The position numbers and the translations under genes were made by a program. This document shows, one piece after another, positions 1-64,000 of a DNA stretch of 64,000 nt. The DNA is from Paragordius varius. Lineage: Eukaryota; Animalia; Nematomorpha. Position 1 is the stretch's first letter. Each line of letters begins with the position of its first letter. The stretch lies in contig OZ176052.1 in assembly GCA_964247055.1 (NCBI GenBank), positions 7,998,001 through 8,062,000 of the forward strand. Direction: 5' to 3'. The notes below the pieces were generated by a model that saw only the letters and a program-made list of their open reading frames with translations, was not told the origin of the DNA and searched no databases.

Positions 1-523
1 ACAGAATTAGCCATAAAAAATATATACTTAGAAAATCAAAACCATCAAACTAAAATTTTAAAAATTATATCTGTTTTTGTTCATGCATGATAAAATTTAA
101 GACTTTAAAACAAAATTTAGAGATTACATTTTTGGAAAACATACTGCGTGTAATTTCGAGAAATTTTCTTTGTCGCTTTTTGTTAAACATACTATTCTAT
201 TAAATTATATGATATGTGAGGTCATTTTTATAAAGTTTAATACCTATTATATTTAAAGTTTTAAGAGGCTCAATATCGTGAAATAAATACAGAAATTAAA
301 TATAAAATGGTTTAATTAGGAATTAATTGATGGATTGAATCGGGATAGATTAGTATATAAGATATACTGAAAAAAAAACAGGATTATATATCTAAATTGA
401 AACCCGTTTTCCTCAAAAATAATTTGTCAATCAACAATTTAATACTCTAATTCACAAACAGTAGGTTTTTTAATCTAAATTAAAAATTCCATAAGTACGT
501 AAAAAAACTTTTGACTAATACAG

Positions 524-3500
524 CTTTGTAAAATCTATACGGAGCATTCAAGATTTGAATTACACAAATTTAGGGCTAAATTCGCCAAGATTAGCGCAAA
601 GTGGAAATCCTTTACCTAATCCACGTATAATTACGACCAAAATTTTTGGGAACGAAGATAAACCTCATTCATCTCTGAGTATTTTAACGATGACATTTGG
701 ACAATTCTTGGATCATGATATAACTCAAACACCTTTCCCCACAGGTAAATTGGTTTTAAATTTTGTGCACCAAAAAATAATTTTTGACTGAAGGTAATGT
801 ATAACAGTTGTAAACATTCCTGTTTTCATAAATGATTTATGGATACCAATTTAGTAAACGACAAACAACAGTAGATCCACTATTGTTTTGTAATTTATTT
901 GACAAATATTTAATAGGTGGTGTTTTACGTCAATGTTGTTTGGTTAATTTTATTTTCTCTCTTAACACTCTAATGTAACATGACAAAGGGTTAATGGCTG
1001 CTTTTTAGTGTAAAATTTCTTGGACTTAATTTCATTTTAACACAAGAAAATTAATGTTATTAACCCATCTATCATCATTATCTCTTTTAATATAATAATG
1101 TTTTACTTATATATTTATTTTGTAATATAGAGTTAGGAATCAGGCTACATGAACCGAAAAAAATATTATCCCATTTAAAATTCATATAAATTTCACCTTT
1201 AATCATTAAAATAATTTAAAACTTTTTTTTAAAATTAAGTTTTTATGGATAATGTATGAAGAAGGCTTTTATGTTCTTTTTTGATGTTTTTCCCTTTGAT
1301 GTGACAAAATATTCATTTATAATCAAAATACTTTAGTAATGAATTTTGTGGATAACATTACTATTATCAAGAAAAACTACCAGGCGTATTTTGTCTTTAG
1401 CTCTGCCTTTCAATCCAAACAGACCATAAAAATAATCGAGTGAAAATATTATCTTTTTTAAATTTTCCCGTAAATTATTTACAAAGGTTGTTGGTGACAT
1501 GAATTTTTTTTAATTTTGTAATTTATTTAACAAAAATGAATTGTATCTTTGTAATATGGGATTTAAATAATTGGATTATATTAAAAATTTATGAATAAGA
1601 TTGCCATTTAAAAGTAAGTCCCATCCTCTAAGTTATTCCATTTAAACAATTTTAACTTAAATTAATTAAAGTTCTAATAAATTTAACAGTTTCCCGAGGG
1701 TGCCAGTGTTTAAATAACATAAATTTAGAAACTACTATGGATCCCCCCCCCCCCCGCCTTATAAAACTCCTGATTAAACAGAAAATAAAACTGAATTCTC
1801 CAAATCATGACTCTTTTTGAAAAATATATAAAATGGAATTTATAATTAATATTTCTTATTATATAGTATATTACCAATATATACTAGTGATAATTTAAAA
1901 TAAAATAAAAAATAATTGAATTTATTTTGGCTCATTTGAGGGTTCTATAATGCGCACAAACTTAGTGATTTGAGGAAGGTATGCTTAATTTTAAACAGTA
2001 GTTTGAAAGTTAGGGCCATATAAAAGTCGAAAAAGGACAAGATCTACATATACTTATGTTTATGGACGCTTTAAAAAGATCATTATGAAGTCCAACTGGC
2101 ATATGCATTCAGAAATGAATACTACAATATGCACATTAATGCTGATCAATTCAGATTATTGTTGGACAATTGGTAATGCAGTAGCTAGGGTTGCGCAAAG
2201 TCCGGTCAGACCCAGTCAGACCATGGTCATGACCACGGTCAAGACCACTTTTTACTTAAGTATATATCATGCGATATTGGATTGTCAAAATATTGTTAGA
2301 GTTACACTTGCATTTCACATTAATGTCATGTTTATTTTTAAAAGTTTGTATCATACATTTTTTTAAATACATTTTGCCATATGTTTGTGGCCTTCTGAAG
2401 CTATACATAGCTTTAAATACTGGATATTTCAAAAAAAATTTACCTATTTTGTTTTATTTCTACTTAAAATTCCAATTAGGATGTTTATTTTATTTTATAC
2501 ATATATGGAATAATTGCATGCAGGGTGCTTGATTGTTTTGTTTTACGAAATACCTTTATGCTTAAATGCTATTATAAGGATGTATGTTAACAATTTTTAA
2601 TATATTGTTAGATAAGGATATTTAAATATTTAATTTTATTTTTAAAAAATATATTAAAAAAATAAAATGCAATCTCTCTACCAAGAATATTACTAGCAAT
2701 TTTTTAAAAACAGCTGTTTTTTAATTGACCATGGTCAAAAAATAAATAGTCACTGACCAAGTCATGATCCGGTCAAATGACCGGGTCATGACTTGGTCAG
2801 CACAACCCTATCAGTAGCATATGGGTATAAAACAAAAAATGGTTAAAATTGCATTTTTTTATAAATTTCGCAACATTATATTTTATTTAATTATGGACAA
2901 AATTTGTTTTATATTATACGCTACTGTAATACTGATAGAATTGACTAGCAATAATGTGCATACTGTATATTTCAAATAAAAACAAAATGAAATTATAAAA
3001 GATGATTTGCATACATTTTATCGTATTGGTTTTTTTGCCTATTTGAATAATACATCTTTCTTTATAAAGTAAAAATGAATGTTTACTTTAGTAAATTTAT
3101 GAATATTACAACATCATATAATAATTAATTTACCAACCAGTAGCCTATATACTTAATATCTAGATAAGTTTATTTCAGCATCAAAATATTTAAAATTGTT
3201 ATTCAATATTTTCACATATATTGTATATGACTTTAGAATATTATTTTTTTAATTTATATTTTTTCAAAATTTGAATTTGCTTTTAATGTTATTGATAGTA
3301 GCAGTAATTAAAATTAATATAAATCAAGCATTAAATACAGTATCTAAAATCATACGTTTACCGTTTCTTAATAAATTAGATATACATTGATTAAAAACAT
3401 AGGATTAACTAAAGTGCCTTAAAATTTTCTATTCATTACAAGCGCTAAAGTTAACAAAAAAATAACCAAATATCATATAATTTATAATTATGTGCTGAAA

Positions 3501-4236
3501 CTTCCAATTCGACATCCCGTATCCCGAAAAAATAAAAAAGTCCTTAAAATATAAATTAACTTATAATTGTTTTAACTAAATAAGGTTTTAATAAAATTTT
3601 GTAAACAAACACAGGTCGACAATCACCCAAGTTGGAATGTTGTCAATTTAAATACAAACATCCCTTGTGTTATGGACTCCTTTTTCCATTGGATGACCCC
3701 TTCTACTCACGATACAATCAAACTTGCATGAATGCTGTACGCTCGTTCCCAGCCCTCCGACCTGATTGTAGAATAGGTTAGAGATCATTTTATATGCAAT
3801 TATAAACTTTCAAATGTAATACTTACCATTGACATGTAATTAAAAATTAAATGTTAAATTTATTGATTTGTACAAAAAAGTGCGTATTTCTTTGCAATGA
3901 ATTTTTTCGCTAAAGTTAGTTGGAATCACAAATGCGAGTGTTAGGACAAAACACAAAAGTTTTTTTCATTAATTAAAATTGTTAAAACATTTTTTTTTCA
4001 AGAGGATTAAGTTTTCGATAAAAATTTGGCATTTATACAATTTTTAGTTTGTTTAAAGAGCTTTACGTCAAACATGATGGATTTATATGCCAGAGTGTTC
4101 ATTTTTTTAAAGCTAAACCATGTATAGATTAAAACATTTTAAAACGAACTTAAGCCAATAAGAGTGTTGCGTAATCATTATTTTTTTTAACTTTTTGTCC
4201 GGAATATTTAATTTTAGGCCACCAAATATATTAATA

Positions 4237-4294
<58 letters not shown>

Positions 4295-7200
4295 ATGAAT
4301 TTTGCCAATTTTTTGACTAAATTACTATTTTAACTTTGTCAGAGTAAAAATTAGGAGTTGTCAACCACAATAAAAAAATCCGACGAGCCGCATACAAAAA
4401 ATAGTAAAACACATAGGCATTATTAGAGTCCAAACATGGGACTGTAATTTGTTACAAATACAATACAACCGCCGATTAAAATTATTTTACCATTTAATTG
4501 AAAGTAATTTTAAAACAGCACAAGTGCATAATTTTACTAAGAAAATGATATATAAATATTAGGATATTTTTAGAAATGTTAAAAGATGCTATATTTTTAA
4601 GTTTTAAAATTTTTTTACGGGTAACAAAAAAAGGAGTGCAGGGCGCGTGTTGGACTCCTGATAAAAATTTAAACAACCACAAAACTTTTTACAATTACAC
4701 ATCCAGATTTGGGTAGACAAGGGACAAATGTATTATATAAAAAATCATGAGCTTTTATTTCAATTAAAATGGGATGTAACATTAATGAGGCAAATTAAAA
4801 TATAGGATGAAATAAAATAAATATAATATTATTTTTACGACGAAAATTATATATGTATATTTAGATAAGGTAAACTTATCAAATTTTTTTAACGTATTTT
4901 TTCGGAGAAAATTAATCTAAACAATATGACACCAATTATTATCTATTGATCGCTTATAGTAATAGCATAATATTTTATAAAGATATATTTTATAATATAA
5001 TTAATGGACTAAATAGGGTAAGCAGCAACTGGCCATGATAACAAAAGCTGAAAATATATAAGCGATGGTTGGTTATACATAAATGGGATACTAGATGTTT
5101 TTCCTATTTAATATAATTTCAAGAAGAGGTCCAGCCCCATAAAACCCACCGTTAATGTTAATGAAAACTCTTTTGATTTTTTTTCGTTCCCAATATTAAA
5201 TGCTGTGTTTATAAATCCTTATTTAAATGTATTTATATTAGTTGTTATTAATTTATATTTTAGGGCCGCGAGAACAAATGAATCAAATAACTTCATATAT
5301 TGATGCTTCAAACATCTACGGGAGTACTTTGGAAGAGAATTATGCTTTGCGATTAGTTACTTCACGTAAGTCAGCAGGATTTTGTTTTTGACTCAAAATT
5401 ATTTAAATTTAATTTTGCTTATCATTCTTTATAGCAAGGTTAAAAGTTGCACCGAATCCTACTAATTCCAGACTACGAGAACTTTTGCCTGCTATGGCCA
5501 ACTTACAAATTGAGGAATGTATTTATGCACGCCGTGCAAAATACCATTGTTTTAGGGCAGGTTAACCTTTACAATATTCCATGACATGAAATTAATTTAG
5601 TTTAAGCGAGAATTTGGTAACTAGACTTTATAACTAATTTAATTAATATTCAGAACTAATTTAATTTTATGGATTTTCCTTATAATTGATAGAGAATAAA
5701 GGTTGAATAAAACTTCTATATTAGATGAACCATACTAGAATTTATGAGTAATTTATAGAACCAGTGCATTAGAGATTAAAACTAATTTCAAAACGCTCAC
5801 CAAAAAGATTAGCCGTTTCTGCGGTGTTTTCTGGGGTGTCTAAAAATGGTTTTAAACCGGGTTTTAATTTTAAACCCTGTTTTTTTCGCACTTTTATTTA
5901 GCATCTTAATTAAATTAATCAACGTGAATAGGTGACGAGCGAAGCAATGAGAATACAGCACTCACTGCAATGCACACCATATGGGTTCGCGAACACAATC
6001 GAGTGGCCGAGTGGCTGGAAAATTTAAATGAACATTGGCCTAAAGAAAAATGGTAATTATACGACTAAGCTTTAAAAAAGAAGTGACAAATGTAAAAAAT
6101 TTAGGATTGGGCATTAGTTTCTAAAAAAATGCTGTTTTTTTAAACACTTATATATTGCTAGATACGATGGGTCCGCATAAGCGTCTCAGGACCAAAGGAA
6201 TTTTTTCATTTTCTTGTATTGTGTTTTTTCGATTTATAGTTTTTTCAGCATGTTGGCAGGGGCATGTATTTTGAGATATTCCGCAACTGGCAGCGGCTTC
6301 TTAAGATCGTGAATTTATTTATTTAATATTAAACCAAACCAACTTTATTTTGTTACCGATTTACATGGTTTAAATACCCACAACATCTTGACCGGTTTGT
6401 ATTTATAAAATGGAATAGCTTATTAATTATTTTTAAATCGCTACCGCTTTTGTATGAAATCTTATGATTGTTTCTTTGTTTAATAAATATATAGCATGTT
6501 CTAGGAATTCCAAAACTTTTATTTTATCTTAAAATTCAATTAGCTTTCAAGAAACTAGAAAAATCATTGGGGCCATGCTCCAACACATCACATACAAAGA
6601 ATTTTTACCAGCCCTACTTGGCCCAATCGAAATACAAAGGCATAAATTGGAACTTGCTGATACCGGTTATTTTTCGGGTTACAGTGAAGACATCGACGCA
6701 ACGACCGCCAACTCCTTTGGAGCTGCCGTATTTAGATTGGGTCATAGTTTAATCAAGTAAAATTAATCCTTGTTAAAAATATTTACAAATCAGTTGAAAT
6801 ATAATTTCTAAATATCTTATCTTATTTATTTAGTAATAATTTTCAAAGAATCGGTCATTTTGGGATTTATCATTCAGCCGTACCTCTGAAAAATACGTTA
6901 CGACAACCCCGAGGCATTTATCTTTCCCAATTTCCTGAAGGGGTAGATCCGTTACTCAGAGGTTTGGCAAGGACACCGGCAAACATTATTGATCATAACT
7001 TTGCGGCCGATATTAACAATCATTTGTTTCAGCATGAAAACCAAGGATACGGTAAAAAATCTGTCATTTTAAAATTCTATTCCTGCCAATGCAATTTGTA
7101 AGATAAATTTGCCATATTTCACAGATAAAAATGCATCAAATTTCCTACATTAACGGTTTAAAACAAGGGTGTCCAACATAAATGGCTTTGTGGAAGGCAT

Positions 7201-8466
7201 TTTTAGCTCAAAAATTGGGCGCGTTGGAAATATATATGGGCATTCGTAAATAATTTATTAGATTTCAAACATATGCCTTCAAAAAGAAAAGGAAATTCAA
7301 CAATGTTTCTCTTTCTTGCAATGAGGATGACTTATATATAAACAATTATCTAAGGAATGTGAATTTACCAATTGTGAATATATTTTTGCAAAGTATAGAT
7401 TCCAAATATTTCGGGGGCTGCACAGAAAGTTTGCCCCCCCCCCCCCTGGTTTACATAATAATTTTTTTATGTAAAAAAATTATCAAAAAAATATGCAATA
7501 TAGGAATGGATTTATTAGCGTTAAACATTCACCGAGGCCGTGATCACGGTATCCCAGGGTATAATGCTTTTCGGGAACTTTGTGGGCTTAAAAAGTTTGA
7601 GACTTGGGACGATATGAAAGATGCTATCCCGTTTGATGTGGTTGACAAAATGTCCAAAATATATGAGTAAAATATTTAATATTTTATAAGTGGTATTTTA
7701 AATGTGTAAGGATAATGAGCCTGCCATCCGTATTTCAAAAAACTATTTTACAATATTAATATACCATTTCTGTAGTCAATATAAAAAATTTAGAGACCAT
7801 TTATCTGGTTTATGCCGTGATTGTTAAATATTATATGAATATGATATTTTCAAAGTTAGGCTTTTAGAATTTGGATTTCGAAAAAAATTATCCTCAAAAA
7901 ATTAACTTTGATAAATCATTCTCCTTTATTAACATAGATCCGTGGATGATGTGGATTTATTCCCAGGAGGAATATCAGAATATCATGCAGAAGGCGCCGA
8001 AATCGGTCCAACTTTTGCTTGCATTATGGGTGACCAATTTTTTAGACTAAGGTTTGGGGACAGGTTTTGGTACGAAAATGAAAATCGTACAAATGTAATA
8101 GAACATGCATTTACACCAGGTATAATGACAAAAGTTTTTTTAAGTCCTAATTTGTAACCCATATCATAATTTTTTATATAATTTTAAAGCACAATTGCAA
8201 GAAATACGTAAAACAAGCATGGCAAAAGTATTATGCCAAAACTCTGATGGTATTTCAATCATACAACGAGACTTGTTTCATTTACCGAATTTCAAGTATT
8301 GTAAATTTTAATATAAAAAGATATTAATATGTGTTGACTATTTATTTATGCAATTAAACATATTAATTATCGATATTTTATGTTTAGTAACCCTTTATTG
8401 CCATGCAAAGAATTGCCAGACATTAACCTATCAGCATGGATAGATCGTAAGCAATACAAATATTAA
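524..8466 (+). CDS. Animal heme peroxidase (peroxidasin/peroxinectin-like), multi-exon, 5' part outside the window
   Basis: Spliced exons give [11 protein letters not shown] (distal His), [26 protein letters not shown]...[18 protein letters not shown] (proximal His), [27 protein letters not shown] and [10 protein letters not shown]. Stop TAA at 8464-8466. About 10 GT-AG introns, the smallest 69 nt. Confidence 0.93.
2186..2810. mobile_element. Non-autonomous hAT-type MITE (625 bp) in a peroxidase intron
   Basis: Termini TAGGGTTG...CAACCCTA; 8-bp flanks GCAGTAGC/TCAGTAGC (7/8 match); subterminal arrays of GGTCA/TGACC motifs at both ends. Confidence 0.8.
4239..4292. repeat. (AT)n microsatellite
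   Basis: Uninterrupted AT run; it explains the spurious MIYIYIY ORF. Confidence 0.95.
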
Positions 8467-8802
8467 TTTTGCCTAAATTTTTTAAAAATAATCTTTTAAA
8501 ATGTGTACCCTTTGAATTTTAAATATTATAAATTTTTTATGGTTCAGGGAACAGACCAAAAATAAATACGGATAATTTTGTAGTATATCCTACTCTTAAT
8601 ATTACTAACCGAATCACAGATATACAAAATAACATCAATATTTAACGTCGCCATGAACTTTACCATAAATATAAACTAATCTGGTCAACAATATGAATAA
8701 ATTTTTTATACATATACAATTTATTTCATGATACATATTTCATATAAAATTCTGTAATTAAAAATGAATGCTAGGTAAAACAAAATTTGTAAGAAATATA
8801 AA

Positions 8803-11800
8803 TTAAACATAATCGACAAATTGGATTTCACTCAAAAGCAATATGGAATAAGGCAAGGGCCGGGGTTGTGGTGAAAGTACAGTTATAGTTTCTCTGTCAA
8901 GATTAACATCGGTTCTAAGAGATGATAAATACAAAAAATTGGATAAAAATATTTGTCCGAAATTTTTTATTATAAAAAAAATTGAAATTATAAAGAGAGA
9001 AAAACGTAAAAAACAAATATTTATTATCAAAAATCTACAACCATATTTCTAAACCTTGATATTTTTTTATCGTTTTGACTTATAAAATAGAGAGAGATGT
9101 AGAATGGTATATCGCTTTCTTTATATTAAATTGTATTTATAGGGTGTATGTAGAAATAATTAAGGTATAGAATGTCCGTTTTTATATAAAAAATATTTGT
9201 CTCTTGCTCTATATTTTGTCTGTGCAATTGAGAAAAAAACAACGGAAAAATTTTTTGTCAATAAATAATTTTTAGATAACCAACAAAGTTTTCTCTTACA
9301 TGCAAACGAAACCGGCGATATTCGATTTGAGTATATCTTCTTCGGAATCCGTGGCAGACATACTCAGGGAAGCTAAGTGATGTTTGAGATCTTGAGCTAA
9401 AAATTAGAATTATAAAGACGAATGTAAAAACTAAAAGACAAATATTTTTTTGAGAAACCTATCGTAAGTTAAAATAATACAGAGACGATTAATTGGTAAT
9501 CCACTCAAATTGTAATCTTTTAAGTTATATAGAAATAATAGATATGGTTTAAAAAGGGTGTTTTAGTTTTTAATTAATTTTAATTTTTACTAGACATGTT
9601 AACAAAAAAAGTTATGTAAACCAAAAGTATGGCATTTACTAATTGCCTGGGGCGTAAAATTAAATTTGGTAAGAAAATATTTTACTTAATGGCACGGATA
9701 AAACTGAAAGTGTTTGGTCTTTCATTTTTGTCCCAATAGGGAGACATGAGTCAGGAAGAATTTCATCTTGACGATTGCCCAATCGAAACAGCTTTATTTC
9801 ATTAAATTTGATTTCAAAGGAATGTGGATAAAATCTAAATTAAGTTATGACGAAAAATATATATATATATGTTAAATAATATTTATAAAATCCAATTAAT
9901 TATTATTTACACATTATCTTTTGCCATAATAATTAATCTTTATAATTAGGGTTTTAAAAAAATAAATAATCTGCAACCTATGTTAAAATAGAGTTTTTAA
10001 CCAATCAAAACATAATATCATAACCGTTCAAAAATTCAATCATTTATTACCAAAAATGAATAGCTGTAACTTTAAAAACAACTTCCAAATTTCTCATATT
10101 TTTTATCATTGTTTTATATCACGTAAAAAATTTTAGTTTCACGAACCCTTATAATTAAAGTGTCGCACTTTTTTCCTAACTACATATAAATCCATTCAAA
10201 ATCGGCACACATCATACCTCAAACAATAAATTACATGAAAAAGGAAATAACCTTTTTTCCATGTTTGTTTCATCATTCAAGAGATTAGTAAAACTTTTGG
10301 GTAGTTGAGATAAAGGGTCTGAATCGTCGCGTTTGATTGCATTTGCAGTAGTGAGAGAGGAGGAATGAAAGGAATGGCCATAAAAATATTCACAGACGCG
10401 TTTATCTCGACACGTACTTCGATAAGCTTTACTACGGCTTACCACCTATCAAAAATATTAAAAAAAGGAAAAAAAAATTGAATAATTGTATTTTATTTTA
10501 ACTAATTTAATGAAAAAATTATATTACACATATAGAAAATAATTGTGTGAGTGTTTAATATTTTTCTTATTAACGATTGCCTAGTTGAGTGATATATTAT
10601 TAATCTTGACGGTTAAAATATGGCCAAATCATTTTAAGATAATAAGGATTGAATTATATATAAAATAGTATATTCTCCATTATAATTTGGACAAAATGAC
10701 ATTTAATTAAAATAAATTTTCCAAACAAGATCCTTAGTTATTTATAGTATAATTTTGTAAAGAAAAACAGTAAATTTAAAATCATTTGGAAAAAAGTAAA
10801 AAAAATAGTTTAGTACCCCTCCAGATTTGGGTAGCAACACTACCTTAACAAAAGGTGGTAAATCTCGTTTCAATTCAGTGTACAGCCTTTCCTGATCCAG
10901 TACTATTACGATATCCACTAAATTAAAAATTAATAAAATTCTATGAATTTTAAATTTTAAAATTTAAAAGCAAATATAGACAAACTAACCTTCAAAAGCT
11001 TGAGCTGCATGAGTCAAGGAGAGATAACCTTGTTGTTTTACCCATCCACAAGTATTTATGATGACACCGCTTTGATTGACTATAATAGTCAAAAACAAAA
11101 GTTTAATTTATATTACCCTTAAAACCACAAAGTTGTAAAATGTTATGATGCAATAACAAATATTTAGTATTTGACCAATCATTGAAAATGATAAGTGATG
11201 ATTTTCGCATTAGTGTATATTAAAATCAAATATATTTTTGAAACCAATAAAAAACTATATATGTTTAATGGCTACTTTTAGGTTTTTCCGTACACTTTTT
11301 ATCAATGATTTCAGCCAAGTGTGTAATAGATTGTCTATACAAATTAATATTGTCACCGGGTGAATTGCGTCCATAATGGATGACCATTGGCGCAGCGATG
11401 TTTGAATATAAATTCCAACATTCTTGACTTTCTATAGTTTTTTCTACTTGAATGGCACCTTTCAAAAATGTATAAATGGGTTATGCGAAAGACAATCCCA
11501 AAATAATATTTTAACAGAAACATGATGTAATAAATTACTGATTGTGCCAGGGATTGATACTGAACCCTATAATATAAAAAATTTATAAATTTTCACTTTA
11601 AAATATTTTATATTGAGAGAACTAACTTGTCCAACATCTAAATCCACGAATATGGGCTTCCAACCCATACGAACAGCATAGTTAAGAAGTATAAGGGATA
11701 AAGTAGTTTTCCCCACATCGCTAGGTCCAACAATCATAATCTATAAAAAATGTTTTTTATGATAGTAGTTCCCCTAACTTTTGTTAATTGATACCCATTT

Positions 11801-12502
11801 ATGATGCACTTTCCCAATTTTAAAATGTTCTAGTTTTAAAAAAATTACCATTTTTATTTTTTAATATCTAATATTATATAAATACTATATTATAATAATA
11901 TGACATGGAGGCTAAATTATATTCATATTATTTATTAAAAAGTGATGCGAATAATGAGCCATAACCCCTATAATCGGAATAATTTCAAGATTCAAGATAT
12001 ACTGCTAGTTAAAATTAATTTTCCCACAATCGGAATAATTTCAAGGTTGAGGGTGCAGGTTAAAAAAGTAAATAAATTTTTTTTATAATAAACTTGTATA
12101 TAAATACCCTTGGTCCTCTGGAAAGATTATCACGGGCACCACGACGCATACGTTCAAGAACGGCATGAGTGTTCACATAACATATCATAGGAGTTTCTTG
12201 TGATACATAAGCTATATCATCCAGATTAACTAAATCGGTTGGATCAATCAAGTTTTCAACCTTCAACACAAGCGATGCCCCATGCCAGGAATATATGGAA
12301 AATTTCGATCCTGGGTATATAATGATAGGTTTTTCAACTACAAGTTCATTACCAAATATTTCTGCAGTCCCAGATTTTAGCTTATATTAATAAAGAAAAA
12401 ATATACCTCAACTATACCAATATAATTGTCATCCAACTCAATTCTGAGTTCAGATTCGGGGTCAATTTTGTAATTTTTTTCATTTTTCGTATTTACACTC
12501 AT
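8803..12502 (-). CDS. CLP1: Polyribonucleotide 5'-hydroxyl-kinase Clp1
   Basis: [22 protein letters not shown]..., AEIFGNEL, P-loop [50 protein letters not shown], and C-terminal [11 protein letters not shown]...IQFVDYV*. First intron is 26 nt (12381-12406). Confidence 0.93.
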
Positions 12503-12604
12503 TTTAATTTGATTGAATTAAAAAATTTAAGGGTAAAATTTGAATTTTTGGTCGATTATCTGGGCATACATTTACACCGATGTAAAAACATGTGAACCAA
12601 TTGG
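12503..12604. promoter_or_regulatory. Putative bidirectional promoter between CLP1 and the SETD3-like gene
   Basis: Divergent ATGs at 12502 (-) and 12605 (+) are separated by 102 bp. The SETD3-like start is inferred. Confidence 0.55.
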
Positions 12605-15600
12605 ATGAAAAAGGAAGATGCTCTGTGTTTTAAAATTAACAATGGTTAAATTTCTTTATAATCTCATTTAAGATTGTTTGGTAGCTAGTAAGGGGAAGCC
12701 TCAAGCACATCAAATTTTCGAAATTTTATTACAATTGAAAAGATTAAACTTGGATAGGGAAGAAAATCCAACATCCCGTTCTGATGCATTTAATATTTTT
12801 AATAAGTGGATATCAGGCAATGTCGATTTAACTAAAATTAATGTTCATCGATCCTCTTTTGGAATGGGAGTTTTTGCAGCTAAAGATATACAAGTATTTT
12901 ATATAACATCTCATTGAAGATGAATGAAATAATTACGTCTCTACCACCAAAATATGCGCTAAAAGTTTCATCATCCCCTTTTTTAAGTTTATTATAATTT
13001 TTAACCAATTTTTTTAGGTGAAGCATTTAAATATGATAATAGTGTAAAAAAGAATAGTTTAAATCTTTGCCTGCTTTTGTTGTATGAAAAGTTTTGTAAT
13101 GAACACTCATCAGATTGGAAACAATACATTGGTATTTTTTATGGCTTTATAAATTACATCAATCAGATATTTTACCATCGGAGTTTACGACACCCTTGTA
13201 TTTTGACGATCATAATTTGGAACAAGCAACTGATTTGATATCTTTCCAATTGATATGTAAACATATTATAATTATGGCACAACAGTTTCTATATATCAAG
13301 GGATATCTAACCAATGTAAGTATTTATATAAAACGATTGATTTCGGAGTTAATGTATTTTAGATTTTTTAATGTATATGCTTTTGTGGGTTGATTTAATT
13401 ATATTTTAACCTTTGACTTTATAGGTTGTCGCATAAATTTATTTTTTAAAAAAATATTTTGGTAAAAATTTATACGCTTTAAAAAATACCAATTTTGAAT
13501 TTTACTGATATTTTTAATGGTCGATATTTGCTTTAATCGCCAACAGAAAATTTTATTCATTTTCAAAAACTTTTGTAGTATAATTTAATTACATTATAAT
13601 AATGTGATGAAAACTCTAATATATAATAATACTTATTATGTTTACTCATTATAATCGCAACTAAAGGCTTTTACTATACAATTGAGTTAAACAAAAACAT
13701 TGAATTTTAATAAATTGGTTATTGTGATGAAAACTTTTAATTTTTTAGTAGGCGTCTTGTTTAAAGTTTATTTTTATCTGTTTTGCAAAATGAACATTCT
13801 TCAATTTAATATTTTTTTTGTTACAGAAATATAATCCAATAAAAATAAAAATGGCAAATGTAAAAAAAATTATATTGATTACTCCTATTTAACGTTTGCG
13901 TTACAATTTAATTAAAAATAACTCAATGATTTTAAAAGCCTTTATATATATTCTGTGTTCAAAAAACAAATTTTTTTTTAAATGAGAAAGTTATGACCAG
14001 CGTATTCATTTTCCGTAAAATTATTTATTTTTTACGACCTAGTTTTTGAAATATTGAGTGAAAATCGAAATCGGGCAAAAAGTGAAAATTAAGAATAATT
14101 CAAAAAAAATGATAAAAGTTGAGATATTATGGTTGATTATCATTCCAAGAGATATTTTCTATAGATAAATAGCCTAAAATCATATAAATATGATTTCTAT
14201 AAAATCTCAGTTTAAAAGATGGCGTTTTTCTTTTAACCAAAAGTCCAAAAAAAATTTATAAAATTTATTATAATTTTTTTTAATTATTTACTAACTAAAT
14301 TCCCTAATACAATCTTAACATATATATTTTGTTCGGTAAAAAAACTTCTATATCAAAAGAAAACTAAAATATATTGTTTTTTTTTTCATTTTTTAGTCAT
14401 CTGGTTTATGAGTGTATAAAAAATTTATCTGTTTTATTTGGAATTTTACATAAGTGGGATAAATATAATTTATGCAAAATATGATTTAAAAGTAGTGGAA
14501 AATCAACCAAATATCCGTACATATCCCAGTAAAAATATTAATTTGTGTCAAAACAAACCATACAGGGATTTGTACGGATTGTTGGTTGATATTCCATTAT
14601 TTTAAATTCTATTTTGCATAAATTATATATTTATAACTCTTACTCATGTAATATACCAAAATAAAACAGTATAAATTTTTCATAACATGAACCATATGAC
14701 AAAAAAAATGAAAAAATAAAACAATTATAGAAGTTTTTGAACTAAATATGAATGTTAAGATTTTAATAGTGAGTTTAGCTAGTAAATAATTAAAAAAATT
14801 ATTTTAATATAGTTTCATAAAATCTTTGTTGACTTTTAAATCTGTAAAAGAAAAACGCCAACTTTTGAACTGATATTTTATAGTAACCCTAATATGATTT
14901 TGGGCTATTTATATATAGAAAATATCTCCTAAAATGATAATCAACCATAATATCTCAACTTTTATCATTATATTTGGAATTATCCTTATTTATCCTTAAT
15001 TTTCACTTTTTGCCCGATTTCGATTTTCTCTTGATATTTCAAAAACTAGGTAGTCAACAAATAAAATTTTTTGGTTAAAAAATTAACCCTCTTTTTTGCA
15101 CACAGTATATATATATATATATATATTATTATATATATATATTATTATTATTATATATATATATATATATATATATCAAGGTATTGAAAAAGGACGCTAA
15201 ACTAAAAAAGCTGATTAAGAATTTTACTTGGCACAATTTTAGGTATATCTTTAACATTATTTTTATATTATAATTTTTACTCCGAAAAAATAATTAAAGA
15301 TTTCAAAGTATTTGTTAATAATTTAAATAATAAAAAGTTTTATAGTTGGTTTATCCCTGCTTTTTAGATGGGCAGTCTCGTGTTTAAGCACACGTCAAAA
15401 TTTAATTATTTTGAAAGACAAAACATCACACATTGAAACTAATGATTTGAATGAATCAACTCAAAGCAAAGATATAAGTCATGAATTAGCATTAATCCCT
15501 ATTCTCGATATGTTTAATCATGATGGAAATGTCCCCATGTCAATTGATCAAGACCCCATGACTGGAAATATATTGATTTATGCCCCTAAGAGTTATAAGA

Positions 15601-18600
15601 AAGGAGATGAGGTTTTTATATCACAGAAAACTTTATTTAATTATATCATTTGCACTTAAACCTTAAACACTCAAGTTCTTTGAACACTTTAAGTTGGTGT
15701 GTAAACAATTTGGTTCTTGAAGATTTCAAGTTGCTTATTGAGCACTTTTATTGGGGCTATCACTTCAAGTTAGTCCTTGAACACTTCATGTTCGTCCTTC
15801 AACGCTTCATATTTGTTTTAATGTCAATCAAACCGTGTATCCTTTATATATATTTTATCATTTTCAACGTATGCTCTTGATTAAATAAACTCTTAAATTA
15901 ATATCAACTTTTAACCATTCATAAACTGTATATCTCTATTGAGTTGTTAAATAATGTTATATAAGATTTTATGTAATCCAAAAAATATAATCTGGATTAA
16001 TAACAATTTGTTAAAAACATTCATAATTTAATGTTGTTGTTGAGCTTGTAGTCAGTTATCGATTAACGATTTTATAGGAAAACTTACTCCACTCGGTTCT
16101 GTCGTGGGCTTTTTTAGATAGTGTTTGCAGTGACATTTTGGAAAGTGATAAGATGTCTTCGATCTAGCAAATACGTCTTCGTCCTCTTCCTCTCTTATCA
16201 TTTACTTTTCCTAACATAATATCCTTTTCCAAACAATGTCCTTGAATAATGTGTCCAAAATAACCGTTCTTTTACCCCGAAACACTGTTTATGCGTTAAT
16301 TTTATTTACGATGTCGATATTCTTTATTTTGTCCTTACATGTTATACAAAGTATTTTTCTCCAGCAAAACATTTCAAAAGCGTTTATTCTTTTTTCATCT
16401 TCACTTTTAATAGTCCAGATTTCACATCCGTATGATAGGAAATATTAATGCGTTTATTAGTCGGATTATTGTTTTCCATATCTTGTATGAGGCTAGAGCG
16501 CATTTGGCGATAGCTATGTGTCTTCTTATTTCTTGGGAACTGGAGCTTGAGTTGTAGATAATGCCTTCTATGTGTATTCGTTGACTACTTGAATTTTTTC
16601 GTTATAAATCCGAAGCGAGTCATATGAATGAGGGGAGTTGATATGCAATATTTTAGTTTTGTTGAGGTTTATGTTAGATTGTATTTTTATAAAAGTTCGG
16701 AAACTGTTTTCAAGGTTTGTTTGTGAATTCGCTAAGATTACTATATCGTCTGCTTAGTGGAGAGTCGTCAGTGTGTGACCCCCCACTTTTATTCCTGGCA
16801 GATTTAGATCCCTCATGATACATTCTAAATATACGTTGAACAAATGGGGGATAAAATGCAGCCTTGACGCAGACCTATGTTCATTGGACTCCTAGAGGTC
16901 GGACCATGCGAGGAATGATAGGTAGGAGTTGGAGTATATGGATTTAATTATTTTGATTAAGGGATCGGAAACTCCTATTTGTTTAAGGACCTTTCAGAGA
17001 ATGTCATGTTGAACGGTAAGGCTTTAGAGGAATCCACGAAGCATAGGTGTAGCTCATTTTGGGATTCACACTTTTTTTCCATTATCCATCTACTGTTTGA
17101 GATATGTCTCGGCTGCCTGTGTCATTGAGATTTCCGGGTTGGCATATGTTTGTAGAATTTTTAAAAACACTTTTGAGGTTTGATTGATTAATGCTATTGA
17201 GCCGTAGTTTTCACATAATTTAGGATCGCCCATTATGAATATCGGGATCACTAGTGATTTGTTCTAGTCCGCCGGGAACGTTGCCTCGCTGAAGATTTTT
17301 TGGAATAATAAATGAATTAATTTTATGGGAATGTCCCTTTGTAGCTCTGTGGAGATGTCATTAAATCCTTCTGCTTTGCCGGTTGATGAGTGTCTCACGG
17401 CCCATTCAATTTCTTCTTTTAGTATCGGTGGGTCATTAGTTTGTTCAAGGTTCATAGCGAATATTTGATTGTTTTGTGAATAAATTTTGCATGTATTCTT
17501 TCCAAAGTTTATTTAGTTCTTTCTTATCGGTTAGAAGTTTTCCGTTTGGGTGAGGTACATTTTTTTTGCCCGGTTGAATGTCTTTAATATAAGAGAAATA
17601 GTTGTGATTGTTTATCAGATCGCTGTAGGTTAGCGCAGATTGTATTATAATAAGATTCTTTGTAGCATCTAATGCTTTTTTTGTAGTGCATTATTAATAT
17701 TTTTGTACTCAAGGGGAGTGTCCTTGGATTTTGCTATTTTTCTCTGTTCAATTAAGTCGATGCTTTGTTGTGATATGGTAAATATTTTGTTTTTAGTTGG
17801 GGCAGGCGGTACATTTTTTTGGCTGTTTCGGTGGTAATTTTGTGGATAGTTGACCGAAGGTCATCAGTATTCAATGTTTCGTAATTTAAGGATTCGAATT
17901 TATTGTTAAGGATTGGAGTGAAATCGGCAGGTATAAGTTAATAATATTTTTTAATTGAAAAAAATTAGTTCGAAACAAAAAAGTGTTATTTAAATGAAAA
18001 TATTAATTTTACATGAAAAAAATATATAGCAAATCAAAAAAATTAGATTAAAAAATAATAACTTGAAAGAACAAACTTGTGTTGAAGAACCATAAAGTGT
18101 TAAAGCACACTCTTGAAGTGTAAATGGTATATTTATAAATTTGTATAATAGGACGCTTAAATTTATTGTTTGAATATAAAAACTGCATTTTTACTTCTAA
18201 ACATCAATATTTTGTGAAAAAAATGTAACCTACTTTTTTGTTTAGCCATTTAACCTATTTTATATAATAATTACTTATGAAAAATTTGATAGATTTTCAT
18301 AAATTATGGTAAGAACAGATCTTCATCAGAATTTTTAATACACAATGGTTTCGTTCCTGATCATGTCGACAATGATTACATTCTCATTCCATTTGGTATG
18401 TTGTTTAGTGCGTATAAAATTTATACCCTATAATAATCTGCTTTATTTTAATCTCTGTAATAGGTTTGAATAAAAATGATCCCTTTTTAACACAAAAACT
18501 TGCTTTGATTCAAAAAATACTGAACGATAATGAAAACCTCAAACACAATCATCAAAATTTATGGAAAATTAAATTGAGTAGTACGGATCCATTGATAACA

Positions 18601-18957
18601 TGGGAAGATTTTAGTATCCTAAGAGCTATTTGCCTTGCGCCTGGTAAAATATTTATATAATTTAACTAAAAATTACTCTATCCAGGTTTATAATATAAAA
18701 TTTCGCTGATTTTAAACCTTTTTTAAAATAAATAATGTCAATAAATATAATTTTAATAAAAAACATTTTATCATTTTTACATAGACATCTTTTCTCAATT
18801 GAGTGTCGAACAATTAGCTAAACAATTTGCCCAAGATGATTTAAATGGTGAAAATTCATCCATACTAAACAAAAATGTTTCTAAAACTTATGCTTTTTTA
18901 AAAGGGCGATGTCAAATATATCTGAAAAAACATAAAATTGCTATGGAAAAGGTATGA
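12605..18957 (+). CDS. SET-domain methyltransferase, SETD3-like (actin-histidine N-methyltransferase / Rubisco-LSMT family)
   Basis: FGMGVFAAKDI, WKQYIDILPSEFTTPLYF, RWAVSCLSTRQN, ALIPILDMFNH, YKKGDE|IFINYG..RSSSEFLIHNGF. Short introns of 28, 26, 31 and 35 nt in the 5' part. The 3' end (18957) is uncertain because AAG|GTATGA could be a splice donor. Confidence 0.8.
13951..15107. mobile_element. Fold-back (whole-length palindromic) MITE, ~1.16 kb, in a SETD3-like intron
   Basis: Ends TTCTGTGTTCAAAAAA / TTTTTTGCACACAGTA in TA-rich flanks. Arms pair along their length, e.g. GAAAATCGAAATCGGGCAAAAAGTGAAAATTAAG against CTTAATTTTCACTTTTTGCCCGATTTCGATTTTC. Centre near 14530. Confidence 0.8.
15960..17930 (-). 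mobile_element. Degenerate non-LTR retrotransposon (RTE-like LINE) in a SETD3-like intron
   Basis: Minus-strand RT remnants: PILKEEIEWAV...GKAEG, NYGSIALINQTSK, CLRQGCILSPHLFNVYL, ADDIVILANS. Many stops and frameshifts; boundaries approximate. Confidence 0.78.
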
Positions 18958-19633
18958 AACATAGTTTTTAAACATGAGTTTTTTGGCCTTAAATTTGGTT
19001 TTTATCCATATTACATTTTGATATTCATAGGGTTACCACCCTCTCTTATCAAGCCTCTTTTGTTTAAAACCACCCCTTAATTTTAATAATTGTTATATAT
19101 TTTTATATTGTTTACGGGGGAAAAATAGTTTGCTAATTGTAAAGAAAAATGCGGTGAAATCGATATTATGATTGATAAATTGTATAGACATGAATCTCGC
19201 ATTCTTCAACGTGCCATTGATGCTTTGTCTACCAAGATGTGATTTTCTCATTTATACACACCTAATAATTTATTTGTGCCAAATTTATATTGCAAAAAAT
19301 TTTATAATTTTATGTTTTATACCGTTTTTTAGAATCTTAAATTCTGACTATAAATGTTTTTCTATAAATATTAAAGCAATTTATATACTTGTGTGCAAAA
19401 AATTATATTAAAATAAAAATTAATCACAATTGTTTCAGTCATATGCAGTTTTATTTATATTACGGTGCGTATATCCAGGAAAGTAGTTTAGAAAAATGGT
19501 TAAAAATTTCAAATTTTTGTAATACATTTCCATATGCTAAATAAAATTAATACAAAGATTTTTTTCACATCCTCATGCCGATTGAAAATACAAGATTTTT
19601 GATAAATAAGCTACTTTAGTATTTATGGTATAA

Positions 19634-22600
19634 TTAGTAGCTTATGTTTATTTTCCAATCTGTTCGTAAATCTGGTATTGGTTTTTTGATTTCTATACTC
19701 CTGTCCGTATCCCGATATTTGAAGTATAATGGAATGGCTTTAGTATCTAACAAAAATATATTTGCAAAAGAATTTAGGAATATTTCAAAAGTTATGTTTA
19801 TCAAATATTTTAGATAATATTACTAGGACTAGTGGTTAATAAAATATTTTTTGGACGTTTTGGTAACCCACGTATATAAATGCGCTCAACTTCAGTTTCG
19901 GCCTTATCATCAAGATTCATGTGGATAATTCTTTAAAAAATATATAACATTTTATTTAGAATAAAATTGATCCATTTCATAATTAGGTAGAAAATAAAAA
20001 TAACTAACCTTGCTGAAAGGGTATTTTTGGCATAATACAAATGAGCATAAAAATATTTTCCCTTGTGATACTCATAACTTATGCCGTCATCTATATACAG
20101 AGTCCCAAAAGCTTCTCCCTAAAATAAGAATTCAAATGAATAATTTAAGTGCGCCATGTCAAAAAATATTTTGATTCAATTTTATTATATCAGAGATCGG
20201 AACCATTTAAAACGTTTAAAAAAATGAGAAAAAATGTTGCTATCAATCCTATGGTTTTTTGGTCAAATTTGTTTATAGATAGCTTAATTAATTTTGTAGT
20301 GAAAAAATTGTCAGTATACATATAAACACCAATAATATGCGCTACTTTTATATTTCAAATACAACAATAAAGAAAAAATAAAATTGTTATTTTGTTAGTC
20401 TATTTCATCGATTACACTGTGCAACAAATTTTATCCTTTTCTTTTGGACCAGAGTGAAAATTACGACATCTTATAGAGAATTTTTTTCTGAAAATAATGA
20501 TATATTTAATATTTTCTTAGCTCTTTTTCGCGAGCCGCTAAAAGGTTTTAAAAATCAAAATACCATCAAAAATGCCTGTTTTTGTAACCCTATAACTTTT
20601 TGAATTATATAGCTTATTATATTTTTTTGGAAGGATATTACAAATTATATATTAAAATTCATGTAACATTTTAAAATTTTTAAAAGTCTCTATTACTTTT
20701 TGATTTATTTGGAAAAAACGAAACTTAGCTCCAAAAAAATAGCGTTTCAAAACAATGAAAAATTAAGAGACATACTAACATCATCTTTTCATTATACATT
20801 ACAAAAATAATAAAATTTAATTGCTTTTTTATAAATATGAAAAATAATATATATATTTAATGGTATAATAATAAATTTAATATTATAATGGTAATATTTT
20901 TAAATTTATTAATGTAATGGATAATAAACTTTGTGTTTGAATTAATATTATATGATTTTTAGTAATATTTCAATTATGTTATTATATATTTTTATTATTA
21001 ATTTTAATTCTAAACTACTAAGGTTTTAAAAAATTTAAAACAGAAATGATTTCAAAATTATAAATATTTATTAAAATATTTTTAAATAAGACACAATATA
21101 CGAATATATTTATTATGAAAATTGATACTTGTTACATATTAATTGCATATATCAAATTTAAATTGTGTTTAACCATATTAAATGCATAAAAATATTATGA
21201 AAATTGATAAATGTTACATATTAATTGCATCAATATATCATATTTTATTACATGTTAAATAAAATAAATGCATTAATTTATAAATTTGTATCAGATATTA
21301 TATCATTATATATTATACAAATATGAAAATTATTTTAAAAAGAAACATTTTTTGTAATTTTTTAGTTTATGATCTATATGAGGAACGCGATAAAGTGTCC
21401 AAATATAATCCGCCAACATCGCCGTATCACATTTCCCGTGATATCTATCTTCCATAGCTAAAATCTCCTGATGAAAGCGCTCCCCCTGTTCATCACTAAA
21501 TGCCCCTAAGTTATCTGGAAAATACTCCAGATGAGCATGAAGGAAGTGAATTTTAAGAGACATGCGCACTCTAAACTCCAGAAAACATTTCATCATTTCG
21601 GCCACACCATCCTTGTAACACGGGCATTTGACATTTCCTTAAAAAGTGATGTTCAATATATTATTATTTTTTTGATGAATTAGATATAACAAAAATTACC
21701 TAAGAAATTTCGGCAAAACCATATACAGATTTCCAAGTTCTCAATTTTATATCACCCAAAAGTGACATAAACTTATCATCATTAAATATTTTCCTTATCT
21801 GAGGGCCGAAAAAAATACCCTCTTTAATCTTAGAGTCCGATATCTTGGGAAATATCTGACTAAGATATTGAAATCCGCGAGTGTCTAATTTCGCCATTGC
21901 TTTGACCAGATTTTTTACTAATCCAAGCTTTATATGTAACGGCGGAAGTAATATATTTTTTGTATCTAACAGAGGAATTCGGCCTATGCTAAAATTACCT
22001 GGAGCATAATCATTACGCATAGGAAAGATTTTTTGGTAATGATTTTTTGTATCCCTGCTATCCCAGCAACAGAGAAAACGACAAAATTTAACAAAACCAA
22101 AATTAAGACCTGTTAGAATTGCGGTTACTTTTAAATCCGCACAAATTTGCCACTGAAACTTTGGATATTGTAACAACGTCAAAAATTTCGATAAAGTAGT
22201 TTTCCTTTTTGCAACGAGCATATGCAACAGGGATACTCGGTAGGCTGTTGTTATTATCCAAAAGGACGGCTTTAAAACTTGTTTTGGATGAATCCAAAAA
22301 CAAACGCCATTCTTTGGGTTCCATTGGATATTGCAGGAAATTGAACATTCCCTCAATGTCCTGACAAAAAGTCATACCATCTTCTTCATTAAAATATTTC
22401 GTAAGATGGTCACTGCGCGCCCTCTATAGGTTGTGCGCACACCAAAATCCAATGCATCATATTCCGCAAGTCGAGAACCTTTAAATATAAAATACTATAC
22501 CAAGGACATCAGCGTTTCGTTTGGATAAATTTAAATCCTTAACCAAATTATTCAATGCATTTTGATTCATTTTTCGTTTTACTATTAGACGGGAAGTGGT

Positions 22601-25600
22601 GGATAAGGTTTCAACGTCGTCAGAAATTATATCAGTGTTTTCTTCCTGCCCGCTAAAAAATCAAAATAAGCGTACTTTAAACGTCTTATTTACTGTTACT
22701 AGTATTTTATATTTAAAGGTTCTCGACTTGCGGAATATGATGCATTGGATTTTGGTGTGCGCACAACCTATAGAGGGCGCAGTGACCATCTTACGAAATA
22801 TTTTAATGAAGAAGATGGTATGACTTTTTGTCAGGACATTGAGGGAATGTTCAATTTCCTGCAATATCCAATGGAACCCAAAGAATGGCGTTTGTTTTTG
22901 GATTCATCCAAAACAAGTTTTAAAGCCGTCCTTTTGGATAATAACAACAGCCTACCGAGTATCCCTGTTGCATATGCTCGTTGCAAAAAGGAAAACTACT
23001 TTATCGAAATTTTTGACGTTGTTACAATATCCAAAGTTTCAGTGGCAAATTTGTGCGGATTTAAAAGTAACCGCAATTCTAACAGGTCTTAATTTTGGTT
23101 TTGTTAAATTTTGTCGTTTTCTCTGTTGCTGGGATAGCAGGGATACAAAAAATCATTACCAAAAAATCTTTCCTATGCGTAATGATTATGCTCCAGGTAA
23201 TTTTAGCATAGGCCGAATTCCTCTGTTAGATACAAAAAATATATTACTTCCGCCGTTACATATAAAGCTTGGATTAGTAAAAAATCTGGTCAAAGCAATG
23301 GCGAAATTAGACACTCGCGGATTTCAATATCTTAGTCAGATATTTCCCAAGATATCGGACTCTAAGATTAAAGAGGGTATTTTTTTCGGCCCTCAGATAA
23401 GGAAAATATTTAATGATGATAAGTTTATGTCACTTTTGGGTGATATAAAATTGAGAACTTGGAAATCTGTAATATGGTTTTGCCGAAATTTCTTAGGTAA
23501 TTTTTGTTATATCTAATTCATTAAAAAAATAATAATATATTGAACATCACTTTTTAAGGAAATGTCAAATCCCCGTGTTACAAGGATGGTGTGGCCGAAA
23601 TGATGAAATGTTTTCTGGAGTTTAGAGTGCGCATGTCTCTTAAAATTCACTTCCTTCATGCTCATCTGGAGTATTTTCCAGATAACTTAGGGGCATTTAG
23701 TGATGAACAGGGGGAGCGCTTCCATCAGGAGATTTTAGCTATGGAAGATAGATATCACGGGAAATGTGATACGGCGATGTTGGCAGATTATATTTGGACA
23801 CTTTATCGCGTTCCTGATATAGATCATAAACTAAAAAATTACAAAAAATGTTTCTTTTTAAAATATTTTTCATATTTGTATAATATATTAATGCATTTAT
23901 TTTATTTAACATGTAATAAAATATGATATATTGATGCAATTCATATGTAACATTTATCAATTTTCGTAATAAATGTTTTAATGCATTTAATATGGTTAAA
24001 CACAATTTAAATTTGATATATGCAATTAATATGTAACAAGTATCAATTTTCATAATAAATATATTCGTATATTGTGTCTTATTTAAAAATATTTTAATAA
24101 ATATTTATAATTTTGAAATCATTTCGTTTTAAATTTTTTAAAACCTTAGTAATTTAGAATAAATAAATATTTACTTTAAAATTAATAACAATATATAATA
24201 ACATAATTGAAATATTACTAAAAATCATATAATATTAATTCAAACACAGAGTTTATTATCCATTAACATTAATAAATTTAAAAATATTACCATTTTAATA
24301 TTAAATTTATTATTATACCATTAAATATATATACTATTTTTCATATTTATAAAAAAGCAATTAAATTTTATTATTTTAGTAATGTATAATGAAAAGATGA
24401 TGCCAATATATCTCTTAATTTTTCATTGTTTTGAAACGCTATTTTTTTGGAGCTAAGTTTCGTTTTTTCCAAATAAATCAAAAAGTAGTAGAGATTTTTA
24501 AAAATTTTAAAATGTTACATGAATTTTAATATATAATTTGTAATATCCTTCCAAAAAAATATAATAAGCTCTATAATTCAAAAAGTTATAGGGTTACAAA
24601 AACAGGCATTTTTGATGGTATTTGGATTTTTAAAACCTTTTAGCGGCTCGCGAAAAAGAGCTAAGAAAATATTAAATATATCATTATTTTCCGAAAAAAA
24701 TTCCCTATAAGATGTCGTAATTTTCACTCTGGTCTAAAAATCGTGTTGCACAGTGTTATTATAAAATGCGTCCCAAAAAAAGCTGATTACCGTTCCATTT
24801 ATTTGTAATTATAAAATAGATATAAAAAGATAATTCCTGTTTCTAACAAAACTAAGTACCTGAGAATCTAGTGCGATATAAAGAGTAAAAGGGTTATCTT
24901 TTTGCCACATTATAGTTGCACTCCGGCGTTGTCGAAGCTTTCTGGGTATAATAGAGCCCCCACGTTGATATACCATTATCTAGAATCATATATATAGACA
25001 TAAATGTTATATTCTTTGGGCAAAAACGGATAAAACTTAGTAGGTATATTATATTAAAGAATATCATACATAAATGTATGTTAATATCAATGAGTCAATT
25101 TTCCAAAAAAATTTTTTTTTATAGAAAATGACTCAAAAATATATGATATAAAACTAAATTTACATATTGTATGCAACTAATTAGTTATCTAGCATTTTCT
25201 TTATAATAATGATTGAATTTCACTACACACTGTGTATATAATAATAGAAATATTAAATTTTATATAACAGGGGTGGCCACACTTTTTTTGTCGCGAGCTT
25301 TTTTTTGGCTTTTTTGTTAAAAAAAGAGTTCGCCGTCACCCAGAAATATTTATCAAAAAAACTCAATCAACACTTTAAATGATGTATATACCTGCTTTAC
25401 AGATTAGAGTGACTTGTTTAAACCATTTTAAAATTGTAATTTTTTTATCTATCAACCAAATACAAAAATAATTTTAATTAAAAGACAACGGGTTATTAAC
25501 TACCTTAATTTTTTAACCAACATAAAACACTTCAAAATATTTATTTATTAAATTTCTATTATATGAAATTTTACAATATAAAAATTTAAACAATGCATTT

Positions 25601-28600
25601 GAAATTACAGGGGAGAATACATTATGATAGAAAAAATAAAAGAAATAAAAAATAGCATTCTAATTTAGAACCATAATTTGAACATAAATAAGAGTACATT
25701 AAAATTGTATCAGTTTTAATTCTATCCACATATTTTTTAGTAAATCGGCTTTTTCCTAAGCGAAAATACAACTCGATAAACATCCATATTTAATAAAGAA
25801 AAAAATATTTAAAACGCCCGACTGCGAAAAAATTCAGAAAGTTTATCTAAATTAGGTTCAAATGAAGTCAAAGCATTTCTCAAACATGATTCTAAATGTT
25901 TATTAGTTAGTGACCTCTGTTTAGTTTTGATAGCATTCATAATTGAAAAAGCCGATTCACATAAATATGTGGATCCAAAAAAAGAATTGAATAATGCAGC
26001 GGTTTTCCAAATATGGGGGTATTTATCTTTATTTATAAATTTATATATATCTGATCCTAATGATTTTAGATGGATATCGCATTTAACATTTATTAATTCC
26101 TCTTCCAACTCTGCTAAATTTGGTACACCAAGAAAGTGGCTAATGGGCATGATAAAAAAATAGCGATGTCTTTAAGTTTATTTATAGATGAAAATCGTTT
26201 TTCAAAATCATCAATAACACTAGACAACAAATTTTAACTTTTTTTAACTGCCATTCTTGTAAATTTAAAATTTATTTCATTAAAGTACATAATTAGTATA
26301 TCTGAAAAGAAAATTGGTCTAGCATGGAAGAATTTTTTTATATCAGAGTTTATCGATAATTTTTGGCCCCGATTTAACATTAAACTCGAAATTTCGAAAA
26401 TTAAAAGTTTTAGATATGAAGCCAAGTATTTTTATCATTCGAAAGAGCGCAAAAAACTGCATCTTTTAATTGGTAATAAGTCATTTAAATCAATCGAATG
26501 TAAAAGTTATTTGGATTTAAATGGTCGAAATTTTCAATTCTTAAATAAGTCAAGAATTTTCACAGACAAACTAATTTGAAAATCATATAAATTATTTTAA
26601 TATAATTATTAGGGTTATATTAGTATTTAATTTAAAAAAAATGTTTGAAAAAGCTTTTGGTTTGCTTTTTTAATAAAAATTATTATTATCATAATTATTT
26701 TACCTAGTGGATACTAAAATGCATAGTTATAACTGTAAATTTATTACATAATGGCTATAAAAGATCAAAAAGACCTTAAACTTTGTTTTTATCTTTAAAA
26801 TTTCGAAATTATCAGCCTCGTAAAGAAAATAAATTAATATTGATGAGATGGTAATTTTTAAAAAACCAAAAAACCTAAAAATGGCTGTTTTGAGTGACAT
26901 AAAAGCAATAAAAAATGTTTTAATCAAAAAACACTTACTTGTGTTATCTTTTTTGGACATTCATCACCATCTAAACAAAGTTTGAGCTATTTTCATCCAT
27001 TAGTTTTAAAAATATAATAATTATAAATGTTCTCGCTTCGCGCGTTTGTCGCTCTTTGTGTCCAATATTAACTGTCGATGTAATACATAATAGTATGCAT
27101 TTTTTAAAGTGTTTATTACTCTTTCGAATGATATATTACAAATGGGCATTACTTGTATATTTTCAAAGAAAAACATTTATTAGTAAAATTTTGATAAAGA
27201 GGGCGCATAATCAAAAAAATTAAATGATACAAAATTCTTCCAACAAGTTATAATTTTTATTTTAGATTTACTGTTAAAATGATACTAAATATCAGAAAAT
27301 GCAAAAACTCGAGTGGCAGAAAAATTTGTTGTCCAGTGTAAGCAGACCAATATCATCTGCATATTTTTCAAAAGAGAGATTCTCTATTTTTTCAGACACC
27401 GCTGCCAGATTAAAAAAATGTTTTAAATCTCGGTTTTTTAATTGTGTTTCTACTACTGTTAGTGTTTCCTTAAAAGATTTTAAAGCACCCATCATATCCA
27501 TTATTGTTTTATCTTTTCCTTGTAATTGGATGTTTAATTTATGCAATTTTTCCGTGATATCGCATAAAAATGCAAGATCAAGCAGCCAATCTTGATCTTT
27601 CAATTCAGGGTATGAAAATTTAGAATTCTCTAAAAAAAATTCTATTTGTGGTAAAAGTTGCCTAAATCTAATTAAAAATGCGGCACGACTCAACCACCTT
27701 ACATCAGTATGTAATAAAAGTTCTCCATATTCCACGCCACACTCATTTAACAAAATTCGAAATTGGCGGCGGGACAAGCTTTTTGTTCGAATGGCGTTAA
27801 CAATTTTAAAACAGGGGTTCATTACATGATGGTATTTTAAAACTTTTGAACATAAAACTTGATTATGGATTATACAATGGTAATCAATGAACTTGGGAAA
27901 TGCACTGTGATTTTTACATAAAGCGATAAAGCCGTTGTTAACGCCAATCATAGCTGGAGCTCCATCAGTAGTTATAGATGCGAGTTTTACGATGGAAAGT
28001 TTCGTATCTGTGATAAATTTATAAAAAGAATCAAAAATACCCTGCCCTCTGGTTCGTTCGTGGAGAGGTATTATAGTTAATAATTCCTCCTTTGCAGATA
28101 AATCACTAAATATCATACGAATATAAATGCATAATTGGGCGATTCCAACATAATCGGTGGACTCATCGAGTTGCAAGGAAAAAAAATACAGTTATTTATA
28201 TTTTCATGTAAAATTTCATCAAGATTATTACTAATATCTTCAGCCCTGCGCATAACGGTATTTCTCGATAAGCTTATGCTTTTAATAGCTGTCATAATAT
28301 TATTTTTGTTATCAAAATTTTCAAATAAAATATCACAAGCGCTAATAAAGGCTTCTTTAAATATTTCACCATCTTGGAATGGCTTATTGTTCCGAATGAG
28401 TATTTCCACTACCTTGAATGAAGCAATCGTAGCATTTTTATAGTCTTTGTTGTATTTAAGTATGCTATTTTGTGAGGCGGATAATTGTTCTTTTAATTCC
28501 TTTACTTTAATGTTGCGTTCTTGAGTTTGTAAGGGGTAGTTCTTGGAGTAATGTGGATGCAGAGATCTATAATGTCTTTCAATATTTGACTTTTTGGGCA

Positions 28601-31600
28601 AAGCAACAGTACTATTGCATATTAGACAGGTGCATGTTTCATTTATCATAATAAAAAAGTATTCATGCTCCCAATCTTTCTTGTATCTGTACAACTTTTT
28701 ATGGCTCATTCTAAAATATAAGTTTTAAAAACCTACTTTTGGTGTATCAAATCAAATCTAACTTCACGATTATGCTTCTGATTTATGAATAAGCTTTGCT
28801 CAAAGTTTTGATATATTCAAGGGAAATGACTGATTTTAAGATTCCTTGCAACTCGATGAGTCCACCGATTATGTTGGAATCGCCCAATTGTGCATTTTTA
28901 TTCGTATGATATTTAGTGATTTATCTGCAAAGGAGGAATTATTAACTATAATACCTCTCCACGAACGAACCAGAGGGCAGGATATTTTTGATTCTTTTTA
29001 TAAATTTATCACAGATACGAAACTTCCCATCGTAAAACTCGCATCTATAACTACTGATGGAGCTCCAGCTATGATTGGCGTTAACAACGGCTTTATCGCT
29101 TTATGTAAAAATCACAGTGCATTTTCCAAGTTCATTGATTACCATTGTATAATCCATAATCAAGTTTTATGTTTAAAAGTTTTAAAATACCATCATGTAA
29201 TGAACCCCTGTTTTAAAATTGTTAACGCCATTCGAACAAAAAGCTTGTCCCGCCGCCAATTTCGAATTTTGTTAAATGAGTGCGGCGTGGAATATGGAGA
29301 ACTTTTATTACATACTGATGTAAGGTGGTTGAGTCGTGCCGCATTTTTAATTAGATTTAGGCAACTTTTACCACAAATAGAAATTTTTTTAGAGAATTCT
29401 AAATTTTCATACCCTGAATTGAAAGATCAAGATTGGCTGCTTGATCTTGCATTTTTATGCGATATCACGGAAAAATTGCATAAATTAAACATCCAATTAC
29501 AAGGAAAAGATAAAACAATAATGGATATGATGGGTGCTTTAAAATCTTTTAAGGAAACACTAACAGTAGTAGAAACACAATTAAAAAACCGAGATTTACA
29601 ACATTTTTTTAATCTGGCAGCGGTGTCTGAAAAAATAGAGAATCTCTCTTTTGAAAAATATGCAGATGATATTGGTCTGCTTATTAATGATTTTGAAAAA
29701 CGATTTTCATCTATAAATAAACTTGAAGACATCGCTATTTTTTTATCATGCCCATTTAATAATAATAATAATGTTGAATATATTGCTCAAAAACTCAGCC
29801 ACTTTCTTGGTGTACCAAATTTAGCAGAGTTGAAAGAGGAATTAATAAATGTTAAATGCGATATCCATCTAAAATCATTAGGATCAGATATATATAAATT
29901 TATAAATAAAGATAAATACCCCCATATTTGGAAAACCGCTGCATTATTCAATTCTGTTTTTGGATCCACATATTTATGTGAATCGGCTTTTTCAATTATG
30001 AATGCTATCAAAACTAAACAGAGGTCACAATTAACTAATAAACATTTAGAATCATGTTTGAGAATTGCTTTGACTTCATTTGAACCTAATTTAGATAAAC
30101 TTTCTGAATTTTTTCGCAGTCGGGCGTTTTAAATATTTTTTTCTTTATTAAATATGGATGTTTATCGAGTTGTATTTTCGCTTAGGAAAAAGCCGATTTA
30201 CTAAAAAATATGTGGATAGAATTAAAACTGATACAATTTTAATGTACTCTTATTTATGTTCAAATTATGGTTCTAAATTGGAATGCTATTTTTTATTTCT
30301 TTTATTTTTTCTATCATAATGTATTCTCCCCTGTAATTTCAAATGCATTGTTTAAATTTTTATATTGTAAAATTTCATATAATAGAAATTTAATAAATAA
30401 ATATTTTGAAGTGTTTTATGTTGGTTAAAAAATAAAGGTAGTTAATAACCCGTTGTCTTTTAATTAAAATTATTTTTGTATTTGGTTGATAGATAAAAAA
30501 ATTACAATTTTAAAATGGTTTAAACAAGTCACTCTAATCTGTAAAGCAGGTATATACATCATTTAAAGTGTTGATTGAGTTTTGATAAATATTTCTGGGT
30601 GACCGCGAACTCTTTTTTTAACAAAAAGCCAAAAAAAAGCTCGCGACAAAAAAAGTGTGGCCACCCCTGATATATATGATTAAAAATATTAATAATTATA
30701 AAATATCTATAAAATTACCTTAAAAACAAAAAAACAAAAAAGCAGATGATAGATAATAAATTAATAGAAAAGATTATATTATATCATGGGCCTAAAAACG
30801 TTATTTAAATGAAACCGTCAAAAACCAGGTTTTTAACAAAACCAATTAGGTACTACACTCTGTTATCATTATAAGAAAGTTAAAATTCGATAATTATTTG
30901 TAAATTAACTAAAATATTCATTAATATTTAATAATTTTACATTATTTTGTATGGGTATAGGTAAAATTTTAGAATGGTCAGCTTGTACCACGTGATCCGA
31001 ATATGTATCATACCATATCTAAAATAATATAAAATTGGTCCATATGAAAAATATTTATGCTTTAAAAAGAACTACTTTGTTAAATATTAAAACTAAAATT
31101 ACCTCATGAGGTCCTGGAAAGTAGGCATTAACTTGAACGGCACCAGGATCTCCGATTGGGTGTACAAGAAGTGAATCACCTTTATTTTAAAAAAAATGTT
31201 AATCGCATCGCATTCAAAATTAAAAACAGTTTAATACAATATAAAAAAGAAAAATGATTGAATTATTTCAAATATACTGAAAACAATTACAGAAAGTTTA
31301 GAATTAAATAACTCCACATGTAATACAATGAATAATTTAACTTAAAGGGTTAAAACAAGTTTAGTTTATATAAAAAGGTTTTTAAAATAAAAATTTAAAA
31401 GTAAATTAATATATAATATCTAATACCAATCATATATTCACTATCAATAGAAAATGAATCTGTATTATTTGGGAAATTAACCCAAATCGGCCTCATAATT
31501 GGCATCCCTGAATGTTCTGATTCATAAAAAAGTGTATACCTATAATAAAATTATCGAATTAAATACGTAACACAACCAATATGTATTTGTTAAGCATCAA

Positions 31601-34600
31601 AAAAAAATATATTATAAAAAACAGTTGCGAGGATTATTTTTGTGACGGCATAATTTATCTCTTTTTGTGAAATACCTTTATTATGTGCATAAAGGGACAT
31701 AAATCTGATTACCTTATTAGAAAAAAAAATTTATAATCTTTTTTTTATTATTTTAAAGTTTTCGTTCATTTTTATGACCAATCGTTAGTGTTTTTAAATG
31801 CATTGTGCAATCCCATGTTTTCCTAAAAAAAGATTAAGTATAGTTTTAAATTTTTCCGTCGATGCAAAATACATATTTCTTCTATGAATAAACCTATGGA
31901 CGAGTTATCATTAAAAGGTCTAATACTTCCATATTTCTTTGTCAGTTTGCAAAACATCTCTTATGAAAATAACAAATTAAAATATTTTATGTCACAATAC
32001 CAAAATGGAAGATATGTATATCGTTCATAGATGGATTGTCGAATGGCTGAAAGATCATTTAAATGTATCCAGGGTTCTCGTCTTGGCGTATCTATGTGAG
32101 AATGAGCCCTGAAAAACGGTTGATAAGCAGCGGCCTGAAATGTAGCATGTAAATCATAAATTATTAAATTAGGGCAAAAAAATGATTCAAAGATAGAAAT
32201 TCAAACCCGTTATTTTTTTAAAAAACATCAGAATACCGTTATAACTATTCAGGAACGATCCTGACGTTTTTCAAAACCTTAATAAATAGGCATCAGAAAA
32301 CAAAAAAACAATTCTATCGTGTGAAAAGGCAACCTTTTTTTAAAAGAATAAAAGATAATGATTTATTATGCAATAAAATATATAAAATTATCAATTAAAT
32401 TTAAAACTCTCTAACTCTTTAACTTTATTTTTTTCGAAAAAAATGGATTGAAATAAACTGAAACCTGATACCAACGTCGTAAGAGTTCTGAATCGGGGTT
32501 CCGGAAAAATCCTCCAATATCAGCTCCTGAAAAAGTGATTCCAGTTACACTAAGACTCAACATCATAGGCACCGTAATTTTGAGGTGAGACCATTCGGCA
32601 GAATTATCACCGGTCCATACAGCAGCTAAAATATAATAAAATTTTGAAAATTATTTTATCAAATGAAAATATTTATTCCGAATAGGAATATAACTTTTTT
32701 ATGCAAAGGTGCGCGTTAAATAATATTAGGTATAATATTCTTACCTTCTAAAATGGTTAAATTTCTGAGAAAAAAATGAGAACGTTAAATGGTTTAACAA
32801 ACAAAAAAGAACATAAAAGATAATCTAGTATTTTGTATTACTAATGATAACATGTGATGTAAAAAATAATCGGTAATGACATAAGGATATATACAGTATG
32901 CAATTTAATGGTTGCTTTTTTTACACTACTGTGATGCAAATTGCCCAACTATGTGAAATAAGCAACCATTTAAATGCATACTGTATATACATAAACTATA
33001 ATTACCGATTTCAATATGATATGAAAAAAATTACCAGTTCTTTGAGATCCAGCAAAAAAAGCACGCGAAAGAACAAATGGCCGTATTTTGCCGTCCGATC
33101 GGTCAAATAGACCTTGAAAAGTTGCGCTATGCTAAACATATTATCAGTCATAAACATCATATCATGTTTAAATTATGTTTATAATATATAATATAAATGG
33201 CTATAAAATATTTTTGTAGACATGATAATTCATAAAATTTAAGAGAATTAGACAAATACAATGTACCAACCAACAAGTCACGATATTTTTGTAACCGCTC
33301 ATTAATCTATATACCATAATGCAAATTTTTTTTGAAAAACATATTTTTGTAATTTAACTGTTAATTAAAAAACTGTAAATCTTTTACAAAGGCACTCCTA
33401 TTTAGCAAGCAAAAGTAAACAGTTATCTCAATGATTAAAAATACAGTAATTTTTCGCATTTTATATGGTTTTAACAAAAAATTAAACCATATACTCATTA
33501 AGTTGTAGGGTTCATACATGTTATGGACATAATAGATTGCCTATGAAAGACATCTTATTTACAAAGCCACTACTATCTAACATGATGCAATGGCTACCAT
33601 TGTCTTAATGAAAAAAAGTTTACTTTGACATCATATATATAGCTCACAAAAAATCCATAAAATTCTATATTTTTTACAAAACTTACCACATAAAGACCAT
33701 ACATGTTATGTATGTCACGATGTTCTACCGTCCCATCAAGATGAACACAATCCTTGGGCATTGTGACTTCGGGTCCACTGAAAACGCTCGGTTCATTCAT
33801 GTCATTCCATATGTACACGTCTCGCGTTGTGTCACGATATCGATCAAACGCAAACTTAGAGGCCCACCATGCCCGTACTTCGGGTTTAGCGAAATCGGGG
33901 TACTTTGAGGTGCCTTTTATATTTAGGGGAGTATGATAATATAAAATTATTTATTTTTTCATAATATATAGATATAGGCTTGAATACCATTTAATATTGT
34001 TATAAATTCAATATTAAACGCCTTATGCAGAATGAATTTAAACAGGAATCAAGAATCGGAATCGTCTAGGATACTGATAATTTATTTAAAAACGGTTTTG
34101 ACTTGGGCCCCGAAAAAGAGTTGATATGCCTAGACCAAAATTGAAGTTTACTACCATCCTTTGTATACATTGTGTTTAATTTAAGGCGGGGCTTTTACCC
34201 TTCATATGCCCCCCGTCTCGATGATAAAAACTTCATGCAGAATAAATAAATGTTTTACAAAATACAAAAGTCGTCTATGCTGTAAGGTCATCAAATGTGA
34301 TTGCAGCCACCACCGAAGAGGTAACATTATGACACTTTCTTATAACATAGAGTATTAATAGCAAAAATACGTCCATAACAATGAATATACATCTTTATTT
34401 ACAGCCATACAAATAAAAAAATTTTTTTAAAAATAAAATAACCTGGCCAACACCATCCCTCAAAATCGGTTGTTTTGTCTTTATTTTTAATCCAGACCCA
34501 TTTTAGCGCTTGTGCATCATCGTATATGAAATAACCGTCCTCGCGTTTAATATGCGGATCGACTATAGTAACAAGTTTTCGTTTTTTGCGCACTAAATCG

Positions 34601-37600
34601 GCTATCATGGCAGATGCATTGGCAAATTTCAAGGGATCCCATGTAAAATATCTATAGGTTAAAAAATTGTTATTTTAATTAAAAAACCACATATATAATA
34701 TAAAAATAGGCAACAAACTTTTTAGCCTATAATTACGAGATATACTCATTTGCGAAATTTACAGTAAAATTTGACAAGATAAGGCGTGCTGATACAAGAA
34801 GTAAAACACTGACAATTCTATAAAAATGACCCATATTTTTAGATTGTTCACATTTTATATTTATCCTATATTATTATGGCTAAAAAATTGACCTTATAAA
34901 ACACTTGACAATCGATTATTTTATTACAGTTATAATGAAAAATTTAACTTATACATACTTTTGCCTTATCTTTTTACATATGAAATGATTAAAAATAAAA
35001 ACTTTTTATTATCCGTATGTTCTATATCCAACCAAACAAAGTCCAACGGTACATTATGGTAATCGGCTTCACTATTAATTTTTGCGACGTCCTCAACATT
35101 GTCATAATTCCATCGGCTTTGATGATAGCCCAACGACGATATCTAAACACAGTTGATAAAAATTAATAAAAATTAAAACAATTTTATAATTTTGTCTGAG
35201 AATGGAGTAATATGAGTGATTATCATATTCATAGATTGTTTTCTATACATAATCTTAGTTTATTTAAAATAATAATTATTGAATATAAAATGTTGTATAA
35301 TTTTAGTAAATTTATTATATCATCAAAAAATCCAGATGTTATCACTAGTCTTTCTTTAGCTAAGTCGTTAAATTGCAAATGGTAAAAGTCGAAAAATTAA
35401 AATTCTTTTAACAATAATAATGGTATAATAAAAACTTTTAACCTTTTAACTAACATGCTTTGTAAATATAGCATTTTATCTTATATAAAACCAGGCTGAA
35501 AATTTGCTCACACATTTCAACAAAAATATTTCATTAAAAGAATCCCTTAATAAAGTGTTAATAAACTTCATTACCGGAGGTAAGGGCGTCGTCCCAGTTA
35601 GGAGGGCATATTGTTTAAAAACATTTTGTGGTTTGGGGCCAAGCAGGAAAAATGCATCAAAAACTCCCGATTCTGACATCCAATGTGTTTGGGCACCCAG
35701 ATTACCATTTGATTCTTCATAATTTACATCTATCCAAGTTTCCGATGGATTATTCCAAAAAAATCCCACTGTTTGTTCGGCACTATTTTATACACGTATT
35801 GGTATTCCAAATATTTTAAAAGTTTTTGGAATAATATATTCCTGTTAAAAACTTGATATACCACAATAAACATTAGTCAGCGAGTTTTTTTAACATAAAT
35901 AAATTCTATACCGGCTTCAACAACTACATTTTGTTCATTTTTTTCTTCTAAAACTAAAAATTAATAAAAACCAAATTACATTTCACGTTTTGATTAAATT
36001 AATCAGACTTTAACAAAAAATTGTAAGATATTAAATTTAATCCTAATATCTATGTTATAAATAATGAATTACGGTTATTAATTTCATGTAAAAACTAAAA
36101 ATTATAAATAAAAATAATTTGAGGAAACTTAATATTTTTATTTTTATCAATCATTTTTACCTACCTATTATTAAAATGGAAACAATAAAATAAAATAATT
36201 GACGGAATAAAAATATTTATACGTATGACTAATCATGTATGGTATAGATCCATATAGAGCCATTTTATTCCCAATTTCATATTCAAACACGTCGAAATTG
36301 TATAAGCGAAACGGATCATCTCCCCTATGAAAAGGTATAAATAAAAAAATTAAAGTTTTTTATGGTTAGATATATATATATATATAATTATAAAATACTC
36401 TGTAGATTTTAGTGCAAAACTATCAGCATGTTCAGGGATACCATAGAGATGGCTACTATTTGCAAACAATAAATCAAATCCTATGGCGGTATTACCTAAA
36501 AAAATTATAGGTTAAGTTATAAAAAAATAAAGTATTATTTAGAAATAAATTTTTTAAAATTATTACATTTTTATTTATTCGAAGTTCTCCACATCAAAAT
36601 TATTATTTCTAAATCGTTTTAAATCAAAAAATGCTCTTCACATGAGAGATGTCCGATTCGCGGCCCGCGAAAAATTTGGAAACACATAATTTAAAAATGT
36701 GCATACAATATTAATAAAATTGATATTTTTCGGAAGAATTCTGAATAAGTCTGTATCATTGGAATCAAATCAGAAAAATTGTTATATTGCGTTGGCATTT
36801 TGTTTAAAACTAATAAAACTTTAGAAATGCCCTTATATATTCCAAATGCTGTCCGCGAAGCCATTTGTGGTGAACACCCGTGCTTTAATATATTATATAA
36901 TTCATAAAATATGTTTGACCTTTAGGTCTCGAATCAACATTGTCACCAAACCGTTCCTCATTGGAGTTATTTTGAGTTGATTTTTCTTGTTCTTTCTCAT
37001 TTTCTTGAGACGGATCATTTCGCGGTTGTTGGATTTCGTTCTAATCAAGTGTAAAAAAATTATTAGCCATTAAAGGTGCCTCAAACAATCAACTAATGTT
37101 ATTAGTATACGCTTGTTAAAATATCAATTATCGTTTTGATTAAGTATTTAGGCTTAATATAAAAAAAGCATTTTTAAAATAATTTACTATGTATGAAAAA
37201 CTACGCATGTTTTATTTAAATTATATACAGTATTGAAATTTAATGCGTGATTTATATATAGCCAAAGCAAATAAAATTAAATTGGATTTTGGCTCGAAAA
37301 TAACATATTTTTAAAAATTTTAACCGCATGATGAATTTAAAAATATTTAAAAGAGTTGGAAGGCCATAGAACGAACATTTTGAAATAAGCAAAAATCTCT
37401 ATTTTTTATTTTATGTTGAAGAATATTAAATTATCCTAGCTTTAAAAATTTTAATTTATTACCATTGCAGGATCTTCCTCAATATCTTTGTTTTCTGAGC
37501 CCCTAAAATTATTGTATGAATTATACTGTTCAAATTTCATGAGATTCCGCCCATTTAAAACCAATGTGGGGTGTTTCTTTTCATTCAATATAATTAATTG

Positions 37601-38073
37601 AAATGGGTTCTTATTCAATCTTATTGTGTATAATCCGTATGAAATATCATATATGTTTTCTTTATTAGCTACCTTAATATCATTCCTAAAGCAAATTATC
37701 ATATAAATTTACTTAATATCGGGTAAGTGTGGGAGTAATGAATCTTTCAAATGATACCGATTTAGTTCTGGTATGTTAAGAACTACTCTTATAATATTGT
37801 TTTCATAAAATATAAGTTGTCCCATAACTTTGAGCTCGTTTAATTTTAGATTAATTAAATTGAAGGAAAATGTGTTGTCAGGTTTTTGTATTAGGCTACC
37901 ATCAACCAGTTGATATAAATTTTCTTGAACCTTGGCTCGGCAACGACTAATATTTAGGTTATAATATACCGACAGAATCCGCTTTGTTCACATGTTTTAA
38001 ACTTTGTTCTATCCACACACAGACCATTGTGACAAATTAATAATAAAAATAAAAGTGAAAATGAAAAACGCAT
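19634..38073 (-). CDS. GANAB: Neutral alpha-glucosidase AB (glucosidase II alpha subunit, GH31)
   Basis: Signal peptide [19 protein letters not shown] then [16 protein letters not shown]; [24 protein letters not shown], catalytic [37 protein letters not shown]; ends ...DWKINISY* (stop 19634-19636). Introns range from 23 nt to ~6 kb. Confidence 0.95.
21330..22652 (-). pseudogene. Chapaev3-type transposase, original (minus) arm plus spacer; N-terminus missing, frameshifted
   Basis: Spacer encodes [21 protein letters not shown]|GSRL across a 22-nt intron (22479-22500); a second intron lies near 21640-21700. Frameshift near KKENY, plus arm-specific indels. Confidence 0.85.
22719..23926 (+). pseudogene. 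Chapaev3-type transposase, inverted duplicate arm
   Basis: Mirror of the minus-strand ORFs (track ORFs 22745, 22839, 23591), with the same KKENY frameshift. The natural stop is mutated (TAA to TAT). Confidence 0.85.
24860..24979 (-). other. GANAB: Single 120-nt GANAB exon lying between the two palindromic transposons
   Basis: AG|[40 protein letters not shown]|GT; phase 0-0; matches the GH31 C-terminal YQRGG motif. Confidence 0.92.
25809..28709 (-). pseudogene. Full-length hAT transposase gene, disrupted (original arm)
   Basis: [19 protein letters not shown]...CLIC (BED-like), [53 protein letters not shown]. Lesions: -1 frameshift in a T8 run (~28179-28186), MITE insertion at 26218-27338, 40-bp deletion near 26142. 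Confidence 0.9.
26218..27338. mobile_element. Non-autonomous Chapaev3-type element (1121 bp) nested in the hAT left arm
   Basis: Termini CACTAGACAACAAATTT...AAATTTGTTGTCCAGTG; perfect 3-bp TSD TAA (26215-17 and 27339-41). The empty site is visible in the right arm (GGTCTGC-TTA-TTAATGAT). Confidence 0.9.
28846..30132 (+). CDS. N-terminally truncated hAT transposase ORF (428 codons, catalytic plus dimerisation domains) on the duplicated arm
   Basis: Open from LQLDEST to ...FFRSRAF*. It starts at TTG with no in-frame upstream ATG, so expression is doubtful. Confidence 0.7.
   Translation: MQLDESTDYVGIAQLCIFIRMIFSDLSAKEELLTIIPLHERTRGQDIFDSFYKFITDTKLPIVKLASITTDGAPAMIGVNNGFIALCKNHSAFSKFIDYHCIIHNQVLCLKVLKYHHVMNPCFKIVNAIRTKSLSRRQFRILLNECGVEYGELLLHTDVRWLSRAAFLIRFRQLLPQIEIFLENSKFSYPELKDQDWLLDLAFLCDITEKLHKLNIQLQGKDKTIMDMMGALKSFKETLTVVETQLKNRDLQHFFNLAAVSEKIENLSFEKYADDIGLLINDFEKRFSSINKLEDIAIFLSCPFNNNNNVEYIAQKLSHFLGVPNLAELKEELINVKCDIHLKSLGSDIYKFINKDKYPHIWKTAALFNSVFGSTYLCESAFSIMNAIKTKQRSQLTNKHLESCLRIALTSFEPNLDKLSEFFRSRAF
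32894..32983. mobile_element. 90-bp palindromic mini-MITE (TA target, Tc1/mariner-like) in a GANAB intron
   Basis: TA|CAGTATGCAATTTAATGGTTGC...GCAACCATTTAAATGCATACTG|TA. Confidence 0.65.
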
Positions 38074-38906
38074 TACACGTTTTTTGAACCAACCTATCGC
38101 CTAAAAGGTGTATTTGTCATACAGCCAAATGACCCTAAAAATTACATATGTTTTGATTTTTACAATTTTATATTTGACTACTTTCCATTCAAGGGTATTT
38201 TTATTTCAATGTGGAAAATTGATTACCAAATTAATGAACAGCAAAAGCGTTGTGTACATTTATATATTCCCAAAATGCATTTGGATGGATTGAGTAAATA
38301 ATTTACTTTATTTCTTCGAAGCCTGTATTGAAATTTCGGTATCTCGACAAAATTATTCGATTGATATCAAGTTAACCTATAATAACAAAACACTTTTGGA
38401 CGAATTTATATCTGGTAAAATTATTGCTAAATAATAAAGTTCATAATCCTCCTCCTATATGCCTACAGTATCCATATCCTTTATCGTCAAAATTATGTGT
38501 TAGATTTTATAATATAACTCTTAAAGAAAATGTTTTTCATGCTTGTGTTAATTTAGAGGCAATTGTAGAAAAGATACCGGTGAAAGTTGTAAAATTTGGT
38601 TGTTTTAATCTTCCATATATTTATAATACTGTACTCCCAAAGATTTTGCACGTACTTTCTTATTTTAAATATTTCCTACACATATATTTTTAAATAAATA
38701 CTATATTTTAATATATATTTGGTACCAACTGGTGTCACAAACTTTTACTTTCTGTCTCCAAATTTGTTAATCTAATGTATGTCATGCGTTAATTTATTAA
38801 AAGTAACTTATTAAAATAACTTTTTTATAACCTAATTTCATTTTTAGGAAGTTATCTAGGTATAAAAGTTTAAATATTTGGATTTTCAACACTTTAAATT
38901 TTTATA

Positions 38907-41581
38907 ATGAAAACTTCTGGAATCATTCTTTTGGCTTATACGGTTAGCTTTTATATTAGTAATATGTTTTACTATTCATTGGGTCATTTTTCACGCTGTT
39001 TTGTATTTTGTACCTAATTAATAAATCTTTAATACACCTATTGTATTTTAATTAAATAATGCGAATTTAATAAATGGATACAATTGAGTCTATAATATTA
39101 CGCTTGGCGACTTGATAAATAACATCCATAGTACAAGCTAATTTTTCGATAAAATGTATCGTGATATTTTGTAAAACAATCGAAAAGATTAGAACTTTGT
39201 GTCAAAAAAACTATATCCAGCGTTCCAAAAACTTTTCTATTTTTCAAAAACAAAAAAAAAATACAAAAATATCATGGCATATTAATCAGTTATAAGGACC
39301 CCCTTCCGCAAAATTAATTTTCTGATAGGTGAGGCTCAGCATCATCTATTATAGGTTTATGAGTTTAATTGCTTCGTCTAGTGTTTATATGTTTTTAATC
39401 GTACTTTCCAGAATTTAAGGCACTCTTAAAATATTGTTTTTTTATACCTAAAAAATTGTATACAGATAATTGTTTGCAAAAATATCATATCTCACCTCTT
39501 AAATAATCAAAAAGTGTTTTTCATAAACAAATTTCAGAATACTATATTCATTCGAATTCAATCATGGCTATTTTTATTTTTTGAATGGATAATCATGGTA
39601 TGTTATACAAACGCCACCCGTAAAAGGATACATTAAATATATAGCATATAAAATTAAATATTAAAACTGCCTAAGCGTTAAAGTCTTTTATAAAAAGCAT
39701 AGGAATTAAAATAGATCTTTGCTATTCTTGCTTCTGCATTAGCAAAATTATTAAATATATTTTCCTTAATGGCTTTTCCATCTTTTTGAATTGATTTTCT
39801 TTTACAGAAAAATGATCGATGTCAAAACCATAAAAAATTCAATTTTAGTGTCTGGTGGCTTAGTTTTATGAAAGTATTTATATTTAAATATCGGTATCGA
39901 AACAAAATAATTATGTTGAAAAGTAAAGAATCACTCATTTTTATATATAGTTAAAGTAACAAAAACGCGTATAAATGATTTTTTAAAAAATACCTAGTTA
40001 ATTTATTAATAAATATGTAATTTTCGGTGACATTTGTATAACCTTTTTCAGGATAAAAAAATTAAAACAAATTTTTTAAATATCATTTAAACTCGTTTTG
40101 CCATTTACTTGCAAATTCTTTTAAAATAATCATTTTAAAAAACAAATTTATATAGAAGAATTACGATTAGCAAACAATTATGGCTATACAGCGTGGTGTA
40201 TTCAGACCCTATGAAATCGACATTTAAACTTCTATTAGATAAAGGGCAAAAAATATTTTTAGCGCATCTGTAGCCATATTTCAATCTTAACTATCTTAAC
40301 TGTAATAGTACTGGTGATAAAATTATAGTTATTTATTTTAAAATATTTACAATTTGGCTTATATGAGTCATTTTTAGTATATTTTTCTGTTGAACTTAAT
40401 AACATGCGAAAATGCCCTTTATAATAGCCCAACAATCATTTAAAACATAGTGACTAAATTGTAAGGAACTAGAACACACACCATATAATATGGCGATAAT
40501 GTGCCAAAAATCACTAGTGCTATTCAGATAACAGACATATAATTTAAAATTTTTTTATATATTACACCACCTTTTCATCTTAGTTGATAGAGTTGGTAGA
40601 TAGTTTGTATGGTATGAATTACAATAATGGGAATGGTAGAATGTTGACTTCCTCACCCAATGCGGCTGTAGCAAATCGAGTCCCGGTTAACCCGGGTTTA
40701 TGGCCCACAAATTGGATGGGTTCGCCTCCTTATTACAATTTTCAAGCACCCAGTCCTTGGGTTAATCAACAACAACAAGTTATGTTCCAACAATACATGC
40801 AAAGGCTAAACGCTCCACAACAGCAACAGCCCTATAATTGGCAACAACATAATTGGGATAATCAAATGGAATCGAAAAAGACCACAGCAGCACCGAAAAA
40901 AATGCCTATAATGCGACCAAAAAAGAGCCCCTTTGAAGTTGTGCCATCATACAAATTTGGGAAATATATTAAGGATACAACTTCATCCACGACTACGTAT
41001 GTTTAATTAAGTTTTAAACTTTTAATGAGTCTCATATTGCCGATTAATTTGTATATAATTTCATTATATAAACTATTTTTTTATATTGTCTGATAAATTA
41101 ATTTATGTATCATAGCTCATCCACCACAGATTCTACAAAAGCCAGAGTCGACATCATTAAGATTGTCAAGAAAAAACCCGATTGCTGTGCCAAAAAGGGC
41201 TTGGCGGCTCTAGGAATCGCGGAATTAGGCGGACTTCCAAATATTGGTACATTTTATCCATATTTGTGTCAGTATTTTTATACGAGAAAAATCTAAATTA
41301 TTTACATTTAATACAATTTATCAGCATCGTTTATTAAAAACGTTAATTTTTTAGCTGGCCTTGGTTTACAAAAATCGCGTGATACCAGCTTCCACCCCAA
41401 AATGGTAGCACATTTAACAAATAAAGCAGTTCAAGAACAAATTGCGAAAAATGTCCAAAGAATTGTACAAGTTAATCCGGAATATCCAGATTCAGGACCT
41501 GCGGGACCGCATTTAGCCTCAGTTAATCATAGTGGTAAGAGTGCGGAAGAAATAGCAACTAATTTAGGCTACAAAAAATGA
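38907..41581 (+). CDS. Orphan secreted Gln/Asn/Pro-rich low-complexity protein (4 exons predicted)
   Basis: Exon 1 MKTSGIILLAYT (38907-38942) joined to LIELVDS forms a signal peptide. Exons 40583-~40998, ~41114-41245 and ~41355-41581 join in frame via GT-AG. Body has QQQQ/WNP-rich repeats, a Thr/Ser run and a CC pair. No family recognised; the exon 1 link is inferred. Confidence 0.65.
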
Positions 41582-42099
41582 GAGATATGGATATTATATT
41601 AATATAATAATAAATTAGTTATATGATTCTATATAAGATAACTTTTAATGTCGCACCTAACATTACGTCTTTTTTTAACTAATATTCTATACAGCTAACA
41701 AAATAAAAAATAAAATAAAGTGAAACTATTATACACAAATGCAACGAATGTTTAAAATTTTTTACGATTCTGGTTATATTATCTTCTGCTATTTATCGAC
41801 TAACGAAATATTAAATAAAAAATGGGGATTAACTATTTTTGTTTTGATGAAAATTGTTAAATAGTATTAAATTTGATGTGAGCAAAATTAATTCTCAGGT
41901 AAGTTCTAATATTATATGTAAAAGAATTAATTTTCCGTGGCAACAAAATATAAAAAATATATACAGATTAATATAAACGCCATGCTTTAATAATTAAAAA
42001 AACATGATCAATGTATGATGCTCTTATTATTATTAGTTAGAAAAATCCGCTTTAAAGAGAAACTAAGATAACAACTAATCAGGTTTGTCTTGTTAACAA

Positions 42100-42870
42100 A
42101 TTTTATTCAAATCTGACGCATAAGAAAACATTTCGAAGGTCGCGCCCAGGAAAAAGGGTAACATATATTCAAACTAGAAAAATTGGTAAAATTAAGTTTT
42201 ACATATATATGAGGAAAATTAATTACCGGAGGATTTAAAATTAAATAGGGGCACGAAAGATAAGATTTTAGAATAAACATGAGGAAGAATATTATGAGAT
42301 TTAAAAAGGTCATTTCACATATAAAAGACATATCAGAGTTTTTTCCATTTTATTAATGCTAAGCGCTTTATTCTATCATACCCAATTGCTAAGAGCTGCG
42401 GTGAGAATTATTTAACTTCGGGTTCAATACCATATACTTACACGCAATGCATCAATTATTTCATTATAAACTAAGAGTAACAAGCTAAACTCGTTGAGAG
42501 AAGGATATACGTTGCTAAAAGAGGAGTCATATTCCAAACGATATTAATTTTAAAAACGCTTGGCGATAATAATAAAATAATATATTTTAAAATATAAATG
42601 GAGGGAGATTTGAGATATTAAAATATTAATTAGCACTCCCTATTTCATTTTTGCACGCGATGAAAAAGGGTAGTTTCCTCTCCAGATAAGAATATAAAAC
42701 TACTGTTTTGATAGTTTTGGTAACAATTTAATTATCAAACCCTCTTCTTCTGTGTTAAATAAAAAAACTCAGAATGTTTACAATTTTCAACGTTGAGAAG
42801 CCTTAACCCAGATAGCTCTAAAACACGATTGAAACGAACAGCTGATATTAAATAAATAAATAATCAATAA
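42100..42870 (+). mobile_element. Possible highly degenerate LINE reverse-transcriptase remnant
   Basis: Only faint, broken motif echoes (GFK.NRGT.D, LREG, FARD) in locally GC-richer sequence. Confidence 0.25.
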
Positions 42871-42958
42871 GCTGATATATTGTGATTTAAAAGTTTTTCA
42901 AAGTTAATTATTTATATTTTTTAAACATAATATACATTTGTTGCCAATTGTATATTAA

Positions 42959-43480
42959 CACTTCGATTCCAATTCGGGTATCTAAATACCTCAGACTATA
43001 TTTAAGTTATTATTTTTTAAAAACTACCAAAGGAAATACCAATTTAAATTATGCTGCTATCCTAATAAATATTATATAAATATGACGAAATATCTAATTA
43101 AAAATTAGTTTTGAAAAAAGTTTTATATCAAACTACTTCGACGCCATTTTTATTCATTTTTGTAATATCGTATTTATTTAATTTTAAAGCAAAATTAAAG
43201 CTATTTCTTTAATATCTAACATTGGTAGAAACAGAAAAGTAGTTTATTTAGTATTATTTTTGAATTTAGCTAATGCATATGTCATGTTGACTAAATTTTT
43301 ACCTTTGAGTTTTACCTTAAAAAAAGTAATATTAAGTATTTTCGAATGATTTTTTTAATATTAGGTTTATAATGTTATAAGTGCAAACTTGCCATGGTTT
43401 CGATTCCTTCCATATTTTTAGAAGTTTTTAATTTTAAACAGGCTTGGGGTATCCAACTACTCCAATTTGAATCGAAGGAC
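42959..43480 (+). mobile_element. ~530-bp MITE, copy 1
   Basis: CACTTCGATTCCAATTCGGGTA...TCCAATTTGAATCGAAGGAC; internally homologous to the copies at 45328 and 58179. Confidence 0.8.
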
Positions 43481-44592
43481 TGAAAAACAAAAAGAAATAT
43501 GGTAGCGAAAAAGTTTGAGATAGGGTTTTTTACATTTTGTAATAAAAAATTCTACCATGCGTTTAAAGGGCTAAAGAAGGCATATTATTTAATTTGGTCT
43601 AATATTTAAAATATTTTTCCAAATTATAAGATTTAAGGAAGAAATATCATGAAGTGTTAAATAAACCTAATGAAAATATTAATACAATTTGTGCTGTTAG
43701 AAGATAAGGTGTCATAGTGGATATTTTTCATTTAAGTCTATTAGAAGAATAATCAGATTGTGAGAAGAATATCTGTTCAGATGATCCGTACAAGACGAAG
43801 CCAAATAAAATTATTTGTGAGAAGTATGAAAATTCTTAGCTTTTGCATTATATTAAACATATTGAAACAATTAGTTTCTGTTGGAGGCGGCCGATTTTTC
43901 TATCCGTGCCCCTATCATTGAAACCAATTGTTTCTTCCGTAATCCGATAATATTAATATTTTTTGTTATTCTACGCAACAATATGATGGTTTTGATCCGA
44001 TGAATACAAATTTAAAATAAATAAAAGTAGTTTAATTTATATAATAATATATAATAAATGGCCATCTTTGTGTATATTCAAAAAATTTAAAGATGTATTT
44101 AATCTCAAAATTTTGCTACCGAGCATTTTTTTAGTTTATGTGACGCTCAAGCTTTATGTATAATGCATAAATATTATCTTTTTCACCATGTTTTTTAATT
44201 TATAAAAAATGTAAGAATATAGATACACAATAGTAATATAATTAGATTTATAACCTTTAAATAAAATTTCAATCCTGTATAAATATACGTAAAAAACAAA
44301 TTTTTGTAAAAATTGAATTTATTAATTTAATAATTGCTATCAATTCCAGATATTGCTTCTATAATTTATCTTCCATTGTATACATCAACATTTCCGCAAT
44401 AAAGGTTTTCCTAAACATAAAAAGATAACGATAAAAAGGATCAATTAGTCTTATTATAGAAATTGCAAATAAATGTTTTAAATTTACATTGTCTACCTAT
44501 GTATACCAACTATTTGTAGTAATCTTTCAAAAAAATTCTGATCAGAATATTAAAAAATTATATCAACTGTTATATGGATTAAATTTTACCTT

Positions 44593-45233
44593 TTAGAAAT
44601 AGAGCCTCTTTTGAATGTCATTAATCAACCAATCAATAGCTTCAAATATTACATTACCCTCAACAGTGCTGCAAGGAAAGATATTGTAATTGTGAGTTTT
44701 AATTTTGTCCAACTCCAAAATCTGTATAACGTAGATATATTAATGTACTTTGGTCAATTCAGTCGCTGAAAGAGCATTGGGTAAATCTTGTTTATTAGCT
44801 AAAATCAATAAGGTGGCTCCTTGTAACCTCTAACAATGTATTAACTAATACTTCTTCCATTAAAAGATTGTGAAGTTCTTTCTTGCAATCAGTCAACCTT
44901 TTTATGTCTGCGCTATCAATGACCCAAACAAGTCCATCAGTACTCTCAAAATAATTTTGCCAAAATGATCTTAACGATTTTTGTCCACCAACATCCCAAA
45001 TATTAAGTAAAAAACTATTTTTAAATGATTTTCTACTCATTATATGTTATGGTTTTTATATTGAATCCAAAGGTTGGCGATATAGTATTAATATCCTCGT
45101 GACAAATTTTTTTGACAATTGTAGTTTTTCCAGCATTATCCAAACCACTATATAAAATTATAATTTACAGCATTATTATTCTCAAATCTTTTTCTTTAAG
45201 CTTTATTTTTTTGATAATAGTATATAGGCCCAT
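44593..45233 (-). CDS. ARL2: ADP-ribosylation factor-like protein 2; 5 exons, four micro-introns
   Basis: [22 protein letters not shown]|GLDNAGKTT...[10 protein letters not shown]...|[36 protein letters not shown]...LMEE|[16 protein letters not shown]...TK|ILELDKI...QKRLYF*. Introns 45148-45168, 45015-45036, 44830-44851 and 44722-44748. Confidence 0.96.
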
Positions 45234-45327
45234 TTAAATTTAAAATCACATGGATTTTAGGTTTGTGCTGCAATGCGACAAAAGAAAATATCAATAATTA
45301 ACATTTGGATACAATACACTAATTTTA

Positions 45328-45877
45328 GTCCCTCGATTCAAATAGGGGTAGTTGGATACCTTAGGCCTGTTTAAAATCAAATAGTTTAAAAACTATGCTA
45401 AGAATCGAAACCATGGCAAAATTTTGCACTTATATAACATTAATAAACCTAATTATATAATTAATTTGATTCAAAAATAAATGATATTAAATATTTTTAT
45501 TTAAAACCCAGAGTTTACAATTTCGTCAACGTGACATGTTTCAAATGGTAACATTAAAAAATAATACAAAATAAAGCGCTTTTTCTATTTCTATCAATGT
45601 TAGATGTAATTTATATTAAAATTTAGCTTTAGTTATATCCTTGAAATTAAATGAAAACCATATTTTGCAAAAATTTTGTAAAATAAAAATGGCGTCGAAG
45701 TAGTTTGAGAGGAAACTTTTTTTAAAACAAAATTTATCAAGATATTTTGGCATATTTATATTTTTATCAGGATAGAAGCATAAATTTAAATTGGGACCGT
45801 TTCCTTCAGTAGTTTTTTAAAAATCCTAACTTTAACTTAGTCTGGAGTATTTAGATACCCCAATTTGAATCGAAGTG
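45328..45877 (-). mobile_element. ~530-bp MITE, copy 2 (inverted relative to copy 1)
   Basis: GTCCCTCGATTCAAATAGGGGTAG...CCCCAATTTGAATCGAAGTG; reverse complement of the 42959 copy (e.g. AAAATGGCGTCGAAGTAGTTTGA). Confidence 0.8.
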
Positions 45878-48800
45878 TTAATATTATGATGCTATCAGTA
45901 TAATAAAAGGCAACGTAAAAGTGGGCAAAATGAAGGGAAAATATTTTAAGAAACTTTTTTGATATTGGCCAATTTGACGAAAATCAACATTGATATACAT
46001 TATGGGTGGGGTGATAAAAAATTTTTTTTGACTTGACTTGCAAGTTTTTAAGTCATGACTTGCTTTCATGTGATACAAAAATTTAACATTAGTCGACTTA
46101 AACAAGAAAACTTGATTTGGAGGTAATAAAGATCATCAAGTAAAATTTAGAGTTTTTGCAAGTGTGGTGTAGGGCACACTTGACAGATTTAAAAATATAG
46201 ATAAAATTATTTTGAAAACTATATAATTTTTGGGGTTATATATGTAATTAAAAGTTTTGTTAATACTATAAACTGTTTATTTGATAATTTTAGGCTAATT
46301 AACTTATTCAAATTGGGTAGATACAAAAGAGGATAAATTTTTAGAAAAACTCTGTTAATATTACAATGTATATAAAAATGTGCTATATTTATCGATTCTC
46401 GCAAAAAATTGATTCTCGAATAAAATTAATCAAATATTAATCTTGTTTAAATTTTTTAAATCTTCTTTTTACATAAAATAATAAACGCTAAAGGTTACTT
46501 CACCATTAAAATATTTAGAGAGTTTATTTTATCATAGATTTATTTCAAATGTAATGTTGATAATCAATTAAAAATAATATTATATTATATTGTATAAATA
46601 TCTTCCCATTTTATTTGCCAATATATTTTTAGTGAGTTAGAGATTGTTTCAGGGGCGAATAGTTTCATTAATTTAAAATATAGTTATGGGTCCTAATATT
46701 TGGAAAAATCTATGATATTATATAAGATACCTGCCACTGAGTAAACATTAATAAATGAATAAAGTATTGATGCCTTATTTTATTTGGCTGAAAATGATCA
46801 AAGTAGTTTCCGTAAAATTCGAGTTGGGTGGTGATAGATTTGAATACATCAGTTTAGCTAACCTTAGACTAGACAAATTTATATATTAGATTTGTATACT
46901 ATTTTGATGACCTTTTATATTTGATTAAACTATTGTATCAATTTTGTATTTAACCTGCACACGTTATTTTACCTTGGTTTAACATGTAAATATTACATTC
47001 ACAAAAAGTATATACACCTCGCAAACTTTATATAATTGAGTTTTTGCTTTTTATTTCAATAAATATTATTGTTTTACGGTTTCTTAATTTACAGGTGGCA
47101 AAAAAATGTTACATCCATAACCAAAGACTTGACTTAAGTGTTTTATATTACCGATCTTTAAGTGCACACTTATTGGCTTAAGTAAACTTGCTCAACTTGC
47201 CACGCATTGTTTTGTTTGATTATTCATGCATGACCTTTTGTGATATTTTATTCCAGAGCTATTGCAATTTTAATAAAATAAAGCTATTTGGCAAAATTTA
47301 AAAATGTGCTCTCTTGAGCCTTTTAGGCGCATAAAAAAAGCTTTAAAAAATATAAAATTGTAAAAAAATCCCCATCTCAAACTATTTCACCGCCATTTTT
47401 CTCTTTACATTTTTTTAAACGCTAATACAATTGGCAAATAATTGTATATTATGGTTAGAAAATGAAAAAAATTACTATGCCAAGTTTCATGTTTCATTTT
47501 ACCAGCAAAACTTGATATTTTTTGATATAAAATTCAACTGTTTACTTAATCGCGTATTGCAGGTATCTCAATTTTAGACTCTAAAAGTTACAAAATTGTT
47601 AAAAATAAAAGCTTTTTATTCTAATACAGGAGAACAGTGTTTGATAATTTTTTAACTAAAATAACTTTAAAACAATAGTTTATTTAACAAGATTAGCTCT
47701 GGCATATAAAACTAACCCAAAAATCATCTCGGGAAAAAGTAAAAAGGCCAAAAACTGTTATTGATATTTTTTGGAATGAAACTTGTAGTTTTTATCAAAT
47801 TTTTTAACGCTAAAAGATTCGCAGCAATTACTAAAAAAATAATATTATTCTTCTATTTCTCGTAAGTCCCATATCTAAGGGCACCATGAGAATCATTAAT
47901 TATTCCATCCGAATATATAAATTTCATCAACATATTGCCCTGTATTAGTTAAAAAATTCTTATTAGAGTTTATAAGTTTTATATCTTGAATCAATCTACT
48001 AGTATCAAATGGCTCGATTATATAAAATGAAAAATTAAATAAATACCTTTTTTGCCAGCTTTTTATATAAATTTTTTAGCAAAGATTTAACGGCTAAAGT
48101 TTAAAATGAGGATTCGTTCATTTAAACAAATATTTTTTAATGGGTCCAAAAGGTCATAAAACTATTTATATTGGTCCAATTTGAGAGATTTTTAAATTAT
48201 TTATATATCATTTGCCCTGCTGTGGAATATCTCAATATAATTTGTGATTTTTACAATAAATACTAAAATTTGATGACCAACCTATATTTTAATCAAAATT
48301 CTGATTTAAATGCTCAGGATTCAGATAAAAAATGTTTTTATATCTTTATCGTTTTAACCGACTCCACAATATTATGAAATATGGTTCGTCAAAATTGTGC
48401 TAAAGTTTATATTTTTAGAAAAACTATGCATTTTTCAAAAATTTAGTTTGAATTCTATATAGCATATAAAAATTCTTATCACGAAATCTGGATGGCGTAT
48501 ATTACATGACTACACTTTAATGAGGGTCTAAAAATTTTAGAGTTTTGGAGCCCACATATAATAATTAAAATTTAACGAAAAAATGCTTTTTACATGTAAT
48601 TTATGATAGATATAAAAGATATTTTTTGGAATGAGTCTTTCTACAGCTTTCACCCAAAAATTTTATTTGGCATAATGTGCTCAAACTTTGCGATTTTTTA
48701 GCATGGAACATTCAACACAAAGTGTATTTTTCTTAAATCACTCTTGGGACCAAAACCAAAAGCACCATGATAATTCTGATACATTTTTCTCAATATATTT

Positions 48801-49813
48801 TCATCGGGATATTTTTATATACCCTCCGATGTCCACGGTTTATAGTTTAATGGTAATTTTTGGAACAAAGCATTTAGCATAAACAATTTTTATTCATAAT
48901 GTGCTCAAATCTTGCGGTTTTTTCAGGAACCAATTTCCACATGGTAACAGCTTTCTTAAATTACTCTTAATCCTGAAACGCCATCAGAATCATGATGCTT
49001 TTATCACCGATATATTTTATCAAGATATTTTTTCTGTGCACTGTGTTATATATAAATATTTTTTCAATTTTCAATGCCTCGGGCTAAATGCAGAAGCGCG
49101 AATTAAAATTAGTGGATATAATATTAAAGTTTACTTTTTGATAAAAGCAATATTTATTAAAAGTAGTATTATATTTAACCATTTACATGTAGGATGAAAA
49201 GTATCTCACACCAACATAAATTATATTGCTCATACAAAAAGATAGTCCGCCTTAATTTAATATCGATACGGACTCATCAAAAACATAATATAAATTATAA
49301 TTGATATGTGGTGGAATCTGAAAATTGAATGGTTAATACACTAATTTGAGCAATGAATTTAGTAAAATCTTTTTCAAAATCGTCCAAAAAAATTACAAAC
49401 AATACGATGCTAAATATAATCAACCTTGATATGTCATTGTTTAGCATGTCGATTACCAGAAAATTATTCTACTTCAGAAAAATTATGCTATATGGGTCAT
49501 CGAAAAAGTCCTTAGTATTGGGGAAAAGGTCAGCGTTATATATAAAAGAGGCAAAGAACAGCGTTATGGGCAATATTCTAAAAGAAACCAGTATAAACTT
49601 GGCACAACTCAACTATAAATTCAAAAGCCGCAATTATGGACAAGTTTATTCCATTTTGCAAAAAGCGACCTCGATTGTAGCAACACATTCATCCATGCAT
49701 TAATTCAAATTTATTAATATGCCAATCAAAACAATTTTATTAACATAAATAATTCCATTTTTATATAAATTTATGTAAAATTTATCAAAAACAAAATGGT
49801 TTATTTAACTCAC

Positions 49814-52800
49814 ATCCAATTTATCATAATACCATAGAAGTATAGAGGCGGGCGTTAATAAATTAAATTTTAGGGCTAACAAACATGGAAATTCATAGAT
49901 AATAATTTCTTGTTTATCGAGCCTAAATGTGTTCTCCAATTCCTAAAAAACAAAAATATTAGATAATTTATACGATAAAATGATAAAATCTTCATATCAA
50001 CTACAGTAAAATTTTCAATGTATATTATAGTACAAGGTGCTCACCAAAAAATAAATGTTAATGAATCATATATCATTCGATAGCTAAAAGTTTCATAAAG
50101 AATATCGAAATTATATATGCGGTTAATATGCTAGAAAAGAAGTTATTTTAATTTTTGCTATTAACCAAAATTAAAAAATAGCATTTTATCGCATATTGGG
50201 TCAAATAAAATTAAATACAATAGATGAAACCGTGTCAACAAAATTTTATTTGTCTAAATATAGCAAAAGGATAATTCTAAACGAAAAATTTTATCTACAT
50301 AGTTTTTACATTTTTACGGAGGATCCCAGAAAGATTTCCAAGAATATTAGCTAAAAAATCGTACTTGGGCGTGAATTATTAAAACATATGGTAAAATTTT
50401 TATTTTTATTAAAACAATCATATCCTAACTCTATATATAGAAATTCTCCAATTTGTCACCTTCAAAAAAAGCCTTATATAAAAAAGAAAAATTTTAGATA
50501 ATTTGCACCAAAGCGGAAGCTGCGTAGAATTTTTACAAAGCATTCAATATATATTATAAATATCTTTTCCATATAATACGATGCAGAAAAAGTATCTATC
50601 GACTCAGTTTTGGTTTTGAGGATCGTTATTAAAAGCCAAAATAGCGCAAAAAATCAAAAATCTGAGAGGATAGATCTTTTTCTTGCATTGATTGTATGAA
50701 AAAAGTTTTTATAATATAGATTGGACGTTTTTTAAAAATGATATGCTTCCAGTTTGATGCAAATTATCGAAAAATTTTCTTTTTATAAGGCTTAGATTTT
50801 TTGAAGGCGATATATTGAATTTCTATATATAGGGTTAATATATATTTGTTTTAATGAAAATCAAAAAAACCGCACAATAAATATGATTCAACTTTGACGC
50901 AAAGTGCGATTTTTTAGCTTATACTCTTAAAATCCTTCTGGGACCGTCCGAAAAAATGTAAAATCTTTATTATAAATATTTTGCGTTTAAAATCATCTAA
51001 ATGCTATATTTGAACAAATAAATTTTGTTACACGTTTACATCTATTTAATTTTGTTTGGCCTAATATGCAATAAAAATGCAATTTTTTGATTTCTGCTAA
51101 TGAATTTTAGTAACTTTTTTTTAGTATTTTAACCGTATGTATCGTTTCATATTCATTATTAAGCTTTGAGCTATCAAATGATATATGATTCATTAACCTT
51201 TCTTTTTTGAACCCATTTTTGCCGCACAGTGGTACATATCAATATAAATAAGTTTCCGAAATCTTTTATTGGTAAAAATATTATAGCTTTAATAATTTAT
51301 TTAGTACACTTGAAGAAAAATTTAAATCGTTAAAATAAATACAACATATTTACAAATAAAAATGTGCACTAACCTCAAACAATTCTTTTAACGGTTCTCC
51401 CTTAATGTCATGCAATTTAGCTGCAAAAATAACACAAAGTGATGAGCATATTTTGCGATTGAATTTTCCAACCCAACCTTCAGACACAATTTTATCGAAG
51501 TAATAGTAGGCGTTGGCCAAAATAATGGGATCTAATGAGCACTAAAATTGTTAGAAAACAATGAAACCTCGGATATTATGACTTTTTTCATTTCATCTTT
51601 TATGCTAATAAATAAAAAATATACATTATAAAAAGATAGGAAAATATTATTTTTTAGATATACATTAATTATCTATAAATACTAACATCAAAAATACTAA
51701 ATTTTTTAACACAAAAAATATTGCAATCTGATTATTTCTATCAATTACTATGGGATTTAGAAAATATTTCTGTTAAAACGTCATCCTTACATTCTTAGTA
51801 TCAAGTCCTTAATGGTATATCTAAGCAATATAAATAAATTTGAAATTTAATTCATTAAAATTAAAAAATGCCAAGTATACCATATATTCAATAACAAAAA
51901 TCAGAAATTTTACCCTTGGTTTGTGAGATTGTCTGTCTTTTAGGCATATTTTATGGTTTAATTTTAAATCAATTAAACTAGCATGTTATCATTAATATTA
52001 AATATATTACATTTAACCATGTCACAGCAATATTCATCACATGATGATAGCTTTAAAGGTTAATACTTAACACTGTGCGACAAAAATGGGGATCAAAAAA
52101 TAAAGGCTAATGAATCATATATCATTAGATAGCTAAAAGATCGAAATTATATATGCGGTTAAAATACCAGAAAAAAGTTCATTAAAATTTTTCGGTTATT
52201 AGTGAAAATGAAATCGCATTATTATTGCACATTAGGTCAAAAAAATAAGATACAACAGATGAAAACACGTCAACTAAATTTATTTGTTTATAGCATAAGA
52301 TTAATTCTAAACGCATGTTATCAACAAAGGATTTACATTTCTACGGAGGGTCCCAGGAGGATTTTCAAGAATATAAGCTAAACAATTGCAGCGAATTCGA
52401 ATCATATAAATTTATTAATATCCGATAAAAGATTTTAATTTTTACTAAAATGATCATATATTAACTCTATAGATAGAAATAATCCAATATATCGCCTCCA
52501 TAAAAATTTAACACTTATCTAAAAGGGAAAACTTTTTCGATAATTTGCACCCCGGAAGCTGCGCATATTTTTGCAAAACATCCGATATATATTATAAATA
52601 ATTTTACCATAAAATTCGATCAGATATCATTTCAGATTTTTAGTTTGGAATTTTTTTAGCCAAAAACTTAATTATATTTTTTGGCGCCATTTTGGCTTGT
52701 ACCGACTTTAGGGCAAAAAAATTCCCCAAAAAACTGAATCGATAGATCTTATTTCTGCATCGTATTATATGGAAAAGATATTTATAATATATATTGAATG

Positions 52801-54503
52801 CTTTGTAAAAATTCTACGCAGCTTCCGCTTTGGTGCAAATTATCAAAAAATTTTCTTCTTAATATAAGGCTTTTTGGACACAATATGGTAATTTCTATAG
52901 CTAGAGTTAATATATGATTGGTTTGATAAAATTTAAAATCTTACCGCATGTTTTAATAATTCAAATTTGACGTAAAAGTACGATTTTTTAGCCAATATTC
53001 TTGAAAATCTCTCTGTGATCCTCCGTGAAAATGCAAAAATTTTGGATAAGATTTTGCTTTCATAATTATACGTATGCTATATTAAGACAATTAAAATTTA
53101 GATGACATGTTTTCATTTAATGTATTTAATTATATTTGATCTAATGTGTGATAAAAATGCGATTTTTTGATTTTGGCTAATAACAAAAAAAATTAAATAA
53201 CTTTTCTAGTATTTTAACGGCATGTATACGATTATATGATTCATTAACTATTTTTTGCCGCGCACCGTGTAGTGTAATAAGAGGACAATTAACACAATAA
53301 ACGACAAAAGATATTAATTGCTACATATTTAGTCAAAGTTAAAATAATTTTACCTCTAAAATAAATTTTTAAAGCGTAAATGGTATTTACTGACAATTAT
53401 AAAAAGGCCTTTTGATCTTGCTATTTTGGGATTGAAAATTACGCAATTTAAATTTGCAATTGCAAACAGAAAAAAAGGATCATGGACATAATAAATAATT
53501 GTAACTAATCGCAATGAAAAAAATACCACGAATAAGAAATAATATGGTTGGTAAGCCTTAAAAGCCAAGGTGAATACAAAACCTGCTATACTATCAAAAA
53601 ATTATTTCATCATTTAACTATATAGCTGATTTGATAATAAAATATTGAATAAATTAATTTATTAATATAAAAATGTATTAGTCATTTGGGGGTTTTTAAT
53701 ATATTCGTATTATTAAAAAAATGATCAATCAGGAGCGCGTGTAGTTCAAGGAAATACAAAAATGACGAAATCGATATTGACATATTCAAATCCAAAACAT
53801 ACCTAAAATATTTGGTTAGGGTTATGAGAATTTTCGGATAATGATTTTTAAAAGCTTCATTAATTCGTTTTTTCCAATCCTTTTCCACCCTTGCGTTAAT
53901 TGTAAAAGTTGTGCGAATTTTTTTATAAATATCTTCTGCATATGCAAATATTGCACTGTATTGAAACTCTTCACCGGAATGTTCAAAAAGAGGAAGCCAG
54001 ATATTCTGATTTAAACTTAAAACTTTATTTGGTGATAATAGCCGCATTTTGCTAATAATCTGAATGTCTTGATCGGAAAATCTTTTATTATTAAGATAAA
54101 TAACTTTCTTGGTGCAAAACTATCAATAAAATTATTATTGGTTTGGATTAATAGATTTCCGTATGAAAATTCCTATATTTCACAGGAATTCCTTTACGTT
54201 TTCATATAAATCTCCAATTTTATATTTTAAAAGATATAAGTCGTCGCTGAATGCTTCTTTGCAAATAACATGCCTTCGAGTTTGAGCCTTTTCTATCAAT
54301 TTAGCAATTTTTTCATTTTTCTCCTGTACTTTAAATTCTGTGGTTCTAGATATTATAATAAAATACTTTTTATCAGATGGAGCATCAGTTTCATCAGCAG
54401 CATCATCACTTATCGAACCAGATATGCTCCTTAAAAGGCTTAACGCGGACATATGATGCATTATTATATCCGATCTTGTCAAATATTCACGAGTATTTTC
54501 CAT
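49814..54503 (-). CDS. CABLES: CABLES-like (Cdk5 and Abl enzyme substrate) cyclin-fold protein; terminal exon not located
   Basis: N-terminal SALSLLRSIS, RINEAFKNHYPKILITLTKYF|SIKDEMKKVIISE|CSLDPIILANAYYYFDKIV...NRKICSSLCVIFAAKL...|ELENTFRLDKQEIIIYEFPCLLALKFNL. Contains a 26-nt intron (51542-51567). Confidence 0.85.
50033..51231. mobile_element. Fold-back Chapaev3-type MITE A (1199 bp) in a CABLES intron
   Basis: Ends CAAGGTGC... and ...GCCGCACAGTG; 3-bp TSD GTA/GTA; diverged ~550-bp inverted arms around a centre near 50620. Confidence 0.78.
52071..53269. mobile_element. Fold-back Chapaev3-type MITE B (1199 bp), inverted relative to MITE A
   Basis: Ends CACTGTGCGACAAAAATGGG...GCGCACCGTG; flanks TAA/TAG. 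Long near-identical reverse-complement blocks are shared with A (e.g. GATAATTTGCACCAAAGCGGAAGCTGCGTAGAA). Confidence 0.78.
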
Positions 54504-54839
54504 TTTAACAGATAAATTACTTTCGTTGATCGGTCATATTTCCAATTGTAATCAATAAGGGCTAATCACTCGTTTTAATACAGATTTTAATTCTTTTATA
54601 TTTGCAACCTTATTTCCATTGCTGCTTCTAGCTACCACTATATATCCATGCCACTATCAACTTTTATTTAATATTTTATTCATGGATGGAAAGTTGATTT
54701 TTAGGTGGTTAGAATTTTATTATTTAATTTGATTGACAAGGTCTAGTAAATTTTAGGTAAACCCGTCGAAAACTCTACTCTGACTCACTATGTTTTTGGT
54801 TTTACTATAAATTTTGAATCGAAAAGTATTGGCGGTATT

Positions 54840-55035
54840 ATAAATGTCGCTTCAGAATAAATGCTTCATTTAAAAACGCAACAGGACTATTTTTTGCAGC
54901 GTGTTATTATCATTTATAACGCGTGTCCTCATAATTTGGCACAAGAAGTTTGGTTTACTACTGTTAATCAAAATCTTAACACAGTTTCGTTTCAAAAATA
55001 TTTTGAGTTTAACTTCAAACACCAGATCCATCTCT
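54840..55035 (+). mobile_element. 3'-end fragment of a CR1/L2-type LINE
   Basis: DYFLQRVIIIYNACP resembles the CR1/L2 C-terminal FFSQRVIN.WN.LP motif. Confidence 0.4.
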
Positions 55036-55079
55036 AAAACATATTTCTGCATCGATGTATAGAGCTGTTGTCAAGGGGT

Positions 55080-55240
55080 CCCTTGGCATCCCGTCGGGGC
55101 GGCGTTTGGATGTTTGATCATTGCAATGAAAAATTTTTTGTATAACCAGTCCCCGACTTTTATGTTTTTGGCCTGTAGGTCTTGGGTAATGTTTTTGTCC
55201 CATGTTATTGCTGGACGTCCAACTCTGTTTTGTTTGTGAT
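55080..55240 (-). mobile_element. 3'-end fragment of an RTE-type LINE
   Basis: NRVGRPAITWDKNITQDL resembles the R.RGRP...W.D.I..DL C-terminal motif of RTE ORF2. Confidence 0.5.
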
Positions 55241-56884
55241 GTATAAATATTTTTTAATTATTATTGAATTAATGTTACTAGGGATGATATTTTTACTACT
55301 TAAAAAACCGGTTATGATCTGGTAATTGACCATTTTTTAGTTAGGGTAAACATTTCGATCAAAATTGACATTTTTATTAATTCTAGAAGCGTGTAAAATG
55401 TATTTTCAGACATTTCGGGTCTTAAAATTTTTACAAAATCAAGGAAGTGGTAGTTAATAAGGCTTGACGAAATATAACACCAATCATATTGAATAATAAT
55501 TTTTAATTAAAATATATATATAATTTAAATATCCCAATAATGTGGGGTAAACTAATTATCTAACATAAATTTTTACAAAAATATAAATCCATATAATGAT
55601 AAAATATATATAATGGGTCAGAATATAGTCGAGCAAATTATTGAAGTTAGCCCGTCAGTTGCTTGTATGTAGAGGTGTTATTTACACCTCCAAAAATCTT
55701 TTCTTTACAACAATTATCAGCAAAAGGTAGGAACCATTTGAATTGAATAATAGTTTTTTACGAAGGCGTGCATAGTCGGGCCATTGAATTAGTCGCTGTA
55801 CTTAGCCGCTTCCGCTGTAAAATAATACTTTTTACAATAAAACCAAGTCCCCATAGGCAATATTTCACCCAATTATTTGAGTATCAAAAATCAATAATAG
55901 TTTTAGGCTTTCCCTGTACAAAGAGACAAAAAAATATTAGGTTCTTTTTATATTAGCCAATGGATAGGGCTACCCATTATGTATAGGTATTCGCTACCAT
56001 ATAAAAATAACGTGGCTTTGAAGCAACTTTTTGGCAAACATCAATTATAGTTTTAAGTATTTCTTTTATAAATTAATCCCGGAGCCATTTCTACTAATTT
56101 GCTTTGGCGTTTTTCGTTTGTTTTCATTAAGATATATATGCTGTAAGATACTATATATAAACCAGTACCAAAAAAGAAATAACTCAAAAAATATTAGTGA
56201 TATTGGGCAAGTCTTGAAACGATCCCTTCAGTGGTCGTAAACATAATAGTTTTTAGTTTTCATCTTTTTTAAAAAACAACAGTTTTTGTTTTAGATTAGA
56301 GCCCCATGCTAAAGAGGTCTCCAAAAATATTGTCTGTTCAATTTTTACAAAATGAATTTTATTTTTTCAGAAATATATTGTCCACACTTATGACGGTGTC
56401 TATAAGTCACAGCGTTGCGTGACAGGGCACAGTTGCCATTTAATTTCTTATTAAAAAGGCCAATAAATAATATATTCGTGAAGATAATCACAAATATTTT
56501 GCTTTGCAATCAGTTGTTTTCCCAAAAAATTATTTTTTCCTAATCATTGACCGGGTCGTCACAACTAAATATCTGAAACGCTTTAATCGATAAACTTTAA
56601 AATAATTTATGCTTGTAATATGAAGATGTACGTGAATATAAAATTATAATATTTTTAAATTTATAAAAATTTTGGGTGTAAATATGAGGTTTGTCAATAT
56701 TTCGTAAGTCAGGCCTTCATTCATATTCTTACTATATATAATGTTAAATTTTAATTAATTCCAAAAAATTAAATAAATTTCACATTATAAATGGCACAAA
56801 CTGGAACCATTTTTTACAGATATTAATCACACAATTTAATTTTATATTTAAATCTTTGCCTTCTTTTTAGGAGGTTTATATAAA

Positions 56885-56986
56885 ATAAAAAATTACGGTT
56901 ATCGGAAAAAATTTGGAATATTATCCAAAAAGGTATAAAAAATTACGGTTATCGGAAAAAATTTGGAATATTATCCAAAAAGGTAT
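56885..56986. repeat. Exact 50-bp tandem duplication
   Basis: TAAAAAATTACGGTTATCGGAAAAAATTTGGAATATTATCCAAAAAGGTA occurs twice (period 50: 56891 and 56941). Confidence 0.9.
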
Positions 56987-57205
56987 ATTTGTTTGTTTGT
57001 TAAATTAAATGTGGATTAATTAAAATAAATTAATTAAATTAGCGGATATTAAAATATTTTCTGCTATTGTCGATAATATTTTTATTGTATAAATAAAGAC
57101 GTTTTTGTTAATTAAAAAACATTAATTATAATTAAATCGATCACCATTATGATTCCCGTTTTTTGGCGTGCGTACATAAAATATGTGTAAAATATTTAAA
57201 TAAAC

Positions 57206-57207
<2 letters not shown>

Positions 57208-57295
<88 letters not shown>

Positions 57296-57315
57296 TGTGT
57301 CAATAAAACATGGTT

Positions 57316-57348
<33 letters not shown>
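57208..57348. repeat. (AT)n microsatellites
   Basis: An ~80-bp and an ~30-bp pure AT run; similar runs occur at ~15107-15176, ~58001-58030 and ~59500-59526. Confidence 0.95.
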
Positions 57349-57352
<4 letters not shown>

Positions 57353-57997
57353 GGTGGATTTTGTCCCATTAATTAATTGTTAATGGAATATAAAAAAATA
57401 TAATTGAAAATATTAATTTAAGTTACCCTGAAAAATGTTCTAACGCAGTTAAGAGACATATTATTGGTTGCAAAATATATTAATTGGTGAACATAACATA
57501 TTTAAATGTATGTGGCACAAGAAAAGACAACAAAAATTTTTATTCATTAAAAACACCCTCATAACCAATAATATTTCTGTTTACAACATTAAAATTTCTC
57601 CACCCTTAAATTGACATACTCGTAAACTTGTATAATATTATTTGATTTTTGCGACTTGTAATATATTTTAAATATGTTAAAAAATAAACTTTAACAAGAA
57701 TAATGTAATTATACGGAGACTTAATTACTAATTTGTATTCAAAGCATTATTCCTTGTAAAATAATAATCATATAATTTGTAAAAACAAAAATAATATTAT
57801 AATAATGATTAAATTAACAAATATTTTAACCTTTCTTAACATATTCCATAACACAGAGTTATTTATAACATCAAAATGTCCTAAATAATTTTTTGTCGTT
57901 GATTTTTTTATATAAAATTAACCAAGTACCTCAATATTGGCTCATTTTAACTAGGCTCGTAAAAGAGACTTTAGAGAAAAAGATCAAAGCCATTTAA

Positions 57998-58034
<37 letters not shown>

Positions 58035-58178
58035 AATCTAATTCTTATCTATAATCTGATTAGGTAGGGACTTTAACTAAAAACAAGGGGAATTAAATGC
58101 CATTTTATTTTTCTATTTTCACTTTCTTTTTAATTTAACCTTCAATATAAATCGTTTCGAAATACTCTTGAATCCATG

Positions 58179-58712
58179 CACTTCGATTCAAATAGGGGAT
58201 ATTTAAATTGATATTTATAAAAACTACTGAAAGAAATGGCCCTTATTTAAATTTATGCATTTATCCTAATAAAAAATATATAAATAAGCCAAAATATATA
58301 AATAATATTTAGTTTTGAAAAAAAGTTTCATATCATACTACTTCGCCGCCATTTTTATTATACAACATCTTTGCAAAATATCCTGTTTATTTAATTTTAA
58401 AGCTATAAATCAAGCTAATTTTTTATTTAAATCACATCTAACATTAATATAAACAGAAAAAGTGGTTTATTTTGCATTATATTTTCATTTAGCTAATGGA
58501 CACATGTCATGATGACTAAATTTTAATCTTTGGGTTTTATCTTAAAATAAGTAGTACCAAGTATTTTTGAATAAATTTTTCTTAATATTTCGGTTTATTA
58601 ATGTTTTATAAGTACAAACTTTAGCCATGGTTCCAATTCCTCCTGTATTTTTTAAAGTATTTAGTCTATACAGGCATGGGGCATCTAACTACCCTAATTT
58701 GGATCGAAGGAC
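58179..58712 (+). mobile_element. ~530-bp MITE, copy 3
   Basis: CACTTCGATTCAAATAGGGG...CTAATTTGGATCGAAGGAC; same family as the copies at 42959 and 45328. Confidence 0.78.
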
Positions 58713-59494
58713 CGAAATGAATGTGTTATATCCAAGAGTTAGCGGTAATTTTGTGTAATAAATTAAAAATCTAAAATTTATGTTGTGTTTGTAAGTAGAT
58801 AGGTAAATATAAATCTGATTTATAGAAAACACAGGGATTTTTTTTACTAGAAATAAGTTATAACATTAAGATTTTTGATTAGGAAAATGATAAAATTTTA
58901 CGCTCAGTTACCAATTATATATATGTATTTTATAACATTTGTTAAGAAAATAATAGTTAAGTAAATATAAAAAAATAAAATCCCCATAAAATTATTATAT
59001 TTATTTTTTTTATTTCTTTGTAGTTGGTTAGAAATTATATATATGTAAATGCACCATTATTAAAAATACCCTTTCAGATATCATTTATATCTATAGTACA
59101 TTTATTTATAATATTATTGATAGGAAATGAAAAATAATTTTCCATAATTCCACAAATTCATTATGTAATAAAAGAGTTTTTCATTATTCATTTTTATAAA
59201 TTAAAATATTTTTAAATCATTTTTTTTTAAAAAAATTAATCCATCAAAAGTAGTTACCATACCAGTTTTACGACAAAAATATCCGTCCATCCATTTTAAT
59301 TAATATCTTAACCATAGTCACATTTTCAAAAATTTTGAAATAATACTCTTCTCTCTATACAATCCGAAAATCAAAACCCTAACCTTTATTTGTGTTCGCA
59401 AAGATAAATACAGTTATAACTATAAATAATGTAATATATTCATTTTTATGTTTATCAAATAATAAAAATATTAAATAAATCGAATATTTGCATA

Positions 59495-59534
<40 letters not shown>

Positions 59535-59878
59535 AAACTTAATAGCTTAATACCAAAATAGAAAATGTATTATAATACGAATATATTATTTTTTATCCTC
59601 ATGCATAATCATTTATAGAGCACGTATTAAATAATTTTTGCCGCCGTTCAATTTTTATAACTATTTAGTTTTGAACTTATATCCTTTTTTAGAATTCAGC
59701 GACCAGATTTTCTTTGTCAAACACATATTCCGGCGCGGATTATAGAGATTTGAGAAGCTTATAATTGTATTTGAATATAAATTAATCATTTATTTTTTTG
59801 CTTACAATAATTTATGTCTATATAACTATCTCTCTATCTGACTTTTAAAAAAATTTCCATTCGGCTTTATATGCTAAT

Positions 59879-60745
59879 ATGATGACCAATTTTTCCATTG
59901 CTAGAAAAGATAATAGTTTTAACAATAATAGGTTTGAGAATACCACCTTATCGCAGTTGATTCCATCTTCGTCTTTATCTTGGTGGAACACAAGCTTTAA
60001 AAAAATATTTTACGATTTTCCAAATTTAACATTGTCAAAAAATAGTTTAATACATTCTACTACCAGCAATATAACTTCAGACTTAAATGATAAGGTTGAT
60101 AATAGCTTAGAAACCGGACATGTTAATGTCTCATCTTCCACGTTAGATAAAACAAATGCTCGTATTGGACACCATTTATATTACTTCCTAAACAATTTTG
60201 AAGAACTTAAACATAACATTAATAGGAGTCTTACTTCTTTGACCAAAAAAGAATTTGAACACAACACTAATGATAAGAAATTAGAATTAGAAAACAATGT
60301 AAACACCACAAATGAAAACAAATACATCCTTCTTAATAAGTTATTGGATAGCTTGAAATTCCTGAATGATAGGAGAGAAAATATCAGTGAATATATAAAT
60401 CAAAATAGTTATAATATGGATTATTATCAAAAAAATGACACTATGATTTCAACATATCAAACACCAACAAATATCAATTTTTCAATGGTATCAACACCCA
60501 ACCCTACTTTTTCCAGGCCATTTGAGAACGGGGATATAGGTGCGAATGAAGAGCAGGATTTAATTTTAGCCTATTTGAAAAATCAAAATCTAACTGAGAC
60601 AGAAATAACGTACCTTTCCAATTACAATATATTTGGGATCCAGTGTATTCTAAATTTTTGGAAATCGGAGTATCCTAAAACAGGTATTCTTTTAGCTTTA
60701 TTAACAATATTATTAATGTTTTACCTTAACAACAATATAGTATGA
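59879..60745 (+). CDS. Orphan Asn/Thr/Ser-rich ORF (288 aa), unknown function
   Basis: An 867-bp stop-free frame in very AT-rich DNA is unlikely by chance. It may splice at ACAG|GT (~60685) to a short last exon (AWLKFIK*). No family recognised. Confidence 0.5.
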   Translation: MMTNFSIARKDNSFNNNRFENTTLSQLIPSSSLSWWNTSFKKIFYDFPNLTLSKNSLIHSTTSNITSDLNDKVDNSLETGHVNVSSSTLDKTNARIGHHLYYFLNNFEELKHNINRSLTSLTKKEFEHNTNDKKLELENNVNTTNENKYILLNKLLDSLKFLNDRRENISEYINQNSYNMDYYQKNDTMISTYQTPTNINFSMVSTPNPTFSRPFENGDIGANEEQDLILAYLKNQNLTETEITYLSNYNIFGIQCILNFWKSEYPKTGILLALLTILLMFYLNNNIV

Positions 60746-63700
60746 CTTCTTTTTGGTGTTTTTTAATTTATTAAATCCTATTTTAATTTTATTATTATAG
60801 CCTGGTTAAAATTTATCAAATAAATATCTTGACATATTTTAATCTTTCTTACGTTAAGTTATAAAAAATTAAACATTTTGACCGCATTCATCAGTACTAC
60901 TTTTCAAAATGAATTGGCAAAACTTTTCACATTGTGATTTTCTTAGTTTCTAAAAAAACTATTCGTTTAAGAAATAATTTTTGTTTTAAAAAAGGGTTTA
61001 TCATCCTTTTTAGGAAATGATGATATAATGTTTAGACATTTTATGATATTATACATTAATTAGTATGTTGATCAAAATAATGATTAAAAATTCATAAGTC
61101 ATATATGATCAATCATTACATTAAAATTTGTACTGTTGACCGTCAAACTTAACTGGTATAAATGAACGATGATTATGTTAAAAAGTTTTTTTTGAATTTT
61201 ATTAAGCATATATGGATAAAAAGATTTTAAAATTATAAGAAACAAAGACATGATAAATTCTAATTTTCTTTTATAGAGTAAATGCTTAAATTATATCTCG
61301 CCATGCAATGTTGTAAGCACTTAATTAGATTTTTTTATATTTAACTATGTAATACCGCTCACAGATTTAAATATGAGTAATAAAAATTGGTGTCATATAA
61401 TCTGATTAGAATCTTAAAGCAAATCACGTTTATTAATTACTTTCATAATCTGATAAGTTTTTTTAAAATTGTTTTAAGCCATTGTCGATTGATGTCCGTT
61501 CAAGCTTCTGAAGTGGATAAATTTATAAAAAAAGCGCTCGCAGGGCATACTTTTTTCCTAACCTTGGCAAAGCGTTAGTTTTTCTAACATATCATTTAAA
61601 TGACATTTTAATATCGGGGATTTTTCCTCTTGATTGCCATAATATAGAATTACGCATTTTTACGCTTTCACGATTAATTTAGAGTTTTTTTCTATTTTAG
61701 GGTTTATATTTAAGGTTTTCTACATTTGGTGTTGACACACTAAAATCGATTATTATTTAAATTGTCCTAAACGTATTAAATAACATATACTAACAAGGTA
61801 GAAAATATTTTATACTTTCTCCAGAATCTAATCTATTTGCCCTTATAAAATTGATGGCTGGACATAAAAAATATTTAGCCTTATATTATTATCATTTTAT
61901 TATTATATAATTGAAAAAGAATCAGTTTGGTCTAATTAATTTACTGATTTTTTCATTCAATACGCGTTATTATATAATTTTTCTATAAATTAAAACTCGT
62001 CTCCAAAAATTTAAACCATTACATAAATTATTTCTGAAACAGCAATTTACAATGCGGTCTGTAACAAATTCAATGAATAGCAGATACCTCTGCTAATTAA
62101 ATTAATTTAGCTAGTTTTAACCATTTTATTAAAAATGATTTTTATTACATAACGTTATTTTAGTGAAACCTTAAAACTTTAGTGAGACAACGAGTTTAGC
62201 TCAATTTTTAATACCTGGTTAAAGCATCGGATACAAGATGCTGCATTTTTAACTTTAAAGGTTAAAGGATTATCATTTTATAAAAATTATTCTATTTGCA
62301 ATTTTTTTTAAATACATCAATTTTATTTAATAACTTCAAATCAGATATTTTGTTATTTATTAATAGTCCGATTAAGTTAAAAACATATGGTACTGGCACA
62401 TCTCAGAATTAATATTTTTTTTTATTTAGGTAATATTGAGTTAAAAACAAAAAATCCATATTATCCAACATTTATTTTATATGAGCATAATTACGCGCAA
62501 GCAATCCTAGATATGGTTATAAACTAAGTGATTTATTAATTAAATAATAGTTTGAGTTAAGGCAGAAAACATACACATCCTTGGTTAATTTTAAAAATTT
62601 ACATAAACTGAAGAAAGTGGTATCATAATAACTAAATGATTGCTCCTGTTTATAAATCTAAGCCAGGTGTGTTTAACACAAATGCCTGTTCGGGCCGCAT
62701 TCGAAAATATATATGGGCATTGATAAATATTATTAAATTTCAAATATACTGCATAAAGAAAACGCAATATAGTAATGGCTTAAGGCCTTCATTTAAAATC
62801 AAAAGGGGATGGAATTTTTGGTATACCGATTGCTGTTTAAATATATTAGATGGAAGTTTGGAACTTGAATGTGGGTTTTCATGACCCCATATGCTTAATT
62901 GAACGTGCATATATATTTTAATCTACCATCGATAGGCCCAACTGCATTCATACTCTCATTAATTTTTCGACAAACATAATGTTTGGGTATTTGGGTATTC
63001 TCGTTTTATAATTATAATAAAAAATTATATATGAATATTATAAAATTCTTGATACCGACGATTCATTTAGCCGTATAATTGTGAATCAAATACAACCCTG
63101 TCAATATTTTATAGCCACTTTAGTCGCAAGTGCTTCGATAAAAAAGAATACACACTTCATCTTTTCCTTTTTTTGCGATGATTACATTTTGGGGGTAGTT
63201 TTAATTAGAGCTAAAATTTATTTGGTCTGAATTATACACATTGTTCTCCTCTATTATAAAAGCTTATACTTTTGCAGTTTTTAATATCTTAGCTCCAAAA
63301 CACGATTACAAACAGTGGGTGATTTAAAAATATAACGTATATAATATATTCTAACAGATAAATATAATTCTGAAAGTGCTTTTGGCCTAGGCATCACCTA
63401 AAAAATATTTCCAGCTATTACTCCCTATAGAAAATTGTCAGCCCACATGTCTTAATAATTTTCTATGTAAAATCTAAAGCCTCATATTATATCCTAAACT
63501 AAAAATAATATTTTTTTAAATTATAATTTTTAGCTGTGGGGTCTGAAAGCCTAAAACCTCTAAAATGGGCTAGTATGCTAAAATAAACGCACAATCACGA
63601 GATTGCAGGATAAAAACTTTTATTATAAGCTGGATTATGATAAAGTTAGTGAAATAATGCCATTCTTCGCTTATGAATTCAGATTTTGGAAAATTTTGTG

Positions 63701-64000
63701 TTATAGCGATGATTATTTTAAAACTGGAAACGGTTTTTTCAATTTGATGATCCTGATCGTTTTTATCAGCTCAGACTTTTGAAAAGAGTTGTTTAACTTT
63801 GATTTTGGTTACTTTAACTTTTCTATTTCCCAAAAATTTTACCGAACTTCGAAAACTAACATATCCTGTGATCCAAATATATGAATATAAATCTTCAAAA
63901 TCATCCAATTATACACAAAATGTCTTTGTACAATATCCTCAGACAAAACTTTACTAAAAATAAATTTTTTAGTTAAATGTGCATCTTTTAATTTTTTTGA

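Follow-up and report, generated by a model that had tools for sequence, protein, structure and literature searches.

Two palindromic transposons of different superfamilies were found in neighboring introns of the GANAB gene of Paragordius varius, within a 64-kb stretch of contig OZ176052.1 (hereafter the window, to which all positions refer). The first, P1, is a Chapaev3-type element of 4,341 bp with a TTA target-site duplication (20415–24755), and the second, P2, is a hAT element of 5,402 bp (25268–30669). Overall, P1 and P2 are probably two independent, inactive foldback-type derivatives of cut-and-paste transposons that were made by faulty repair and are now carried as passengers in introns.

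The identity of the gene as GANAB was confirmed by its match to solved GANAB structures. Two consecutive introns on the minus strand, both with GT-AG boundaries, carry P2 (30940 to 24980) and P1 (24859 to 20119), and they are separated only by a 120-nt exon (24860–24979, minus strand). This exon, which begins with IMVYQRGG and ends with IALDSQ, corresponds to residues 454–490 of chain 7kbj_A, and its splice sites were read. The exon immediately upstream of the hAT-bearing intron (30941–31018, minus strand) fills the gap between GANAB-aligned residue stretches, and the exon immediately downstream of the Chapaev-bearing intron (20009–20118, minus strand) was located by structure alignment and splice sites. 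These results agree with a previous sequence-only reading of the window, in which both elements were placed in consecutive introns of one housekeeping gene. Further foldback repeats are also present in the same 64 kb.

P1 is a multi-kb palindrome in which the element's 3′ part is present twice; its arms of ~2.06 kb are 98.4% identical in substitutions. Alignment of 20442–22497 with 22700–24739 covered 2,075 columns with 96.0% identity including gaps, and comparison of the arms from their termini revealed 34 mismatches and eight indel events; the inverted repeat is real and far beyond chance. As determined by arm alignment and comparison with a relative, the left arm (20415–22499, minus strand) lies in the GANAB sense direction and holds the transposase from residue ~228 onward, together with the 3′ non-coding region and the 3′ terminus CACTGTGCAACA. 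The right arm (22698–24755, plus strand) is the inverted 3′ part, with residues ~228–578 of the 608-aa relative, the 3′ non-coding region, and the terminus. A unique spacer of ~200 nt between them (22500–22697, minus strand) encodes residues ~179–226, with the truncation at the right-arm junction near 22699/22700. The ~175 N-terminal residues and the entire 5′ end are missing from both copies, and no 5′ terminal repeat was found on inspection of the sequence at the inner junction.

The transposase gene of P1 contains a 22-nt GT-AG intron, read from the sequence at 22479–22500 (minus strand), without which ...NADVLG continues in frame into SRLAEYDA.... The 5′ splice site of this intron lies 1–3 nt from the inner arm edge, and the intron's 3′ part is also present in the right arm, indicating that the duplication occurred at the DNA level and not via spliced RNA. 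Two frameshifts in the left arm, a 2-nt insertion at 22415–22416 and a 1-nt deletion at 21723, are absent from the right arm. The identity between the arms follows a steep gradient, with no mismatches in the inner 774 nt compared with 28 in the outer 916 nt. This gradient counts against the explanation that we favor: it is not explained by one duplication and subsequent neutral decay, and it calls for either gene conversion between the arms or a second event.

Chapaev3 elements, which belong to the CMC superfamily, are characterized by CAC...GTG termini and a 3-bp TWA duplication placed between A and T (PMC4079192). The termini of P1 (CACTGTGCAACA...TGTTGCACAGTG) have the form 5′-CAC...GTG-3′, with CACTGTGCAACA at both ends. 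The left duplication, TTA at 20412–20414, is preceded by A, and the right duplication, TTA at 24756–24758 as read from the flank, is followed by T. The resulting context, A-TTA-[element]-TTA-T, fits the A-TWA...TWA-T rule for Chapaev3 (PMC4079192). Of the C(2)C, LH, and H(4)H motifs expected of a Chapaev3 transposase, LH (PPLHIKLG) and H(4)H (HFLHAH) were visible in the translation, and the cysteine pair was CRFLCC. The transposase matched no Pfam family, and none of its more than 1,000 homologues at E<1e-10 has an informative family name (unnamed, "hypothetical," or "uncharacterized"). We identify P1 as a Chapaev3-type element by its termini and target duplication.

P2 has the same general organization. 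Its arms (25268–28180 and 28842–30669) share ~1.8 kb with 99% identity, 17 mismatches, and five indel events, an inverted repeat that is likewise real and far beyond chance. The terminus CAGGGGTGGCCACAC occurs exactly twice in the window, once at each end of the element. The 8-bp flanks, TTATATAA on the left (25260–25267) and ATATATAT on the right (30670–30677), match at six of eight positions and consist only of A and T, which makes them weakly informative. The left arm (minus strand, GANAB sense) contains the 3′ part from transposase residue ~185 to the C-terminus, followed by the 3′ non-coding region and the terminus CAGGGGTGGCCACAC; a secondary transposon interrupts this arm, and 40 nt are deleted from it. 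This secondary transposon is a non-autonomous Chapaev-type element of 1,121 nt (26218–27338) with termini CACTAGACAACAAATTTT / CACTGGACAACAAATTTT and a TAA duplication (26215–26217 and 27339–27341). It is found in the left arm only, and the corresponding site in the right arm is intact (...ATTAATAAGCAGACC). The right arm (plus strand), defined by arm alignment and comparison with a relative, is the inverted 3′ part and contains an uninterrupted 428-aa reading frame (28846–30132) equivalent to residues 186–611 of the 617-aa relative. Between the arms, a 661-nt unique spacer (28181–28841, minus strand) contains the ATG at 28709, a Spin-doc zinc finger, residues 1 to ~184, and 132 nt of 5′ leader, as determined by translation and comparison with the relative. 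No 5′ terminal repeat was found in the sequence inspected at the 28841/28842 junction.

P2 was assigned to the hAT superfamily from both its protein and its ends. The C-terminal hAT dimerization domain (PF05699) matched with an E-value of 4.4e-05, above the cut-off. The RNase-H-like catalytic core is indicated by a protein with FAM200/ZBED5 RNase-like domains, to which the P2 frame shows 66% identity over 426 residues, and the transposase is 62–66% identical to a 617-aa transposase. The short terminal inverted repeats, CAGGGGTGGCCACAC at both ends, start with the YAGNG typical of hAT elements. By these sequence features, P2 is a hAT element of the GTF2IRD2/FAM200-like group.

The unique spacers of P1 and P2 are both in the GANAB sense orientation. 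The sequence-only reading had proposed that the spacers hold only N-terminal transposase sequence; the P2 spacer does contain the N-terminus (residues 1 to ~184), with only 132 nt upstream of the ATG, but the P1 spacer lacks the true N-terminus (residues ~179–226 of ~608 aa). Its further proposal, that an inverted copy of the last ~1.8–2.1 kb stands in place of each 5′ end, was confirmed by the arm alignments and the absence of a 5′ terminal repeat.

Small parasitic animals are sometimes sequenced after whole-genome amplification, which can create inverted chimeras, and fold-back chimeric long reads could give a similar picture. Such an artefact is very unlikely here. A chimeric read would yield identical arms at random positions, but both palindromes end precisely at transposon termini, with a target duplication at P1, and the gene is otherwise collinear and intact. 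The arms differ by 1–1.6% in substitutions (34 and 17 in P1 and P2, respectively) and by indels of 11, 13, 32, and 40 nt, and only one arm carries a secondary transposon, which is complete and flanked by a duplication of its own. These arm-specific changes exclude a fold-back read artefact, as had been anticipated from the target-site duplication and arm-specific indels.

We also considered that both families might naturally carry terminal inverted repeats of ~2 kb. Autonomous foldback-like families such as Galileo do exist (PMC4168063), but this reading is extremely improbable for P1 and P2. Neither can encode a working transposase, since in each the N-terminus is cut off in one arm, and truncation or interruption affects the other: no P1 copy has its N-terminal region, and the second copy in P2 begins at residue 186. 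Moreover, relatives at 50–66% protein identity have ordinary short terminal repeats. One of them (L001) is ~3.1 kb long, with terminal repeats of 14–25 nt (CAGGGGTGGCCAA / CAGGGATGGCCAA) and a 690-nt 5′ region, and is located in a TATATA-type 8-bp duplication; another (L008) has a length of at least 3.65 kb. Neither L001 nor L008 contains a large internal inverted repeat. With their short repeats and complete 5′ regions, these relatives support the earlier view that the double-3′-end palindromes are rearranged and not the family norm.

Regarding the origin of the palindromes, we infer that each arose by the head-to-head joining of two copies of one 3′ end that had been broken at different positions inside the element. 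The spacer would then stem from the longer of the two copies, and both outer ends would be 3′ termini. The likeliest cause would be error-prone repair of a transposition-associated break or of a collapsed replication fork. By one route, the repair strand would switch to the 3′ end in inverted orientation while filling the gap; by another, sister copies of the 3′ end would be fused after aborted re-replication. The joining may have occurred in place at GANAB, or it may have occurred elsewhere, with the palindrome then inserted as a unit via its identical termini. Maize Ac requires one 5′ plus one 3′ end, so the mobility of a hAT element with two 3′ ends is not a given.

In their unequal arms and outward termini, P1 and P2 share the geometry of the composite insertions known as Ac killer in maize, which arise by fusion of broken re-replicated ends (bioRxiv 10.1101/2020.01.07.897926, PMC13635294). 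In Ac killer (p1-ww-id1 and p1-ww-id4), also a hAT system, two fractured copies of one end are inverted, with unequal arms of 1.8–3.9 kb, termini facing outward, and internal broken ends joined (PMC13635294). However, the maize arms are 5′ ends, whereas those of P1 and P2 are 3′ ends. In addition, the maize insertions lie within chromosomal inverted duplications of 0.3–3.2 Mb produced by sister-chromatid transposition (PMC13635294), whereas P1 and P2 are flanked by normal collinear intron, with a target duplication at P1. The Galileo/Foldback-like elements of Drosophila are also cut-and-paste elements whose repeats grow by internal duplication, with the 3′ end of the transposase frame recruited into the terminal repeats, and they carry secondary insertions in one repeat (PMC4168063). 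By contrast, these elements are members of the P superfamily with repeats of up to ~1.2 kb, and a whole transposase gene persists in their nearly complete copies (PMC4168063), whereas ~70% of the gene lies inside the repeat in P1 and P2 and no complete gene is left. In animals, terminal-inverted-repeat transposons have been documented to undergo template switching while gaps are filled, and fold-back inversions and template switches at breaks and forks, which come from hairpin priming or a leading/lagging strand switch, likewise produce inverted duplications with a short unique center (PMC7467729, PMC10766183, PMC8277862). Unlike P1 and P2, which are bounded exactly by transposon termini, these documented cases are chromosomal events or involve the capture of foreign DNA.

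The same end product could also be reached by nested self-insertion followed by deletion, as in double-Ds-like structures. An inverted second copy would have inserted into the 5′ region of the first, the 5′ half of the second copy and part of the leader of the first would have been deleted, and the unit bounded by two 3′ termini would later have moved to GANAB. Local self-insertion and internal deletion are common among hAT and CMC elements, and this course would give the unequal arms and the lack of homology at the junction; two different source copies could also explain the 3% difference in the outer P1 arms. Nevertheless, three separate events would have to be assumed for each family, the inner junctions contain neither a remnant 5′ terminal repeat nor an internal 8-bp or 3-bp duplication, and the identical inner 774 nt of P1 is hard to fit with two diverged copies unless conversion came afterward. 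We regard this course as unlikely compared with faulty repair.

As part of GANAB pre-mRNA, P1 and P2 would fold into double-stranded stems of ~2 kb, with ~2,022 and 1,786 predicted arm-to-arm pairs and perfect helices of up to 692 and 226 bp, respectively. This predicted fold supports the proposal that a sense transcript would give two ~2-kb stems over the catalytic regions. In Drosophila, hpRNA endo-siRNA loci provide an animal case in which genomic inverted repeats give long hairpins that are diced into small RNAs. To our knowledge, the targets of such loci are mostly protein-coding genes, and the loci themselves do not consist of double-ended transposon palindromes within introns.

The palindromes might have been retained as a silencer locus, in which double-stranded RNA driven by GANAB is diced into small RNAs that silence Chapaev3 and hAT elements in trans. 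Both palindromes are on the transcribed strand in introns of a housekeeping gene, and the stems span the catalytic and C-terminal coding parts. The maize precedents cited for this idea, Mu killer and Ac killer, are well documented in the literature (PMC3440606, PMC13635294). In Ac killer, the promoter of a flanking gene leads to double-stranded RNA (PMC13635294), and in Mu killer, read-through from a flanking gene was proposed to yield a hairpin RNA of ~4 kb (PMC3440606). P1 and P2, like Mu killer, contain an inverted duplication of part of a transposase gene; Mu killer differs in belonging to the Mutator superfamily of a plant and in containing the 5′ portion of mudrA along with the 5′ terminal repeat (PMC3440606). 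Small RNAs and trans-silencing were demonstrated for Ac killer, and silencing was shown genetically for Mu killer (PMC3440606), whereas the hairpins of P1 and P2 are predicted folds. Furthermore, frameshifts, together with a deletion of 40 nt and an insertion of 1.1 kb in one arm, show that the arms are decaying, as expected of neutral DNA. We consider a retained silencer unlikely; dicing of the predicted stems into small RNAs may occur as a by-product.

From the same rearrangement in two superfamilies 500 bp apart, the sequence-only reading had argued for a recurrent host-level process or selection. A recurrent genome-wide process is plausible, but host-level selection need not be involved. 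The ~500-bp proximity of P1 and P2 is probably a coincidence, and their side-by-side position says nothing special about GANAB, which weakens that argument. A broader and rather improbable reading is that a superfamily-independent route, perhaps arising from some unusual property of hairpin repair, break repair, or re-replication, makes double-3′-end palindromes, and that those in introns of expressed genes jointly form a distributed, constitutive source of hairpin RNA restraining DNA transposons. If true, the maize "killer" loci would have a genome-wide counterpart in an animal. As a side possibility, long hairpins may be tolerated better in introns by bringing splice sites together, in a lineage accustomed to very short introns.

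How a host first recognizes an active DNA transposon is still debated, and the best-documented triggers are accidental inverted duplications, namely maize Mu killer and Ac killer. The GANAB locus contributes two clean structural examples with well-defined limits, and the secondary insertion in one of them is dated. If transposons of several superfamilies have repeatedly become multi-kb palindromes in transcribed introns of an animal genome, that genome would be a natural test bed for whether a killer-type trigger works in animals and for which repair pathway builds such palindromes.

Self-comparison of the stretch from 19.5 to 31.5 kb revealed two groups of nested inverted repeats, with nothing comparable elsewhere in that stretch, and gapped alignment resolved these groups into two palindromes, designated P1 (a Chapaev3-type element) and P2 (a hAT element). 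The arms of P1, that is, the inverted copies of its 3' part, were located at 20442-22497 and 22700-24739 and were 96.0% identical over 2075 columns. Those of P2 (25261-28180 and 28842-30676) aligned in three collinear blocks of 97-99% identity. Inverted repeats of such length and identity cannot be due to chance. When the arms were aligned from the true termini, substitutions between them numbered 34 in P1 and 17 in P2, and indel events 8 and 5, respectively. The termini CACTGTGCAACA and TGTTGCACAGTG of P1 were found at 20415 and 24755 with TTA on either side, in the context A-TTA...TTA-T; the right end reads CACTGTGCAACACGAT, and its positions 13-27 are unlike the left end. The terminus CAGGGGTGGCCACAC of P2 was found at 25268 and 30669, the sole such pair within the window. 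Its 8-bp flanks, TTATATAA (25260-25267) and ATATATAT (30670-30677), match at six of eight positions, with mismatches at positions 1 and 8 only. Inverted similarity continued beyond the hAT termini (25237-25267 and 30670-30700) at ~71%, and we considered whether the flanks belong to the inverted duplication. This is unconvincing for AT-only sequence and falls well short of the 99% identity between the arms, which places the flanking DNA outside the P2 duplication. The mapped termini agree with the lengths of 4341 bp (P1) and 5402 bp (P2) proposed in the sequence-only reading, and the palindromic structure that it described for both elements was borne out by self-comparison, gapped alignment, and termini.

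The housekeeping gene GANAB was recognized as stop-free minus-strand segments from ~38.1 kb down to 19.8 kb, four of which correspond, in the order expected, to solved GANAB structures. Splice sites were read for the minus-strand exons 31179->31103 and 31018->30941, separated by an intron of 84 nt; for the following intron of 5961 nt (30940->24980), 5402 nt of which are the hAT element; for the exon 24979->24860; for an intron of 4741 nt (24859->20119), 4341 nt of which are the Chapaev element; and for the exon 20118->20009. The frame is unbroken through these exons. The splice sites and the continuous frame indicate that, as had been claimed, P1 and P2 occupy consecutive GANAB introns, and the unique spacer between the arms of each element does lie in the GANAB sense orientation. 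A search with a GANAB exon gave only fragments of at most 78% identity. No Rfam match was found in the window.

Chapaev3 elements are marked by CAC...GTG termini and by duplication of a 3-bp TWA target that lies between an A and a T (PMC4079192), and P1 has both. LH and H(4)H motifs were present in its translation. Homologues of a 230-aa piece of P1 numbered more than 1000 at E<1e-10; they are typically 560-620 aa long, and the piece corresponds to approximately residues 290-460 of these proteins. None of these homologues carried an informative family name (the names were absent or only "hypothetical" or "uncharacterized") or matched a transposase Pfam family, and the superfamily call therefore rests on termini, duplication, and motifs. 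In P2, a 428-aa frame contains a hAT dimerisation domain and the N-terminal frame a Spin-doc zinc finger; the two frames align to residues 186-611 and 12-182, respectively, of a 617-aa GTF2IRD2/FAM200-like hAT transposase with 62-66% identity. The best relatives in a protein collection search showed 66% identity for the hAT element and ~50% for the Chapaev element. The closest hAT relatives, L001 (ENA ERZ1034367) and L002-L007 (Logan SRR318646xx), have 64-66% protein identity and a G+C content of 0.30-0.35. Named hAT relatives are scattered among beetles, fishes, frogs, and a bryozoan, a patchy distribution typical of horizontally moving hAT families.

With a 608-aa relative as reference, the minus-strand copy in P1 spans residues ~179-578 and the plus-strand arm ~228-578. 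Because coverage starts at approximately residue 179, P1 lacks ~175 N-terminal residues as well as its entire 5' end. The transposase gene has a GT-AG intron of 22 nt (22479-22500, minus strand), within which the inner arm edge falls; removal of this intron joins ...NADVLG to SRLAEYDA... and restores the reading frame. The other arm holds the 3' part of the same intron, indicating that the duplication was copied from DNA. The introns of 21-27 nt agree with the lineages given in PMC13644364 (myxobolid myxozoans and Dicyema). A frame change near an A-run at ~22985-23013 is common to both arms and may be either genuine or a homopolymer error. Substitutions between the P1 arms numbered 28 in the outer 916 nt (3.1%), 6 in the next 395 nt (1.5%), and 0 in the inner 774 nt, where ~12.6 would be expected at a uniform rate (Poisson probability near 3e-6). 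By contrast, divergence of the P2 arms was uniform at ~1%, without a gradient. The simplest idea for the gradient in P1 is arm-to-arm gene conversion close to the centre, a possible cause. The between-arm mutation spectrum was unbiased (transitions/transversions, 16/18 and 9/7). P1 and P2 are decaying like neutral DNA.

On the minus strand, P2 consists of a 132-nt leader, an ATG at 28709, residues 1 to ~184, the catalytic and C-terminal parts, and the 3' end. The arm edge, after residue ~184, coincides exactly with a 1-nt shift in a T-run. The plus-strand arm has an abrupt start at the SLQLDESTD codon (residue ~185) and continues uninterrupted to the 3' terminus. The left arm alone contains a complete non-autonomous Chapaev-type element of 1121 nt (26218-27338), with termini CACTAGACAACAAATTTT and CACTGGACAACAAATTTT and terminal repeats of 18 nt. 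This element has a TAA duplication of its own, and the right arm has the corresponding empty site. Derivation of this insert from P1 by deletion was rejected, as the likeness is limited to the terminal 18 nt. It follows that a second Chapaev-type family was active after the hAT palindrome had formed.

If the palindromes stemmed from a fold-back read or an amplification chimera, their arms would be identical and their positions arbitrary. The arms, however, have separate histories, with the 1121-nt insert in one arm only and further indels of 11, 13, 32, and 40 nt; they are bounded by transposon termini, and the surrounding gene is intact. These results indicate that the inversions are not an assembly artefact, in agreement with the sequence-only reading. 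Nor is a palindrome the normal structure of these families, judging from relatives in other organisms. The hAT relative L001 (~3.1 kb) is an ordinary element: its termini are CAGGGGTGGCCAACAAG (5') and CAGGGATGGCCAAACTTTT (3'), its 5' region measures 690 nt, and its TATATA-type duplication 8 bp. Both ends of P2 resemble the L001 3' terminus. The Chapaev-type contig L008 (at least 3.65 kb), likewise ordinary, carries one gene, of 608 aa, and lacks any large inverted repeat. A nested insertion whose inner copy is intact was also rejected, as no 5' terminal repeat was found at the inner junctions, the arm/spacer edges at 28841/28842 (P2) and 22699/22700 (P1). At most 1-2 nt of homology can be read at these junctions, and intact 5' sequence is needed to judge microhomology.

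The geometry, namely the same end present twice with its termini facing outward, unequal arms, and junction homology of at most 1-2 nt, would be produced if two broken copies of the same transposon end were fused, and P1 and P2 probably originated in this way. Products of this kind are known from three published processes. The composite insertions of maize Ac killer have exactly this layout (two same ends, termini outward, unequal arms) and have been attributed to re-replication of a transposon end that was aborted, after which the two broken sister copies fused (PMC13635294). In animals, template switching during gap-filling of terminal-inverted-repeat transposons has been documented (among PMC7467729, PMC10766183, and PMC8277862), and in Galileo the 3' end of the transposase frame has been recruited into the terminal repeats (PMC4168063). 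The intact target duplications are compatible with two routes. In the first, in place, a gap left by excision would be refilled from the sister copy; the end due to copy the 5' side would re-anneal to the near-identical 3' terminal repeat and copy the 3' arm in reverse, and the nascent ends would finally be joined without homology. In the second, the palindrome would be made at another site and then inserted here through its two identical termini. The second route would predict other genomic copies sharing the inner junction, and the first unique junctions. The two mismatched positions of the hAT flanks would fit a TTATATAT duplication in which both element-proximal bases were changed to their complement, although the sequence is AT-only. 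Such a change is the classic hAT excision footprint. This reading, and the difference between the right and left ends of P1 at positions 13-27, point weakly to the in-place route, and for each a trivial alternative exists.

Other features were identified in the window. These included an animal haem peroxidase exon (7359-7670), CLP1 on the minus strand (11570-12386; E 4e-20 for the N-terminal domain), and, on the plus strand, a SET-domain match that is weak and below threshold (12672-19000; E 0.0027, 18.6 bits against a cut-off of 22.4 bits). The minus strand of 16200-17950, which is G+C-richer (0.35) with a strong base skew and contains reverse-transcriptase-like pieces (...ADDIVILA...), is probably a LINE fragment. 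A family of ~530-nt repeats with 78-79% identity was found at 42952-43486, 45323-45884, and 58199-58735, and two of its copies, inverted relative to each other, lie on either side of the ARL2 gene (44593-45233). In each of three further foldback repeats (50045-51209, 52148-53228, and 14017-15070), arms of ~480-570 nt enclose a centre of 32-91 nt. The first two of these are separated by 1 kb and show 74-83% similarity to each other. Palindromic repeats are thus common even inside a single window.

When the sense transcripts were folded, arm-to-arm pairs numbered 2022 in P1 and 1786 in P2, and the longest perfect helices reached 692 and 226 bp, respectively. On structural grounds, it is thus fair to predict long double-stranded RNA from the GANAB introns, provided that these are transcribed intact. 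The interpretation of P1 and P2 as a hairpin-RNA silencer locus, after maize Mu killer and Ac killer, is unproven, and their adjacency, which had been taken to suggest a host-level process or selection, is not evidence that the GANAB locus is special. The window alone holds three more foldback repeats. By a rough calculation, if some 200-300 such elements were present in about 107 Mb, a second one would fall within 6 kb of a given one about 3% of the time, so that a few adjacent pairs in the genome would be due to chance. P1 and P2 are foldback or inverted-duplication derivatives of DNA transposons, a known kind, with their structure confirmed here, and the apparent abundance of palindromes suggests a recurrent process that is independent of the transposon superfamily.
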